A stretch of DNA of 64,000 nt from Candidatus Poribacteria bacterium. Its GTDB lineage: Bacteria > Poribacteria > WGA-4E > WGA-3G. Below, one piece after another: positions 1 through 64,000 of the stretch. Below the pieces are notes generated by a model. That model ran no database searches and had not been told where the DNA came from. It was given only the letters and a program-made list of their open reading frames with translations. Within the stretch, counting starts at the first letter, position 1, and each line of letters opens with the position of its first letter. Position numbers and translations under genes: made by a program. The stretch is taken from contig OZ251518.1 in the NCBI GenBank assembly GCA_965242965.1, positions 5,216,001 through 5,280,000 of the forward strand, given 5' to 3'.

Positions 1-187
1 ACTATAGGCGGGGCGCGCTTTACCCCTGTAGTGCGGGTGCGCCTGCACCCGCCCGGGTCAGGCCGCATCGAGACCGGGAGGTCTCGCCTACCGGCAATTC
101 TCCATTTTCCCCTGTCTCACGGAGCCCTGTCACCGCGATGTTGAGCGATTTATGAAACACCCTCACGTTTATTCTCGCCTTGGAAAC

Positions 188-532
188 TCAAAAGTCCTCA
201 AGTGCTTCTGCTTCGGAGGCAAAAACGCCGATGCTTTGCGATAACCCGATGGTATTGAAAATGTTACGCACCTGCTTCGACGGATGCGCAACGCGCAACA
301 CTTGTCCCCTGTCCCGTATCCTCCAAAGCAATTTGATTATCTCACCGAACCCACTGCTGGTGATAAAGCTGCGCCGCTCAAAGTTGAGCAGCAGTTTGTC
401 AGCACTCTGGACCGCCTCCTCAGCATACGCCTCCGTTAGCGTTGATTCAGATGCGTCCGTTAGGTAACCCGCAATGTCAAATATCGCGATGTCGCCCGCG
501 TGCCGGATAGAGATTTGCGAATTGGCTCTCAC
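188..532 (-). CDS. STAS-domain anti-sigma factor antagonist
   Basis: 114 aa; STAS motif 'LLLNFERRSFITSSGFGEII' with phosphorylatable Ser. Confidence 0.85.
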   Translation of the reverse strand: MRANSQISIRHAGDIAIFDIAGYLTDASESTLTEAYAEEAVQSADKLLLNFERRSFITSSGFGEIIKLLWRIRDRGQVLRVAHPSKQVRNIFNTIGLSQSIGVFASEAEALEDF

Positions 533-603
533 TTTTCCCTCCTCTAATTGTTAACGGCTCATGTGTTAGTTAAAATCACACGCCGCATTCTTCAATCCAA
601 AAA

Positions 604-1530
604 TCACTCGGATGGACGATGTTCCGGTTGCGCGCGGACAATGCTTCCACCTTCGAGATGGAGCCATGTATCAAATTCCCGCTCGCCTTCGTGGAGTTGA
701 ATCACACGTGCGCCGCGCGGAAAACCGTCCCTGCCGTAGGTGTTATAGCCGCTAGCCCTGCCGTAGCAGAGACGCATCCCGTGCAAATCACCCCAAAAGT
801 CGTTCACGTGGTCATGTCCAACAAAGGTGCCTACGACATCCCCTGCCTCATGCATCGCGGCGAAAAGCCCACTATTCCGTCTCGGCGCGCAAACGGCTTC
901 GTGCTTCTCACCGTAGCAGGTATGAAAATCCCAAACCTCATCGTATTCCGGAAGCGGAATATGGAAGAATGCGAGTGCAGGTAGCGGATGCCCCGCGGCA
1001 TCCGTGAATTTCGCCGACTCACGCAAATACCACGCAACCTGCGCCGATTTTATCCATCCGTATCCGCCGATTTCCTGTGGTGCATAGCTCCCCGAATCAA
1101 TAAAATAGAGCAGTGCCATCGGGGCACTCCCCCCGTTCCTGTGGAGAGGTAAAACGTAGTTGCCGACACCGGGAATTTCTTCGGGGCCTGCTTGTGCTAG
1201 CGAGTGCGCGCCTTCCTGCATCACTGCCATCAGTTCGTGCCGTGAAGCATCGCCTTCGTCGTCGTGGTTACCGAAAACCGCAGTCCACGGAATGTTCCAC
1301 TGCTCTACAATTCGGACAACCTCCCGCATCGATGCACACGCGTCCTGACATCCACCGCCGGCCAAAATATCGCCTGTCAACACAACCAAATCTGGTTGCA
1401 CGGCTGTTGCAATCTGCTCCATCAACGCCGCCGATTGCCTGTCTGCCGATTCGCCGTTATGCCAATGGATGTCGGTAAATTGCACGATTGTGAATTTTCC
1501 ATCTTCTTGAAACCGCAATGCTTTTTTCAC
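604..1530 (-). CDS. Calcineurin-like metallophosphoesterase (Dcr2-like)
   Basis: Motifs FTDIH, LTGD, FGNHD, FFHIP, GHDH. Confidence 0.9.
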   Translation of the reverse strand: MKKALRFQEDGKFTIVQFTDIHWHNGESADRQSAALMEQIATAVQPDLVVLTGDILAGGGCQDACASMREVVRIVEQWNIPWTAVFGNHDDEGDASRHELMAVMQEGAHSLAQAGPEEIPGVGNYVLPLHRNGGSAPMALLYFIDSGSYAPQEIGGYGWIKSAQVAWYLRESAKFTDAAGHPLPALAFFHIPLPEYDEVWDFHTCYGEKHEAVCAPRRNSGLFAAMHEAGDVVGTFVGHDHVNDFWGDLHGMRLCYGRASGYNTYGRDGFPRGARVIQLHEGEREFDTWLHLEGGSIVRAQPEHRPSE

Positions 1531-1634
1531 ATTTTATCTCCTTTCTTTTTTCTATCACTATACCATAATTCGCAAAAAAAGTAAGCAAAAAAAATGGCCT
1601 TGCATGCCGCAAGTTTTTGTGGTAAAATATATTT

Positions 1635-1917
1635 GAGGATGTTTCATAAGTCTGTTTCGGAATCTATCCCGCCTTGGGAGCGGGCGAATACCGGAAGGCA
1701 TCGGGCCTCCATCTGTAGTTCGGGATCGCCTGATCCCGAACGGGTCCAAAGTTCGCTGCCTCTAGTCAAGACCGTTCTGTTTCATCTGTAGTTCGGGATC
1801 GCCTGATCCCGAACGGGTCAGGATCAGGCGATCCTGACCTACAGGGGTGACGCGGTCTGCCAGCCAAACGCATGGCGAGGGAAACCCGCGACGTTGAGCG
1901 ATTTATGAAACACCGTC
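1635..1917. mobile_element. MITE-like element carrying REP modules
   Basis: TIRs GAGGATGTTTCATAA ... TTATGAAACACCGTC; flanks AATATATTT / AATATATCT. Confidence 0.7.
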
Positions 1918-1929
1918 AATATATCTACA

Positions 1930-2772
1930 ATGATGAATGGAAACGTTGACACGATGCAAAAAACCTGTTCCCCGAACACTTACGATACCCAAACCGCGAT
2001 TCTCTCAAACGAGGAAGTCGCGGAGGCACACTATCTTCTACGCTGCGAATGTCCCGAAATCGCGCAACACGCGCAGCCCGGGCAGTTTGTCCATGTGATG
2101 ATTTCGCCTGACACGGGGCTATTGCTCCGCCGGCCGTTTACTATCTACAAGGTGGAAGGGACGCAAATAACGATGCTCTATCAGATTATCGGTGAAGGGA
2201 CAAAGCGGTTGTCAGAGATGCCGATAGGCGCGTCCTTGCAAATCCTCGGTCCGCTCGGAACGCCGTTTGACATCGCGTCAAAAGCCGAACCTGCAATTCT
2301 CGTCGGTGGGGGTGCCGGTATCGCATCGCTGATGTTATTGGCGGTGGCGTTACGCGAACGCGGGATACCGACGCTCGGCTTAGTCGGCGCACAGCATCGC
2401 GCGCGGCTGTTGAGTGTCGCGGATTTAGAAGCCATCAGCATCGGGGTGCATATCGCCACGGATGACGGAAGCGTTGGGCATCACGGGTTTGTCACCGATA
2501 TCCTCCGCGAACTATTAGGCAAAACGGATTGGCAATATCCACAGATTTATGCGTGCGGTCCGCACGGGATGCTCGCCGCTGTTGCACGACTCGCCGCCGA
2601 TTTTGCGGTGCCGACGCAAGTCGCGATGGAAAATCGGATGGGCTGCGCGATGGGGGTGTGCCTTGGGTGTGTCTGTCCTGTTCGGGTTGAGGCAGAACGC
2701 GTTGAATATCAGCGCGTTTGCACCGAAGGCCCTGTTTTTAATGCAAGCGATATTGTGTGGGTCCTGTCGTAG
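1930..2772 (+). CDS. pyrK: Dihydroorotate dehydrogenase electron-transfer subunit (start may be 1954)
   Basis: PGQFV, RRPF, GGGAGIA, YACGP, MGCAMGVCLGC...RVCTEGPVF 2Fe-2S motif. Confidence 0.9.
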   Translation: MMNGNVDTMQKTCSPNTYDTQTAILSNEEVAEAHYLLRCECPEIAQHAQPGQFVHVMISPDTGLLLRRPFTIYKVEGTQITMLYQIIGEGTKRLSEMPIGASLQILGPLGTPFDIASKAEPAILVGGGAGIASLMLLAVALRERGIPTLGLVGAQHRARLLSVADLEAISIGVHIATDDGSVGHHGFVTDILRELLGKTDWQYPQIYACGPHGMLAAVARLAADFAVPTQVAMENRMGCAMGVCLGCVCPVRVEAERVEYQRVCTEGPVFNASDIVWVLS

Positions 2773-3145
2773 CGCGGGGGCCTGTCCCCCGCGATCGTTC
2801 GGTGGACCGCAGCATGGCGAGGGACAGGCCCTCGCCCTACGGTTGGGGAAGGGTTCGTGGCGAGCGATATTGTGTGGGAATCGTAGCGCGGGGGCCTGTC
2901 CCCCGCGATCGTTCGGTGGCCCGGAGCATGGCGAGGGACAGGCCCTCGCCCTACAGTTCCCGTTGCGATTTCTCCCCATCGTAGTGCGGGGGCCTGTCCC
3001 CCGCGAACGTTCGACCTGCGCGAGGATCGCGAGGGACAGGCCCTCGCGCTACGGTTTAGGAAAGGTTCTTCGTGGTTGCGTGAGGATCGCGAGGGACAGG
3101 CCCTCGCGCTACGGTCCCCGTTGCGATTTCTTCTCGCGCTACGGT
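2769..3145. repeat. Cluster of GTAG-type REP hairpin doublets
   Basis: Repeated GTAGCGCGGGGGCCTGTCCCCCGCG and inverted GGCGAGGGACAGGCCCTCGCCCTAC units. Confidence 0.9.
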
Positions 3146-3163
3146 ACCAAGAAAGCGGAAATA

Positions 3164-4255
3164 ATGGAACAAACTTTTTACCAAGAATTAACACAAACTA
3201 GCCTACAAGACAAACCGCTCTCGGATGCCGTGTGTCAGCAACTCTTAACCTCGGCAGAGGTGGAATTGTTGCCGCTGTTAGACGCGGCATATCAGGTGCG
3301 CAAGACCTATTTCCAAAACGAGGTGCAACTGCATATCCTCAATAACGCGCAGAACGGCCATTGTCCAGAGGATTGCCGCTATTGTGCGCAGGCGCGCACG
3401 ACGACGGCAGAGATTGACACCTATTCCTTGAAACCGGATGCCGAGATTCTGGAGGAAGCGCGCGCCGCGTATGAATCAGGCGCGTATCGCTACTGCATCG
3501 TGATGAGCGGCCGCGGGCCTACCCCAAAACGGGTGCAGCACCTGGCGCAACTTATCCACACCGTGAAAACCGAATATCCGATTGAGGTGTGCCTCTCTGT
3601 CGGGTTGCTCGATGCCGATGCTGCGCGCACTCTGAAAGCCGCGGGCTTAGACAGACTCAACCACAACCTGAACACCTCCGAAGCGCACTATCCTAAAATC
3701 TGTAGCACGCATACTTATCAGGATAGGATGGAGACGTTGCATGCGGCACAAACGGCGGGGCTCGCCTGTTGTTCGGGAGTCATCGTCGGGATGGGGGAAG
3801 AAAACGCGGATTTGATTCAGGTGGCGAAAACGCTGCGGCGGCTGGAGGTGGAATCAATTCCTGTCAATTTTTTCCTACCGATCGCTGGCACGCAGATTGC
3901 GGAACCTTCTGTGTTGACACCCGATTACTGTCTGCGCGTGCTGTGTCTCTATCGGTTCCTAAATCCGCGCGCTGAGATTCGCATTGCGGCGGGCAGGGAG
4001 CATCACCTTCGGAGTTTGGAGGCGATGGCACTCTATCCTGCGAATTCGCTATTTCTGGAGGGGTATCTGAATGCGGCGGGTGCGGCGGCCTCGCGCACGC
4101 TGCAGATGATTCGGGATGCAGGGTTTACGGTGAAAATGAACGGAGAGGTTGCGGAGGGAATGACTTCTCCTGCAGGTGCGGCATCCGCGCCGAGTCATGT
4201 GGTGATTAAGGAATTGGAGGTGCTTCGGCCGCGGATGGCATCGGGGGATTCATAA
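3164..4255 (+). CDS. bioB: Biotin synthase (true start 3164; ORF-track extension is repeat-derived)
   Basis: CPEDCRYCAQ radical SAM motif, NHNLNTS, CSGVIVGMGE, SIPVNF, IRIAAGRE. Confidence 0.93.
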   Translation: MEQTFYQELTQTSLQDKPLSDAVCQQLLTSAEVELLPLLDAAYQVRKTYFQNEVQLHILNNAQNGHCPEDCRYCAQARTTTAEIDTYSLKPDAEILEEARAAYESGAYRYCIVMSGRGPTPKRVQHLAQLIHTVKTEYPIEVCLSVGLLDADAARTLKAAGLDRLNHNLNTSEAHYPKICSTHTYQDRMETLHAAQTAGLACCSGVIVGMGEENADLIQVAKTLRRLEVESIPVNFFLPIAGTQIAEPSVLTPDYCLRVLCLYRFLNPRAEIRIAAGREHHLRSLEAMALYPANSLFLEGYLNAAGAAASRTLQMIRDAGFTVKMNGEVAEGMTSPAGAASAPSHVVIKELEVLRPRMASGDS

Positions 4256-4279
4256 CAAGACTTGCGGAGAATCTTTCGG

Positions 4280-4866
4280 ATAGGAGAGACCTCCCGGTCT
4301 CGATGCATCCCCGTAGGAGAGACCTCCTGGTCTCGATGTGCCCGTAGCGCGGGGGCCCTCGGATGCCATCGTGAAGTTATGTTTTTAGGTCCTTTAGGTC
4401 CTACATGTCTATAGCAGCCCGTGTCGTTACGTTGTCAAGGTCCTTTAGGTCCTTAATAAAAAAACACGCCGCATGTCAAAACCTATTAAGGACCTAAAGG
4501 ACCTTAGGATTCTTCGCAATCACGCGTGCTATAGACATTAAGGTCTTACAGACCTTAGGCATGGCGAGGGACAGGCCCTCGCCCTACGGTGAGGGGGCGT
4601 TTTTTTTCGTAGCGCGGGGGCCTGTCCCCCGCGATCGTTGGATTCCGCGTGCACGCACGATGGCGAGGGGAACCCGCTCGCATGCGCGTATGGCATGCGA
4701 GGGCCCTCGCCCTACGATGAAGGGGGGATTTCTGCCGCCCTATTGCATCGAGACCGGGAGGTCTATCCTACGGGGAAGCCATCGAGACCGGGAGGTCTCT
4801 CCTACCGGGACATCGCTCGTATCAAGACCGGGAGGGCGCGCCGACACGGATTTATGAAACCCCCTC
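4280..4866. repeat. Composite REP cluster with CTATAG/AGGTCC palindromic module and right TIR
   Basis: GTAG REPs, ~170-bp AGGTCC-TTTA-GGACCT palindrome, ends TTATGAAACCCCCTC. Confidence 0.85.
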
Positions 4867-4868
4867 AC

Positions 4869-5498
4869 TTAATTCTCTCCCTCTTCTTCCTCTTCATCAT
4901 CCACAAGTTCAACGTTCCATTTTATGAACACATGAGCGGGATTTTGTCCTGCCGCTTCTGCGGCTTCCTTTTCCCCTTGCCAGAACTCCAACCGGGTTTC
5001 ATGGTATTTCGCCATGTCTTTATAGGCGTTGCGAACGTTTTCCTTCTCAGCTTCATCCAGCCGAAATACGAACCGCTCGTGCTTTGCCACATCTCTTGCC
5101 ATCTCAAACTCAAGCTCATTCAGGTGTATCATCTCCGAGATAGAGGCGTTCCCCGCGCCATCCAGACGAAACATCAACAGTGCCCACTCCTCAGAACGGT
5201 GATGCGCAGACCAGACAATAATGGCGGATTTTTTGAGTTCGTCAAAGGCAGCGTTTGGATTCTTATCCTTCAGTTGCACATACGCTTTGAGATGCTCAAA
5301 AGACCTCCTGCCCCGGTTCTCTAACGTCATGCCTGCGATCTGGTCTTCGTGATACGTCCCCCGAATTTGCCTTTCGGGTGGCACGAGTTCATCGTATGGC
5401 ACACTGGGAGAAACAACGTTGGGCTGTTCGTTTTCAGCGCATCCCAGCGCGAGCAGAATGATGCCGCACAGAAGAATGAAACCAAGTTTACTTCGCAT
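4869..5498 (-). CDS. Hypothetical lipoprotein (paralog A)
   Basis: Lipobox LALGC; similar to adjacent gene. Confidence 0.75.
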   Translation of the reverse strand: MRSKLGFILLCGIILLALGCAENEQPNVVSPSVPYDELVPPERQIRGTYHEDQIAGMTLENRGRRSFEHLKAYVQLKDKNPNAAFDELKKSAIIVWSAHHRSEEWALLMFRLDGAGNASISEMIHLNELEFEMARDVAKHERFVFRLDEAEKENVRNAYKDMAKYHETRLEFWQGEKEAAEAAGQNPAHVFIKWNVELVDDEEEEEGEN

Positions 5499-6038
5499 TT
5501 AATCCTCCACAACTTCGATGCTGTATTTCGTGAAAACCTTATCCGGGTCTTGTCCGAGTGCCACCGCGGCTTTCTTTTCCGCTTCCAAGATGCCCAGCTG
5601 GCCTTCCAAATATATCACATATTCTTTATAGGGGCTGCGATCTGCCGCCATCTCAACTTCCAACTCCAACAGATGAATCCTCTCCGAGATAGAGGCTTTT
5701 CCCGCGATATCCAGACGAAACATCAGCCTCGCCCATTCCTCATAATGGGGATGCCCCCACCAAGAAAGATAGGCGGCTTTTTCAAGTTCGGCATAGGCAG
5801 CGTTTGGACTCCGCGCTTTCAGTTGCAAATATGTTTTGAGATGCTCAATAACCTGCCGGCCACGTTCCTCTTCTGTCATGTTTTCCAGCATGTCTGCCAG
5901 ACGCGTCTCTGTCGTGAGGACCTCGTCGTCTTGCACATCGGGAGAAATTGGAGAAACGATGGAAACCGGCTGTTCCGTATCAGCACATCCAAGCGCGAGC
6001 AGGACGATGCCGCAGAGAATAAAGAGAGAACATTTCAT
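5499..6038 (-). CDS. Hypothetical lipoprotein (paralog B)
   Basis: Lipobox LALGC; shares EHLKxYxQLK, EEWAxLMFRLD with neighbour; start at MKCSLF. Confidence 0.75.
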   Translation of the reverse strand: MKCSLFILCGIVLLALGCADTEQPVSIVSPISPDVQDDEVLTTETRLADMLENMTEEERGRQVIEHLKTYLQLKARSPNAAYAELEKAAYLSWWGHPHYEEWARLMFRLDIAGKASISERIHLLELEVEMAADRSPYKEYVIYLEGQLGILEAEKKAAVALGQDPDKVFTKYSIEVVED

Positions 6039-6108
6039 TTGAAAAGAACCTCGCAGGTAAGCGCGGTTGAGAGAACACATCACGGCATGTGCTTTCAACC
6101 GATTAAAT

Positions 6109-6608
6109 GAGGATGTTTCATAACTCCGTTTTGATATTTATCCCGAGGGTGTTTCATAACTCAAGAAACCGTCCGGTTACCGTAGCGCGGGGGCCTGTCC
6201 CCCGCGAGCGTCCCGTAGGAGAGACCGCCCGGTCTCGATGCAACACTCTAACCCTTATTAAGGGCCTACGGACCTTGATACGGTGAAGCACGTTTTTCTA
6301 TAGACATTTTAGTCCTACGGACCTAAAAGAGGTTTTTGATAGACCTCAGCATGGCGAGGGACAGGCCCTCGCCCTACGGTGAAAGGAGGCCGTTCTGCGG
6401 CTAAGTAGTTTGTGATCGCCTGATCACAAACGGGTCAAGATCGGGCGATCTTGACCTATAGGGCCTGGGGCGCGCGAATGATGGCGAGGGGAACCCTCTC
6501 GCATGCGCGGATGGCATGCGAGGGCCCAAGCCCTACGGTGAAGTGCCGTTTTTTTCCCGTATCGCGGGGCCTGATAGCGCGACGTTGAGCCATTTATGAA
6601 ACACCCTC
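6109..6608. mobile_element. MITE-like composite REP element with a second nested left end at 6145
   Basis: GAGGATGTTTCATAA and GAGGGTGTTTCATAA left ends; TTATGAAACACCCTC right end; flanks ATTAAAT / ATTAAAA. Confidence 0.7.
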
Positions 6609-6733
6609 ATTAAAACAGAGATTAAAAGCAGTTAGGGCGAAAACATAAGATAGGACAGGAATTCAGGAGGCGTTTCCCCCCCCCCGATGTAAAGACGGAT
6701 GGAGGATTCCGACTTTACATGGAGGCCGTAAGA

Positions 6734-6807
<74 letters not shown>

Positions 6808-6819
6808 GCAAGATCAGAG

Positions 6820-6905
6820 TGGTCGAGGAGGGACTTGAACCCTCACGCCTTTTTATGGGCGATGGATTTTAAGTCCATTGTGTCTACCGATTCCACCACT
6901 CGACC
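6820..6905 (-). tRNA. tRNA-Leu (TAA)
   Basis: Reverse complement GGTCGAGTGGTGGAATCGGTAGACAC...GACTTAAAATCC... long variable arm, GGTTCAAGTCC. Confidence 0.95.
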
Positions 6906-6916
6906 TGGTGCTATAT

Positions 6917-6945
6917 ATTATACCCTATTTTATCGCGTTTGTCAA
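6917..6945 (-). promoter_or_regulatory. Sigma70-type promoter for the tRNA pair
   Basis: TTGACA-17 bp-TATAAT perfect consensus on minus strand. Confidence 0.85.
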
Positions 6946-7196
6946 GTTTTTATTCAAAAAAATTGCTTTTTAACGCGAAAAATGTGGGAATTCACGCAAT
7001 TTTAATGCATTTTAACGTTAATTTCTTAAAAAGTCAAACAAAAATTTCTTTTTTCTTGACTTTTTCCGCGATTGCCTGTATCCTATTCTCAAAAAAGGAG
7101 CACATCTACGGTAAAAAATCGAGACCGGCACGGTAAGAAATCAAGACCGGGAGGTCTCTCCTACCGTATCCTATCCTCAAAAAAGGAGCATATCTC

Positions 7197-7961
7197 ATGA
7201 AAAACGTCCCACTGGCATCCGGGCACGAAATGCCGATGCTCGGCTTAGGCACTTGGCAATTAAAAGGGAGGCAGTGCGAACAGATTGTCAAGGAGGCACT
7301 CGCGCTAGGGTATACGCATATTGACACGGCGTGGATGTATCAAAACCAGCGCGCCATCGGAAACGCGCTCCGTAATAGCCGCGTCCAACGCGACAAACTC
7401 TTTATCACCACCAAAATTTGGAACACGCATCTGCGGTATGTCGATGTCCTCTCGCAATTTGATGAATGTTTGGACGACTTGCAGATGGACTACGTAGACA
7501 TGCTGCTCATTCATTGGCCCAACGAAGAGGTCGAGTTTTCGGAGACGTTTGCGGCGTTCCAAAAACTTCACGAAGCGGGCAAAGTGAAGAGCATCGGTGT
7601 CAGCAATTTCAGCATCGCGCAGGTGGAGGAAGCATGCGCAGTCTCCGCGTTACCGATTTGCACGAATCAGGTGGAATATCATGTCCGCCGCAACCGGCAC
7701 GAGTTGCTCCGCAATTGCCACAACCTCGGGCTCGTCATCACGGCGCATCGGCCCATAGGCCGCGGCGAGCTCGTCAAGGACAAGGTGTTACAGCAGATTG
7801 GTGAAAAGCACGGGAAGACAGCGGCGCAGGTGGCACTCCGATGGCTCATCGAACAGAAAATCGTCGCCATTCCGAAATCTGGTTCAGTGCCGCATCTGCG
7901 CGAAAATCTCGATGTGTTCGGATGGATATTAACCCACGCAGATATGGAAGCACTCGCATGA
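7197..7961 (+). CDS. Aldo/keto reductase
   Basis: LGLGTW, IDTAWMY, LLIHWP, IGVSNF, IPKS motifs. Confidence 0.93.
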   Translation: MKNVPLASGHEMPMLGLGTWQLKGRQCEQIVKEALALGYTHIDTAWMYQNQRAIGNALRNSRVQRDKLFITTKIWNTHLRYVDVLSQFDECLDDLQMDYVDMLLIHWPNEEVEFSETFAAFQKLHEAGKVKSIGVSNFSIAQVEEACAVSALPICTNQVEYHVRRNRHELLRNCHNLGLVITAHRPIGRGELVKDKVLQQIGEKHGKTAAQVALRWLIEQKIVAIPKSGSVPHLRENLDVFGWILTHADMEALA

Positions 7962-9244
7962 AATTCGGGCTATTTTACGAACATCAGATTCCACGTCCGT
8001 GGCACGAAGGCGCGGAACATAAACTCTTCCAAGACGCGCTCGCGCAGGTAGAATTAGCGGACACATTGGGGTTTGACTATATCTGGGAGGTGGAGCACCA
8101 CTTCCTAGAGGAGTATTCGCATTCTTCTGCGCCGGAAGTATTCCTCGCGGCGTGTAGTCAACGGACAGAACAGATTCGGTTGGGGCACGGGATTGTGCTG
8201 ATGCCGCCGGCATATAACCATCCCGCGCGCGTCGCCGAACGGATTGCGACGCTGGATCTGGTATCAAACGGGCGCGTGGAATGGGGCACCGGCGAATCTG
8301 CCTCGCATATTGAACTCGGCGGGTTTAACGTCAATCCGAACTTGAAACGGGAGATGTGGGCGGAATGCACGCGCGAGACGGCGAAGATGATGGTGCAATC
8401 GCCTTATGCCGGGTATGAAGGCGTGCATTTCTCGATGCCTGCGCGCAATGTCGTGCCGAAACCGTTGCAAACGCCGCATCCACCGCCGTGGGTTGCCTGC
8501 TCCAGCCGCGATAGCCTCCGATACGCCGCGCGATACGGCCTCGGCGCGCTCACCTTCGCCTTCATCAGTGCCGAAGAAGCGAAATTCTGGGTGGAAGAGT
8601 ATTATGAAATCTTTGAGAAGGAGTGCGTGCCCCTCGCGCAAAGGGTGAACCCGAACATCGCTATGGTGTCCGGCTTCTCGTGCCACGACGATGAGGCGAC
8701 TGCCATCGCCCGCGGCTTAGATGGACTGCGTTTTTTCCGATTTGCTCTCGCGCATTACTATCACAACGGTTCGCAGGTGCCGGGTGAAACGGATATCTGG
8801 CAGCTGTATCGTGAGGCACAGCAGGAACCGGGTGAAGGACGCGCCGGCATCGGAACGCCAGAACAGGTGCGTGAACATTTAGCGGTAATGGAGAACGCAG
8901 GCGTAGATCAGGTGGTTTTCATTCAGCAGGCAGGCGCGAATCGGCATGAGGACATCTGCGAGTCGCTGGAGTTGTTCGCTGAACGCGTTTTACCGGATTT
9001 CAAGGCGCGCGATGCGGCGCAGGTTGCAGAGAAAGAGGCGCGGCTTGCATCGGCAATTGCGCGGGCAGAAGCGCGTAAACCTGCTTTGGCATCTCTCAGC
9101 GACGTGCCGGTTGTCGATGCCTATCCTGTCCTCCGCAAAAAGCAAGAGGCACAGACAGCGGAAGCCGCCAAACCCGATGCGATGAGCGAGGATGGGAAGA
9201 ACTTTCTGATTTCCATAGAGGGTGGCAAACGCCGCGAAGCGTAA
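7958..9244 (+). CDS. LLM-class flavin-dependent oxidoreductase (luciferase-like)
   Basis: MKFGLFYE, WEVEHHF, HPARVAERIATLDLVSNGR; ATGA overlap with upstream gene. Confidence 0.9.
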   Translation: MKFGLFYEHQIPRPWHEGAEHKLFQDALAQVELADTLGFDYIWEVEHHFLEEYSHSSAPEVFLAACSQRTEQIRLGHGIVLMPPAYNHPARVAERIATLDLVSNGRVEWGTGESASHIELGGFNVNPNLKREMWAECTRETAKMMVQSPYAGYEGVHFSMPARNVVPKPLQTPHPPPWVACSSRDSLRYAARYGLGALTFAFISAEEAKFWVEEYYEIFEKECVPLAQRVNPNIAMVSGFSCHDDEATAIARGLDGLRFFRFALAHYYHNGSQVPGETDIWQLYREAQQEPGEGRAGIGTPEQVREHLAVMENAGVDQVVFIQQAGANRHEDICESLELFAERVLPDFKARDAAQVAEKEARLASAIARAEARKPALASLSDVPVVDAYPVLRKKQEAQTAEAAKPDAMSEDGKNFLISIEGGKRREA

Positions 9245-9264
9245 TCATTTGACGGAGAAAAATC

Positions 9265-10689
9265 ATGAAAAACGTCCTTGTCATTGACGACGATGAGAAA
9301 ATCTGCTGGGCATTTGAGCAATTCTTGGAAGAGGAGGGCTACTCCCCGAGCATCGCCAACAATGCCGAAGAAGGATTACGCCGCATCGCATCTGATAAGC
9401 CGGACGTAGTCCTGCTTGACGTGAAGTTGCCGGGGATGAGCGGTTTGGAGGCACTCGCGCGGATCAAAGCACGGTACCCCTGGGTCATCGTGATTATTAT
9501 CACGGCGTATGACGATGTGGAGACGACTGTGGAGGCGATGCGCCTACAGGCGTTCGATTTTGTCCCGAAGCCGATCGACCTGGATGTCGTAAAAAGCACG
9601 TTAGAGCGCGCCTTCCAAGCGCAATCTGTCCGCAGCACACTCCCCGTGAAACCGGCGAGCAAACCACCGAAGGAGCAACGGGGCCCGCGGCTCGTCGGGA
9701 AAAGCGATCAGATGCGCGAAATCTACAAACTCATCGGCATCATGGCAAGCAACACGATGACGGTGCTAATCGAAGGCGAAACGGGCACGGGGAAGGACCT
9801 GGTTGCAAGGGCAATCCACGCCGGCAGTGAACGAAAAGATATGCCGTTCGTGCCGGTGAACTGCGGTGCCATCCCCGATGAGCTGCTAGAAAGCGAACTG
9901 TTCGGTTACGAGGCAGGCGCGTTCACCGGCGCGAAGGCGGAAGGGAAACCAGGACGGTTTGAACTCGCTAACGGCGGCACCCTCTTCCTCGATGAAGTCG
10001 GGAACATGACACCGGCATTGCAGGTGAAACTCCTGCGCGCGTTGCAAACGCACGAAATTGAGAGACTCGGCGGCACCCGCATCCTGAAAGTGGATGTGCG
10101 CGTCATCGCCGCCACGAATCAGGAACTCGGACAAATGGTCCAACGCGGGCAATTCCGCGATGATCTCTATTACCGCTTCAAGCGCATCGCGCTCCATCTC
10201 CCACCGTTGCGCGAACGCAGCGAGGATGTGCCGCTGCTCATCACGCATTTCCTACAACTCGCGCAAGACGAATTGCGGAAATCCATTCGCGGTATCTCGG
10301 AAGAAGGAATGGCACTGCTACTCCGTTACGACTGGCCCGGCAACATCCGCGAACTAGAAAACTGCATTAGAAGCGCGGCGACGCTCGCCCGCGCAGATGT
10401 CATCATGCCCGCTGATCTACCGATAGAAGTGCAGACTGGATGCCGGCCAACCGCTGTCAACGCCTCGCCGTTGGAAGATTCCCTGCAAACTACCTTACAC
10501 CGCATGATTCAGGAAGCCATCGCCGAAGAAAAAAATGAACTCTATGAGGATGTCGTCGCGGTGGTGGACAAGGTGCTTATCGGGCTCGTGTTAGAGGCAT
10601 TTTCGGGCAATCATAGTAAGACTGCGGAATTGCTCGGCATGAGCCGCACGACGCTAATTAAGAAAATCAGACAACATATTGAAAAATAA
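9265..10689 (+). CDS. Sigma54-dependent response regulator (NtrC/AtoC family)
   Basis: Receiver domain, GETGTGK, GAFTGA, C-terminal HTH. Confidence 0.93.
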   Translation: MKNVLVIDDDEKICWAFEQFLEEEGYSPSIANNAEEGLRRIASDKPDVVLLDVKLPGMSGLEALARIKARYPWVIVIIITAYDDVETTVEAMRLQAFDFVPKPIDLDVVKSTLERAFQAQSVRSTLPVKPASKPPKEQRGPRLVGKSDQMREIYKLIGIMASNTMTVLIEGETGTGKDLVARAIHAGSERKDMPFVPVNCGAIPDELLESELFGYEAGAFTGAKAEGKPGRFELANGGTLFLDEVGNMTPALQVKLLRALQTHEIERLGGTRILKVDVRVIAATNQELGQMVQRGQFRDDLYYRFKRIALHLPPLRERSEDVPLLITHFLQLAQDELRKSIRGISEEGMALLLRYDWPGNIRELENCIRSAATLARADVIMPADLPIEVQTGCRPTAVNASPLEDSLQTTLHRMIQEAIAEEKNELYEDVVAVVDKVLIGLVLEAFSGNHSKTAELLGMSRTTLIKKIRQHIEK

Positions 10690-10766
10690 TCGTTTGTCCA
10701 TCTTACCGTAGGGCGCGGGCTTGTGCGTAGTCGCGCGGTTTGGAGGGGTTTTCTCTATCTTACCGT

Positions 10767-11096
10767 GAGGGTGTTTCATAACTCCGTTTCGGTATTTATT
10801 CCCTATTGGGGAAGGACGAATACCAAAAGCCATCGGGCCCACCTTTGTAGTTCGGGATCGCCTGATCCCGAACGGGTCAGGATCAGGCGATCCTGACCTA
10901 CAGGGGTGAGGCGGTCTGACACCAAAACGCATGGCGAGGGCCTGTCCCTCGCCATGTTGGATTTCGCGGGTTACGGTATTGCATCGAGACCGGGAGGTCT
11001 CTCCTACGCCAGTCCTTCCCCATTTTGCGATCAGGCGATCGCAAACTACAGAGAGGGCGGAGACTTCGCGGGAGGACAGGCCCCCGCGCTACGGTA
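10767..11096. repeat. REP cluster with left TIR only
   Basis: GAGGGTGTTTCATAACTCCGTTTCGG followed by GTAG REP modules. Confidence 0.75.
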
Positions 11097-11101
11097 ACAA
11101 G

Positions 11102-11905
11102 ATGGAATCGAAAAAAAATATCATGACACCTTGGATTCGCATTGCCCATCGCGGCGCATCGGGAACCGCCCCGGAAAATACGCTCGCCGCCTTCAACAAA
11201 GCACTCGAAATCGGCGTGGATGCCGTCGAATTTGACTTGCACGGAACCGCCGATGGAGAAATCGTCGTCATTCACGATGCCTCGTTGGACAGGACCACCA
11301 ACCTCAGCGGGCTCGTCAGCAAAAAGAAATTAGAGACTATCAAGTGCGCGGATGCAGGCGCATGGTTTCATCCTGATTTTAAGGGGGACTGGCGCATGAG
11401 GACTGATGCCGTTGGCAGAGAGATTTTCTGGTTTCCTCCCGATGCGAAAGGCGAACGTGTGCCGACGCTAGAAGAGGCACTTGAATGTATCACGCCAAAG
11501 GCGATGGCAGTCGCCGAAATCAAAGACCCGAGGATTGGCGAGCGCGTCGTCACCAAAATCCGAGAGGCGAACGCGGTAGATAAAGTAGTCATCATCTCCT
11601 TTCACACCTCAGTGTTACAGGAGGTTCGCGATGTGGAGCCGCGCATCCCAACAGGATGGCTCATCGGGAGCCACACGAATATTGCATCGCCGATAGCCTT
11701 GTGCCAGCAATTAGGCGAGTTCGGGTTTAATTTCCTGAACGTAAATCATTCATTGATAACGGCAGAATTCGCTTATGAGGTGCGGCGGCGGGGCATCGCG
11801 CTGTGGTGCTGGACTGTTGATGACATCGTCCGCATGCGCGAGTTGAAGGCGTGGGGAGTGCAGGGGATTACGTCGAATCATCCGGAACGGTTCGCGAAGG
11901 TTTAG
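11102..11905 (+). CDS. Glycerophosphodiester phosphodiesterase family protein
   Basis: IAHRGASG.APENTL, VEFD, HD, WTVD, GITSN motifs. Confidence 0.9.
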   Translation: MESKKNIMTPWIRIAHRGASGTAPENTLAAFNKALEIGVDAVEFDLHGTADGEIVVIHDASLDRTTNLSGLVSKKKLETIKCADAGAWFHPDFKGDWRMRTDAVGREIFWFPPDAKGERVPTLEEALECITPKAMAVAEIKDPRIGERVVTKIREANAVDKVVIISFHTSVLQEVRDVEPRIPTGWLIGSHTNIASPIALCQQLGEFGFNFLNVNHSLITAEFAYEVRRRGIALWCWTVDDIVRMRELKAWGVQGITSNHPERFAKV

Positions 11906-11907
11906 CC

Positions 11908-12204
11908 GAGAGGGTTTCATAACTCCATTTCGGTATTTATTCCCCCTTGGGAACTCGCGAATACCAGAAGCCATCGGGCCCACCTCTGTAGTTCGGGATC
12001 GCCAGATCCCGAACAGGTCAGGATCAGGCGATCCTGACCTACAGGGGTGAGGCGTTCTGATACCAAAACGGTGGCGAGGGGAACCCTCTTCCATGCGCGT
12101 GTGGCATGCGAGGGACAGGCCCTCGCCCTACGTGAAGGGGCGGCGTTTTTTTCCGCATCGCGGGGCATATCACCGCGACGTTGAGCGATATATGAAACCC
12201 CCTC
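11908..12204. mobile_element. MITE-like REP-carrying element between convergent genes
   Basis: GAGAGGGTTTCATAA ... ATATGAAACCCCCTC; no clear TSD. Confidence 0.65.
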
Positions 12205-12206
12205 AA

Positions 12207-13100
12207 TTAATGCCGATACGCTTCCCCGATCAGATTATTCGCGGCGCGGACCGGACGGAAAAGCGTCTGCCGTTTCGCCGGCATTTCCTCAAGCAACTTC
12301 GGATGCGGATTCCAGTCGTGCCACTTGCTATTCACCGTGTTATAGCAACTGAAAATCGCAAGCCGTTTGTTATCGGCGTTCGTCCACTGATGCGTGCTAT
12401 GCGTCAACGCCTCCGTGAAAAAGAGCAACGAACCCGCCGGGCATTCATAAGTATCCCAAATCGGCGAATCCGGTGTCCGGAGCGAATCGGGGGCGGTATA
12501 GACTGCCTTGTGACTCCCCGTGACGAATAGCGTCCCACCTTGCCGATATTTGACAGGGTTGAGCTCCCACACGACGCGGGTTAACCCGCTGTATCCCTTG
12601 CCGGGGATGCATCGATAGAGATGCGAATCGCCGGGCAAGCGCAACATGCCGTTGCCGTTGTGCGGCCCGAAATGTCCATCGCCTACCTTGCGATAAAACA
12701 TGTGACACGACTCCATCCGGAACCCGTAGCATTCTTGGCTGGATAACGCCGGGTGCGCGAGGAATTCGTTGAGGAACCCGACAACGTGAGGATGGTCTGC
12801 CAGTTTTTGCATCGGCCCGCCGAGCGGCGAACGTTCGTGTTCCGGGATAGACTCCGGTTCATGATGCAGGCGGTGCCCGAACTCCTGCATTGCCGCGAGT
12901 TCGTCGCCGGACAGCACACCCGGCACCAGAAGCCAGCCGCGCATATCAAACACGTATTTCTGCTCCTGCGTCGGCGGGACAACCGGTGAACCATCGGAAG
13001 TCGTCGCTGTCAACTCAGCCTTCTCTACGTCAAGTGCCGAACCTAAGTTTTTGTCAATAATAAAAGGTTCGGTGTGATGCATTTCCATTGCCATGAGCAT
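12207..13100 (-). CDS. Phytanoyl-CoA dioxygenase (PhyH)-like Fe/2OG oxygenase
   Basis: FDMRGWLLVPGVLS, GGTLFVTGSHK, AGSLLFFTEALTH pattern. Confidence 0.75.
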   Translation of the reverse strand: MLMAMEMHHTEPFIIDKNLGSALDVEKAELTATTSDGSPVVPPTQEQKYVFDMRGWLLVPGVLSGDELAAMQEFGHRLHHEPESIPEHERSPLGGPMQKLADHPHVVGFLNEFLAHPALSSQECYGFRMESCHMFYRKVGDGHFGPHNGNGMLRLPGDSHLYRCIPGKGYSGLTRVVWELNPVKYRQGGTLFVTGSHKAVYTAPDSLRTPDSPIWDTYECPAGSLLFFTEALTHSTHQWTNADNKRLAIFSCYNTVNSKWHDWNPHPKLLEEMPAKRQTLFRPVRAANNLIGEAYRH

Positions 13101-13134
13101 TTCTCCTTTTTTTCATCTTCCGCGAAAATAACCC

Positions 13135-14328
13135 TTACGCTGCCGCCTTCGCGCGCTTGAGGGCATCCTCGGAAACGTTCAACGTCTTCGCCACGTCTTC
13201 ATCGGTATGCGAGATGGACATGAACCAGATATGTCCCTCCGGTAAATAGAGCCCGCCATCTAAAGTCGCTTCATAGAAGGTTTTGCGGAACTTCTCGCTG
13301 CACGCGGAGCCCAGTCCAAAGAACGGCATGGGCCCGATGCCGCCGGTGCGCGCACCGTCAATACCGAGGCGTGCTGTCATCTCCTGATACCCGTCCAGCA
13401 GCTTTTGTCCCTGTTTCCACATCAGCGCGACACCGTCGGTTGCCTCCAATTCCTGAATCGTGGCGATTGCGGCACCGACGAGGGAGACTTCGCCGTGGAA
13501 CGTCGCCGCTACCCAGACATCGGAGACTTCGTCCATTATCTCCTTTTTGCCGACGACAACGGCGGTGGCAAACCCGTTGGCGAGTGCCTTCCCGAAGACT
13601 GACATGTCCGGTGTAACCCCGAAGTATTCCTGCGCGCCGCCCAGGGCATACCTGAATCCTGTCTTCACTTCGTCAAAAATGAGAAGCGCGCCGTTGGCAT
13701 TGACGAGTGCCTTCGCTTCCTCCAGATATCCCTCTTCCGGCAGCGCGTGCCCAGAAGGTTCCAAGATGAAGCAGGCAATCTTCCCCGGATGTGCTTTAAA
13801 AAGAGCGGCGAGTGTATCCAAGTCATTGAAATCCACGCTAAGCGTTGCTGCAGCCGCGCTTGACAGGTGTCCACGGGCGTGACTACACCAATCGTGCCAG
13901 CCGTGATAGCCGCACCGGATGATCTTCTCTCTGCCGGTGTAAGCCCGCGCGAACTTAATCGCCCCGGTCGTTGCATCCGAGCCGCCGACGAAGTAAGCGA
14001 CTCTCTCCGCCGAGGGGATAATCTGCACCAATTTTTCGGCGAGTTCCACCTCCAGCGTATGTCCAAAGTTATAGACGTTGCCTCGCTCCAGATACTTCGC
14101 GACAGCCTCTCTCACGGCGGGATAGGCGTGTCCGAGGATCATCGGCCCGTATCCCATCAGGTAGTCAATATAGTCGTTGCCATCGGCATCCCAGAAGTGC
14201 GCGCCCTTTCCGCCAGCAATCATAATCGGTTGCGGCGGTTGGCTCTGCTTATGCGGTTGTCCGCCGCCGACTAAGGCGGCTTTGGCGCGTTCACGCCACG
14301 CAAATGATTTTTCAAAACTTCGTGCCAT
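13135..14328 (-). CDS. Class III PLP aminotransferase (GSA aminomutase-like)
   Basis: WDADGNDYIDY, LIFDEVKTGFR, FGKALANG; start MARSFEK after GGAGG. Confidence 0.88.
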   Translation of the reverse strand: MARSFEKSFAWRERAKAALVGGGQPHKQSQPPQPIMIAGGKGAHFWDADGNDYIDYLMGYGPMILGHAYPAVREAVAKYLERGNVYNFGHTLEVELAEKLVQIIPSAERVAYFVGGSDATTGAIKFARAYTGREKIIRCGYHGWHDWCSHARGHLSSAAAATLSVDFNDLDTLAALFKAHPGKIACFILEPSGHALPEEGYLEEAKALVNANGALLIFDEVKTGFRYALGGAQEYFGVTPDMSVFGKALANGFATAVVVGKKEIMDEVSDVWVAATFHGEVSLVGAAIATIQELEATDGVALMWKQGQKLLDGYQEMTARLGIDGARTGGIGPMPFFGLGSACSEKFRKTFYEATLDGGLYLPEGHIWFMSISHTDEDVAKTLNVSEDALKRAKAAA

Positions 14329-14397
14329 CCACACGTCCCTCCAATTCGTTTGACGTAACGATACCACAATTCCGCATTTTATATCAAATTACGTTTT

Positions 14398-15085
14398 GAA
14401 GTGTTTCATATCTCCGTTTCGGTATTTATTCCCCCTCTTGGTAGGAGAGACCAGGAGGTCTCAATTTTCCCGTAGCGCGGGGGCCTGTCCCCCGCGAGTG
14501 CTAGATGACGCGAGGCATGGCGAGGGAAACCCGCTCGCCTGCGCGTGTGGCATCCGAGGGCCCAAGCCCTACGGTGAAGGGAGACAACCCCGACAACCGT
14601 AGCGCGGGGGCCTGTCCCCCGCGAACTCTCAAGAAGCGTCATTTTCACCATAGCGCGGGGGCCTGTCCCCCGCGATCGTTCGATCGCGCGGACGATTCAC
14701 CCCCATCTGTAGTTCGGGAGCGCCCGCTCCCGAAACGGTTCAAGAGCAGGCGCTCTTGACCTACAGAAGAAGAGGGGAGGAGGATGTCTGGTGCCTGAAC
14801 GATGGCGAGGGACAGGCCCTCGCCCTACGGTGAAAGGAGACAACCCCGACAACCGTAGCGCGGGGGCCTGTCCCCCGCGATCGTTCCTTGCAAAAACCGT
14901 TTTTTTTCCACCGTAGCGCGGGGGCCTGTCCCCCGCGATCGCCATCATCACGATGTGTGTTTCCGCGTCTGTAGTTTGTGATCGCCTGATCACAAACAGG
15001 TCAGGATCGCTTGGAAACCAATATGCCAGAGCTTCAGACGATCCTTACCTACAGAAGAGGGGAGGAGGTCTGGTGCATGAACGAT
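14398..15085. repeat. Large composite REP cluster with internal duplication
   Basis: Degenerate left TIR; duplicated block CCCTACGGTGAA.GGAGACAACCCCGACAACCGTAGCGCGGGGG. Confidence 0.85.
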
Positions 15086-15111
15086 ATATCCCAATTGAAC
15101 GCATTCTTAAT

Positions 15112-15141
15112 TTGACAAATGCACGCAAAATGTGATATAAT
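15112..15141 (+). promoter_or_regulatory. Sigma70-type promoter of LRR gene
   Basis: TTGACA-18 bp-TATAAT. Confidence 0.7.
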
Positions 15142-15270
15142 TAAGACAGTTGTAGAAATCCGCCTGCCAACGTGGCGGCGGCACGTATCGCGCTATAAAC
15201 AGCGCGCTTCAATTCAAACCGCTCTCAAAGCCAAGAGGAAACTAACAATAGAGCGCGAAACTCGTTTATC

Positions 15271-17571
15271 ATGATGAAAGCAATGAATCTTCATAAAAAC
15301 TTTATTATCAACGCCGCCTTGTGCTGCCTGATTCTCGGGGTTGTGATGTGGGGAAGCACACCGCAGGTTGCTGCGCAGAATCTGCAGGATGTTATCAGAG
15401 ATGACAACCTTGAAATTGTAATCAACAAGGCACTCGGACGCTCGGCTCCGTACAATCAGCCGATCAGTTGGTCAGATCTGTCAAATATGAGCTTCACCGA
15501 ACTGAATGCGAGCGGTTACGGTAAAGCCGAAGGGGAAAAAATCTCCGACCTTAGAGGCCTAGGATACGCAGTCTGGCTGACGGACCTGGACCTGAGCCAC
15601 AACGATATTACGGTCCCCCTGTTGTCAAGTATAACATTACAGTTGGCAAAATTGAACCTGAGCAACAACAAGATTACTAACCTCTCTGAGTTATCAGGTA
15701 TAACAACACTGAAAGAGCTGAACCTGAGCAATAACAGGATTACCGACATCTCTCAGTTGTCAGGTTTAACAAACTTGACGCATCTGAGTTTGGCGAACAA
15801 TTCGCTTGAGGATACGCCGACTAGGAATAATGGGCTTGATAATCAGCCTAATACTGAGGACGACTATTTCGAGGGCCCCACTGATGCACAAGCTAAGTTG
15901 AGGCATTTAAGCCGTTTTAACAATCTGGAAGTGTTAAACGTCTCGCACAACTCCATCCTCAACATCAATGTGGTGCAAGGTTTGACTGCACTGACAGGTT
16001 TGGCCATTGGCAACAACCCAATCGTGGATTTCACGCCGATTTTTGACCACGTCTCCGAAGGGGTTACTGTCTACACTACGTTTGGGACAGTCGCCAACAT
16101 TCCCGATTGGGAACTCAGAAATGCCTTAAAAGCCGCTGCCTACTCACAAGGTATCACAAGTGGTTTCGTCAGTAAGTTGGAACAGGCGGCTTCAGATTGG
16201 CTCAATGCCCGTGGTGCCCGTGACGGCTACATAACGCTCTCTGTAGAGCTGTTGAGAGGTATAATTGAACGTGAGCCTGTGACAGTCCAGATTTTGGAGC
16301 CGCTCCGCGAGTTGGATGCCTCATCTGGCAGCGGCTACGCTGTCTCGGACTTAACCGGACTGGATACCTACTGTCGGAACTTAGAGAAGTTAAACCTTGA
16401 GGGGGTCGTGTTTGAAACTGTTGAGACCTCCTATGAGATTATTGGTAGATTGACGCAATTGAAAACGTTAGATCTTTACCAGCATGTCTTCTTCGGCGAT
16501 GGGTACTGGCACGAACACCTCCATCACCTCGGAAATTTGAAGGCGTTAAGGTGGTTAGATCTTCGAGGGACTACCCTCCGGGATATCACGGCACTTGCAG
16601 GATTGACTGCGCTAGAGAGACTCGATCTTAGGTCCAACCATATTAGCACGCTTGAGCCCCTTGAAAATTTGACGAATTTACAGATGCTGTATCTCCATCC
16701 GCAGAATCAGGTGGATTCGTATTCTACGCCTCTGCAGCAGCCCCGGGAACTCACCGGTTTAGAGTTCCAGACACTTCGGACGTTGGCGGATCGAATCCAG
16801 CACCCATGGGTTACCGATACGGTTATCGTGAAGTCTTATAAAATCGCGTTGGAACCCGCAGTAGCGTATGGTGCCGGGTCGAATATTATTATTGAGGTAA
16901 CGTTCCAGGGCTTAATCAGTCCCGATCCAGATTTTACAGGCGATCCGAATCCTTCTCAAACAAGACCGTATCTCCTCCTAGATTTCGGCAATGAGGTTGG
17001 CGGCATAGCCGAATGGATTGCGCACACTTATGTCGCGGAAGAGAATGCTACAAAGGTCGAGTTCGCCTATCCTGTCCATTCAGAGGATAGGGAGGGTGAA
17101 GTGATTATTAAGGGTCTGGAGTTGAAGATACCTGAATCGGGGGCACTGGTTCACTGGAGACCTCTTGACAACTCTATATTCCCGATGGCGGAACAGCCGA
17201 TAATCATTAATGTTGACGATCAGAATCCTAAGCTAGTAACTATAGCGACGATCCCTGCAACCGATGGCGATGTCGTCGAGAACCAGGCCTACCCGATTAG
17301 CAGTCTGAACCGCTATAGCTTCTCATACGATCTGCCGCTGCGATCGGGGGCACCTATTGTCCAGACACAGCCAACGGTGCAAATGCGCCGTGCCGGTGGG
17401 GGAACAGGGGCAGTAACCGGTGAAAAGTTTGATGTGGAAATTACCTTTAGCGGGCCCTTGGACGAACCTAGTGCTGCCGCATTGGCTAGCAAAATTTCCT
17501 TAGAGGAGAATGTCAAGGGGGGGGGTCTCTATCAGTGCCCCAAAGCGTCCGGGCGTGCCGAAAGTTTATGA
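15271..17571 (+). CDS. Secreted internalin-like leucine-rich-repeat protein, N-terminal part of a frameshifted gene
   Basis: Signal peptide; LxxLxLxxNxIxDIxxLxxL repeats; frame breaks at G9 tract 17517-17525. Confidence 0.8.
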   Translation: MMKAMNLHKNFIINAALCCLILGVVMWGSTPQVAAQNLQDVIRDDNLEIVINKALGRSAPYNQPISWSDLSNMSFTELNASGYGKAEGEKISDLRGLGYAVWLTDLDLSHNDITVPLLSSITLQLAKLNLSNNKITNLSELSGITTLKELNLSNNRITDISQLSGLTNLTHLSLANNSLEDTPTRNNGLDNQPNTEDDYFEGPTDAQAKLRHLSRFNNLEVLNVSHNSILNINVVQGLTALTGLAIGNNPIVDFTPIFDHVSEGVTVYTTFGTVANIPDWELRNALKAAAYSQGITSGFVSKLEQAASDWLNARGARDGYITLSVELLRGIIEREPVTVQILEPLRELDASSGSGYAVSDLTGLDTYCRNLEKLNLEGVVFETVETSYEIIGRLTQLKTLDLYQHVFFGDGYWHEHLHHLGNLKALRWLDLRGTTLRDITALAGLTALERLDLRSNHISTLEPLENLTNLQMLYLHPQNQVDSYSTPLQQPRELTGLEFQTLRTLADRIQHPWVTDTVIVKSYKIALEPAVAYGAGSNIIIEVTFQGLISPDPDFTGDPNPSQTRPYLLLDFGNEVGGIAEWIAHTYVAEENATKVEFAYPVHSEDREGEVIIKGLELKIPESGALVHWRPLDNSIFPMAEQPIIINVDDQNPKLVTIATIPATDGDVVENQAYPISSLNRYSFSYDLPLRSGAPIVQTQPTVQMRRAGGGTGAVTGEKFDVEITFSGPLDEPSAAALASKISLEENVKGGGLYQCPKASGRAESL

Positions 17572-19984
17572 ACCGGAGACGTGGACGCTGTCTGTCTTCG
17601 TAGCCGCGGGCGTGAGTGGCAATGTCACCGTGACGCTAGATTTGACAGGTTTGACAGATGCGGCGATTCCGGGCAACCCGGTTGCTTCAGCAGGTTCCAC
17701 GCTGTCTCTCACCGTGCCGGTGAATCGTCCGGGTGAGAGTGTGCCGGAAACGGAGCCGGTTGTCTTCGGCAGTGCCAACAATTCCCTGGAATTCTCGATT
17801 GTCTTCGAGGAAGATGGTGTGACTTACGAGGGGACAGCGAAGCCGTATATTACGATTTACTTGGGCGAGCGTGTTCAGGCGAATGAGCGTCATGCCGTGT
17901 GGGCGCGTGCGGAAGATGCGAATTCGACGAGAGTGACGTTCGAGTATCAGGTCGGTGCGGTTGACTTTGCTTCGGAGGTATCGTTAAAATCCGAAGAGGG
18001 TGTTGCGATTCCGAAGGGCACCACCTTTGTGAGTGAGTCTGTCCGTATCGTAGGGAATGATCCGCCGGCTCGTGCGGCGGGTGAGGCACCTCCTGCTACC
18101 ACGGCGGCACCGTCTCAACCGGCTGCGGGTTCGCCGCAGATTACCGTCGGTGGGAATAAGCGCGTCTCCTTGACGACTGCGTTTGCGCGGCCCACCGTGC
18201 TAAAACGTAGCGTTGAGATTCAGGGTATCGTGTATTTGCCGCCGACAGAAGAAGAGGAAACAAAAGCGGATGCTTCGGGTGTGCCGCGTTCGCCGGTCGT
18301 TTTCAACGAGCTCGGCAATGGCAGTGGTGATTCCAACGACTGGTTGGAGTTCCGCAATGTCACGGGTTCGGCAGTCTCTTTGAAAGACTGGGAGCTCAGC
18401 GTCGTGCAGAATGGAGAGAAGAAGGATACGTCGCTGATCGTGTTTTCGGATGTCAGTGTCCCGGCGAATGGTTTGTTGCTAATAACCAACAGCGATCCGA
18501 CGGCAGATGGCAATCTTCTCGCCGGTGGTGATAACGCCGCTACCTCGGCGGTGGAGAGCAAAGGTTCTTCGCATCTGTATTACGCCAATTCCGGGCTTGC
18601 GTTGCCGGATGATGGGAAGTTCCTGTTGATTCTTCGGAAATCGAAGGAGAAACTCGGTAAGAATGAGGCGTTCGTGGATGTCGCCGGTGGCGGTGGCAGT
18701 GGCACGGATGCGTTTATCCGCGATCAGACCGGCGAGTATGATACGCATGTCTGGCCCTTGCAAGTGCGTGAGGCACCGGGTGGCGATACGGAAGATGCGC
18801 TTGGTTCGGGCAAAGTCTGGCAGCGCGCGAAAGCGGATATTGTGGGTTACCACAAGGATGCTTGGGCAGAGGCGGCGTTTACGGGTATCGGCTATGACAG
18901 GGCTGTCTCGAAGTCCGCGGCGACTGCTGGCACGCCGGGCTATCCGAATGGTGCGTTGAAAACGGAGGCATCCACGCCGCAGGGGAGTATCACCATCAGC
19001 GAGGTGATGTTTGACTCGGGTGGTGGCAAACTGCCGCAGTGGGTGGAGTTGTATAACAAATCCAAAACCGAGGCAATCAATCTGAATCGGTGGAGATTGG
19101 AGATTCAGAATGTCAATTCCGAGGATTTAGTCGGTCGCCCGATTGTGACGTTGACGTTGGGTGAGAAAATCATTCAGCCGAATCAGACGTTGCTGATTGT
19201 ATCGGGTGATGCGCGTGCGTCCTCGTCGGCGCGTTTACCGGCGGATCGGGTTTACAACCTCTTCAAACTGCATGAGAAGAATCTGCGTATCAAGAAGCCG
19301 CAGGATACGTTCCTGAGTGCTGTCGGTTTCTATCTGAAGCTGTCCGATCGGAATGGGACAAAGATAGACGAAGTCGGCAATACGGATGGGAATCGTCGCA
19401 CCGATGATGCGCCGTCGTGGGCATTACCGGTGAGTCCCGAGGATGGCGTGCGGAGTTCGTTAATCCGTCGTTATACCAAAGGGACATCGGTTGCGGAGGA
19501 TGGCATGGCGCGCGGGGGTTGGGTGTTGGCATCGAACGTCAAGCGTTTCGTGGCTAACAAGGAGCTCCACTGGGGCCATGCTGAGGATATCGGCACCCCG
19601 GGGTATCGTGCCGGCGGTCCGCTGCCCGTTGAGTTATCGAGTTTCTCGGTGACGCGTCTGGAATCCGGTGCGGTTGTGTTGACTTGGACGACAGAGTCCG
19701 AGGTCGACAATGCTGGATTTAACCTGCGTCGGAGTGAGACGCGCGACAGTGGCTTTACGTTATTGAATCCTGCGCTGATCGCCGGTGCTGGCACTACGGG
19801 TGAACGTCAGGCGTATACGTTTACAGATACGTCGGCAAAGCCGGGTGTTGAGTATTTCTATCAGATCGAGGAAGTTTCGTTTGACGGCGGTCCTGTGCCG
19901 TTAGTGACGCGGTTTTTGCCGGGTCCTGTCTCGGCTTCCAATCGGATGTTAACGACGTTCGGTGCTGTTAAGTCGCGGGATTAA
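17510..19984 (+). CDS. C-terminal part of the same protein: Ig-like and two lamin-tail domains plus PLPVELSSF-type C-terminal domain
   Basis: VVFNELGN..DWLEFRN and ITISEVM..QWVELYN LTD motifs, GTPG motifs; no own signal peptide. Confidence 0.75.
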   Translation: MSRGGVSISAPKRPGVPKVYEPETWTLSVFVAAGVSGNVTVTLDLTGLTDAAIPGNPVASAGSTLSLTVPVNRPGESVPETEPVVFGSANNSLEFSIVFEEDGVTYEGTAKPYITIYLGERVQANERHAVWARAEDANSTRVTFEYQVGAVDFASEVSLKSEEGVAIPKGTTFVSESVRIVGNDPPARAAGEAPPATTAAPSQPAAGSPQITVGGNKRVSLTTAFARPTVLKRSVEIQGIVYLPPTEEEETKADASGVPRSPVVFNELGNGSGDSNDWLEFRNVTGSAVSLKDWELSVVQNGEKKDTSLIVFSDVSVPANGLLLITNSDPTADGNLLAGGDNAATSAVESKGSSHLYYANSGLALPDDGKFLLILRKSKEKLGKNEAFVDVAGGGGSGTDAFIRDQTGEYDTHVWPLQVREAPGGDTEDALGSGKVWQRAKADIVGYHKDAWAEAAFTGIGYDRAVSKSAATAGTPGYPNGALKTEASTPQGSITISEVMFDSGGGKLPQWVELYNKSKTEAINLNRWRLEIQNVNSEDLVGRPIVTLTLGEKIIQPNQTLLIVSGDARASSSARLPADRVYNLFKLHEKNLRIKKPQDTFLSAVGFYLKLSDRNGTKIDEVGNTDGNRRTDDAPSWALPVSPEDGVRSSLIRRYTKGTSVAEDGMARGGWVLASNVKRFVANKELHWGHAEDIGTPGYRAGGPLPVELSSFSVTRLESGAVVLTWTTESEVDNAGFNLRRSETRDSGFTLLNPALIAGAGTTGERQAYTFTDTSAKPGVEYFYQIEEVSFDGGPVPLVTRFLPGPVSASNRMLTTFGAVKSRD

Positions 19985-20008
19985 GTTTCCGTTTGGTTAT
20001 ATGTTCGT

Positions 20009-20050
20009 GCGCGGGTGGCGGCCTTGTGGTTGCCGCCCGCGCTTTTTTTT
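20009..20050 (+). terminator. Rho-independent terminator
   Basis: GCGCGGGTGGCGGCC-TTGT-GGTTGCCGCCCGCGC followed by T8. Confidence 0.85.
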
Positions 20051-20082
20051 GTTGCGTTCGCGTTCGCAAACGCCCCCGATTA

Positions 20083-20560
20083 CCGTAGCGCGAGGGCCTG
20101 TCCCTCGCGATCGTCCGATCCCGCGAGGCGTTTTCATGGCCCGTAGCGCGAGGGCCTGTCCCTCGCGATCGTTGGGGTACGCGAACGATTCGCGCACCTC
20201 TGTAGTTCGGGAGCGCCTGCTCCCGAACGGTTCAAGAGCAGGTGCTCTTGAACTACAGAGGGGAGGGGGTCTGGCGCGCGGAACGATGGCGAGGGACAGG
20301 CCCTCGCCCTACGGTGAAAGGGGGCGTTCTGGATACCGTAGCGCGGGGGCCTGTCCCCCGAGATCTCCATCGTCACGATGCCCTCTTTAGGTCCTTTAGG
20401 ACCTTAATGTCTATAGAAACCCGTGTCGTCTCGTTGTCAAGGTCCTTTAGGTCCTTAATATGGAAAACACGCGATGCGTCGAAATCTATTAAGGACCTAA
20501 AGGACCTTAGCGTTCTTCGTATCGCGGCTGCTATAGACATTAAGGTCCTACGGACCTAAA
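20083..20560. repeat. Composite REP cluster with AGGTCC/CTATAG palindrome
   Basis: Multiple GTAG REPs then ~170-bp palindromic module. Confidence 0.85.
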
Positions 20561-20670
20561 GAGACGTTTTTTTCCGCAACCAAAATAACCTTGACAAAAA
20601 ACCTACACTTCTGTTAAAATAAATCATAACCAAGACATCGTCTTTTGACGATGCCAAAACACAGGAGGAA

Positions 20671-21213
20671 ATGAAAATGAAATGGATTTTAGGGTTACTC
20701 ATCGCGATGCTGATTGCATCCCCTGCAATTGCGCAAGTGACACGCGCAGAGGTCGAACAGATTGCCGCAGCATCCGACGCGCGCATCCTCGCCAAACTAG
20801 AAAAAATAAATGAAAAACTCGCCACGGTGGAAACCGACATCGCGGTGTTGAAAGCCTTACTCCACAAGACCGAAACCGAACTTAAGCAATACGTTAACCT
20901 TAAGTTTGATGCCTTGAATCGCGAACAGGCAGAACGCGATAAGCGCGTTGAGACAGAAATCCGCGGTCTCACTCGGCAGCTCTCCTTCGTGCAATTCTTA
21001 CTAGGCATCTTGGTAACAGGGCTCTTGACGGTGCTCCTCGCGTTCCTCAAAAATCAGTGGGATAAACGGAAGGAAGGCGACGAAAAACTCGGCGCACAGC
21101 AAAAGGAGTTAACGGAACAGCAAAAAGCGTTAGCGGAAAAACAATCCGAGATTGATGCCTTGCGCGCCGAAAATGAACGTATGAAAAATACATTGGATAG
21201 CGAGGTTCTGTAG
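20671..21213 (+). CDS. Hypothetical coiled-coil membrane protein
   Basis: Signal peptide, coiled coil, one TM helix; AGGAGG RBS; upstream TTGACA...TAAAAT. Confidence 0.7.
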   Translation: MKMKWILGLLIAMLIASPAIAQVTRAEVEQIAAASDARILAKLEKINEKLATVETDIAVLKALLHKTETELKQYVNLKFDALNREQAERDKRVETEIRGLTRQLSFVQFLLGILVTGLLTVLLAFLKNQWDKRKEGDEKLGAQQKELTEQQKALAEKQSEIDALRAENERMKNTLDSEVL

Positions 21214-21710
21214 TTCGGGAGCGTCTGCTCCCGAACGGGTCAGGATCAGGCGCTCTTGCCCTACAGAGGGAGACACGTCATTTTCCGCGTAGCGCGGGGG
21301 CCTGTCCCCCGCGATCGTTCGATCGCGCGGACGATTCGCGCCACCACATTTGTAGTTCGGGAGCACCCGCTCCCGAAATGGATCAAGAGCAGGCGCTCTT
21401 GAACTACAGAGAAGAGGGGAGGAGGTCTGGTGCGCGGAACGATGGCGAGGGACAGGCCCTCGCCCTACGGTAAGGGGAGGCGGCCTTGGCAACCGTAGCG
21501 CGGGGGCCTGTCCCCCGCGATCGTTGTTGGTAGGAGAGACCTCCTGGTCTCGATGTTCCCATTCTGTAGTTCGGGAGCGCCCGCTCCCGAAACGGGTCAA
21601 GAGCAGGCGCTCTTGACCTACAGAGGGGAGGGAGTCTGGCGCGCGGAACGATGGCGAGGGAAACCCGCTCGCATGCGCGTGTGGCATCCGAGGGCCCTCG
21701 CCCTACAGTA
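21208..21710. repeat. Composite REP cluster
   Basis: GTAGTTCGGGAGC..GCTCCCGAA, GTAGCGCGGGGG and GTAGGAGAGACC units. Confidence 0.85.
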
Positions 21711-21793
21711 AGGGATAGCGTTTCGTGCTCTCTTAATTATGATTCTGAAAAAATTTGCGATATATTCCGAATTTTGCTATACTATTTCATAAT

Positions 21794-21833
21794 GCAAAAC
21801 AGAGCAAAACAGAGCAAAACAGAGCAAAACAGA
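21794..21833 (+). repeat. 10-bp tandem repeat x4 in 5' leader
   Basis: (GCAAAACAGA)4 immediately upstream of RBS. Confidence 0.9.
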
Positions 21834-21849
21834 TTTGGAGGGAAATTGC

Positions 21850-22821
21850 ATGAACAGACCCGAGAGAAAGTGGGACGACACCATTGTCCGCTACCCAGAT
21901 CCGGCGATTGAAGTCATTGACTCCCGGTTCGCGAAATACAAAATCGGCAATTCTGTTGTGGAACGGCTATGGACAGGCGCACGCTGGTCCGAAGGACCCG
22001 TCTGGTTCGGGGATGGCGGCTATTTGCTATGGAGCGATATCCCCAACAATCGCATCCTGAAATGGGAGGAAGCTACCGGTGAGGTGAGCGTCTATCGCCA
22101 GCCTTCTAATTATAGCAACGGCCACACCCGCGACCGGCAGGGGCGACTTATCAGTTGCGAGCACGGCGCACGACGCGTTACACGCACCGAATACGATGGC
22201 ACTATCACCGTGCTGATGGACAGTTTCAACGGAAAACCGCTCAATGCCCCGAACGATGTTGCCGTTCATCCCGATGGACATATCTGGTTCACCGACCCGG
22301 GCTACGGCATTATGCTCAACTACGAGGGACACAAAGCTGAGTTTGAACTGCCTACCTGCGTCTATCGCCTTAACCCCGACACCGGCGAGGCAACTGTCGT
22401 GACAGATAAACTGGAGAAACCGAACGGGCTCTGCTTCTCACCCGACTACACGAAACTTTACCTCGTTGACACCGGTGTCACGCACAAAGAGGGAACGCCG
22501 CGGCACCTCTTCGTCTACGATGTGGTGGACAACGCGCGGTTGAGAAATAAGCAGGTATTCTGTGATATGTCACCCGGTATCGCGGACGGCATCCGGTGCG
22601 ATATTGATGGGAATCTGTGGGCGAGTGCCGGTTGGGTAGGCGACGGTTACGATGGCGTGCATATCTTCGCGCCCGATGGCGCGCTCATCGGGAAGATTCA
22701 TCTGCCGGAAATCTGCTCGAACCTCTGCTTCGGCGGCGTAAAACGGAACCGACTGTTTATGACAGGCAGTCAGTCGCTCTACTCTGTCTATGTCGAAGCG
22801 CAAGGATTGCCGCTTTTCTAA
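21850..22821 (+). CDS. SMP-30/gluconolactonase family protein
   Basis: WSEGPVW, WSDIPNN, PLNAPND, PNGLCFSPD, DGIRCD. Confidence 0.92.
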   Translation: MNRPERKWDDTIVRYPDPAIEVIDSRFAKYKIGNSVVERLWTGARWSEGPVWFGDGGYLLWSDIPNNRILKWEEATGEVSVYRQPSNYSNGHTRDRQGRLISCEHGARRVTRTEYDGTITVLMDSFNGKPLNAPNDVAVHPDGHIWFTDPGYGIMLNYEGHKAEFELPTCVYRLNPDTGEATVVTDKLEKPNGLCFSPDYTKLYLVDTGVTHKEGTPRHLFVYDVVDNARLRNKQVFCDMSPGIADGIRCDIDGNLWASAGWVGDGYDGVHIFAPDGALIGKIHLPEICSNLCFGGVKRNRLFMTGSQSLYSVYVEAQGLPLF

Positions 22822-22858
22822 AAAAAGAAGGGGTTATTTTTTGACGCAGAGGCACACT

Positions 22859-23716
22859 ATGGCATCAATCCAACCCGCCGCCGAACGTATTGTGGATAAC
22901 AAAAAACTAGAATCCATTGATTGCCCGACGTGCGAGCGCGATGTCGCCGAACTGCTTTTCCGGAAGGATTCGCTGTCCATCGTTGCGTGCAAGGAGTGCG
23001 GTTTGCGGTATGTGAACCCTCGCCTCCGCCGCCAGACGTTGGAAGAGAATTACGTCGAAGACTACTATCCGCCGGAAAAAATTAACCGCATCCAAACCGA
23101 CACGATGGAATGGTTGCAGATGGCGGAACGGCTGGAGGAGTTGGAACAACACCTTCCAATGCGAGGAAGACTGCTGGATGTCGGATGCGGAATTGGAACG
23201 TTCCTGCACCTCGCATCCGAACGAGGCTGGACTCCACACGGTATTGAACCTTCAAAAAGCGGTGCCGCCTTCGCAAAAGAGAATTATCAACTGGACGTGC
23301 AGTGCGGAGCTCTCTGCGATGCCGATTTTCCGACAGCGCATTTTGATGCAATCACGGCTTATCACGTGTTGGAGCACATCTCGGAGTTAAACCCGTTTCT
23401 CGGCGAGTTGCGGCGGATTTTGAAACCGCAGACAGGGAAACTTGTCATTGAGGTGCCGAACGGTGGCAGTCTGCAGAGCCTGCTTCAGAAAGCGGATTGG
23501 CCCTATGTCCACCCCCGCGACCATCTCTACTATTTTTCCGTGCGCACGTTGCCAAAACTGCTGAGGAAACACGGATTTGGAGAGTTCGCTTTGGGCAAAC
23601 CGCGGCGTGTGAGTCCCAAGAAAGGCACCAGTGTCGCGCTTCGCGGCGCGACGACAGCGATGCTCGTCCGCCTCCATCTCGGCACCGTCATTCGCGTCTA
23701 TGCGAGTTGTTCGTAG
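22859..23716 (+). CDS. Class I SAM-dependent methyltransferase
   Basis: N-terminal CxxC..CxxC, LLDVGCGIG, HVLEH, IEVPN. Confidence 0.85.
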   Translation: MASIQPAAERIVDNKKLESIDCPTCERDVAELLFRKDSLSIVACKECGLRYVNPRLRRQTLEENYVEDYYPPEKINRIQTDTMEWLQMAERLEELEQHLPMRGRLLDVGCGIGTFLHLASERGWTPHGIEPSKSGAAFAKENYQLDVQCGALCDADFPTAHFDAITAYHVLEHISELNPFLGELRRILKPQTGKLVIEVPNGGSLQSLLQKADWPYVHPRDHLYYFSVRTLPKLLRKHGFGEFALGKPRRVSPKKGTSVALRGATTAMLVRLHLGTVIRVYASCS

Positions 23717-23770
23717 TTCGCGATGCGTTCGTTAGGTTTGGTTTGAGACCGCGCATCAACGCACGCGCGC

Positions 23771-24259
23771 CTACCGAGAAATGGAAAAGGTCTGAATGAC
23801 ATCGTTCATGAGTAGCCTATTGGCGATGGTTTCAAGCAACGCGGCATTCAGCGCGCCGGTGAGCCAATATTTATGTCCTGTGCGGATAGCGTTGACACCC
23901 GTGATGCCCAGGTCTTTGATGCCTTTGACGGTGCTATCGCCGACAGCATCGGTGACACCGGGTTTGAATTGCACCTCAATAGTCCAGGCATCGGTTGCGG
24001 TGGGATTTGTGTTCCCGCTATTACCGGCATTGGGAAGCTGCACGGCGGAATATGTCTGCGTTATCGCATCGGCGAGCAGTTCCGTGCTAATTCTATTGAT
24101 AGTTTGCGCGTCAAGCGCGCCTTCAAGCCAGAACAGCGTTGCCGTTCGCACGGACGCAACGCCGCGAATCCCGAGGTCTGCAATATCCTCAAGGATGCCC
24201 TGTCCGACGGTGTCAGGGACTTCCGGTTTATAGTAGACTTCAATTTTCCAGTTTTGCAT
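23771..24259 (-). CDS. purS: FGAM synthase subunit PurS, tandem two-domain form
   Basis: Two repeats of IEVxxKPxVxDxVG...DLGIxGV...VRT. Confidence 0.75.
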   Translation of the reverse strand: MQNWKIEVYYKPEVPDTVGQGILEDIADLGIRGVASVRTATLFWLEGALDAQTINRISTELLADAITQTYSAVQLPNAGNSGNTNPTATDAWTIEVQFKPGVTDAVGDSTVKGIKDLGITGVNAIRTGHKYWLTGALNAALLETIANRLLMNDVIQTFSISR

Positions 24260-24324
24260 AGTTTTTTATGATATTGTAGGGCGTGGTTCTGTCCGCTGCC
24301 ACGCGCCGGTCTTCTCATTAATGG

Positions 24325-24652
24325 AGATCGCGAGGGACAGGCCCTCGCCCTACGGTGACGTGCCGTTTTTTCCCCGTAGCGCGGGGGCCTGTCCCCCGCG
24401 AGCGTTGAATTGCGCGAGAACGATGGCGAGGGAAACCCGCTCGGATGCGCGTGTGGCATCCGAGGGCCCTCGCCCTACGGTGAGAGGGAGGCGTTTTTTC
24501 CCCGTAGCGCGGGGGCCTGTCCCCCGAGATCGTTGGAGTGCGCGAGAACGTTCGCGAGGGAAACCCGCTCGCATGCGCGTATGGCATCCGAGGGCCCTCG
24601 CCCTACGGAATCCTGATAGACGTTCGCGAGGGACAGGCCCTCGCGCTACGGA
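24325..24652. repeat. Composite REP cluster
   Basis: Duplicated REP doublets including loop-insertion variant. Confidence 0.85.
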
Positions 24653-24680
24653 ATCCCAGAGAAACATGAAACAACCAGAA

Positions 24681-25532
24681 ATGTCAATCAACGCTTTGCA
24701 ACAATCCAAAATGCCCAAGCAACCGGTCCGCGTTTTAGTTTTCGGCGCGCATCCCGATGATTGCGATATGCAAGCGGGAGGTGTCGCCGCCTTGTATACG
24801 CAACAGGGACACTGCGTGAAATTTGTCTCCGTTACCAACGGCGATGCCGGGCACCACGAAATGGGAGGTGGCCCCTTGGCGCGCCGCAGAGCCGCCGAAG
24901 CGCAAGCCGCCGCGGAAGTCATCGGCATTGAGTATGAATTGCTTGATAATCACGATGGCGAACTCATGCCGACGTTAGAGAACCGCTATCAAATCATTCG
25001 CACTATCCGTGAGTTTCAGCCAGATCTGGTGATGACGCACAGACCGAATGATTATCACCCAGACCATCGGTATACCTCAACGCTGGTGCAGGATGCGGCG
25101 TATATGGTGACGGTGCCGAACTTATGCGCGCTCACACCGCATCTGGAGAAAAATCCGGTCATCGCCTATCTGAACGACCGGTTTATGAAACCTTATCCGT
25201 TTACGCCGGATGTCGCTGTCGGCATTGACGCGGTGGTTGAGCAGAAAATCGACATGCTGCATCGCCACACCTCGCAACTCTACGAATGGCTGCCCTACAA
25301 CAGCGGCACTTTAGCCGATGTTCCGGAAGGAGAAGAAGCGCGTCGCGCGTGGCTGGCGAACAGGTTGTTAACCCGGTTCCACGGCATCGCGGAGAAACAC
25401 CGCGCGCTGCTGGTTTCTCTCTATGGAGAAGAAGTCGGGCACGAAATCCGATACGCCGAAGTCTTTGAGGGATGCGAATACGGGGCTCCGCTCACCGCGG
25501 AAAATATCCCTACGCTTTTCCCGTTTTTTTGA
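24681..25532 (+). CDS. PIG-L/LmbE family deacetylase (start 24681 or 24711)
   Basis: GAHPDD, TNGDAG, DYHPDH motifs. Confidence 0.88.
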   Translation: MSINALQQSKMPKQPVRVLVFGAHPDDCDMQAGGVAALYTQQGHCVKFVSVTNGDAGHHEMGGGPLARRRAAEAQAAAEVIGIEYELLDNHDGELMPTLENRYQIIRTIREFQPDLVMTHRPNDYHPDHRYTSTLVQDAAYMVTVPNLCALTPHLEKNPVIAYLNDRFMKPYPFTPDVAVGIDAVVEQKIDMLHRHTSQLYEWLPYNSGTLADVPEGEEARRAWLANRLLTRFHGIAEKHRALLVSLYGEEVGHEIRYAEVFEGCEYGAPLTAENIPTLFPFF

Positions 25533-25802
25533 ACATAACAAAAACAGAGTGATTCAGTTCTCCACGGAGACTGAATAGTCCTGAGTCTTGACAACTGTAG
25601 GGCAGGATCGCCTGATCCTGACCCCGTTCGAGATCGGGCGATCTCGAACTACAGAGGTGGGCCCAATGCCTTTCGGTATTCGCCCTCCCGCAAGGGGGAT
25701 AACTACCGAAACGGAGTTATGAAACACCCGCAATATAAACGTTAGAGTCTCGGTGATGTCCACCGAACGCATTGCGAAAAACAAAAAAGCGAAAAACAAA
25801 AA

Positions 25803-26063
25803 ATGCCAACAGAAGAAGCCAGTCCCCGAACGCTCATGGTTATCGTCTGCATCATCGGTCTGATTTTTGCGATTGTGATGGTAATCCTCTTTTTCAACGC
25901 CGCTCCAGCACGCTCAAACATAGAGGTGCATCGGCAATCGGCGGAGGATGCCGCATGCCTCAAATGCCATTTGAAAGGCGACGAAAAGTCACCGACGATG
26001 CCGCATCTTGACCTGGGCAATTGCAACTTGTGCCACGGGCTATCAAAAGAGCCGCCGCGCTAA
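25803..26063 (+). CDS. Small membrane-anchored diheme c-type cytochrome
   Basis: TM helix followed by CLKCH and CNLCH heme-binding motifs, with MPH between them. Confidence 0.7.
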   Translation: MPTEEASPRTLMVIVCIIGLIFAIVMVILFFNAAPARSNIEVHRQSAEDAACLKCHLKGDEKSPTMPHLDLGNCNLCHGLSKEPPR

Positions 26064-26927
26064 AACCGCAACCCACGTGATGCAGTCTTCTGCCTCGCGC
26101 ACAACCTGCAGACATTGGAAACCGCGCGCCTCCAAAACGGATTTGATTTGGCAGAACTCCGTATCCAGAATCCCAGAGAAAATGACGTGCCCTTCAGGAT
26201 GCAGGCGAGAGGCGCAATCCGGGATGATAGGAAGAATCGCCTTCGTCAAAATATTGCCGACGATGAGGTGATAGATGCCTCGCTGTTCCTTGAGTCCATC
26301 GCCTTGCAAGAGCCGCACCTGCGCATTAACATCGTTCTGACGAAAATTGGATGCTGCCACAGGTATCGCCGTTGCATCGAGTTCAATGGCATCAACCTGT
26401 TTTGCTCCTAACTTGACAGCGGCGATTGCCAAGATGCCAGACCCGGTGCCAATATCGGCAACGTCGTAGTCTGGTTTCACTGCGTCCTCCAACAATTCGA
26501 GAGAGAGTCGAGTCGTTGGATGGTAACCCGTGCCGAATGCCATGCCCGGGTCCAGCCGAATCAAGATGTCCGCGTCGGCAGGCACAATATCCTCCCACGT
26601 CGGTGCGATGAGGAACCGTTTTCCGATGCGCTGCGGAGGGAAGGCGGCTTTCCATGCTTCCTCCCACGCCTCGGATTCTATGTGTTTGAGCGAAATCTGC
26701 GCCGGTAGCGGCTCAATTCCCCATGCCGGAAGTTGCGAAAGAAAATCGCGCAACTGCTGCACCTTCGCGCCGACGCTGTCATCCAGCGGATAGTAGGCGA
26801 TGAGACAGGTTGTCACCGCCGAACCGGTTTTGAACTCAACGCCGTGCGCTTTCAATTCAAACAGATAGTTCGCGACCGCGTCGGCTGCTTCTTGAGAAGT
26901 GGTTATCGTGAGTTGTGCCCAGTGCAT
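26043..26927 (-). CDS. prmA: Ribosomal protein L11 methyltransferase
   Basis: LDPGMAFGTGYHPTT, DIGTGSGILAI, SGIL. Confidence 0.93.
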   Translation of the reverse strand: MHWAQLTITTSQEAADAVANYLFELKAHGVEFKTGSAVTTCLIAYYPLDDSVGAKVQQLRDFLSQLPAWGIEPLPAQISLKHIESEAWEEAWKAAFPPQRIGKRFLIAPTWEDIVPADADILIRLDPGMAFGTGYHPTTRLSLELLEDAVKPDYDVADIGTGSGILAIAAVKLGAKQVDAIELDATAIPVAASNFRQNDVNAQVRLLQGDGLKEQRGIYHLIVGNILTKAILPIIPDCASRLHPEGHVIFSGILDTEFCQIKSVLEARGFQCLQVVREAEDCITWVAVLARRLF

Positions 26928-26954
26928 ATTTTCTATATTGCGTCGCCTTCAATT

Positions 26955-27893
26955 TTATTTCACCTTGACGATGAGGAGCTCGTGGGATTGCTTGACATAC
27001 CCTGTGCCATTCTTGATGCGTTTTTTGCCGATACGGGTTTCGCCTTGCCCCAACGTGTATTGCCATTCCACCGTGAGGATTCGGAAATCGGCGTACCACC
27101 GTCGGATCGTCTCGCAGTCGTTATAGGAGAGGACGAAACCGCCGTTGTGCGCGTGAAGCAGGTCGCGTAGCACCTCGTGCTTAAAACCGTTATGATGCAC
27201 CGGAAAATTCCGCTGCGGATAAATCCCCTTGAACATCTTCCCCTCATCAAGGTAATAAGGCGGATCGCAGTAGAGGAACTCTCCCGGGTGCCGAGGAATA
27301 GTTTCCTCGAAACTTCCGTGTTGCACAGATAACAGAGGACATTGGAAATTGCGCACCGTCTTTACCGCGCGGGCATATTTCCCCGGCGACTCATAAATTT
27401 TCGACATCCAACCGAGGAAACCGGGTCCGTAGGAAAGATTGTGGTTAAACCAGTAGTGCGCCGCCAATTCTAGCGGATTCTCGATGCGGTTTTCGTTTTT
27501 CCAATGCGCTTTGAGTCTGTGCTTAATCTCAGCGTATTGTGCTTTCGTGGGGTGCCACTGTGCCAGCCTCTCCGCAAGTTGTTCGCCTGACGTGAGTTGC
27601 ACCTGCCAATAGTTGACAAGGATATTGAAGATGTCATACGCTTGCACTTGCATGCTGAGTTCTGCAGCACAGGCAATTTCGACCGCGCCGCCGCCGATAA
27701 ACGGGGAGACCAGCTTCTCTAAACCATCGGGCATTTGTTCCACGACGTGCCCCACGCCAAGACTTTTCCCACCGGCATAACGCAGCGGAAGCCCTTTGTA
27801 ACGCGCGTATTTATACGTGCCTTGACTTCTCAGCGATTCTAAAAATAGCACTCTCAAAGAGGTGCCAAAAAGGTCTGGGTAGTTCTCTTGCAT
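26955..27893 (-). CDS. DNA adenine methyltransferase (Dam/D12 class), orphan in window
   Basis: LRYAGGKS, SPFIGGG, YCDPPY, LSYND, ELLI motifs. Confidence 0.88.
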   Translation of the reverse strand: MQENYPDLFGTSLRVLFLESLRSQGTYKYARYKGLPLRYAGGKSLGVGHVVEQMPDGLEKLVSPFIGGGAVEIACAAELSMQVQAYDIFNILVNYWQVQLTSGEQLAERLAQWHPTKAQYAEIKHRLKAHWKNENRIENPLELAAHYWFNHNLSYGPGFLGWMSKIYESPGKYARAVKTVRNFQCPLLSVQHGSFEETIPRHPGEFLYCDPPYYLDEGKMFKGIYPQRNFPVHHNGFKHEVLRDLLHAHNGGFVLSYNDCETIRRWYADFRILTVEWQYTLGQGETRIGKKRIKNGTGYVKQSHELLIVKVK

Positions 27894-27944
27894 CTTGGAT
27901 TCCTATGCTTGGCGCGTTGTCTTGACGCTGTCTCGATTTTTCTC

Positions 27945-28440
27945 TATCGCAGGGCGGGGGCCTGTCCCCCGCAGGCAGTAATCGAGACCAGGAGGTCTCT
28001 CCTACGGCCTTCTCTATCGTAGGGCGGGGGCCTGTCCCCCGCCATGCTCCGAGTAATCGAGACCGGGAGGTCTCTCCTACGGCCTTCTGTACCGTAGGGC
28101 GGGGGCCTGTCCCCCGCCATGCTCCGAGTTGCCTAGTGATGACGATCGCGAGGGACAGGCCCTCGCGCTACGGTAGATGAGAATTATGATAAACCGCGAG
28201 GGACAGGCCAGTAGGAGAGACCTCCTGGTCTCGATGCGGTTGCTCGCGAGGGACAGGCCCTCGCGCTACGGCAGATGAGAATTATGATAAACGATCGCGA
28301 GGGACAGGCCCTCGCGCTACGGTAGATGACAGTCATGATAAACGATCGCGAGGGACAGGCCCTCGCGCTACGGAAAATGAGAATTATGATAAACGATCGC
28401 GAGGGACAGGCCCTCGCGCTACGGTAGACGAGAATTATTA
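27945..28440. repeat. REP-based tandem arrays (including ~51-bp unit x5-6)
   Basis: Unit GATCGCGAGGGACAGGCCCTCGCGCTACGGTAGATGAGAATTATGATAAAC repeated. Confidence 0.9.
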
Positions 28441-28444
28441 GACA

Positions 28445-29575
28445 CTACGCCGGGTCTTCATCGGCCGAATCATTGTGGCGAAAGATTCTGTCCCAGAAAC
28501 CACCCTCCTCCGCTTCAGTAGTTTCCCCCAAGGACACTGCAAATTCTTCCAACTTTTTGCGTTGCGTTTCGGTGAGGTGCCGCGGCGTTTCAATTTCGAT
28601 GCTGACAACTAAGTCGCCGGCAGAGGAGCGTTTATAGTGCGGGATGCCTTTACCCGGAATCCGCAGTTGCGCGCCGTATTGCGTGCCAACCGGAATCCGT
28701 AACTCTTCGGTGCCATCAATACCCTCCACCTTAATTTTCCCTCCTAACGCCGCTTGGACGAAGGAGATGCGCGCGGAGGTAACCAGATCGTTTCCTACCC
28801 GTTGGAAGCGCGTGTGTGGCAGCACGTTGATAATCACGAACAGGTCACCCGGGGGGGCACCGTGGGCACCTGCTTCGCCTTCGCCGCGCAACTGATATTT
28901 GAAACCGCTCTCAACCCCTTTGTCAACGTGCAGCGGAATATCGCGCTTGACGCGGATAAGTCCCTGTCCGTTACAAGGCTGACAAGGTTCGGTAATGATT
29001 TCACCTTCGCCGTGGCAACGCGGACAGGTGCGGGACATCGTGAAAAACCCCTGCGAGTGCGTGACCTGTCCTCTGCCATAGCATTCGGGGCATCTGTCAA
29101 TGCTTGAACCTTTCTTCGCGCCGGTGCCCTTACACGTAGGACAAGCTTCGATTCGCGGTACCGGCAGCGTCACCTCTTTGCCGGCGATGACATCTTCAAG
29201 CGTGATCTCGAGGTTGTATTGCAAGCTGCGTCCGCGCTTCGGCGCGCGCTGCGCTCCGCCGAATCCACCGAGAATCTCGCCGAAAACATCTCCGAAAATA
29301 TCATCAAGGTTGACACCAAAGCCGCCGTAATTGCCGCCGACACTTCCCTCCACGCCGGCATGTCCGAACTGGTTGTAACGGCCCCGTTTTTCAGGGTTGC
29401 TGAGCACCTCGTATGCTTCAGTGGCTTCCTTGAATTTATCTTCAGCCGCTTTGTCACCCGGATTCTTATCTGGATGATATTTAATCGCGAGTTTCCGGTA
29501 AGCCTTCTTAATCTCGTTATCATCTGCACTGCGGCTAACAGCCAGAATCTCGTAATAGTCGCGTTTTTGCGTCAT
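28445..29575 (-). CDS. dnaJ: Chaperone DnaJ
   Basis: J domain HPD, G/F region, four CxxCxGxG repeats. Confidence 0.97.
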   Translation of the reverse strand: MTQKRDYYEILAVSRSADDNEIKKAYRKLAIKYHPDKNPGDKAAEDKFKEATEAYEVLSNPEKRGRYNQFGHAGVEGSVGGNYGGFGVNLDDIFGDVFGEILGGFGGAQRAPKRGRSLQYNLEITLEDVIAGKEVTLPVPRIEACPTCKGTGAKKGSSIDRCPECYGRGQVTHSQGFFTMSRTCPRCHGEGEIITEPCQPCNGQGLIRVKRDIPLHVDKGVESGFKYQLRGEGEAGAHGAPPGDLFVIINVLPHTRFQRVGNDLVTSARISFVQAALGGKIKVEGIDGTEELRIPVGTQYGAQLRIPGKGIPHYKRSSAGDLVVSIEIETPRHLTETQRKKLEEFAVSLGETTEAEEGGFWDRIFRHNDSADEDPA

Positions 29576-29626
29576 GAAAGTTCACCTTCTGTAAAAATAG
29601 GCGATGGCGAGGGAGCGGCCCACGCC

Positions 29627-30346
29627 CTACGTTTCGTCAGTGTCGTTGTCATCGGTTTCAGGCGCAGGTTCTTCCGCCGCTGCGGGGCCCTGAGAGACAA
29701 CAACTTGGGAAGCGCGAAGGACGCGAGCATGCAACTGATACCCGCGCTGATATTCCTCAACAACCTTGCCTTCCGGCACCTCATCCGATGGCATGGCGAG
29801 AATGGCTTGATGCTGACCCGGGTCGAACGTTTCACCGAGTGCTTCAATCGGCGTGAGCCCGTGGATTTTGAGGGCATCGAGCAGCTGCTTCTGAACGAGT
29901 TGCACACCTTCGCTGAAGGTAGCAAATTCGGTGTCGGTATCGGCATCGGTATCGTCAATGTTCACTTTTTCAGCGATGCTTTTAATCGCCGCCTCCAGGC
30001 TATCTAACACGGGGATAAGCCCTTCCAGCAGTGCTTCATTGGCATATTGGAGTTTCCGCTCCGTTTCTGCCGCCACCCGTCTTTTGGCGTTTTCTGCCTC
30101 GGCGGCGGTGCGGAGGAGGCGTTCGCGCTCCGCCTCATATTGCTCGCGCGCCTCTACCGCAACCGCCTCCAACTTCTCGCGATACTCCGATTTGAGCGTA
30201 TTGAGTTCCGCCTCCACGGTTTCAAGCGTTCGTTCTTCCGGTGCCTCGCAAGTCTCCTCTGTCGTTGTCTCCGGGGCATCTTCACACTCCGAAGCCTCTG
30301 GGGTATCAACTACGATTTCTATGGGTATCTCTTTAACGTCAGACAT
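29627..30346 (-). CDS. grpE: Nucleotide exchange factor GrpE
   Basis: LRTAAEAEN, FDPGQHQA, GYQLHARVLRASQVVV. Confidence 0.95.
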   Translation of the reverse strand: MSDVKEIPIEIVVDTPEASECEDAPETTTEETCEAPEERTLETVEAELNTLKSEYREKLEAVAVEAREQYEAERERLLRTAAEAENAKRRVAAETERKLQYANEALLEGLIPVLDSLEAAIKSIAEKVNIDDTDADTDTEFATFSEGVQLVQKQLLDALKIHGLTPIEALGETFDPGQHQAILAMPSDEVPEGKVVEEYQRGYQLHARVLRASQVVVSQGPAAAEEPAPETDDNDTDET

Positions 30347-30366
30347 TGTCTATCCTTTGTTTAGTT

Positions 30367-30700
30367 CAGGGTGTTTCATAACTCCCCGGTAAGAGAGACC
30401 TCCCGGTCTCAATATCGTCCGCGCAATCCAACGCTCGCGGGGGACAGGCCCCCGCGCTACGGCAAAAACGGCACTTCACCGTAGGGCGAGGGCCTGTCCC
30501 TCGCCAGAGTCCGCGCGCCAGACTCTGTAGGTCAGGATCGCCTGATCCTGACCTGTTTGTGATCAGGCGATCACAAACTACAGAAGCGGAAAAACACAGC
30601 GTGACGATGGACAACGCGGGGGACAGGCCCCCGCGCTACGGTAAAATCGAGACCGGGAGGTCTCTCCTACCGGGAAGACATTGATATATGAAACACCCTC
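30367..30700. mobile_element. MITE-like REP-carrying element
   Basis: CAGGGTGTTTCATAA ... ATATGAAACACCCTC; flanks GTTTAGTT / GTTTAATT (7/8). Confidence 0.75.
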
Positions 30701-30762
30701 GTTTAATTAGGGAACAACGGGTAGGCGTGCTTTCCAACCGCGCCCACCGAGTTCAGGGTGAG

Positions 30763-31509
30763 TTAGCCATGAACCGCATCGGCGAACTGCTTCATCAGTG
30801 CTAGCGAACCGGTTTCCTCAAGCACATTGCCTGTAACGATGAAATCCGCACCGGCGTTAACACGCTCCTCGGCGAGTTCCGGCGTGCGAATGCCACCACC
30901 GACAATCAGCGGAATGCTGATGCGCGCTTTCACTGCGGCTATCATCGCATTCGGGACAGGGTGCTTCGCGCCGCTGCCAGCCTCCAAGTAGACAAGTTTC
31001 ATGCCGAGGTATTGAGCGGCTAACGCATGCGGTCCCGCGATATCCGGTTTATCCCGAGGAATCGGCATCGTGCCGCTCATGAACTCAACAGTGGTGCGAT
31101 TCCCACTCTCAATCAGCAGATAACCGGTAGGGATAGGTTCAAGCGCGTAGCGTTGTATCCACGGCGCAGCTTTCACCTGTTCCCCGATGAGATAGTTCGG
31201 GTTTCTGCCACTGATAAGACTCAGATAGAGAATCGCATCGGCATGCGCGGTGAGATGCATGGAATCCCCAGGAAAAAGCACAATAGGGAGGCGTGTCGCG
31301 CTTTTCAGCGTTTCCGCAATCGGATGCAACTCGGTAGTTAAGAAGCTGCCGCCAAGCAGAATCGCGTCCGCGCCTGCTTGTTCAATGTCGCGTGCAAGTT
31401 TAGCGCACGACGCAACCTCACACTGCTCCGGATCGATCAGGACGAGATAGCCGGCGCGATGTCTCTTCAAGACCTCGTGGAAGTAATTCAGAACCCGATG
31501 TGATGCCAA
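30763..31509 (-). CDS. Geranylgeranylglyceryl phosphate synthase (GGGPS, group II-like)
   Basis: LIDP, AILLGGS, LFPG, LSLISGRNPNYLIGEQ, GYLLIESG, YLEAGSGA, VGGGIR. Confidence 0.9.
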   Translation of the reverse strand: MASHRVLNYFHEVLKRHRAGYLVLIDPEQCEVASCAKLARDIEQAGADAILLGGSFLTTELHPIAETLKSATRLPIVLFPGDSMHLTAHADAILYLSLISGRNPNYLIGEQVKAAPWIQRYALEPIPTGYLLIESGNRTTVEFMSGTMPIPRDKPDIAGPHALAAQYLGMKLVYLEAGSGAKHPVPNAMIAAVKARISIPLIVGGGIRTPELAEERVNAGADFIVTGNVLEETGSLALMKQFADAVHG

Positions 31510-31560
31510 ATGGAAATGTTCCTTCTCAATGATTGCGCGTATTGCGCGCGTTTGTTAATT

Positions 31561-31589
31561 ATTTTACCACATTGATGCGCGTTTGTCAA
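31561..31589 (-). promoter_or_regulatory. Sigma70-type promoter upstream of GGGPS
   Basis: TTGACA-17 bp-TAAAAT with TG extended -10. Confidence 0.7.
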
Positions 31590-31612
31590 ATTACAATTGC
31601 ACGTTGACGCTA

Positions 31613-32854
31613 TTAACGCCGGGACAATTCATAGAGCAGAACGCCCGCGGCGACACCGACATTGAGCGATGCTTGACTTTGACTTCTTCCCGCCGCCGTT
31701 AGCACCCCGGGTGCCATCGGGATGCGCACCAAGTCCGTGCAACTTTCGCGTGCCGGCACGGAAATACCGGTATGTTCATTGCCGATAACGACTGCGGTAG
31801 GCGGCTCCACTTCCAGTGTGTAGAGTGATGTCTCGGTGTGCGCAGTCGCGCCGAGGACACGCCACCCTTCCCGCTGAAGTGCTTCAAGCGCAGGCACTGC
31901 ATCCGGTTCAAAGAAGAGCAGCAGACGGCCCACCGCGCCTCGCGCTGCACGAATGCAGTTTTTATGAAATGGACTCGCGCCGCTGCCACATAGCAAAACC
32001 GCTGAAACCCCCGCGGCGTCCGCTGTTCGTAACGTCATCCCTAAATTATCGGGATTCCCGATATTTTCGGCGATGAGCAAGGTGCAACTCGGACTAAAGT
32101 GAAAGTTCAGTTGATTGGACTCCATCAAAAATCGGCGATAGTTGAAATGCACCGATGCCACTATCGGCGGGACAGGACGGGTTGTGGTGACGGAGCCCAT
32201 CACGCCATCGCTGACTTGGTAATAGGCGAGATTTTCGGCATGTGCTCGCGTGAGGAGGCTTTTCCCTGCCATTGTCCCAACGAAACCGGCGGTATAGAGA
32301 ATCGTTTCTACCGGCACCCCATCTGTAACGGCGCGCGCGACGATGCGCTCCCCTTCTATCACAAATTGCCCATGCTCCAATTTGCCCTTCAAGGAGGTAA
32401 GTTTCCGAAACTGCGAAGCAACCGCATCCTTGCGTTTGGAAACAGGGCGGCGTTCTGCCTTACCGGAACTGCCGCGTTTGACACCGCGATAGAAGCGTCC
32501 CGACTCCGACTCGGTAAACTCGCCCACCAAAACTTCACGCAACGCATTGTCCATCCACTTCTCTGGAAGATGAAACAAGCCTGAGTTTTGCCGTGGAAAG
32601 GCGAGTAGGAGTTCGCGCAATGCCCTTTCCGTTGTGGCAGTGAGATACACCTCATAGTCCTCTGCTTGCGTGCTAGTTGGCCACATCAGCAGCACGCCGT
32701 TGATTTTCTGCCAACCCGACACACTGACGTGCAGCCCGCAGCGCGCAGACGAACGCGATGCCTTAAAACGGGAAACTGCATCAGTATCAGCGTTCTCTTT
32801 TTCCAAGAAATCGATGATTTTCTCGTAATCTAAAGCATTTTCTTCCGTGTCCAT
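31613..32854 (-). CDS. TrmH/SpoU-family RNA methyltransferase with N-terminal extension
   Basis: NPDNLGMTLRTADAAG, IGNEHTG, IPM, SLNVGVAAGVLLYE. Confidence 0.88.
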   Translation of the reverse strand: MDTEENALDYEKIIDFLEKENADTDAVSRFKASRSSARCGLHVSVSGWQKINGVLLMWPTSTQAEDYEVYLTATTERALRELLLAFPRQNSGLFHLPEKWMDNALREVLVGEFTESESGRFYRGVKRGSSGKAERRPVSKRKDAVASQFRKLTSLKGKLEHGQFVIEGERIVARAVTDGVPVETILYTAGFVGTMAGKSLLTRAHAENLAYYQVSDGVMGSVTTTRPVPPIVASVHFNYRRFLMESNQLNFHFSPSCTLLIAENIGNPDNLGMTLRTADAAGVSAVLLCGSGASPFHKNCIRAARGAVGRLLLFFEPDAVPALEALQREGWRVLGATAHTETSLYTLEVEPPTAVVIGNEHTGISVPARESCTDLVRIPMAPGVLTAAGRSQSQASLNVGVAAGVLLYELSRR

Positions 32855-32864
32855 AACTTGTTAC

Positions 32865-33262
32865 AGTAGGAGAGACCTCCTGGTCTCGATGCAATAGGGC
32901 GGCGCGCCTTCCGGGGCAGCGGCGACAGAAACCCCCCCCTTCATCGTAGGGCGAGGGCCTGTCCCTCGCCATCGTTCACGCTCCAGACTCTGTAGTTCAG
33001 GATCGCCTGATCCTGAACTGTTTGTGATCAGGCGATCACAAACTACAGAGGCGGAAACACACATCATGACGATGGAGATCGCGGGGGAAACCCGCTCGGA
33101 TGCGCGTATGGCATCCGAGGGCCCCCGCGCTACGATAAAAAACGCCACCTCCTCACCGTAGGGCGAGGGCCTGTCCCTCGCCATCGCTCGCGTAATCCAA
33201 CGATCGCGGGGGACAGGCCCCCGCGCTACGGGAACATCGAGACCGGGAGGTCTCGCCTACCG
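32865..33262. repeat. Composite REP cluster
   Basis: All main GTAG REP classes, bounded by inverted GTAGGAGAGACC-type units. Confidence 0.85.
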
Positions 33263-33295
33263 GGGGGAGTCGAAACCTCCCAGACTCAATACGCG

Positions 33296-34144
33296 TTACC
33301 AAGACGTTCCTAGATAGATTGCGCCGAGCCCGACAAAGATATCCCACTTCATCCAGCGTTGGATGAAGGCGCAACTCTCCTTGGAGGCATCGCGCCACAG
33401 CCGAATGCCCAAGTAGAGGATAACCACATCCACGCCGAGCACAACAATGACCAAATAGACCGCGGAATACCATCCAAATAGATAAGGGATAGGACTAAAC
33501 AAAATAACGGCTGCGAGGAATCCTAACGCGACATTCACGGCGAGCCGCGGGTTGAGAATCGCCAGCGTCTTCACCCCGTTTTTCAGATCACCCTCTGTGT
33601 CCTCGAGGTCCTTCACAATTTCACGCGGCAGTGTAAATAGAAACGCGAAAATTGCAGGAACAATCGTGCCTCGCACCGATTCTATCGCGACACCACCGGC
33701 GATGAAGGTTAACCCTGTCAACCCACTCACAAGGAGGTTCCCGATAAACGGCGTGCCTTTCAACCAGAACGCATAAGTGACAACAGCGGCGGCGACAAGC
33801 ACTGCGATGCCGAGCGCGTTAATGTTGATACACGCGCCAAGTCCTATGCCGATTGCGATAAGGGATAAGGCAAAAATCAGCGCGTCGCGCCGGCGAATGC
33901 GGCCGGAAGGAAGCGGCCGTTGAACCCTATTGACTCGATCTATCTCATAATCGCAGTAGTCGTTTATAGCGTTGCCTGCGGAGAGCAAAACGAGTGCCGA
34001 GCCCGAAACCAGCCAGAGTTCCTGATTTAGCAAGAGAGACTGCCCGTTCTCAATCCCACGACTGGCGAACACGCCGCCGAGCCACGCGGAGATAAAAGCG
34101 ATGATGCCGTTCAGTGGGCGCGCTAATTCCAGATAATTTTTCAT
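33296..34144 (-). CDS. UbiA-family prenyltransferase, DGGGP-synthase-like
   Basis: LARPLN, GNAINDYCDYEIDRVNR.RPLPSG, LKGTPFIGNLLVS, REIVKDLEDTEGD...KTL. Confidence 0.8.
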   Translation of the reverse strand: MKNYLELARPLNGIIAFISAWLGGVFASRGIENGQSLLLNQELWLVSGSALVLLSAGNAINDYCDYEIDRVNRVQRPLPSGRIRRRDALIFALSLIAIGIGLGACININALGIAVLVAAAVVTYAFWLKGTPFIGNLLVSGLTGLTFIAGGVAIESVRGTIVPAIFAFLFTLPREIVKDLEDTEGDLKNGVKTLAILNPRLAVNVALGFLAAVILFSPIPYLFGWYSAVYLVIVVLGVDVVILYLGIRLWRDASKESCAFIQRWMKWDIFVGLGAIYLGTSW

Positions 34145-34196
34145 ATCATATCCGTCCGTTCGCGCCGCGGGCAAAGGTGGCTATCGCCATCCGTCC

Positions 34197-35276
34197 TTAC
34201 AGTTCTTCTTTTCGCCCCAATTCTCGGATTTGCGCCTCCAATTCCTCCACGCGTTTCTGAAGTCTGCTAAATTCAGGTAAAAGTTCCGGCAATTTTCGGG
34301 TGGCGGCGTGTATGCGCAATTCCTGTTTATGAGGACGCGCGGGAAATCCGGAGAGATGACTGCCGGGCGGCATATCCTTCGTCACCGCGGATTTTGCGTA
34401 AACGACGCTATCGTCACCGAGTGTGAGATGTCCTGCTGCACCGCCGTGTCCTGCGATGTTCACCCGGTCTCCGATGATGGTGCTTCCTGCAATACCCGCC
34501 TGCGCGGCGATGCAACAGTCCTCGCCGATAACAACGTTGTGTGCGATTTGCACGAGGTTATCCAACTTCGTTCCACGTTTGATGTGGGTTGCCGCGAGCG
34601 TTGCCCTGTCGATAGTAGTATTCGCGCCAATCTCCACGTCGTCCTCAATAATTACCGTGCCGATCTGGGGGATTTTGTGGTGCAGCGGCGTGCTTTTCTC
34701 ACGGCGTGTGCCAACCGGCGCGAAGCCGAACCCATCACTGCCGATAACAGCACCGCAGTGAATAATCACCCTGTCCCCGATAGTCACCTCCTCGCGTATG
34801 TTGACGTGTGGGTAAATCAACCCATCGGTGCCGATTTTGGTGCCTTCGCCGATATAGACGAACGGTTGTACGACGGTATTATCCCCGATTTCAACGTTGT
34901 CGGCGATGACAGCGAACGCTTGAATGGAAACGCGCTGGCCAAGTTTCACGTTCTTCCCGAGAATCGCCGTATCATCAACACCGGGGAGGACTTGATGGAT
35001 TTTATCCCTGGCGAACATTTCCAGGACTTGGACGAATGCCCAATAGGGATTCTCCACACGGACAGTCGGTTTTCCGTTGCCGACGACATCGCGGCCGATG
35101 ATAATCGCAGCCGCCTCCGTTGTCTCCATAGAGGCGAGATATTTTGAGTTCGCGATGAAGGTAATCTGTGTCGGCAGTGCCTCTTTGATACCTGAAACGC
35201 CGCTAATCTCAATCTCACCATCACCGGAGAGTTCGCCATCCAGTTCTTTGCAAATGTGCTTGAGTTTAATACGCAT
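34197..35276 (-). CDS. lpxD: UDP-3-O-acylglucosamine N-acyltransferase
   Basis: Hexapeptide repeats, GSDGFGF, IGANTTIDR, DNLVQIAHN. Confidence 0.95.
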   Translation of the reverse strand: MRIKLKHICKELDGELSGDGEIEISGVSGIKEALPTQITFIANSKYLASMETTEAAAIIIGRDVVGNGKPTVRVENPYWAFVQVLEMFARDKIHQVLPGVDDTAILGKNVKLGQRVSIQAFAVIADNVEIGDNTVVQPFVYIGEGTKIGTDGLIYPHVNIREEVTIGDRVIIHCGAVIGSDGFGFAPVGTRREKSTPLHHKIPQIGTVIIEDDVEIGANTTIDRATLAATHIKRGTKLDNLVQIAHNVVIGEDCCIAAQAGIAGSTIIGDRVNIAGHGGAAGHLTLGDDSVVYAKSAVTKDMPPGSHLSGFPARPHKQELRIHAATRKLPELLPEFSRLQKRVEELEAQIRELGRKEEL

Positions 35277-35316
35277 TTTTTTAGTTCGCTCAGTCCAGCG
35301 TGCACCGGCGGCATCG

Positions 35317-35937
35317 CTATTCCGCGGTGTCTTCGTTTAACGAGCTAATCACCGTTTGTGTGAGATCGTGTTTTTCGTTGACGTAAAGCACGATGAGCCC
35401 CTTCTCAAGGATGATGTCGTAGCCGTTCGCTTCACCGAGCTCGATAATCCGGTCGCGAATTTCTTTGTAAATGGGCTCCATCAGTTTCTTCTCTTCCTCA
35501 AGCAGGCCCTGTTGTCCGAGTTCTGCCTCGCGCTGGTATTCCTGCTGTTTGCGGCGGATTTCCGCCTCCAAATCCGCTGTCTGTGCCTCCTCTACGAAAC
35601 GCTGCGTTTTCGCCTTTCTATCCTGCAGCGTCCGAATCTCATCGGCAAGAGCACTCAGACTTTTTTCTAAGCGACTGCCTTGCGTTCGGAGAACCTCAAT
35701 GGCACTTGACGCTTTGGTGTAGCCCTCTAATACCTGCTGCGTATTGACGACACCCATTTTGAAGGACTCCTGGCCGATACTGCCAGAAATGAGACAGAGC
35801 GTGGCGATTAAAACAGTGAGCATCAATAGCGATGGCGAGGCATAAGTTCCCCGCACCGTCCGTTTTGTTAGGCGTGCTTTCGCAGCACGCGACCTAGGTG
35901 ATTTCATAAATAAATCCTTTAATTTCCGGTAGGGCAT
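35317..35937 (-). CDS. skp: OmpH/Skp periplasmic chaperone (start uncertain)
   Basis: KMGVVN, coiled coil, GYDIIL..DLT; located between bamA and lpxD. Confidence 0.85.
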   Translation of the reverse strand: MPYRKLKDLFMKSPRSRAAKARLTKRTVRGTYASPSLLMLTVLIATLCLISGSIGQESFKMGVVNTQQVLEGYTKASSAIEVLRTQGSRLEKSLSALADEIRTLQDRKAKTQRFVEEAQTADLEAEIRRKQQEYQREAELGQQGLLEEEKKLMEPIYKEIRDRIIELGEANGYDIILEKGLIVLYVNEKHDLTQTVISSLNEDTAE

Positions 35938-36009
35938 CCGACCGGGTTTGTTGTTGAGCGTCTGTTGAGGGACTCATCCCTCGCCTTGCGCCGGGCTGAA
36001 AATCGCGTG

Positions 36010-38460
36010 CTAAAATCCGGGACCGACGGTGAAATGGAATTTGCCCGCTGGCACTCCCGTAATCCTGTCTAAACCGTAACCCCATCCGAGGCGGACGAGC
36101 ATGCCGAGCATCGTAAACCGTGCCTCCGCACCGACTGCACGTTTCAGGCTAATTTCCCGAAAAACGTTTGTCGTGCTTTCATCCCACACCTGTCCGATGT
36201 CAAAAAACACGGCCGCTGTGAGCTGCGGGGAGACAGGAATGCGATATTCAAAATTGGCGAAGAACACTTTGTCACCGCCGTATGGATTTAAACTGTCGGG
36301 GTAAATCTCCCAATCCTCGTAGCCGCGGAGCGTATCCACACCACCGAGGAAGAAGCGTTCATAGAAGAGGAATTCCCTATCCGTGCTTTTGCTGAGCATA
36401 TAACCCGCGCGGGCGTGCGCCGCAAAAACGTGATTCCACCACGGACTATAGAACCAACTGGTGTCCGCCGAGTATTTCTGGAAGTTGTTATCCGCACCCA
36501 AAAACCCGCCGGAATATTCGTAAGAGAGGGTATTTAGCGAACCCGCCGTCGGGTCAAATACCGAAGTGCGGTAGTCACGGGTATCTCTACCGATGGCGAA
36601 CAGAATGCTTCGCGTAGACCTGTCGATGACTTGTGCCTCCGGCCTGTGTGCTTCAACCGATTCGTTCCGGAAGCGGACAGACAGGTCGATATTCTGCGTA
36701 ATCGGGTGTCCGAGCGATACCGAAGCACCTCTTCTACCCCAAACATACCGGTCGAAGAGATAGGAGTTCCCCCCTGTCCGCAGTGCTGCACCGACTGTCC
36801 CGTAGTAGCGTCGGAAGCGTCGGTTATCATAGAGTCGTGCATTCAGCCGCGTCGGCGTGCCGAGAATCCAAGGCGTTCCGAAGCTGAGCTCTGCGGTGTG
36901 ATGGTCGCGGGTGCCTAACTCGCCTTTAAGATGCAAGCGATAGGCGCGCCCACGGAAATTGTTTTGTCCTACCTCCGCCACGCCGAAGATACCGCCTTCG
37001 CTCCCGTAGCCGCCCCCAAGGCTCAGCATCCCGGTGCGCGGTGTTTCAGCGATGTTCACACGCAGGTCCTTCCGATTTTCATCTCCCGTATCGGTGGGCA
37101 CAAAATCAACCGCGCGGATAAAAGAGCCCATTTGGAACAACCGTTGCCGCGCTTTCCGCAAGGATTTGACATCCAGCAGCTCTTCTTGTTTAATTTTTAG
37201 CCAATCCAACTCACGTCTGACAACGTGCTCCTTCGTCTTTTCCAACCCGGAGATCAGCACCTTGTTAATGATGATGACATCGCCTTCGTTGATATTCAGT
37301 GTGATGTTCACCACGCCGTTCACCTCGTCAAACACCGGAATTGGCACAACTTCCGAGAGGAGGTAACCTTTGTCAAGGTAAGCTTGCTGCAGTTTTCCGA
37401 TGGATTCGTCAAAAGTGCCGCGGTTGAAAACCTCACCTTCGGCCGGGTCCAGCATACTCCGAATTTTCTTTTCCGAGTAGACTGCCTTTGCGCCGGATTG
37501 CACTTCAAGTTGATATGCGCCGATGACAAATTCGGGGCCCTCATCCACGTTGATGTCCAGAATCAGCCCGGTTTTGTCCTCCGTGAACCGCTTTTCATGT
37601 CCGAGGATTTTCACTTGCGCGAAGCCTCTGTCTTGGTAGTAGTTTCGGAGGTTTAAGGCTAAGTCCTCTTCTTCAAACAACAGCCGGTCAAACGGTTTTC
37701 CGACGCGCGTCTTGAGATGCTTTTGGAGTTTGTTAGCAGAGACGCGTTCGTTCCCGACGAAGTTAATCTCCTCAATTTTAACACGCGGTCCTTCCTCAAT
37801 TTCAAACGTGATCTGGATGGTTTTGGCTGCGGCAGTTTCTCCCTCCAAATCCTCCGCGTCACGCTTTTCGTCCGCCTCGTTTTCGGTATCAAGGGGCCGA
37901 ATATGAGCCTGAATGCTCACCAAGTAGTATCCCTTTTCGTGGTAAAGCTGCTTGAGGGCGCGTTCGCTCTCCCACTGCCGTCGCTCACTATAAATTTCGG
38001 AGGGCCGAAGCGTCAAGGTATCCTTGAGTTTGCCGGTGCTCATCTCTTCATTCCCGATGAAGTTGATGCCGCCAATCTTCGGGCTCTCAACGACGTTATA
38101 GATTACGGCTAACCCGCCGTCCGGAAGGGATTTCACTTCTACTGAAATATCGGAGAAGAACCCGGTATCCTTGTAGAGGCTCTCAATGTCCTTCGTGAGC
38201 AGTTCTGCCGTGATTTCCTGTCCGACGCGCGTCTGTAGGAGCGTCCGCAACATATCCTCAGACGTGGTGTGGACACCTTTAAACGCGACCTTTTTGACAA
38301 CCAGCGTTTCGTCAGCTTTGGACAGCGCAGATTTTTCGTCTGGAACGGTTTGCGCTGCTGGTTCTTCGGCTGCCGCCGCGAAACCTATTGGCCCTGCAAT
38401 GACCAGGGCGAACAGGCAAAGCGCGATGAGTTTGGTTAACATGTCTCTGATTTCCTCCAT
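36010..38460 (-). CDS. bamA: Outer membrane protein assembly factor BamA
   Basis: POTRA repeats, FFLGG.TLRGY, C-terminal F. Confidence 0.93.
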   Translation of the reverse strand: MEEIRDMLTKLIALCLFALVIAGPIGFAAAAEEPAAQTVPDEKSALSKADETLVVKKVAFKGVHTTSEDMLRTLLQTRVGQEITAELLTKDIESLYKDTGFFSDISVEVKSLPDGGLAVIYNVVESPKIGGINFIGNEEMSTGKLKDTLTLRPSEIYSERRQWESERALKQLYHEKGYYLVSIQAHIRPLDTENEADEKRDAEDLEGETAAAKTIQITFEIEEGPRVKIEEINFVGNERVSANKLQKHLKTRVGKPFDRLLFEEEDLALNLRNYYQDRGFAQVKILGHEKRFTEDKTGLILDINVDEGPEFVIGAYQLEVQSGAKAVYSEKKIRSMLDPAEGEVFNRGTFDESIGKLQQAYLDKGYLLSEVVPIPVFDEVNGVVNITLNINEGDVIIINKVLISGLEKTKEHVVRRELDWLKIKQEELLDVKSLRKARQRLFQMGSFIRAVDFVPTDTGDENRKDLRVNIAETPRTGMLSLGGGYGSEGGIFGVAEVGQNNFRGRAYRLHLKGELGTRDHHTAELSFGTPWILGTPTRLNARLYDNRRFRRYYGTVGAALRTGGNSYLFDRYVWGRRGASVSLGHPITQNIDLSVRFRNESVEAHRPEAQVIDRSTRSILFAIGRDTRDYRTSVFDPTAGSLNTLSYEYSGGFLGADNNFQKYSADTSWFYSPWWNHVFAAHARAGYMLSKSTDREFLFYERFFLGGVDTLRGYEDWEIYPDSLNPYGGDKVFFANFEYRIPVSPQLTAAVFFDIGQVWDESTTNVFREISLKRAVGAEARFTMLGMLVRLGWGYGLDRITGVPAGKFHFTVGPGF

Positions 38461-38508
38461 TTTTTCTCCTCTGCTGCGGTTTTCAGCGAATAGGCGTTGG
38501 ACGTGTGC

Positions 38509-39381
38509 CTACGCGTAAATCGGTGTTCCGGTGCTGTTCGCCAATTGTCGAAATGCCGCGATGAGTTTCTGTGTTACGGTGCCGGGTTGTCCATCGCCGA
38601 TGACGCGCCTGTCTATCTGGACGACAGGGATAACCTCTGCAGCCGTGCCAGTGAGGAAGCACTCGTCTGCAATATAGAGTTCGTGGCGTGTAAAGACGCG
38701 TTCCTCTACGTGCATGTCAGCCTCGCGCGCCAATTCGATGACGCTGTTCCGCGTAACGCCTTCCAAGATGCCGATGTGGCTAGGCGGCGTGACGAGCACC
38801 TCGTTCTTCACCCAGAAGATATTATCGCCGCTGCATTCCGCGACATAGCCATCGGCGTTGAGCATTAGCACCTCAACCGCGCCGGCTTGCTTCCCCTCAA
38901 TTTTCGCCAAGATGTTATTGAGGTAGTTCAGCGACTTGATGCGTGGGTTAATGGCTTCGGGATAATTCCGGCGGATGGAGGTGGTGACGATTGCCAATCC
39001 CTCTTCATAAAATTTTTGTGGATAGAGCGTGATCTTATCTGCAATAATAATGATCGAGGGGTTCGGGCATTTGTCCGGGTCCAACCCCAAGTCTCCCACG
39101 CCGCGTGTGACGATAAGGCGAATATAAGCCTCCCGGAGGTGATTTCGACGGAGTGTCTCCAGAACCGTTTCCTTCATCGTTTCGATAGGCATCGGAATCT
39201 GTAACATAATAGATTTGGCAGAGTCGTAGAGGCGTTTGAGGTGTTCGTCAAGTTTAAAGACGCGCCCGTTATAGGAGCGGATGCCCTCAAAAACGCCATC
39301 GCCGTAGAGCAAGCCGTGGTCAAACACAGAGACTTTGGCTTCTTCGGGCGGTAAAAATTCTCCGTCGATATAAATCAACAT
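38509..39381 (-). CDS. ilvE: Branched-chain amino acid aminotransferase
   Basis: DHGLLYGDGVFEG, KSLNYLN, ILEGVTR, GTAAE. Confidence 0.95.
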   Translation of the reverse strand: MLIYIDGEFLPPEEAKVSVFDHGLLYGDGVFEGIRSYNGRVFKLDEHLKRLYDSAKSIMLQIPMPIETMKETVLETLRRNHLREAYIRLIVTRGVGDLGLDPDKCPNPSIIIIADKITLYPQKFYEEGLAIVTTSIRRNYPEAINPRIKSLNYLNNILAKIEGKQAGAVEVLMLNADGYVAECSGDNIFWVKNEVLVTPPSHIGILEGVTRNSVIELAREADMHVEERVFTRHELYIADECFLTGTAAEVIPVVQIDRRVIGDGQPGTVTQKLIAAFRQLANSTGTPIYA

Positions 39382-39445
39382 AAACGGTTCCTTCCAATTC
39401 AGCGGACTGACGCGCGTTTCGGGGTTTGTTTTGCGCCTGTCCAAT

Positions 39446-40171
39446 TTATTCAGATACTTCGCTGATTTTTCCATCAACGAGATGAACAATTCTGTCTGCA
39501 CGTTCGGCGAGTTCCTGATTGTGCGTGACGATAATGAACGTCTGTCCCGATTGTGCGTTCAGTTTCCATAAAAGTTCTAACATTGCGTCGCTACTACGCT
39601 GGTCCAGATTGCCAGTCGGTTCGTCAGCGAGGACAACTTTGGGTTGATTCATCAGTGCTCGTGCGATGGCGACACGCTGCCGTTCACCGCCGGAGAGTTG
39701 GCTTGGGTAATGCGTCAGCCGTTCGGAGAGTCCGACGTAGGCGAGCAGTTCCCGGGCCCTTTCATCGATATTGTTCTCCGTTTTTAAAGACGTGTTGCCA
39801 TCTTCACGCCACTGCTTTGCGATAATCGCGCTCATGACGACGTTTTCAAGCGCGGTAAATTCCGGTAGCAGATGATGAAACTGAAAGACAAACCCGATGC
39901 GCTTGTTCCGAAACCGGGCGAGTTCCTTATCGGGCAAAGCGAAGATATCCTGCCGTTCATAAAAGACACTTCCTATTGTCGGCCGGTCTAACGCGCCGAT
40001 GATATGAAGGAGTGTGCTTTTCCCAACACCGGATGCGCCGACGATGGCAAGCATCTCTGAAGGATGCACCGTGAAATCCACGCCTTGCAGCACGGGGAGT
40101 TCAGACTCGCCATCATAATAGGATTTATGTAAATCCTCAATGTGGATAAGTGCCTCTTGCGAGTTTGTCAC
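39446..40171 (-). CDS. lolD: Lipoprotein-releasing ABC transporter ATPase
   Basis: GASGVGKST, FVFQFHHLL, LSGGERQR, DEPTGNLD. Confidence 0.88.
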   Translation of the reverse strand: MTNSQEALIHIEDLHKSYYDGESELPVLQGVDFTVHPSEMLAIVGASGVGKSTLLHIIGALDRPTIGSVFYERQDIFALPDKELARFRNKRIGFVFQFHHLLPEFTALENVVMSAIIAKQWREDGNTSLKTENNIDERARELLAYVGLSERLTHYPSQLSGGERQRVAIARALMNQPKVVLADEPTGNLDQRSSDAMLELLWKLNAQSGQTFIIVTHNQELAERADRIVHLVDGKISEVSE

Positions 40172-40250
40172 ACTGTCTTCCTCGTCTTCCTCTTTTATGA
40201 ATGCCCCGGCGAGGGATATGCCCTCGCCCTACCGGGACAAGCAAATTACT

Positions 40251-40570
40251 GAGGGTGTTTCATATTTCGATGGCTTCCCGGTAGGAGAGACCTCCCGGTC
40301 TCGATTTCTGCCGCCGGGTCTCGCCTACCGGAAGGCATTGGGCCCACCGCTGTAGTTCGGGAGCGCCCGCTCCCGAACGGGTCAGGATCAGGCGATCCTG
40401 ACCTACAGAGGTGATGCGGTCTGCCAGCCAAACGCCTGGCGAGGGACAGGCCCTCGCCCTACGTGAAGAGGCGGCGTTTTTTTTTCATCGTAGCGCGGGG
40501 GCCCTCGGATGCCACACGCGCATCCGAGCGGGTTTCCCCCGCGACGTTGGACGATTTATGAAACACCCTC
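40251..40570. mobile_element. MITE-like REP-carrying element between lolC/E and lolD
   Basis: GAGGGTGTTTCATAT ... TTATGAAACACCCTC; flanks AAATTACT / AAATTATT (7/8). Confidence 0.8.
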
Positions 40571-40573
40571 AAA

Positions 40574-42034
40574 TTATTCGTGTTGCAGTGCCTCAACCGG
40601 ATTCAAATTCGCCGCCTGCCATGCCGGGTAGAACGTCGCCAGCCAGCAAATCAAGAACGAGAGCGCGTTGATGAAACCGACAAAGAACCAATTGACTTTT
40701 ATCGGCAACTGATTCATCTGGTAAATTTGGCTGAGTCCCAGTTCTGCCAGAGAAATCGGTTTAACAAGACAATAGAGCCCGAGCCCGATTGCAACTAACC
40801 AAAAGAGCCACAATGCCGTTTTAAAACCCTTCGGTTTCGGAGCAATTCGCCGTAACGCAATCAGCACTTGGAACAGCACTGGCAGCGCGACGATAAGTGC
40901 CCACCACGGTGACGGCCGCACGGTGTTGGAGCTGAGAAGCCAACAGAGCGTGAGTCCCAGTCCAGTGCCGAGCAGCGTTCCAAGGAGGCCGATGACGCTT
41001 CCCTGAATCATGAAAATGCCCATCACGCTGCCGCGTGAGGAGCCGAGTGTGCGCAACGTGCCAACGTCTCTTGTCTTCTCCATGACTGTCATAATCAGTG
41101 TGCTGGCGATGTTAAACGCCGCCACCAAAATAATGAGTGCCTCAATGACAACCGTGAGCGTCTTCTCTAACCGCAGTGCGGCGAATAGCGGTGCATGCAC
41201 CTCCATCCACGTTCGCGTCATAGGAAATCCCTCTAAAACGGAGAATTCCACCGCGTCCTCAATCCGTGTGGCGGCTTGCGGTGCCAATTCCGCATCAATT
41301 AGCCGGACGAAGATGGCGTTGATACGATTTGCGTTGTTATACAACTTCTGCGCTGCTTCAATGTGAATAAACCCGAAACTGTTGTCGTAAACCGCCAATT
41401 CCGATTCATACAATCCGATGACGACGAAATTGGAAAGATCTGGGATGAACGTATCCGGATTTATCGGATGTTCCTGCAGTTCCACGACAAGACGCAAGAT
41501 GTCGCCTTTGCCGATGCCGAGCCGGTCTGCTAATCGCACGCCGAGGACGATGCCGCCGGTAATCGTGTTATCGCTCTGCAGTTCCGCCGCCGCAATGAGC
41601 GGCGAATTCTGGAAGTCAACCGAGCCTACCACAAATTGCGAGAAGCCGGTTACCGTGTCTTCCTTCGCCGGTTCAATGCCCTTGATATGAATCACGTCCT
41701 GAATTCTTTTGCTATGTTCAGGAAAAACGGCTACCTGCGAGTAAACCACCGGCGATGCGGCGACAACTTCGTCAAGTGCCTCAATCTTTGCGATGCGTTC
41801 TGAAGCTGCGCCAAAAAACTCGCTACCGTGCAACATCAAGACGACGTGTGCCTCATTCGCGAGGAACCGTTCCTTAAGCCCGTGCTCAACGCCGTTGAGC
41901 ACGGCAATCGCCAAAATTACGGTTGCCACGCCGAGTGCGACACCACCGATGGAGATGATACTGATAAGCGAGATAAAGGACTGCTTTCGCCGCGAACGGA
42001 GGTATCGTGAGGCGACAAACCATTCAAATTTCAT
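40574..42034 (-). CDS. lolC: Lipoprotein-releasing ABC transporter permease LolC/E
   Basis: ASRYLRSRRK..FISLIS, VAAFNI, EKTRDVGTLRTLG, YPAWQAA..PVEAL. Confidence 0.88.
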   Translation of the reverse strand: MKFEWFVASRYLRSRRKQSFISLISIISIGGVALGVATVILAIAVLNGVEHGLKERFLANEAHVVLMLHGSEFFGAASERIAKIEALDEVVAASPVVYSQVAVFPEHSKRIQDVIHIKGIEPAKEDTVTGFSQFVVGSVDFQNSPLIAAAELQSDNTITGGIVLGVRLADRLGIGKGDILRLVVELQEHPINPDTFIPDLSNFVVIGLYESELAVYDNSFGFIHIEAAQKLYNNANRINAIFVRLIDAELAPQAATRIEDAVEFSVLEGFPMTRTWMEVHAPLFAALRLEKTLTVVIEALIILVAAFNIASTLIMTVMEKTRDVGTLRTLGSSRGSVMGIFMIQGSVIGLLGTLLGTGLGLTLCWLLSSNTVRPSPWWALIVALPVLFQVLIALRRIAPKPKGFKTALWLFWLVAIGLGLYCLVKPISLAELGLSQIYQMNQLPIKVNWFFVGFINALSFLICWLATFYPAWQAANLNPVEALQHE

Positions 42035-42576
42035 ATTTTGACGAAATCACTTTTTAGGATACCGTAAAGGACTAAATCTTCAAAAATGCCGCACTTTCTG
42101 GCTTCTTTCGGATAGTCTCCTTCGTGTTGCATCCCGATTTTCTGCATCACGCGTCCAGAAGCCGGATTGCGTCTGAAGTGATACGCATAAATCCGATGAA
42201 GGCATAATTCGTGGAACCCGTATCCCAGGACAGCGCGCGCCGCTTCGGTGCAGTAACCGCGATGCCAATAAGGTTTACCCACCCAATAGCCGAGTTCAGC
42301 GGTACCGTGTGCATCCTTACGCCCCAGGCCAATCGCGCCAATCAGACTTCCCTCTTCTCGCAGTGTTATCGCGAACGTCGCGCCTTCTTCCTTTTCAAAT
42401 TCCTCGTGCGTTGAACGAATCCACTTTTCCGCCACGCCGTCCTCATAGGGATGCGGGATTTGCGTCATATCTGCGATGTCGTGTTCACCGGCGAGTCGTT
42501 GCACGTCCGCTGCATCCGCAAGCGTCAATGGACGGCAGGCGAGCCTATCGGTGTAGAGTGTCGGTTGTGTGCACAT
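42031..42576 (-). CDS. GNAT acetyltransferase, RimJ/RimL family
   Basis: ELGYWVGKPYWHRGY, NPASGRVMQKIG. Confidence 0.9.
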   Translation of the reverse strand: MCTQPTLYTDRLACRPLTLADAADVQRLAGEHDIADMTQIPHPYEDGVAEKWIRSTHEEFEKEEGATFAITLREEGSLIGAIGLGRKDAHGTAELGYWVGKPYWHRGYCTEAARAVLGYGFHELCLHRIYAYHFRRNPASGRVMQKIGMQHEGDYPKEARKCGIFEDLVLYGILKSDFVKI

Positions 42577-44049
42577 CTAATTCTCCGGTCGCATCTGTGG
42601 AAACAGGATGACATCCCGAATGGCGTGTTGGTTTGTGAGCAACATCGTCAGCCTGTCAATACCGATGCCGAGTCCGCCTGTTGGCGGCATTCCGTATTCC
42701 AGGGCGCGGAGGTAGTCTTCGTCCAACATGAACGCCTCTTCGTCGCCGCGCTCCAGCCGATTTGCCTGCTCCATGAAGCGTTGCCGCTGATCTACCGGGT
42801 CATTTAGTTCGCTAAAGGCGTTGCCAACTTCCATCCCGCAGACGAAAAATTCAAAGCGTTCCACGAATTCGGGATTATTGGGTTTCTTCTTCGCGAACGG
42901 CGATACCTCAAGCGGGTAATCGGTGATGAACGTTGGCTGAATCAGTTTTGGCTCGACAAATTCATCGAAGAGTTCGGCGATGATTTCACCTTTGGATTCA
43001 TCGCCAGCCAAAGCGACACCGGCGTTAATTGCCTCCGTGTAAAGTTCATCGGATGACAGAGATACGGAATCAATGCCGCTGTGCTCCCGAACGGCATCTA
43101 CCATAGTGAGCCTGCGCCAAGGCGGCGTGAAATCGATTTCATGCTCTTGATATGGAATCTTCATTGTCCCATGGACGCGCGCCACCGTCTGCGCGATGAG
43201 CGTCTCTGTCAACTCCATGATTTGGAGATAGTCGGCGTAAGCCTGATAGAGTTCAAGCATCGTAAATTCGGGGGAATGATTCCTGTCTATCCCTTCATTT
43301 CGGAAGTCGCGGGAGAATTCATAAACCCTGTCAAACCCGCCGACGATGAGCCGCTTGAGGTAAAGTTCGTTTGCGATGCGCAGATAGAGTGCTTGTTCCA
43401 AGGTATGGTGATACGTTGTAAATGGTCTCGCGCTTGCACCGCCATAAATCGGCTGTAGCACCGGTGTCTCCACTTCAATAAAACGTTGCGCGTTGAGCAT
43501 GTCCCGAAGTGCTTGGACAATCTGTGTCCGCTTGATAAAGACGTTTTTGACTTCTGGGTTCATGATAAGATCAGCGTAACGTTGTCGATAACGCGTCTGT
43601 TTGTCTTGCAAGCCGTGCCATTTTTCGGGTAGCGGCCGGAGCGACTTGGCGAGCAGCTGCACCACCTCAGCGAGGATGGTGAGTTCTCCGGTGCGCGTTC
43701 GGAAAACTACGCCTTCAACGCCGATGATGTCGCCGATGTCAAACCGGCGGTAAACCCGATAGGGTTCCGGGTCGACTTTATCGCGTCGGACGTAGATTTG
43801 GATGCGTCCATCGGTATCTTGTAGGTGCGCGAAGCTGCTTTTGCCGTGGTCGCGCTTAGTCATGATGCGTCCGGCGAGTCGGATGCGTTGCGTTTCGTCA
43901 GGTGTTTCTTGCACTTCGGCGAAGTCCCGGTGAATCGCCGCAGTGGTGTGCGTCGGTTCATATTGATGCGGATACGGGTTCACGCCGAGTTCGCGAATTT
44001 CGTTGAGTTTGTCGCGGCGTTGCTGAATGAGTGCTTTTGTTTCTTCCAA
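42577..44049 (-). CDS. lysS: Lysine--tRNA ligase (class II)
   Basis: LPEKWHGL, YRQRY, FRNEG, YGMPPTGGLGIGIDRL. Confidence 0.97.
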   Translation of the reverse strand: MEETKALIQQRRDKLNEIRELGVNPYPHQYEPTHTTAAIHRDFAEVQETPDETQRIRLAGRIMTKRDHGKSSFAHLQDTDGRIQIYVRRDKVDPEPYRVYRRFDIGDIIGVEGVVFRTRTGELTILAEVVQLLAKSLRPLPEKWHGLQDKQTRYRQRYADLIMNPEVKNVFIKRTQIVQALRDMLNAQRFIEVETPVLQPIYGGASARPFTTYHHTLEQALYLRIANELYLKRLIVGGFDRVYEFSRDFRNEGIDRNHSPEFTMLELYQAYADYLQIMELTETLIAQTVARVHGTMKIPYQEHEIDFTPPWRRLTMVDAVREHSGIDSVSLSSDELYTEAINAGVALAGDESKGEIIAELFDEFVEPKLIQPTFITDYPLEVSPFAKKKPNNPEFVERFEFFVCGMEVGNAFSELNDPVDQRQRFMEQANRLERGDEEAFMLDEDYLRALEYGMPPTGGLGIGIDRLTMLLTNQHAIRDVILFPQMRPEN

Positions 44050-44081
44050 CGGTTCTCCCTCCTTTCGTTTTGTCTGCTTTA

Positions 44082-44110
44082 ATTATACCTTAATTTTCAT
44101 GATATGTCAA
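44082..44110 (-). promoter_or_regulatory. Sigma70-type promoter of lysS operon
   Basis: TTGACA-17 bp-TATAAT perfect consensus. Confidence 0.85.
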
Positions 44111-44218
44111 CAGAAAAATGAAAGATGTCAAATAACAGGCTATAGTTTGGGCGCGCCCGAGCCGAAGCACGGCGAGGGACAGGTTTTCGCTGCGCTCCGG
44201 CTCGCGCAGGTTATCCTG

Positions 44219-45323
44219 CTATTTCTGTTGTGCTTTCATCTTGAGGTAACCCTCAATGAAAGGGTCCAACGCGCCATCCAACACCGCGTTGACATTGCCG
44301 GTTTCAACGTTTGTTCGGACATCCTTGACGCGCTGGTAAGGATGCAGGACATAAGAGCGGATCTGGCTGCCGAAGTTAATATCGGGACGCGCGCTGCGCT
44401 GCTTAGCAAGTTCAGCCTCGCGTTCTTCGCGGTACCGTTCGTGGAGGCGCGAGCGCAACAGTTTCATCGCAATCTCGCGATTTTTGTGCTGCGAACGTTC
44501 ATTTTGGCACTGCACGACAATGCCGGTAGGCTTGTGCGTAATCCGAACGGCAGAATCGGTGACGTTGACATGCTGTCCGCCCGCGCCGCTGGCGCGATAG
44601 CAATCAATGCGAAGTTCATCCTCGTGGATATCCACCTCCACCGTGTCGTCAATTTCAGGCGTAACGTCAATTGCGGCGAAGGAGGTATGCCGGCGGTTGT
44701 TAAAGTCATAAGGAGACAACCGGACGAGCCGATGGACTCCCGCTTCGGCTTGCAGATAGCCGTAGACATCAGCGCCTGCGACGAGAATGGTTGCACCCTT
44801 AATGCCCCCTTCATTGTCAGTGGTTATATCCACAATTTCAGTTTTGTAGCCGCGAGTGTCGCACCATCGGAGATACATCCGCATCAGCATTTCCGCCCAA
44901 TCCTGCGCGTCTACACCACCTGCGCCGGCGTGTATACTGAGAATAGCGTTGTTTTCATCAAACTCGCCGGTGAGCATTAAGCGAAGTTCCATCGTCTCTA
45001 ACCGGGTTGCCGCCGCCGCCAATCCGCTGGAGATTTCGGTGTGTAAGGTGGCATCGTTCTCCTCAATGGCGAGTTCCAGCAAGGTTTCAAGTTCTTCGAT
45101 CTCGCCGCTCAGTTTTTCATAATCGGCGATTTCCTCTCGGAGGAAGGCGATGCGCTGGTTCACCTTTTGGACACGCTGCGGCTTCTTCCAAAAATCGGGC
45201 GCGAGCGCGTCTTCTTCCAACCTCGCCAATTCCTTCTGTTTTTCAGCCAGGTCAAAGATAGCCTCGGATTTCAAGGAGCCGAGCGTGCATCTCTTCGGCC
45301 TGGGTTTTCAGTTCTACGAGCAT
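44219..45323 (-). CDS. prfB: Peptide chain release factor 2 with programmed +1 frameshift
   Basis: GGQ motif and SPY; frame 1 MLVELKTQ...RGYL ends at CTT TGA C (45257-45251), then continues in the 44219-45274 ORF frame. Confidence 0.95.
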
Positions 45324-47057
45324 TTAATTTTTTCTCCGTTCATAAATTATCCACGCGAACCCCCCAACGCAGAGGATGGCGCAGGAGATTGGAAACCAGT
45401 CGCCGTAGCGCGTGTAAAGCGTTTGTCCATCTTGCGTCAATAGAGGCACGCGAGCGACGAGCACTTCTTCGGTGGTGTTTGGTGTTATCAGCGGCGTTAT
45501 CGTCCTTCCGAATTTGTCGACAATGCATGAAATGCCGCCGTTCGCGCAGCGGAAGATGGCAATCCTATTCTCCACAGCACGGAAAGGTGCCATGGAGAGA
45601 TGCTGTTCCGGGAACGCCGTTCCGACGAACCACGCATCGTTAGTGAGGATGCCCATCACCTGCGCGCCTTCTTGGACGAATTTGCGAAAATGAGCTGGGA
45701 AAACAGACTCAAAGCAAATCGCAACGCCTAGGTTGATATTTTCAGTGCCTCTTCTTTTAACGCCTCTTCTTTTAACGCCTCTTCTTTTAACGTTTGACAG
45801 CGGTAAAAGGTTTACTTTTTTTCCCGGCACAAACGGTTCAAAGAGGATAAAGTTTGGGACAAAGTCAGGAATAAACCGCCGCAAAGGCACATATTCCCCG
45901 AAAGGGACAAGATGCATTTTGTCATACTGCCCGAGTTCCTTGACTTGCGGTGAGAGCAAAAAGACGCTGTTGAAAAGTTTTTTTGATGCATCGCGATGGG
46001 TTGTCCCTAGCAGGAACGGAATCCCTGTCTCCTGCAGCAGCCGCCGAAACCTGCCGTGATAGGTTGGCCAATCGCCTGTCACGACTTTTTCTCTCACCGC
46101 GGTTTCGGGCCACACAATAAGCTCGGGGAGCTCGGGTGACGCTGTGCTTGCTTGCCGCGTCAGCGTTATATAGCGGTGCAATATGGCTGGAACTTCGTTA
46201 CGGTTCCATTTTTGTAGTTGCGGAATGTTCCCCGGGACGAGCGCGACGTTTAAACTGTTCTGATTTGCATCCGCGCTTTGGACGCGCGCCTCTTCTGATT
46301 GCAATTGCAAAACGCCGTAAGCGAAGCAGGCAAGCGTTACAATGAGCGGCACTACCGTTGCTGGCATCTGTAACAACTTGAAGAAACCTGCACGGTGAGG
46401 GACAGGTTTCTCGCGCGATACGGTATGAAAAGCGTTGAAAATTACAGTCGCGATACCGGCGTTGAATAGCACGATGACGAAACTTACGCCGTGCACACCG
46501 AATATGGACGCTATCTGTATCATCGACAGATTGTTCCACTGCGAATAGCCGATGCTTCCCCATGGAAACCCGGTTATCATCCAACTCCGCACCCATTCAA
46601 GGGCTGTCCAGATACAGGCGGCTGCGATAGGAAATAGCACACCGGCGCGCCAGGGTAGCACGTGAATTAGCGCGGCAAATACCGCAAAATAGAGCGCGGT
46701 ATAGCCAACGAGAAGCAGGTATCCGAGCAAGGTAGCGGCGATGTTCGCATACGGATAGAGGAGCAAGATGGCGAGAAGCGTTCCTGCGAAAAAGAGGAAG
46801 CCCGTTAAATAGCCGATACCGAAAGCGGATTTCCAACTTTTCGCATGCGTCATCGCGACGAAAAGCGGCACTAGTGCAATCCAAGCCAGCGGAAAAAGAT
46901 TTGCATTCGGGAAGCTGCAAAACAGCAAAACCGCCGAGAGTATCGCGAGTATCCAATGTTGGTAGCGTTTGACAAAATCTTTCGTAGGGTTACCCTCCAA
47001 AGGGATTCGGAAGAACAGATATGCAAACTGTCTGTCCGGATTGCTAGTTCTCCTCAC
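45324..47057 (-). CDS. lnt: Apolipoprotein N-acyltransferase (start uncertain)
   Basis: GFPW, WPET, YDKMHLVPFGEY, ICFES, TNDAWF, QH, RAVEN. Confidence 0.93.
   Translation of the reverse strand: MRRTSNPDRQFAYLFFRIPLEGNPTKDFVKRYQHWILAILSAVLLFCSFPNANLFPLAWIALVPLFVAMTHAKSWKSAFGIGYLTGFLFFAGTLLAILLLYPYANIAATLLGYLLLVGYTALYFAVFAALIHVLPWRAGVLFPIAAACIWTALEWVRSWMITGFPWGSIGYSQWNNLSMIQIASIFGVHGVSFVIVLFNAGIATVIFNAFHTVSREKPVPHRAGFFKLLQMPATVVPLIVTLACFAYGVLQLQSEEARVQSADANQNSLNVALVPGNIPQLQKWNRNEVPAILHRYITLTRQASTASPELPELIVWPETAVREKVVTGDWPTYHGRFRRLLQETGIPFLLGTTHRDASKKLFNSVFLLSPQVKELGQYDKMHLVPFGEYVPLRRFIPDFVPNFILFEPFVPGKKVNLLPLSNVKRRGVKRRGVKRRGTENINLGVAICFESVFPAHFRKFVQEGAQVMGILTNDAWFVGTAFPEQHLSMAPFRAVENRIAIFRCANGGISCIVDKFGRTITPLITPNTTEEVLVARVPLLTQDGQTLYTRYGDWFPISCAILCVGGFAWIIYERRKN
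45747..45792. repeat. 15-bp in-frame tandem repeat x3 in lnt (VKRRG)3
   Basis: (GCCTCTTCTTTTAAC)3. Confidence 0.9.
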
Positions 47058-47466
47058 TCAATCTTGAAAGCAGTTGGTGAGGCGTGAGGACAGGCATCGG
47101 GCTTCCGGTGAATCCCGAAGAATCGCGGGTGACAATGCAGTCAAGTTGCAGGCTCATCGCGCAGGCAATTTGCAGATTGTCCTCAAAATCGTTGCCTTCC
47201 AGCATTATCGCCGCTTCCAATTCATCTGCCCCAACTGTGATAATAGACAGTTGATTCAAAGTGGCTTGAACCAACTCCCATGCTCTCTCGCGCCCTGCTT
47301 GGCGGCGCGTGACGTAAAATACGTCAGTCAGCGAAGTCGCGGTGACGTAGGCAACAAATTGCCCATCAAGATCGGCTTGCATGATGGCACCGGCATCGGT
47401 TTCCCAGGGAGCCCGTTCAAGCAGCGCGTCAAGAATCACATTGGTATCCAACAGTGCGTGAATCAT
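47044..47466 (-). CDS. PIN-domain protein (VapC-like toxin)
   Basis: LLDTNVILD, DFED..Q, IVTRD. Confidence 0.85.
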   Translation of the reverse strand: MIHALLDTNVILDALLERAPWETDAGAIMQADLDGQFVAYVTATSLTDVFYVTRRQAGRERAWELVQATLNQLSIITVGADELEAAIMLEGNDFEDNLQIACAMSLQLDCIVTRDSSGFTGSPMPVLTPHQLLSRLSEEN

Positions 47467-47699
47467 CCGTATTTTTTCAGTCGCTCCTCTTCGATGATTT
47501 TCCTGCATTCCTCGTCGGTGGGTGGAGGATTGCCTGTCCTTACAATTGCGCGCATCTCTTCCAGCGTCATCGTCTTTGGCGGTTTTGGGGGCCTCGGTGG
47601 CACGACTGTCTCTAGAATGCGCCGAGCGAGCTCAATTCTCACGTCAGCATCCCACTGCCGCACGTGATGAACTATCTCAAAAATCTGTTTGGAATCCAT
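47463..47699 (-). CDS. Putative antitoxin
   Basis: 78 aa, 4-bp overlap with PIN gene, ends EERLKKYG. Confidence 0.65.
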   Translation of the reverse strand: MDSKQIFEIVHHVRQWDADVRIELARRILETVVPPRPPKPPKTMTLEEMRAIVRTGNPPPTDEECRKIIEEERLKKYG

Positions 47700-47764
47700 A
47701 TTCTGAAACTCCTTTCGTTATTGGGTTAACAGCAAGTGTATCATCTCCTCCGCGCTCCGGAAAA

Positions 47765-48251
47765 AAACGGCACTTCACCGTAGGGCTTGGGCCCTCGCAT
47801 GCCACACGCGCATCCGAGCGGGTTTCCCTCGCCATGCCTCGCGCAATCCAACGCGCGCTACGAAAAAAACGCTTCCCCTCATCGTAGGGCGAGGGCCTGT
47901 CCCTCGCCATCGCTCGCGCGCCCCAGGCTCTGTAGTTCAGGAGCACCCGCTCCTGAACCGTTTGTGATCAGGCGATCACAAACTACAGACGGGAAACACA
48001 TCGGGACGATAGGGATCGCGGGGGCCTGTCCCCCGCGCTACGAAAAAAAACGCCGCTCGCGCGCTCCAACGCTCGCGGGGGACAGGCCCCCGCGCTACGA
48101 AAAAAACGCTTCCCCTCATCGTAGGGCGAGGGCCTGTCCCTCGCCATCGTTCGATCTCTCCAACGCTCGCGGGGGACAGGCCCCCGCGCTACGGGAACAT
48201 CGAGACCAGGAGGTCTCTCCTACCGAACGCATCGAAATATGAAACACCCTC
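47765..48251. repeat. Composite REP cluster with right TIR
   Basis: REP doublets; ends ATATGAAACACCCTC. Confidence 0.85.
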
Positions 48252-48289
48252 GTTTAAATAGGATACCACGACGTGACAAAAATGTCAAC

Positions 48290-50398
48290 TCAAAAAATAT
48301 CCGCCTTTAACAAATGCGCAATCTTCACAAACACAATCCGCTCCCTCTCCCCATCGACATCGCGGTTGTCATTGTAGACGACAAAGAAATTGCTCTCTGG
48401 ACGATATTCATACGCGAAGAGCCCGAAGACACGGCGTTCCTGCTCTAACGTAAATTCCGCGCTGACTCTCGCGTACATCCGCTGCGCAAACTGATAACTG
48501 ACGATGAAACGGCGCGTCCATTCCGAAAGCCGCCACTGTGCGGCATCCGGTTCGCGTTCATGGAGACGTTGGAGGATGAACTCACAGCTGAGTTTCGGCG
48601 TGGGACGAATCGTAATCTCCGGTCGGATGAAGAACGTATCCCGATTATCGCGCACGCCGAATGTGCCGGTGTTCCGAATCTGGACATATTTCGGCGGGAA
48701 CCACCCGGCGAAAAAGCGGACTGTCCTGTCCGTAAACGGTTCATTCTCATCGTTCATGTGATAATACCATTCCGGGCCGAGGAGAAAAAAGAAATCTTTC
48801 ACGCCGAGCAGGCCGCTCACATTCGCGCGGTGGTTCGTCAGTTCACCGGCATGGTTTTCAAGCCGTTCATAAGTTGCCTCGCCGCGGAGCCGCTCCAGCG
48901 CGCCTTTATACTGCTTGTTATAGCGGCTCCTCAAGACGAACCCACGTCTATCAATACGCGGGATAAAGCCGGTTTCGGGGTTAAAATTTTCGCCGATATC
49001 CGCGTAAATCGCCTCAAATGAAAATACATTCGTCCGCCGGTCCAACTGAATGAAGGCTAGGTTATCTGCCGTGCTTTCTGTCATGTCCAAGCCGCCTGCC
49101 TTCCATTCCCGCGCGTATTCCAAATTAAGATTCATATCGGCGGGTAGCCGAATGCGCGCATCCATGCCGCCTGCCCTATCGTAGACACCCCCGCGCTGTT
49201 TGTTTACGCCTAGCACACCGACAGAGGAGGTTTTTCCTAACTCCCGTTGCAACCGAAAAACGGTGTAGTTATAGTCATTAAGAGGCAAGTCTCCCGTCTC
49301 AAGCTCCTTATCTTTATCCTCCGGACCGGCGATGGCTCCCATCAAGGCGATATTGTAATCGCTAACCTTGCCGATGACTTTCCCGCCGCCGACCAGGTTT
49401 TCGACGCGGCGGCTATAGAACAGATCGAGCGGCATTTGGAAGAGTTCGTTTCCTTCAAGAAAAAAGGGACGTTTTTCCGGGAAACGGAGTGGGATATCGG
49501 TTAAATTGACAAGATCCGGGTCTGCCTCAATTTGAGCGAAATCGGGATTGAGCGTCACATCCACCGTGAAATCGGTGCTAGGATACCGCACGTCAATGCC
49601 CGCGTCTGCCTTCATACTGATTGGTTCATCATCGATTTGTTGCGGTTTCAAGGTGGTATAAGGTTTGAATTTCAGGGGACGCTTCGTCACCAATTCGGTA
49701 ATCGGCATCCCGGTCAGCCTTCCAAACCGAGAGACAGCGTATTGGCGTTCGCCCAGGTCTGCCCAGGTCTGCTCTTCGCCGAGAGCTTCATCGTTTCGCC
49801 AGAAGTTGATGCCCCATGTTGTGGCTGTCGGTTCCTTTGGAAAGCGGAGTGATGCAAACGGAATGGCGAGTTCGGCTATCCACTTGTCAGCCTCTTTCGC
49901 GGCTTGTCCTGTCCATTCGCAGTCCCATGAAATGGCGGTGCCGATTTGAGACGAGCCGGTGCGTCGGTTCGCGCCTTCATTCGTGAGCCGCCGGTCCGTC
50001 TGCGTGCCGAGTGGATTCAAGGCGAACGCGTAGCAGTTGCGGTTGTCGAGAAAGGTATCAATGAGGATTTCGACGTGATCATCGGAGAAAAAGAACGAGT
50101 CGCGCCGCGTCTGATTCGCCGCGAGGTTGTGCATATCGTTCTTGAAGCATTCAAAAGCGACGTAGAGATTATTCGCATCGTGTGTGAGATAAACGGTGGT
50201 TGCCTGCGTGGCTTGCGCGCCTCGCTGCGGCTCAAATTGAATGAACTGTCCTGTTTGAGATGCGTGCTGCCAACAGGCATCGTCAAGTTTCCCATCGATG
50301 TTCGGGGGTGTTTCAGTTGAGACAGCGTTAATCTCTCGGCCCGCGGCGGCTATGCTGCAGAGACAGAAGATGCCGAGGATGCTAAGTGCGATTTTCAT
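48290..50398 (-). CDS. DUF5916-like / CBM9-like outer-membrane protein
   Basis: Signal peptide, PNIDGKLDD, ELAIPF..LRF, TLNPDFAQIEAD, FPEKRPFFLEG, FYSRR. Confidence 0.75.
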   Translation of the reverse strand: MKIALSILGIFCLCSIAAAGREINAVSTETPPNIDGKLDDACWQHASQTGQFIQFEPQRGAQATQATTVYLTHDANNLYVAFECFKNDMHNLAANQTRRDSFFFSDDHVEILIDTFLDNRNCYAFALNPLGTQTDRRLTNEGANRRTGSSQIGTAISWDCEWTGQAAKEADKWIAELAIPFASLRFPKEPTATTWGINFWRNDEALGEEQTWADLGERQYAVSRFGRLTGMPITELVTKRPLKFKPYTTLKPQQIDDEPISMKADAGIDVRYPSTDFTVDVTLNPDFAQIEADPDLVNLTDIPLRFPEKRPFFLEGNELFQMPLDLFYSRRVENLVGGGKVIGKVSDYNIALMGAIAGPEDKDKELETGDLPLNDYNYTVFRLQRELGKTSSVGVLGVNKQRGGVYDRAGGMDARIRLPADMNLNLEYAREWKAGGLDMTESTADNLAFIQLDRRTNVFSFEAIYADIGENFNPETGFIPRIDRRGFVLRSRYNKQYKGALERLRGEATYERLENHAGELTNHRANVSGLLGVKDFFFLLGPEWYYHMNDENEPFTDRTVRFFAGWFPPKYVQIRNTGTFGVRDNRDTFFIRPEITIRPTPKLSCEFILQRLHEREPDAAQWRLSEWTRRFIVSYQFAQRMYARVSAEFTLEQERRVFGLFAYEYRPESNFFVVYNDNRDVDGERERIVFVKIAHLLKADIF

Positions 50399-50880
50399 AA
50401 GTTTTCTGGTTTGGGAGCCTCCTTTTTTACGTTGGGGGTATGGTATCAGATTTTGGGTTTTGTGTCAACTGTCGTTATCGGAGAAAAAAATAAATGCCAG
50501 TTGTTTCGTAGGGCGAGGGCCTGTCCCTCGCCATGCAACGATCGCGGGGGACAGGCCCCCGCGCTACGGTATGCAAGGCCGCCTCCCTTTCACCGTAGTG
50601 CGAGGGCCTGTCCCTCGCCGTGCAACGCTCGCGGGGGACAGGCCCCCGCGCTACGGACAATGCAGCAACCATCCGCTTCACCACCGTGCTGATCTCCAAA
50701 AAAACTTGACAAAAAACACCAAATTTGCTAAATTAAAATCACTTTCAACCATTTTTGGCAATTTTTCGCGGGAATTTGACACTTTTTTCGATTTTCCCGC
50801 AAAAAACTTGACAAAAAAACTGAAATTCGCTAAAATAAGACCAGGTTTAACGTTTTTAGCGAATTTCTCGCAAAAAAAAT

Positions 50881-50909
50881 TTGACATTTATCACGTTTCC
50901 GTGTATAAT
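50881..50909 (+). promoter_or_regulatory. Sigma70-type promoter upstream of cohesin cluster
   Basis: TTGACA-17 bp-TATAAT; preceded by duplicated TTGACA-rich blocks. Confidence 0.8.
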
Positions 50910-51525
50910 TAATGCAAACGTGGTGATGCGCGTGAAAAAATCGCGCCACCATGCGCCTGAAATCCGCAAACTTGCTGAACAAGGAACAATACCGTGAACC
51001 AGCGAATTGATTATGCCATTGCGAAAAAGGTCACCGTAGACCTACCCGGGCCCCGCGAGATGCCGCACATCCCGTGCGCGTCTGGCCCGTTTGTCGCGCC
51101 ATCACGAGTTCCCGTTCACCTTAATGCCCAGAAGGGAGGCTCGACCCCCCCCTACACTCCCAGGCGTTAAGCAAATCTTATTCACTTGACAGCGGCGACT
51201 TTTGTCGTCATGTTGTCTTCAACCCCGCACGCATTCTTTGCGTGGCGGGTTATTTTCGTTGCATCGGGGTTGTCCCAGTGCACGTTTTCCCTGCCGCATT
51301 ATCGGTTGCTCCCGTTTTCTTTGTTATTTCCCCTATTTGTCCCATTTCGCTGTTGCGCGCCGCAACCGCTGTTCTCCCATTTTTCAAAGGTGGGGCAAAC
51401 GGGGGAATCTCATTCTGCTCCCACGATAAGAGACTTCCTAATCCTGAAAATCCTGTAAATCCTGATTCAGACAACTGGCGGGGACGCGCCCCGCAAACTG
51501 ACGAAACATAAGGAGATTTAATCCA

Positions 51526-52314
51526 ATGAACAAAAACGTTTTCACTTTCACATTACTACTCGGCGTTTGCTGCCTTTTGGCAACTAGCCTCGCAGCAGCA
51601 CCGCGCGATACCGTGCGCATCACGCCCGCGCAGACGACACCCGCGGCCATCGGCGAACACGTGGTTTTCAACGTGGACATCGTCAGTCAACAGCCCATCG
51701 ATGCCTATCAGTTCACGCTGACGTTCGATCCGACGGCACTGCGCTACGTCTCAAACACCAACGGCGACTATTTGCCGGACGCGTTTGTGGCACCGGCGCA
51801 AGTCAAGGCGAGTCAGGTGACGCTGGTGGCGGTGTCGCTATCGGGCAGCAACATGGGAGAAGGCGCGCTTGCCTCCCTCACGTTTGAAGTGCTATCGCAA
51901 CCAACATCGCCGCTGACGTTCTCCGAGGTGTTGCTACCGGTGACGACAGGCGGACTTGCCGAACCGCAAGTGACTCAGAGCACCACGGGTGCAACGCTGT
52001 CGGAACTACGGCAGACGGTGCAAGAAACCGCCGTGTTGCCGAACTATCCGAACCCGTTCAATCCAGAGACGTGGATACCTTACCAACTCGCCGCCCCGGC
52101 CGAAGTAACGCTGTGCATCTATTCGATGCAGGGGGCACTCGTGCGGGAATTGGCGTTAGGGTATCAGGCATCCGGTGCCTATCAACACCGCTCTCGTGCC
52201 GCGTATTGGGATGGGAAAAACGCGCTCGGTGAGACGGTGGCAAGCGGTGTCTATTTCTATACGTTCACCGCCGGCGATTTTTCTGCAACCGGCAAGATGG
52301 TCATCATGAAATAG
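51526..52314 (+). CDS. Secreted cohesin-domain protein with FlgD-Ig/T9SS-like C-terminal domain
   Basis: Signal peptide; YQFTLTFDPTALRYVS..GDYLP..G.LASLTFEV; LPNYPNPFNPETWIPYQL...YWDGKN..GE.VASGVYFY. Confidence 0.8.
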   Translation: MNKNVFTFTLLLGVCCLLATSLAAAPRDTVRITPAQTTPAAIGEHVVFNVDIVSQQPIDAYQFTLTFDPTALRYVSNTNGDYLPDAFVAPAQVKASQVTLVAVSLSGSNMGEGALASLTFEVLSQPTSPLTFSEVLLPVTTGGLAEPQVTQSTTGATLSELRQTVQETAVLPNYPNPFNPETWIPYQLAAPAEVTLCIYSMQGALVRELALGYQASGAYQHRSRAAYWDGKNALGETVASGVYFYTFTAGDFSATGKMVIMK

Positions 52315-52368
52315 CCGGTATCTTCATTGATACCGCAACGGTTAATGTTCCACGAATGCCAAAGAACC

Positions 52369-52695
52369 AGTAGGAGAGACCTCTGGTCTCGATTCTTCCC
52401 GGTAGGAGAGACCTCTGGTCTCGATGCGTTTCATATCGGGACAGGGATGTCCCTCCTACTGCAACAGGTGCGGTATCGGGACAAGGATGTCCCTCCTACT
52501 GCAACAGAGACAGGTGCGGTATCGGAACAGGGATGTCCCTCCTACTGCACAGCATCCGGTAGGAGAGACCTCTGGTCTCGATGCGTTTCATATCGGGACA
52601 GGGATGTCCCTCCTACTGCAACAGGTGCGGTATCGGGACAGGGATGTCCCTCCTACTGCACAAATACTGGTAGGAGAGCCCTTCCCGGTCTCGAT
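52369..52695. repeat. Tandem array of REP variant GTAGGAGGGACATCCCTGTCCCGATA (minus strand) with GTAGGAGAGACC units
   Basis: ~40-bp unit TATCGGGACAGGGATGTCCCTCCTACTGCAACAGGTGCGG, 5 copies. Confidence 0.9.
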
Positions 52696-52798
52696 GCTGC
52701 ATTAATCATTTGGCAGATTCACAACTTCACGCCGCGGTGGAAGCGAGGATGCCTCGCGTCCATCGCTGGCAATTCTATTTTTTCATAAGGAGTCTATT

Positions 52799-53452
52799 TT
52801 GAAAACAGTAAAAACGCTTTTCATTTTCGCATCAGTCGTCCTCATCGGTATTGCCTTGGGCGGCTGTGATGAGGCACAGCAAATGGTCCCGCCCACCGTT
52901 GAGGACACAACTACGCCGCCTGTCGAACCACCTGCACCTGTGGAACCCCCGGCGGACGGCGGCGAGGAGACAACGATGCCAACCGTCGAACCACCGCCCA
53001 TGGACGACAATGGCGGTGGGGAGACAACGATGCCACCTGTTGCACCGCCTCCCGTAGTTCCCGAGGGCCCTGTTGTCAGCATCATGCCCGCATCGGTGAC
53101 ATCTCCTTCTGTCGGCGAGCAACTGGTAGTGGAAATTCAGGTTGCAGGCGCGGAAAACGTTTTCGGCTATGAACTCACACTGAGGTTTGATGCCGCCGCG
53201 CTCCGCTATGTTGAGAGTGCAAACGGTGACTATCTGCCAGGGGCATTTTTCGTACCATCGCTGAAAAATGACAACGAGATCGCAATTTACGCTTCGGGCG
53301 CGGGGACCAAAGCCAGCGGCACGCTAGCCACGGTGACGTTTGAAGTCGTCTCACGCCAAGTTTCCACGCTGACGCTCGCTAATGTGCTACTCAGTGATGC
53401 CGACGGTGTCAATTCCGAGCCGCACGTCGTCAACGCGGAGATAAGCGAATAA
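52799..53452 (+). CDS. Lipoprotein with Pro/Thr/Glu-rich linker and cohesin domain
   Basis: Lipobox LGGC; PPVEPP linker; GYELTLRFDAAALRYVESANGDYLP..GTLATVTFEV. Confidence 0.8.
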   Translation: MKTVKTLFIFASVVLIGIALGGCDEAQQMVPPTVEDTTTPPVEPPAPVEPPADGGEETTMPTVEPPPMDDNGGGETTMPPVAPPPVVPEGPVVSIMPASVTSPSVGEQLVVEIQVAGAENVFGYELTLRFDAAALRYVESANGDYLPGAFFVPSLKNDNEIAIYASGAGTKASGTLATVTFEVVSRQVSTLTLANVLLSDADGVNSEPHVVNAEISE

Positions 53453-53784
53453 CGGTGACAGGAAACGGTTCTCTCACCGTAGGGCGAGGGCCTATCCCCG
53501 CCATGCACCGATCGCGGGGGACAGGCCCCCGCGCTACGGTATGCAAGGCTGCCTCCGTTTCACCGTAGGGCTTGGGCCCTCGCATGCCACACGCGCATGC
53601 GAGCGGGTTTCCCTCGCCAAGCAACGATCGCGGGGGACAGGCCCCCGCGCTACGCGAAGGGCCGCAGCTCACGGGGACAGGCCCCCGCACTACGGTAGCA
53701 TCGGCGTTTTCCCGATGCCCAGAACCTACAATAAACGCTCACGGGGGATAAGCCCCCACATGACGAAAAAAAGGAGTATCTCTC

Positions 53785-55242
53785 ATGAAAAATCGAACAC
53801 GTCTCTTGTATTTTTTAACCATTATCTTATGCCTCGGCGCAACAGCAATGAGTTACGGACGAGCTGTTGTCTCCGTAAGTCCCTCTCCCGTTGCATCGCC
53901 GGCAGCAGGAAGCACGCTGAAAGTCAACATTCAAATCAGCAGCGGCAGCGGGATTGCAGGGTATGAACTCACCGTAGAGTTTGATACGTCGGCGTTGACG
54001 TATGTCTCTGCCGCGAACGCGACATATCTCCCATCCGGTGCCTTTGCCCCGAGCCCTGCGGTGTCAGGGAACCGCGTGACGCTTACGGCGGCAGCCGCGA
54101 GTGCAGCAACGAAAAGGAGTGGCACCCTCGCTACAGTCACGTTCCGTGTGGTTGCCGCCAAAGCGTCAACGCTGCGCCTTCGGGACGTTGTTTTGTCCGA
54201 CGTGGCCGGAAAAAACTTAGCCTTCAGCACCAGGAACGGACAGGTAGTTAAAAGCAGTGGGGCAGCCTACGATGTGAATCAGGATGGAAAGGTCAACGTC
54301 AGCGACTTAGTCCTCGTCTCACGCAACCTCGGTTCGCGTTCGCCTTCCAACCCGCGAGCCGATGTGAATGGGGATGGACAAGTCAACGTCAGTGACTTAG
54401 TCCTCGTCTCGCGCAACCTCGGTAAGACGGTCGACCCCGGCACCACGCCACCTCCCGTAGTCACAGAGCCTACGCCACCCGAAGGCATGGTGTTCATCCC
54501 CGCAGGACAATTCCAAATGGGCAGCATCGACGATGAAGCACAAAATGATGAACAGCCCGTGCATACCGTCCACATCGACGCATTCTTCATGGACGAACAT
54601 GAAGTCACCAACTTGGAATACAAGGAATTCCTCCTTGAAAATCCACGCTGGCAAAAGAGCCGTATCGATAAGCGATTCCACAACGGCAACTACCTTAAAC
54701 ACTGGAGTGGCAATAACTACCCCTCCGGGAAAGCGAACCATCCGGTGACGTATGTGAGTTGGTATGCTGCCATGGCGTATGCAGAATGGGCAGGGAAACG
54801 GTTGCCGACAGAGGCAGAATGGGAATACGCCGCACGCGGCGGGCTTGCAGGAATGAAGTATCCCTCAGGGAATACGATTTCCACCCGCCAGGCCAACTAC
54901 AATAGGCATGTCGGGGACACTACAGCTGTCGGACGTTATGCGGCGAACGACTACGGGCTCTACGATATGGCAGGGAATGTGTGGGAATGGTGTCTTGATG
55001 AATATGATGCCGATTTCTACTTTGTTTCTCGCAACAGTCGGAATCCGATTTCGGGTGCGCGGACGATCCAATGGGTACTTGATAACTTCGCGAGTATCCC
55101 GACCAACACCTCGCGCGTGTTGCGCGGCGGCAGTTGGTTCAATACAGCGCGGCTTTTGCGCGTCGCCGATCGCGCCTACACTACGCCAACGGGCACGAAC
55201 GACTACATCGGTTTTCGTTGCGCGAGGGCTGTTACTCCCTGA
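53785..55242 (+). CDS. Cohesin + dockerin + FGE-sulfatase (CLec fold) protein; candidate DGR target
   Basis: Signal peptide; cohesin; two DVNxDGxVNVSDLVLV repeats; PEGMVFIPAGQFQMGS, RLPTEAEWEYAARGG, GLYDMAGNVWEW, RVLRGGSW...GFRC. Confidence 0.88.
   Translation: MKNRTRLLYFLTIILCLGATAMSYGRAVVSVSPSPVASPAAGSTLKVNIQISSGSGIAGYELTVEFDTSALTYVSAANATYLPSGAFAPSPAVSGNRVTLTAAAASAATKRSGTLATVTFRVVAAKASTLRLRDVVLSDVAGKNLAFSTRNGQVVKSSGAAYDVNQDGKVNVSDLVLVSRNLGSRSPSNPRADVNGDGQVNVSDLVLVSRNLGKTVDPGTTPPPVVTEPTPPEGMVFIPAGQFQMGSIDDEAQNDEQPVHTVHIDAFFMDEHEVTNLEYKEFLLENPRWQKSRIDKRFHNGNYLKHWSGNNYPSGKANHPVTYVSWYAAMAYAEWAGKRLPTEAEWEYAARGGLAGMKYPSGNTISTRQANYNRHVGDTTAVGRYAANDYGLYDMAGNVWEWCLDEYDADFYFVSRNSRNPISGARTIQWVLDNFASIPTNTSRVLRGGSWFNTARLLRVADRAYTTPTGTNDYIGFRCARAVTP
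55111..55242 (+). other. Putative DGR variable region (VR) with IMH-like end
   Basis: Between RGGSW and GFRC the putative variable codons are NNY (TTC, AAT, CTT, GAT, GCC, TAC, ACT, GGC, AAC, GAC, TAC); avd downstream. Confidence 0.6.
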
Positions 55243-55262
55243 CTCTTAACTCCCTTACCCCT

Positions 55263-55284
55263 TCTGATCGGTTTACCGATCAGA
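55263..55284. other. Perfect hairpin/cruciform just downstream of putative VR
   Basis: TCTGATCGG-TTTA-CCGATCAGA, no U-tract. Confidence 0.75.
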
Positions 55285-55412
55285 CCGTTATGAAATTGGG
55301 GTACGTACTTAATAGACCTAACGCCCAGGCCGGGGTGTGACTCTCGCGGCAAATTCAGGCGAGAAACCCGCTCAAAACGCGGTTTCTCGCCATGCTGCGC
55401 GCCCAGAATTTT

Positions 55413-55760
55413 ATGACAGAATCAACGCTGACAGCCGTGCCAAAACTCTACGATGTCGTCACGTGGTTAATGGGGCGCGTGGAGAAATTCCCGCGCTCGC
55501 AAAAATTTACGTTGGGTGACAGAATCGTGAATCTCGCGTTGGATATTTTGGAATTGCTTATCGAGGCAACTTATACCCGCGACCGGCTTCCGCTTCTTCG
55601 GCGTGCGAACATTCAATTAGAGAAACTTCGCTATCTCATCCGTTTGTCGCATGAATTCAAACTGTTATCAACGAAGCAGTATCGTCATATTTCGGGTGAG
55701 ATTAATGAAGTCGGCAAACGTATCGGGGGTTGGATCAAGAGTCAATCGCGGAGAAAGTAG
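55413..55760 (+). CDS. avd: DGR accessory protein Avd (four-helix bundle)
   Basis: KLYD..W...VEKFPRSQKFTLGDRI...L..ANIQLEKLRYLIRL......Y..IS..INEVGKRIGGW. Confidence 0.85.
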   Translation: MTESTLTAVPKLYDVVTWLMGRVEKFPRSQKFTLGDRIVNLALDILELLIEATYTRDRLPLLRRANIQLEKLRYLIRLSHEFKLLSTKQYRHISGEINEVGKRIGGWIKSQSRRK

Positions 55761-55779
55761 GGCAGCGTAGTCAGGATAT

Positions 55780-57122
55780 CGTAGGGCTTGGGCCCTCGCA
55801 TGCCATACGCGCATGCGAGCGGGTTTCCCTCGCCATCGTTCGCGCAGTCCAACGCTCGCGGGGGACAGGCCCCCGCGCTACGGGCCCTAAAAACGTCCCT
55901 CAAATCGTAGGGCGAGGGCTTGTCCCTCGCCACGCCAATCGTCTGAATCAGGATTTACACGATTATCACGATTAACAAGATTAGGAACTCTAGTCTCCAA
56001 CCGATGCTTAAGGTCCGTAGGACCTTAATGTCTATAGCACCCTGCAATGCGAAGACTCTTAAGGTCTGTAGGACCTTAATGTGCATTCGCGCCGCGTATC
56101 TAGCATCCTATTAAGGACCTAAAGGACCTTGAATACGGTGAAAAGCACGTTTTCTATAGACATTAAGGACCTAAAGGACCTAAAGAGCCGTTTTTTTAAG
56201 AGGTCTCGTCGCCGCGAGAGACATAATCCTGAAAATCCTAGAATCTTGCAAATCCTGATTCAGACAGCTGAGAGATCGCGGGGGACAGGCCCCCGCGCTA
56301 CGGTAAGAAATAGGCAATCGCCGCATGGCACGTAGGGCGAGGGCCTGTCCCTCGCCGTGCCTAAGGTCTGTCAGACCTTAATGTCTATAGCAGCTGCACC
56401 GCAGAGCACCCTAAAGTCCTTTAGGTCCTTAATGTGCCTTGATTCGCTTGGCTGCCATTTCCATTAAGGTCCTAACGGACCTTGAAAACGGTGGCAGATC
56501 TATTTTTCTATAGACATGCAGGACCTAAAGGACCTGAAGAGGCATCCATTGCAAAAAAAATGCTCGCGGCGCGGGAGATGATCTTGTAAATCTTGTAAAT
56601 CCTGCAAATCCTGCTTCAGACAATTAAGATCGCGGGGGACAGGCCCCCGCGCTCCGTCACCTAAAATACCTCTCCTTTACCGTAGGGCGAGGGCCTGTCC
56701 CTCGCCATGCCCCGGTCTGAGCAACAACCATCCGTGTTTTCTGGGTTTCGGGCATTTTTCGCCTAGGTTGAGAGATCGCGGGGGACAGGCCCCCGCGCTA
56801 CGGTATGCAAGGCCGCCTCCGTTTCACCGTAGGGCGAGGGCCTGTCCCTCGCCATGCCAATCGTCTGAAGCAGGATTTACAGGATTATAGGATTTACAAG
56901 ATTAGGGATCCTAGTCTCCAACCGATGCTTTAGGTCCGTAGGACCAAAAGAGGCATCCATTGGAAAAGGAATGCTCGTTGCGCGAGAGATAATCTTTGAA
57001 ATCCTGAAAATCTTGTAAATCCTGCTTCAGAACAGTTAGAGGCACCGCGGGGGACAGGCCCCCGCGCTACGAAAAAAAACGGTTCTTGAGCCATCGCGGG
57101 GGACAGGCCCCCGCACTACGGA
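55780..57122. repeat. Largest composite repeat cluster (GTAG REPs, AGGTCC palindromes, AATCCT 9-mer modules)
   Basis: ~1.3 kb mosaic with internal duplication CCAATCGTCTGAA.CAGGATTTAC...TAGTCTCCAACCGATGCTT. Confidence 0.88.
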
Positions 57123-57288
57123 CGCGCGAACACTTTTTCTCCGCGTGAGTTGCGAGAAACAGACCTCTCTTCCAACAAATATGCAAACGCTGTTTTTTTC
57201 TATGTAAACCAAACCCCACAATTCACGTTAAAACTAACGTTAAAAAATCGCATTCAAAAAGGAGGGCGCGTCTTGAACGCGCTTTTTC

Positions 57289-58449
57289 ATGATACAACAC
57301 TGGACTTTTGACAAGGCAAGGGACAAACCCACTGCCTACATTTACCCTTTACTGATATGTTTGACACTCGCACTGATTTTCCCGGCGATGCTCTGGGCCG
57401 GCCCCGGGCGGACAGGTGCGCAAATCTTGAACCTCGGCGGCGGCGCGCGGGCGAGGGCCCTCGGCGATGCTTTCTCCGCCATTTCCGGTGATGTTACGAC
57501 ATCACTCTGGAATCCGAGCGGTATCGCACAGATGCCGGAGAGCAAACTCCGTTCCGGCCAGAGCGCAGCGCAAGCCTCTATGTTTTATACCGATTACAGC
57601 GCGCCGTTCGGTGAAGCAGGCGAAGGGTTATACTACACCTTTCTCTCCGGCGCGATGCCTCTCGGTGATATGGGGACTATCGGCGCGACACTCCAACTGC
57701 AGGGACAAGGCACGATTGCCGTGACTACCGATTCGCCCGATGTCGTCCGTGAGGAAAGCCTCGGCACGAACTGGGCATTGACGTTCTCTTACGCCGACAG
57801 GATTACCGAAAATCTGGCGGCGGGAATTAGCGGCAAGATGATTCGGATGGTGCTCGGTAGGGAGAACGGGAGTTCTTACGCCGTTGACATGGGGATGCAG
57901 TATCTGCTGCCGGTTGATATGATGCCGATAACCGTCGGCGCAGCGATTCAGAACGTCGGCCCCGGTATTTCGTTTATTGATGAGAATCAGGCTGATCCGT
58001 TGCCGCGCCTCCTCCGCCTCGGCACCTCTATGAGTCTTTTGCGCGCGAAACATCACCACATCCGCTTCGTCAGCGGCATCACGGCGTATATTGATAAACT
58101 TGCCGAAAATGAAGAGGAACTCACCGCAGATTTGGACCGGTTGAACGCCGAACGCGAGGACAAACTGACGCGCGAGCAGCTCCTCTCCGACCGGGGTGTC
58201 GGTATCCGCGCGTTTGAATGGCGACACCTCCAAAAAAACCTCGGCTTAGAATATTGGCTCGGAAACCTGCTGGCACTCCGCGTCGGCTACAAGGCGGAAC
58301 CGGGCATCAACTTGCCCGATCTCACCGACTATTTTACCTACGGCATCGGTATCCAAGTCTACCTTTTCAACCTAGATTTAACTTACGGCCCACGCTTCGG
58401 TCCGAGTCGTGAACGGCTCATTGAGGCGACGGGGATAGTCGTCTTTTAG
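57289..58449 (+). CDS. PorV/PorQ-family outer membrane protein
   Basis: QILNLGGGARARALGDAF, SLWNPSG, AVDMG, QNVGP, DPLP, GLEYW..LALRVGY. Confidence 0.8.
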   Translation: MIQHWTFDKARDKPTAYIYPLLICLTLALIFPAMLWAGPGRTGAQILNLGGGARARALGDAFSAISGDVTTSLWNPSGIAQMPESKLRSGQSAAQASMFYTDYSAPFGEAGEGLYYTFLSGAMPLGDMGTIGATLQLQGQGTIAVTTDSPDVVREESLGTNWALTFSYADRITENLAAGISGKMIRMVLGRENGSSYAVDMGMQYLLPVDMMPITVGAAIQNVGPGISFIDENQADPLPRLLRLGTSMSLLRAKHHHIRFVSGITAYIDKLAENEEELTADLDRLNAEREDKLTREQLLSDRGVGIRAFEWRHLQKNLGLEYWLGNLLALRVGYKAEPGINLPDLTDYFTYGIGIQVYLFNLDLTYGPRFGPSRERLIEATGIVVF

Positions 58450-58458
58450 AGGATAAAT

Positions 58459-59220
58459 ATGAAAATCTATACGCGAACCGTGGTCCTTGCGATGGTGTGC
58501 TGTTTGGTATCCGGGGTTTGTCTTGCTACGGATGAAGCGGCTGTAAACGCTCTCAACGGGTTTTATCTTGAGTCTGCGCTGGGGAATCGGACATTGGAGT
58601 CAGCGGATGCGGCGATACCGCTGAAATCGCCGAACGAGGCGTTTCTCTATTCGCTCGTTTTGCCGGGCGCGGGGCAATTTTATACGGGTGCGAAGCGCGG
58701 CTATCTCTACGCCGCCGCCGAGGTAGGGTTGCTCGCCACCTACTTTATCTTGCGCAATAGTGCCGCGAGCACGCGCGATGAATATCGCGATGTCGTCAGG
58801 CAGCACGTTATTTTTGACGGCCCCGGGTCTTTTGATAATTGGGATCTGGTTGAAGATTTCGAGCACGCGACGCAGTATGAAAACTGGAACCATGTCTACG
58901 ATTCTGAAGCGACACGGACGCGGACAGGAAAGTGGTATTGGGAGGACGCGCGGCCTTTTAAAGACGAGGAAGACATCGCTATCGATTTTGACTCGCGCCA
59001 CCGATTGGAGGCGTTCGATCTTCGGCAACAGGCGAATGACAAGTTTGAACTCGCACGCACCTTCCTCGGCATGGCGATTTTGAACCACGTCGTCAGCGCG
59101 ATTGATGCGCGTATCACAACCAAAAGTTGGAATCGGAAGCAGGCGCGGGCGAACTCTCTGGAGATAGGCGTGCAAGCAGGCGCGACGGAAAGCGCGGTAA
59201 TGCTGCGGAAATGGTTCTAG
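58459..59220 (+). CDS. Hypothetical secreted/membrane protein
   Basis: Signal peptide; KSP..AFLYSLVLPGAGQFY; NHVVSAIDA. Confidence 0.7.
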   Translation: MKIYTRTVVLAMVCCLVSGVCLATDEAAVNALNGFYLESALGNRTLESADAAIPLKSPNEAFLYSLVLPGAGQFYTGAKRGYLYAAAEVGLLATYFILRNSAASTRDEYRDVVRQHVIFDGPGSFDNWDLVEDFEHATQYENWNHVYDSEATRTRTGKWYWEDARPFKDEEDIAIDFDSRHRLEAFDLRQQANDKFELARTFLGMAILNHVVSAIDARITTKSWNRKQARANSLEIGVQAGATESAVMLRKWF

Positions 59221-59226
59221 TTAGGT

Positions 59227-59487
59227 GAGGGGGTTTCATAAATCGTTTTCCCCGGTAGGAGAGACCTCCCGGTCTCGATGCATCGCGCATGCGCGAGACC
59301 GTAGTTCGGGAGCGCCCGCTCCCGAACGGGTCAAGATCAGGCGATCTTGACCTACAGGGGTGATGCGGGCTGACACCAAAACGCATGGCGAGGGCCTGTC
59401 CCTCGCCCTACGTGAAGGGACGGCGTTTTTTTTCACTGTAGCGCGGGGCCTGTCCCCGCGAAGTTGAGCAATTTATGAAACACCCTC
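59227..59487. mobile_element. MITE-like REP-carrying element with perfect 8-bp TSD
   Basis: AGTTAGGT-[GAGGGGGTTTCATAAAT ... ATTTATGAAACACCCTC]-AGTTAGGT. Confidence 0.88.
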
Positions 59488-59552
59488 AGTTAGGTTCGCA
59501 GCGCGAGGGCTTGTCCCTCACGTCATGCATAACCAAAAGGACAGATACGAAA

Positions 59553-60491
59553 ATGTCTATAGAAACCCCAAAACTTTTAGACGCGTTAAATTCAGTCACC
59601 GCAATTCCTGTTATCCCCTTCAGTGGTAACAAAATTGATTACGCAGGGCACGCGAAAAACGTTGACTATTTAATGCGCAACAACTATCTTGACGCGGGGC
59701 GGCCCCGTGTCATCGCCATCGCCGGCACGAGCCTGATTCATCACATCAGCGAAACAGAGCAACTCCGCCTCGTTGAGAAAACAGGGAAGCAGATAGGAGA
59801 CGATGGCATCCTCATTTCCGGCATTGTGCCAAACCCGATTCACCAAGCCGGGCAGCTGATTGAGGCACAAGCGGAACTGCCGAGGCCGCCAGATGCCTAT
59901 CTGCTGATGCCGCTCACCGGCATATCAAGTCCCGAAGGCATTTATGAGCAGTATATGGCGTTCGGCGAACGTTATGGCGATTCTTGCGGCGCGCGGCTTC
60001 TCTACTATTTCCGGCAGAAGCGCGATCTGGATGCTGTTATCCGATTGCTGAAAGATTCGCCGCACTTCATCGGTGTAAAAATCGGCACGGGTGAAGAGGA
60101 TGTGACACCTCTCGTTGCTGGAGTTGGCGATAGCGGCCTCGTGATGTGGGGTATCGGGGATAGGTGCACGCGCGCAGCGCAGCTCGGCACGAAAGGACAT
60201 ACTTCCGGGATTGCTGTCGCATTCGCGCGCGCATCAGATGAGATTAACAACGCGCAACGCCGCGGCGACTACGAGACATCGGCGCGCATTGAGGCGGACA
60301 TCGCGCCGCTTGAAGAAATTCGTTTCATGAACGAACGCGTCTACAACTATTCGGCGGTAGTAGAGGCGATGCTCTTGAGCGGATTTAGTGATATTGTGGG
60401 TGGTACCGGCGGGCCGTTTAATCCGCGTGTGCCATCTGAAATTCAGGAGCAGGTCCGCGCGGCGACGCGAAATCTGAAGAAATATCATTAA
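59553..60491 (+). CDS. Dihydrodipicolinate synthase-like (class I aldolase) family protein
   Basis: AIPVIPF...IDYAG, LLYY, IGVKIG Schiff-base Lys. Confidence 0.7.
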   Translation: MSIETPKLLDALNSVTAIPVIPFSGNKIDYAGHAKNVDYLMRNNYLDAGRPRVIAIAGTSLIHHISETEQLRLVEKTGKQIGDDGILISGIVPNPIHQAGQLIEAQAELPRPPDAYLLMPLTGISSPEGIYEQYMAFGERYGDSCGARLLYYFRQKRDLDAVIRLLKDSPHFIGVKIGTGEEDVTPLVAGVGDSGLVMWGIGDRCTRAAQLGTKGHTSGIAVAFARASDEINNAQRRGDYETSARIEADIAPLEEIRFMNERVYNYSAVVEAMLLSGFSDIVGGTGGPFNPRVPSEIQEQVRAATRNLKKYH

Positions 60492-60509
60492 TGCCAAGTT
60501 ACGTTGATT

Positions 60510-60993
60510 GAGAGTATTTCATAAATCGCTCAACGTCGCAGTGACAGGCCTTCGCGCGCCGGTAGGAGAGACCTCCCGGTCTCGATGCTTCCCTTTCCCG
60601 TAGCGCGGGGGCCCTCGGATGCCATACGCGCATCCGAGCGGGTTTCCCCCGCGAGCTCCATCGTCAAGCGGTGGCGTTTTAGGTCCTTTAGGACCTTAAT
60701 GTCTATAGAAAAACGTGTCGTGCAGTTTTTAAGGTCCTTTAGGTCCTTAATAAAACACGCGCGGCCCTGGCAAAACCTATTAAGGACCTAAAGGACCTTA
60801 GCGTTTTTCGCGTCCGCGCGTGCTATAGACATTAAGGACCTAAAGGACCTAAGAATCGTTTTTTCATCGTAGTGCGGGGGACAGGCCCCCGCGAGCGTTG
60901 GATTGCGCGAACGATGGCGAGGGACAGGCCCTCGCCCTACGTGAAGGGGGGGGCGTTTCTTTCGCGACGTTGGGGGATTTATGAAACACCCTC
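60510..60993. mobile_element. MITE-like composite REP element
   Basis: GAGAGTATTTCATAAATCGCTCAACGTCGC ... CGCGACGTTGGGGGATTTATGAAACACCCTC. Confidence 0.7.
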
Positions 60994-61026
60994 AGGATAT
61001 TTGGAAGTGCGAGAGGGGTTATCACC

Positions 61027-61632
61027 ATGCCGTATAGCCATTTTACGCTAGATACAGTGCGAGACGCATTTCAATTAGAAAGAGTTAACGCCCGGGGTAT
61101 CTTTGCCGACGTTGAACCTATAAAACCCAGTGAACTTCTCACCGCCGTGTTGGCGCGCAGTGTGCCGTTAGCCACCGCTATCGGTACCGAAAAGGCAAAA
61201 TCCGAAATGATTGTAGCGCAGGTTCTCATTGAACTCAGCGAACTTTTAGATAACCGCGTCAGTCTTTTTTCGGGGATTGACTTCAACGTTGATAAAGATT
61301 CCGGCTTGACAGGGGTTGCTGATTTTCTAATTAGCCTCTCCCCGTGGCAATTTTCTTTGGAGGCTCCTGTCATTATCCTTGTTGAGGCGAAGGACGATGA
61401 TTTGGAAATCGGCCTCGGACAATGTGTCGCAGAGATGGTGGCTGCCCAACGTTTTAATGCGGCGCAAGAAAATGACATTCCTCGCATCTACGGTGCCACC
61501 ACGACAGGCGTGATGTGGCGGTTCCTCAAACTAGAGGGACAGACATTCCACGTTGACATGATGCCTTATCCACTAGTGCCGTGCGATAAAATCTTGGGCA
61601 TCCTTGCCAGCATGGTGGAACAAAAGGCGTAA
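61027..61632 (+). CDS. Conserved hypothetical protein, PD-(D/E)xK/restriction-endonuclease-like
   Basis: TEKAKSE, GVADFL, VEAK, GLGQCVAEM, IYGATTTG..WRFLKL. Confidence 0.65.
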   Translation: MPYSHFTLDTVRDAFQLERVNARGIFADVEPIKPSELLTAVLARSVPLATAIGTEKAKSEMIVAQVLIELSELLDNRVSLFSGIDFNVDKDSGLTGVADFLISLSPWQFSLEAPVIILVEAKDDDLEIGLGQCVAEMVAAQRFNAAQENDIPRIYGATTTGVMWRFLKLEGQTFHVDMMPYPLVPCDKILGILASMVEQKA

Positions 61633-61665
61633 AACGCCACAGCCTCATAGGAGAGAAATTTCATC

Positions 61666-63381
61666 ATGGCTTACGATAGTTTAACGTTACGCCTTGTCAC
61701 AGAAGAGCTTCGCCAAACGCTTTTAGGTGGCACCATCAGGCATATTGAACAGGCAAACCCGACGACTTTTTCGTTCAAGATTGCGCGCGGGGTTGAGACG
61801 CGTTGGCTGACGCTCTCGGCGCATTCGGTTCATGCGCGCGCACATCTCATCCAGCGGCCGCCGCCGGGACAGAAGCAGTCCTACCTCGCCGATTTCCTCA
61901 CGACGCATCTGAGACGCGGGACTATCACCGAAATTGCGCAACTCGGCTGGGATCGGATTCTGAAAATCACTGTTCAACCCGTATCCGATGAACCGATTCA
62001 GCCGTCCCCGAAGGCAATCCTCGCGGAGTTTATGGGGAAACATAGTAACATTATCCTGATTGATGCGACAGACGACAGGATTTTGGAGAGTCTCAAGCAT
62101 ATTGACGAAACGCAAAGTCGGCACCGAGAGGTTTTGCCGGGCGAAACCTACTGTTTGCCGCCGCAACAGGAGAAGGCAGCCCCGTTGGAACTTGATGAGA
62201 CAGGTTTCGCTGCCATCGCTGAAAGTCTCCCACAAGTAACGTGGCGCGGGCTGTTCAATAACATCGATGGGCTCAGTCCGACGCTCGCGAAAGAAATCAT
62301 CGCGCGGGCAGAAGAGGTGCAGCTCTGGGCTGCTTATCAGCAGGTTATCGCCTATTTTGACGCGCGCCACATCTCCCCGCAGTTGCTCCTTGATGGAACA
62401 GAACCGATTGACACATCGCCGATGCCGCTGCATCAATTGCCGAATGCTACCTCCCAAACGTTTGACACGATGAGCGAGGCACTCTGTGCCTATTACGATG
62501 CGATGACGTTGAAAGAGGCGATGGCATCGGAACGGCGCGCGCTCACGCAGGCGTTGGATAAACAGCGCGCATTGCTCAAGCGGAAAGAGAAGGGGTTGAC
62601 GACAGATTTGGCACGTGCCGAAAAAGCCGCGGATTATCGCGTTCAAGGCGAACTTATCCTTGCGAATTTGCATCGCATTACCCGCGGGCAAACGGAGGTA
62701 GAACTGCAAAACTACTACAGTCCGAACTTGGAGACAATTTCGATCTCGCTGAATCCGGAACGGAGCCCTTCCGATAACGCGCAAGCATATTTCAAGAAAT
62801 ACACGAAAGCGAAACGGGGACATTCGCGCATCTTGCAACTCATTGCCGAGGTGGAAGCGGAGAAGAAGGTGCTGCAATTGGAAACCGCCAAACTTGAAGC
62901 GGCGAATTCATTGGACGCGCTCCAGCAGCTTCGCACGGAATTTGTCGCGAACGGGTATCTCAGGGCGCGGCAGCAGAACAGACAGAAGCAGCCGTTAAGC
63001 GAAGGACCCTTCCGAAAATACACCTCTGCGAACGGGTTTCAGATGTATGTCGGCAGGAACAGCCAGTCAAACGATTTGCTCTTGCGCCAGATTGCGAAGC
63101 CGCGCGATATGTGGTTGCATGCGAAGCAAATCCACGGATCACACGTCATCGTCCGGAACCCGGAAAACCGTCAGGATATTCCAATGCCGACGTTGTTGCA
63201 AGCGGCGCAGCTCGCCGCCTATTACAGCAAAGCGCACCATGCAAGTCATGTCCCCGTAGACTACACGTGGGCGCGTTACGTAGTGAAGCGGAAGGGCAAC
63301 GTTGCGGGGTATGTGCATTACACGCATGAAAAGACGTTATATGTGGAGCCTGCGCTTCCCTCGTCAAAAGCGGAGTCATAG
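61666..63381 (+). CDS. rqcH: Ribosome quality-control factor RqcH (NFACT/FbpA)
   Basis: MAYD, DRIL, EFMGKHSNIIL, NAQAYFKKY, VGRNSQSND, WLHA..HGSHV, VDYT. Confidence 0.92.
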   Translation: MAYDSLTLRLVTEELRQTLLGGTIRHIEQANPTTFSFKIARGVETRWLTLSAHSVHARAHLIQRPPPGQKQSYLADFLTTHLRRGTITEIAQLGWDRILKITVQPVSDEPIQPSPKAILAEFMGKHSNIILIDATDDRILESLKHIDETQSRHREVLPGETYCLPPQQEKAAPLELDETGFAAIAESLPQVTWRGLFNNIDGLSPTLAKEIIARAEEVQLWAAYQQVIAYFDARHISPQLLLDGTEPIDTSPMPLHQLPNATSQTFDTMSEALCAYYDAMTLKEAMASERRALTQALDKQRALLKRKEKGLTTDLARAEKAADYRVQGELILANLHRITRGQTEVELQNYYSPNLETISISLNPERSPSDNAQAYFKKYTKAKRGHSRILQLIAEVEAEKKVLQLETAKLEAANSLDALQQLRTEFVANGYLRARQQNRQKQPLSEGPFRKYTSANGFQMYVGRNSQSNDLLLRQIAKPRDMWLHAKQIHGSHVIVRNPENRQDIPMPTLLQAAQLAAYYSKAHHASHVPVDYTWARYVVKRKGNVAGYVHYTHEKTLYVEPALPSSKAES

Positions 63382-63467
63382 GGTCTGGTAAGCGCGGTTT
63401 CAAACTGCGCTAAAGTTTTTTTGTTGACATCATTTGTGATTGTGTTATATTATTCTCCAATTAACAT

Positions 63468-64000
63468 GAGGGTGTTTCATATTTCGATGCGTTCGGTAGG
63501 AGAGACCTCCCGGTCTCGATTTCTTCCCGTAGCGCGGGGGCCTGTCCCCCGCGATCGTTGGATTGCGCGAGCGATGGCGAGGGACAGGCCCTCGCCCTAC
63601 GGTGAAGGCGTGGCGTTTTTTACCGTAGCGCGGGGGCCTGTCCCCCGCGATCTCCATCATTACGAGGTGCGTCTAGGTCCTTTAGGACCTACATGTCTAT
63701 AGAAAAACGTGCCAGTCCCTTTTTCAAGGTCCTTTAGGTCCTTAATCATGAAAACACGCCGCACCGCAAAATCTATTAAGGACCTAAAGGACCTTAGTGT
63801 TCTTCGCGGGCGCGCGTGCTATAGACATGCAGGACCTAAAGGACCTGAAGAGAAAGGATAGACGTTTTTCCCTAGCCCGAAGCATGGCGAGGGACAGGCC
63901 CTCGCCCTACGGTGCAGTGCCGTTTTTTTCCCGTAGCGCGGGGGCCTGTCCCCCGCGATCGTTGGATTGCGCGAGGCATGGCGAGGGAAACCCTCTCGGA
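63468..64000. mobile_element. MITE-like composite REP element (truncated by window end)
   Basis: Left TIR GAGGGTGTTTCATAT followed by REP and AGGTCC modules. Confidence 0.7.

Follow-up and report, generated by a model that had tools for sequence, protein, structure and literature searches.

The DGR of Bordetella phage BPP-1 (Mtd/Avd/TR/RT) recognizes its target through the IMH and a downstream hairpin. The adaptor scaffoldins of the cellulosomes of Ruminococcus flavefaciens and Acetivibrio cellulolyticus carry one or more cohesins and a dockerin in the same polypeptide. DGR-diversified CLec "antigen sensor" proteins in multicellular bacteria were reportedly described by Vallota-Eastman and colleagues in 2020. 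According to the available part of a later study, those of multicellular bacteria carry caspase or other effector domains (Dore et al., 2024, PMC10907252); the words cohesin, dockerin, and Poribacteria occur 0 times in its main text. In the "category b" DGR targets, which include TvpA of Treponema denticola, the CLec VR lies inside an FGE-sulfatase domain, as far as the accessible part of the source goes (Wu et al., 2018, PMC5758913).

The locus described here encodes a DGR lectin with a predicted cohesin-dockerin tether, and in this assembly its cassette is truncated. We consider it probable that ORF3 is a secreted DGR variable lectin of the TvpA type mounted on a cohesin-dockerin module, that its cassette is truncated after avd, and that the lectin would be displayed via a local cohesin; in this reading, the retroelement has since been largely lost from the genome of this sponge symbiont. 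As in TvpA and the category b targets, the VR of ORF3 is located at the extreme C-terminus of an FGE-sulfatase/CLec domain predicted to be non-catalytic, the Avd gene is found beside the target, and one template has several non-adjacent and remote targets (Wu et al., 2018, PMC5758913, available part). The N-terminal cohesin and dockerin head of ORF3, by contrast, is not among the appended domains given for category b targets in the part of that paper available, and the words cohesin and dockerin occur 0 times in its main text. Unlike the category b DGRs, that of ORF3 has neither RT nor TR in this genome.

Gene content of the locus

The window is the whole 64-kb stretch of DNA that was analyzed. 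ORF1, ORF2, ORF3, and avd all lie on its + strand (Table 1), separated by gaps of 333-485 nt filled with REP repeats and without operon-like packing. The sequence-only reading had described three co-oriented secreted cohesin proteins, the third of which combines a cohesin, a dockerin, and an FGE domain, and the Pfam and NCBIfam HMM scans bear this out: cohesins were also detected in ORF1 (E 1.3e-7, 32.3 bits) and ORF2 (E 1.5e-10, 41.9 bits), the cut-off being 24.1, and all three proteins have hydrophobic signal-like N-termini. The predicted domains of the locus, including the cohesin and dockerin modules, are HMM matches above curated cut-offs and not chance matches. The dockerin and the VR, which had been placed at 54268-54425 and 55111-55230, agree with 54268-54420 and 55113-55223. 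The probable host association was likewise upheld: near-identical pieces occur in a sponge-metagenome run, and the nearest genomes are those of Candidatus Poribacteria.

Table 1. Positions, in the window, of the features of the locus.
Feature	Position	Strand	Description
ORF1	51526..52314	+	262 aa; signal-like N-terminus; cohesin aa 40-135; FlgD_ig / T9SS type A sorting-like tail aa 174-260
ORF2	52799..53452	+	217 aa; lipoprotein-type signal with Cys23; stalk; cohesin aa 98-207
ORF3	53785..55242	+	485 aa; signal-like N-terminus, cohesin, dockerin, Pro/Thr linker, FGE-sulfatase/CLec; predicted DGR variable protein
ORF3 cohesin	53890-54201	+	aa 36-139; Pfam Cohesin E 9.7e-11 (42.5 bits, cut-off 24.1)
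ORF3 dockerin	54268-54420	+	aa 162-212; Dockerin_1 E 1.3e-17 (64.2 bits, cut-off 22.9)
ORF3 FGE-sulfatase/CLec domain	54481-55227	+	aa 233-481; PF03781 E 2.1e-65
VR	about 55108..55232	+	last 40 codons of ORF3; 111-nt block 55113-55223; variable columns 55132-55208
Hairpin	55263..55284	+	9-bp stem, 4-nt loop (TTTA), 3' of VR
avd	55392..55760	+	122 aa, intact frame; bAvd E 3.8e-23 (Pfam)
REP-type palindromic repeat array	55761..57288		occupies the site of RT and TR in relatives
PorV-like outer-membrane protein	57289..58449	+	PF19572 27.3 bits vs cut-off 27, borderline; context only

The FlgD-Ig/T9SS-like tail attributed to ORF1 was recovered both as FlgD_ig (Pfam, E 3.1e-7) and as the T9SS type A sorting domain TIGR04183 (NCBIfam, 31.6 bits vs a cut-off of 23), and it shows 69% identity to a 199-aa protein adjoining the DGR target of a related genome (G004). 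The PorV-like neighbor might possibly be a T9SS-type shuttle for this tail, its membership in such a system being unproven; as regards the T9SS machinery in the genome, a SprA-like frame of 2232 aa scores 67 bits vs a cut-off of 200. In ORF2, the N-terminus ends in ALGGC; its lipobox cysteine, Cys23, is conserved without exception in the 36 homologs aligned, and a stretch of about 70 residues rich in Pro, Thr, and Glu comes next. With a signal peptide ending in a lipobox cysteine, ORF2 is a predicted bacterial lipoprotein, and it has the long Pro-rich stalk that had been claimed. Single-cohesin proteins of about 200 aa similar to ORF2 form a family (91 matches at E<=1e-10).

The sequence of ORF3 matches the solved structures of FGE (5.3e-35), PorK (7.1e-23), and Treponema TvpA (2y3c, 5e-13). 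Its dockerin has two near-identical Ca-loop repeats, like the duplicated Ca-binding repeats of cellulosomal dockerins, and matches those of solved structure at E 3.6e-6 to 1e-3. The dockerin and FGE parts of ORF3 are 62% identical to the target of the complete DGR in G004, the N-terminus of which shows no similarity to the ORF3 cohesin; a cohesin therefore need not belong to this DGR target. ORF3 shows the traits of the CLec/FGE (TvpA) type of DGR variable proteins and is predicted to be non-catalytic.

Cohesins, dockerins, and the proposed display of the lectin

The dockerin of ORF3 may plug into a cohesin of the envelope, the candidates being the lipoprotein ORF2 with its Pro-rich stalk and ORF1 with its T9SS-like tail, and docking on either of them would expose the variable head of the lectin at the cell exterior. 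In turn, the ORF3 cohesin might serve as a further socket, into which a second ORF3 or one of the genome's roughly 50 other dockerin proteins could fit; in the former case ORF3 may chain into polymers, as the sequence-only reading had proposed. The head would likely bind sugars or surface structures, be they of the sponge host, of other microbes, or of phages. Like the adaptor scaffoldins, ORF3 appears to be a secreted protein with both a cohesin and a dockerin, accompanied by separate cohesin-only anchoring proteins. Unlike them, it carries its cohesin at the N-terminus, directly before the dockerin; the context is a diderm-type envelope (lipoprotein anchor, T9SS-like tail); and the locus holds no carbohydrate-active enzyme payloads, the payload being a hypervariable lectin. 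Dockerin-borne carbohydrate-active enzymes on a multi-cohesin scaffoldin, as in a cellulosome, were not found at the locus: the payload is a predicted non-catalytic lectin fold, there is one cohesin per protein, and the homologs bear binding-type payloads (WD40-type, LRR, VWA, and others).

Throughout the genome, 13 cohesin and 59 dockerin matches were detected, and 8 of the 13 cohesin matches are immediately succeeded by a dockerin within one open frame; because of these numbers, the partners of the dockerin may lie elsewhere. Among the homologs listed, 53 out of 120 carry WD40-type, LRR, LDL-B/SGL, VWA, M23, or FlgD_ig payloads on the same Coh-Doc head, which thus appears to be a general module recurring widely, and the cohesins of ORF1, ORF2, and ORF3 are only 34-50% identical to one another. 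These findings favor the idea that the local cohesins and dockerin do not pair, that ORF3 docks elsewhere in the network or that its head is a rigid module for structure or secretion, and that the neighborhood is a paralog expansion. This idea, which we regard as the strongest of the alternatives and nevertheless as doubtful, is opposed by the conservation of gene order. In G002, a genome of the same genus, the orthologs of ORF1 (88.6% identity) and ORF2 are followed by four tandem Coh-Doc-FGE genes. At a second locus of the genome studied here (C1:2.677 Mb), a cohesin+FlgD_ig protein is paired again with a dockerin-FGE protein, and single-cohesin lipoproteins such as ORF2 have no evident role except that of a socket. 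The G004 cluster consists of a protein with a FlgD_ig tail and then the dockerin-FGE target.

Variable region, cis elements, and Avd

Adenine-specific mutagenic retrohoming would have rewritten the C-terminal ligand-binding surface of the FGE/C-type-lectin fold of ORF3. Sixteen blocks of 111 nt in this genome share one constant frame. In the five most similar VR blocks, 36 columns vary, and 27 of them coincide with one of the 30 adenine columns of the G004 TR (Fisher p 5.6e-15), which was used as the reference, no TR of the genome's own being available. Across 13 ORF3 homologs with 81-95% overall identity, the cohesin is 84-98%, the dockerin 80-100%, and the FGE domain 82-98% identical, vs 44-69% in the VR. 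The adenine pattern and this drop in identity support the earlier claim of a DGR-diversified head and indicate that the C-terminus of ORF3 is a real DGR variable region bearing the signature of DGR mutagenesis. In Logan contigs from four runs, A was found at 55174, 55175, and 55177; these adenines could come from a TR, the VR of another strain, or a paralog.

The 3' end of the ORF3 VR is G+C-rich and finishes in the VR-type ending GCGCGAGGG, corresponding to the IMH, whereas TRs end in GCGCGAAGA, the difference being GAGGG on VRs vs GAAGA on TRs. The hairpin downstream of the VR is present at four loci of this genome (ORF3 and three remote targets), and a 4-nt-loop hairpin with different stem sequences occupies the same place 3' of the VR in G004 and G007. 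The elements predicted to serve in target recognition, namely an IMH distinct from the TR end and a hairpin, are thus present at the ORF3 VR. The distinct G+C-rich VR end, the 4-nt-loop stem-loop, and Avd recall the BPP-1 DGR. Unlike that phage-borne element, the locus is chromosomal, the hairpin lies about 30 nt past the VR end, and the order in relatives is target-avd-RT-TR.

The product of avd, the only Avd match in the genome, scores 118 bits with the DGR Avd equivalog NF033474 (NCBIfam, cut-off 80) and shares 74% and 78% identity with the Avds of the complete DGRs of G004 and G009, which belong to two related genera. The gene directly after ORF3 is therefore predicted to encode a bona fide DGR accessory protein, as had been proposed. 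The sequence-only reading had also named a generic four-helix-bundle protein in a genome with no DGR as the opposite case: in this respect Avd proved genuine, and RT and TR were not found in the genome.

The truncated cassette and the remote targets

The cassettes of G004 and G009 contain the FGE target, Avd, and RVT_1, with the TR 3' of the RT and the RT starting inside avd or 62 nt beyond it. The substitutions between TR and VR are located at TR adenines in 15/15 cases in G004, 18/18 in G009, and 17/18 in G007 (50/51 over the three genomes). The homology to these two cassettes extends as far as the final codons of avd (about 55747), at which point REP repeats start. The assembly of the genome studied consists of two contigs totaling 5.70 Mb, with an estimated completeness of 94.66%. 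Throughout these 5.70 Mb, RVT_1 (PF00078) gave 0 matches, the RTs of G004 and G009 were not found by tblastn (best E 0.3), and the RT protein search gave 0 matches in this genome (G000). No second copy of the VR is present in the 64-kb window, and none of the 32 VR-profile matches in the genome is a TR, since all the strong ones sit behind an FGE domain; the TR spacer of G004 and G007 gave only short chance-level matches (best E 0.036). Since the genome has neither RT nor TR, a complete DGR cassette is not encoded in this assembly, and what is left of the retroelement ends right behind avd. With RT, TR, and spacer missing, the VRs of the genome are therefore frozen, as encoded here.

Given the 94.66% completeness, the RT and TR may be carried by an unassembled piece or a co-resident strain. 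The longest contigs of the RT clusters P0256 and P0253 measure 81,619 and 7,612 nt, the same lengths as those of close ORF3/ORF2 homologs (P0004, P0129; P0122), which hints that close strains still have an RT beside the locus. That the DGR is fully active, with RT and TR elsewhere (in an unassembled region, an extrachromosomal element, or a mixed-strain haplotype) acting in trans on ORF3 and the three remote VRs, would fit these coincidences, the intact avd, the VR-type end and hairpin kept at four loci, and the strong hypervariability of the VR among near-identical homologs; in non-phage DGRs, remote targets can be separated from the RT by more than 100 kb, according to the available part of Wu et al. 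(2018, PMC5758913). We nevertheless judge it unlikely. The homology is lost at the stop of avd, and the site of the RT start in G004 and G009 is filled with REP repeats here; the searches of the 5.70 Mb yielded neither a spacer nor a TR nor any type of RT; Avd and this RT were not found in either of the two same-genus genomes; and RT-less remnants occur in the family, as in G007.

The solved FGE has a Cys-x4-Cys stretch, which we take to be the catalytic cysteines; it aligns with a 3-residue gap and Cys-free variable residues in ORF3. That ORF3 is an enzyme of the SUMF1/EgtB/PvdO nonheme iron type in a cellulosome-like complex, the avd-like gene being a generic four-helix-bundle protein, agrees with the public annotation of the homolog P0070 (SUMF1/EgtB/PvdO family nonheme iron enzyme) and with strong HMM matches of FGE-sulfatase and EgtB/PvdO type, none of which reaches its equivalog cut-off, and is highly improbable in view of the hypervariable residues replacing these cysteines, an Avd above its DGR-specific equivalog cut-off and 74-78% identical to Avds adjoining an RT, and the A-specific TR/VR pattern of relatives.

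The three remote targets of the variable lectin's DGR are Peptidase_C14 (caspase)-FGE proteins which have the VR, the VR 3' end, and the hairpin in common with ORF3, so that one template once served at least four genes. The sequence-only reading mentioned neither these caspase-lectin targets nor the general occurrence of the cohesin-dockerin head. The three Peptidase_C14-FGE proteins resemble the CLec antigen sensors; unlike the latter, they have signal-like N-termini, the organism is a sponge symbiont, and the template is common to caspase-lectins and a cohesin-dockerin surface protein.

Organization of the cohesin-dockerin locus

The four co-oriented open reading frames described in the sequence-only reading, namely three genes for secreted cohesin proteins and an avd gene, were found at exactly the positions where it had placed them (see table). 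The window corresponds to C1:5216001-5280000 of this genome, the assembly of which consists of 5,700,154 bases in two contigs, is not closed and has an estimated completeness of 94.66%; near-identical pieces are present in a sequencing run labelled sponge metagenome. The tail of ORF1 matches PF13860 (E 3.1e-7) and TIGR04183 (31.6 bits, cut-off 23). The ORF2 family consists of single-cohesin lipoproteins of about 200 aa (91 homologue matches), and Cys23 of the lipoprotein-type signal is invariant in 36/36 aligned homologues. The domains of ORF3 were matched at aa 36-139 (Cohesin, E 9.7e-11), 162-212 (Dockerin_1, E 1.3e-17, with two near-identical Ca-loop repeats) and 233-481 (FGE-sulfatase, E 2.1e-65). 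ORF4 is the only Avd match in the genome that passes NF033474. A scan of 51000-57400 for promoters and terminators gave 2 and 7 sites, respectively, with no excess over shuffled sequences.

Features of the locus and of related loci (bare coordinates are window positions; C1 denotes the contig)
Feature	Coordinates	Strand	Description
ORF1	51526-52314		262 aa; signal-like N-terminus, Cohesin (E 1.3e-7), C-terminal FlgD_ig / T9SS type A sorting-like tail
ORF2	52799-53452		217 aa; lipoprotein-type signal, Pro/Thr/Glu-rich stretch of ~70 residues, then Cohesin (E 1.5e-10)
ORF3	53785-55242		485 aa; signal-like N-terminus, Cohesin, Dockerin_1, Pro/Thr linker, FGE-sulfatase
ORF4 (avd)	55392-55760		122 aa; Avd by the DGR-specific equivalog NF033474, 118 bits (cut-off 80)
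Neighbour gene	48290-50398	-	702-aa CBM9/DUF5916 protein
Neighbour genes	57289-59220		PorV-like outer-membrane protein and DUF5683-like protein, directly 3' of the REP array
Neighbour gene	61666-63381	+	NFACT-family protein (N-terminal and RNA-binding domains)
Three remote VR blocks	C1:1244306, 1252981, 1260896		~4 Mb from ORF3; VR frame, 3' end and ~100 nt downstream, including the hairpin, in common with ORF3
Orthologous locus (L100) of G002, a same-genus genome	G002:C1:1408000-1427500	reverse	four tandem cohesin-dockerin-FGE genes

Diversified C-terminus of ORF3 and its remote counterparts

DGR variable proteins are lectin-fold binders, and ORF3 appears to be a secreted, non-catalytic protein with this fold, the tip of which was diversified by a DGR. 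When the domain was aligned with a solved FGE, the Cys-x4-Cys stretch of the enzyme, the cysteines of which we take to be the catalytic ones, was found opposite a gap of three residues and variable residues of ORF3 that include no Cys, which argues for a binding fold like that of TvpA rather than an enzyme. The sequence of ORF3 matches the TvpA structure 2y3c with an E value of 5e-13. Its identification as GldK/PorK was ruled out (TIGR03525, 149 bits vs a cut-off of 350), and the structure predicted from a 14-row alignment had a mean pLDDT of 35.3, too low to be of use.

Three independent lines of support, namely the cassettes of relatives (next section), the paralogous copies within this genome and the variability among close homologues, identify the C-terminus of ORF3 as a probable true DGR variable region (VR). 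A 111-nt VR block with constant flanks is present in 16 copies in the genome, each of them ending an FGE domain. Among the five most similar copies, 27 of the 36 variable columns fall on the 30 adenine columns of the template repeat (TR) of G004, a relative carrying a complete DGR cassette (Fisher p 5.6e-15). In 13 close ORF3 homologues from public assemblies (overall identity 81-95%), the identity to ORF3 reaches 84-98% for the cohesin, 80-100% for the dockerin and 82-98% for the FGE domain, but no more than 44-69% for residues 448-479, which correspond to the VR; the positions showing at least five residue types are those encoded by the A-containing codons of the G004 TR. The 3' ends differ, GCGCGAGGG closing the VRs and GCGCGAAGA closing the TRs. 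Downstream of the VR, at 55263-55284, there is a stem-loop with a 9-bp stem and a 4-nt loop; a stem-loop with other stem sequences and likewise a 4-nt loop occurs at the equivalent position in G004 and in G007, a relative carrying a decayed DGR.

At window positions 55174, 55175 and 55177, an A was observed in Logan contigs from four runs; if all three were carried by one contig, two VR codons would become AAC AAC. These bases could come from a TR, from the VR of another strain or from a paralogue. The sequencing runs listed numbered 21, all of them available as Logan contigs and none of RNA. Over the locus, the contigs of the four runs are of limited length, with FGE paralogues and REP repeats as confounders, and none of them cleanly crosses the junction between avd and the REP array.

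About 30 genes of the genome carry FGE domains (40 tblastn segments). Those containing the three remote VR blocks encode Peptidase_C14 (caspase)-FGE proteins with signal-like N-termini, one of which has an additional PEGA domain. The copy at the third locus shows one mismatch in the hairpin stem. Since the VR frame, the VR 3' end and the hairpin are as in ORF3, these three caspase-FGE genes are probably remote DGR targets, and a single template thus seems to have served several targets. They are harbored by a cluster of secreted caspase (Peptidase_C14), PEGA, DUF4384 and FGE-sulfatase genes at C1:1242769-1261028 (1769-17974 of the cut-out locus L002 and 81-3029 of L003). The remote VR genes are in agreement with the finding that DGRs outside phages can act on remote targets (PMC5758913), and the caspase-FGE genes with the caspase/CLec DGR targets reported from multicellular bacteria (PMC10907252).

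DGR cassettes in relatives and truncation of the element

Among the 31 genomes of the order compared, Avd was found above cut-off in the present genome and in G004 and G009, two relatives in which the FGE target is accompanied by Avd and by an RVT_1 reverse transcriptase (RT), with the TR located 3' of the RT. The TR-to-VR substitutions occur at TR adenines in 15/15 cases in G004 and in 18/18 cases in G009, where there is also one 3-nt gap. The G004 target shows 62% identity with ORF3 over the dockerin and FGE domains, and its upstream neighbour has an ORF1-type tail (69% identity over 96 aa). ORF4 is 74% and 78% identical to the Avds of G004 and G009, respectively, over its full length.

In G007, the decayed DGR (7954-8647 of the cut-out locus L016, on G007:C1) consists of a VR, then a partial match to Avd (profile positions 4-74, 64 bits) and then a TR. 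The TR is kept with no RT nearby, and 17/18 of the substitutions between TR and VR are at TR adenines, the VR also showing a 1-nt gap; no RT was found on C1 of this genome, its RT matches (~30% identity) being confined to C2. Both same-genus genomes are devoid of Avd and of this RT. One of them, G002, keeps orthologs of ORF1 (88.6%) and ORF2, along with the four tandem cohesin-dockerin-FGE genes carrying VR-like blocks; two of these genes have two FGE domains each, giving six VR-like blocks in all, and no avd, RT or TR was found at this locus.

The sequence-only reading had pictured a cohesin-dockerin surface assembly displaying a DGR-diversified head. This picture is supported in part. Its docking modules and its hypervariable head are real. 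What this genome carries of the DGR is incomplete, neither RT nor TR having been found: the element is truncated and the genome assembly encodes no generator (RT and TR). A search of the whole genome with the RVT_1 profile gave no matches, and the best tblastn hit with the RTs of G004 and G009 had an E value of only 0.3. No second VR copy was detected by BLAST within the 64-kb window, nor any TR over the genome. A VR/TR profile matched 32 places, and since all the strong matches sit behind an FGE domain, none of them is a TR. The conserved spacer following the TR in G004 and G007 was found by BLAST to have no counterpart in this genome. Nucleotide homology to G004 and G009 covers avd and ends at its last codons (about 55747), and 55761-57288, the exact place where the RT and TR of the DGR would be expected, contains only REP-type palindromic repeats. 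The two REP core motifs gave 4486 and 2454 matches genome-wide, of which 73 and 39 lie within the window, these counts (up to 2 mismatches, both strands searched) being roughly twice the true copy number. Other REP-filled intergenic spacers are located at 47787-48242, 50400-51500, 52315-52798 and 53453-53784.

The longest contigs of two RT clusters, P0256 and P0253 (81,619 and 7,612 nt), are equal in size to those of P0004 and P0129, and of P0122, respectively, which are close homologues of ORF3 or ORF2; the close strains therefore probably retain an RT here, and it is from these equal sizes that we have a hint of an RT still carried at this locus. Scanning metagenomes with Avd yielded 45 loci, the best identity being 56%, so that DNA of close strains is not among them. 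One and the same family thus appears to hold complete cassettes (G004, G009), a remnant reduced to avd (the present genome), a remnant keeping the TR without RT (G007) and a generator-free repertoire (G002). Complete cassettes beside truncated ones in one bacterial family constitute a natural series on the fate of a diversified repertoire after the loss of its generator.

Possible docking network, export and surface display

The genome contains 13 cohesin matches, 59 dockerin matches and 40 FlgD_ig tails, and in 8/13 cases the cohesin is directly followed by a dockerin in the same open frame. The ORF3 head comprises signal, cohesin and dockerin (residues 1-230). Among its 120 top-ranking homologues, 67 unite Dockerin_1 and Cohesin with FGE-sulfatase; in the remaining 53, a cohesin, mostly with a dockerin, stands either alone or before WD40-type, LRR, LDL-B/SGL, VWA, M23 or FlgD_ig/Por_Secre_tail domains. 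Payloads other than FGE on this head occur among the homologues P0017-P0120 in public assemblies. The variety of the payloads points to the head being a general mounting module of these bacteria, the DGR lectin being one payload among them, and suggests that signal-cohesin-dockerin heads form a general non-cellulosomal docking network. In many open frames of the genome, a dockerin is followed by a FlgD_ig tail within about 250-400 nt (e.g., C1:4919005-4919595, 1863479-1864048 and 1638395-1638973), and the two domains therefore make up a recurrent C-terminal pair.

From the architecture and the conserved neighbourhood, we infer that the ORF3 dockerin may bind the cohesin of ORF2, that of ORF1 or its own. 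A complex prediction with the ORF2 cohesin (aa 88-217), the ORF3 dockerin (aa 153-222) and two Ca, run without controls, gave scores of 0.14 and 0.16 vs a mark of 0.32, which speaks neither for nor against binding. As regards export, the PorV-like match is at the cut-off (27.3 bits vs 27), the DUF5683-like match is under it (25.4 bits vs 26.7), and a SprA-like frame of 2232 aa gave a sub-threshold match; the PorV-like gene and the SprA-like frame make a T9SS-type route possible for ORF1.

In the mechanism proposed, the dockerin would plug ORF3 into an envelope cohesin, either the ORF2 stalk or a T9SS-anchored ORF1, the cohesin of ORF3 itself would take up another ORF3 or a further dockerin protein, and the head would bind surface ligands of the host, of microbes or of phages. 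The data are also compatible with a wider reading, which we put forward tentatively and think rather unlikely to hold: in a phylum-wide, non-cellulosomal cohesin-dockerin "plug-in" system of Poribacteria, the envelope sockets would receive interchangeable binding payloads (lectin, WD40-type, LRR, VWA and others). Both the surface lectin head and the secreted caspase-lectins would be diversified by a chromosomal DGR with at least four loci as its targets in trans, and strains would either keep the generator or have a frozen repertoire. If this were true, a sponge symbiont would gain a modular, antibody-like receptor repertoire.

Apart from transmembrane segments and lipoprotein anchors, little is known, to our knowledge, about the surface attachment of DGR variable proteins. 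If real, tethering by cohesin and dockerin would make the hypervariable head a detachable and exchangeable module of a larger protein-protein docking network. In an uncultured sponge symbiont, it would bring together DGRs and cellulosome-type assembly, both of them well studied. There are precedents for FGE/CLec targets of DGRs, for Avd, and for remote as well as caspase-CLec targets. Our literature search yielded no DGR target with a cohesin-dockerin head, no study combining DGR with dockerin, and none combining Poribacteria with either. The words "cohesin" and "dockerin" do not occur in the main texts of the DGR papers searched, including PMC5758913 and PMC10907252, or in the 11 of the 13 supplementary files of PMC8144416 that were covered.

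The genome also contains two more loci resembling the present one. At C1:2676793-2680465, a gene for a cohesin and FlgD_ig protein is followed by one for a dockerin-FGE protein and by two more FGE genes, and at C1:587628-588978 there is a second cohesin-dockerin-FGE gene, in a 511-aa frame.
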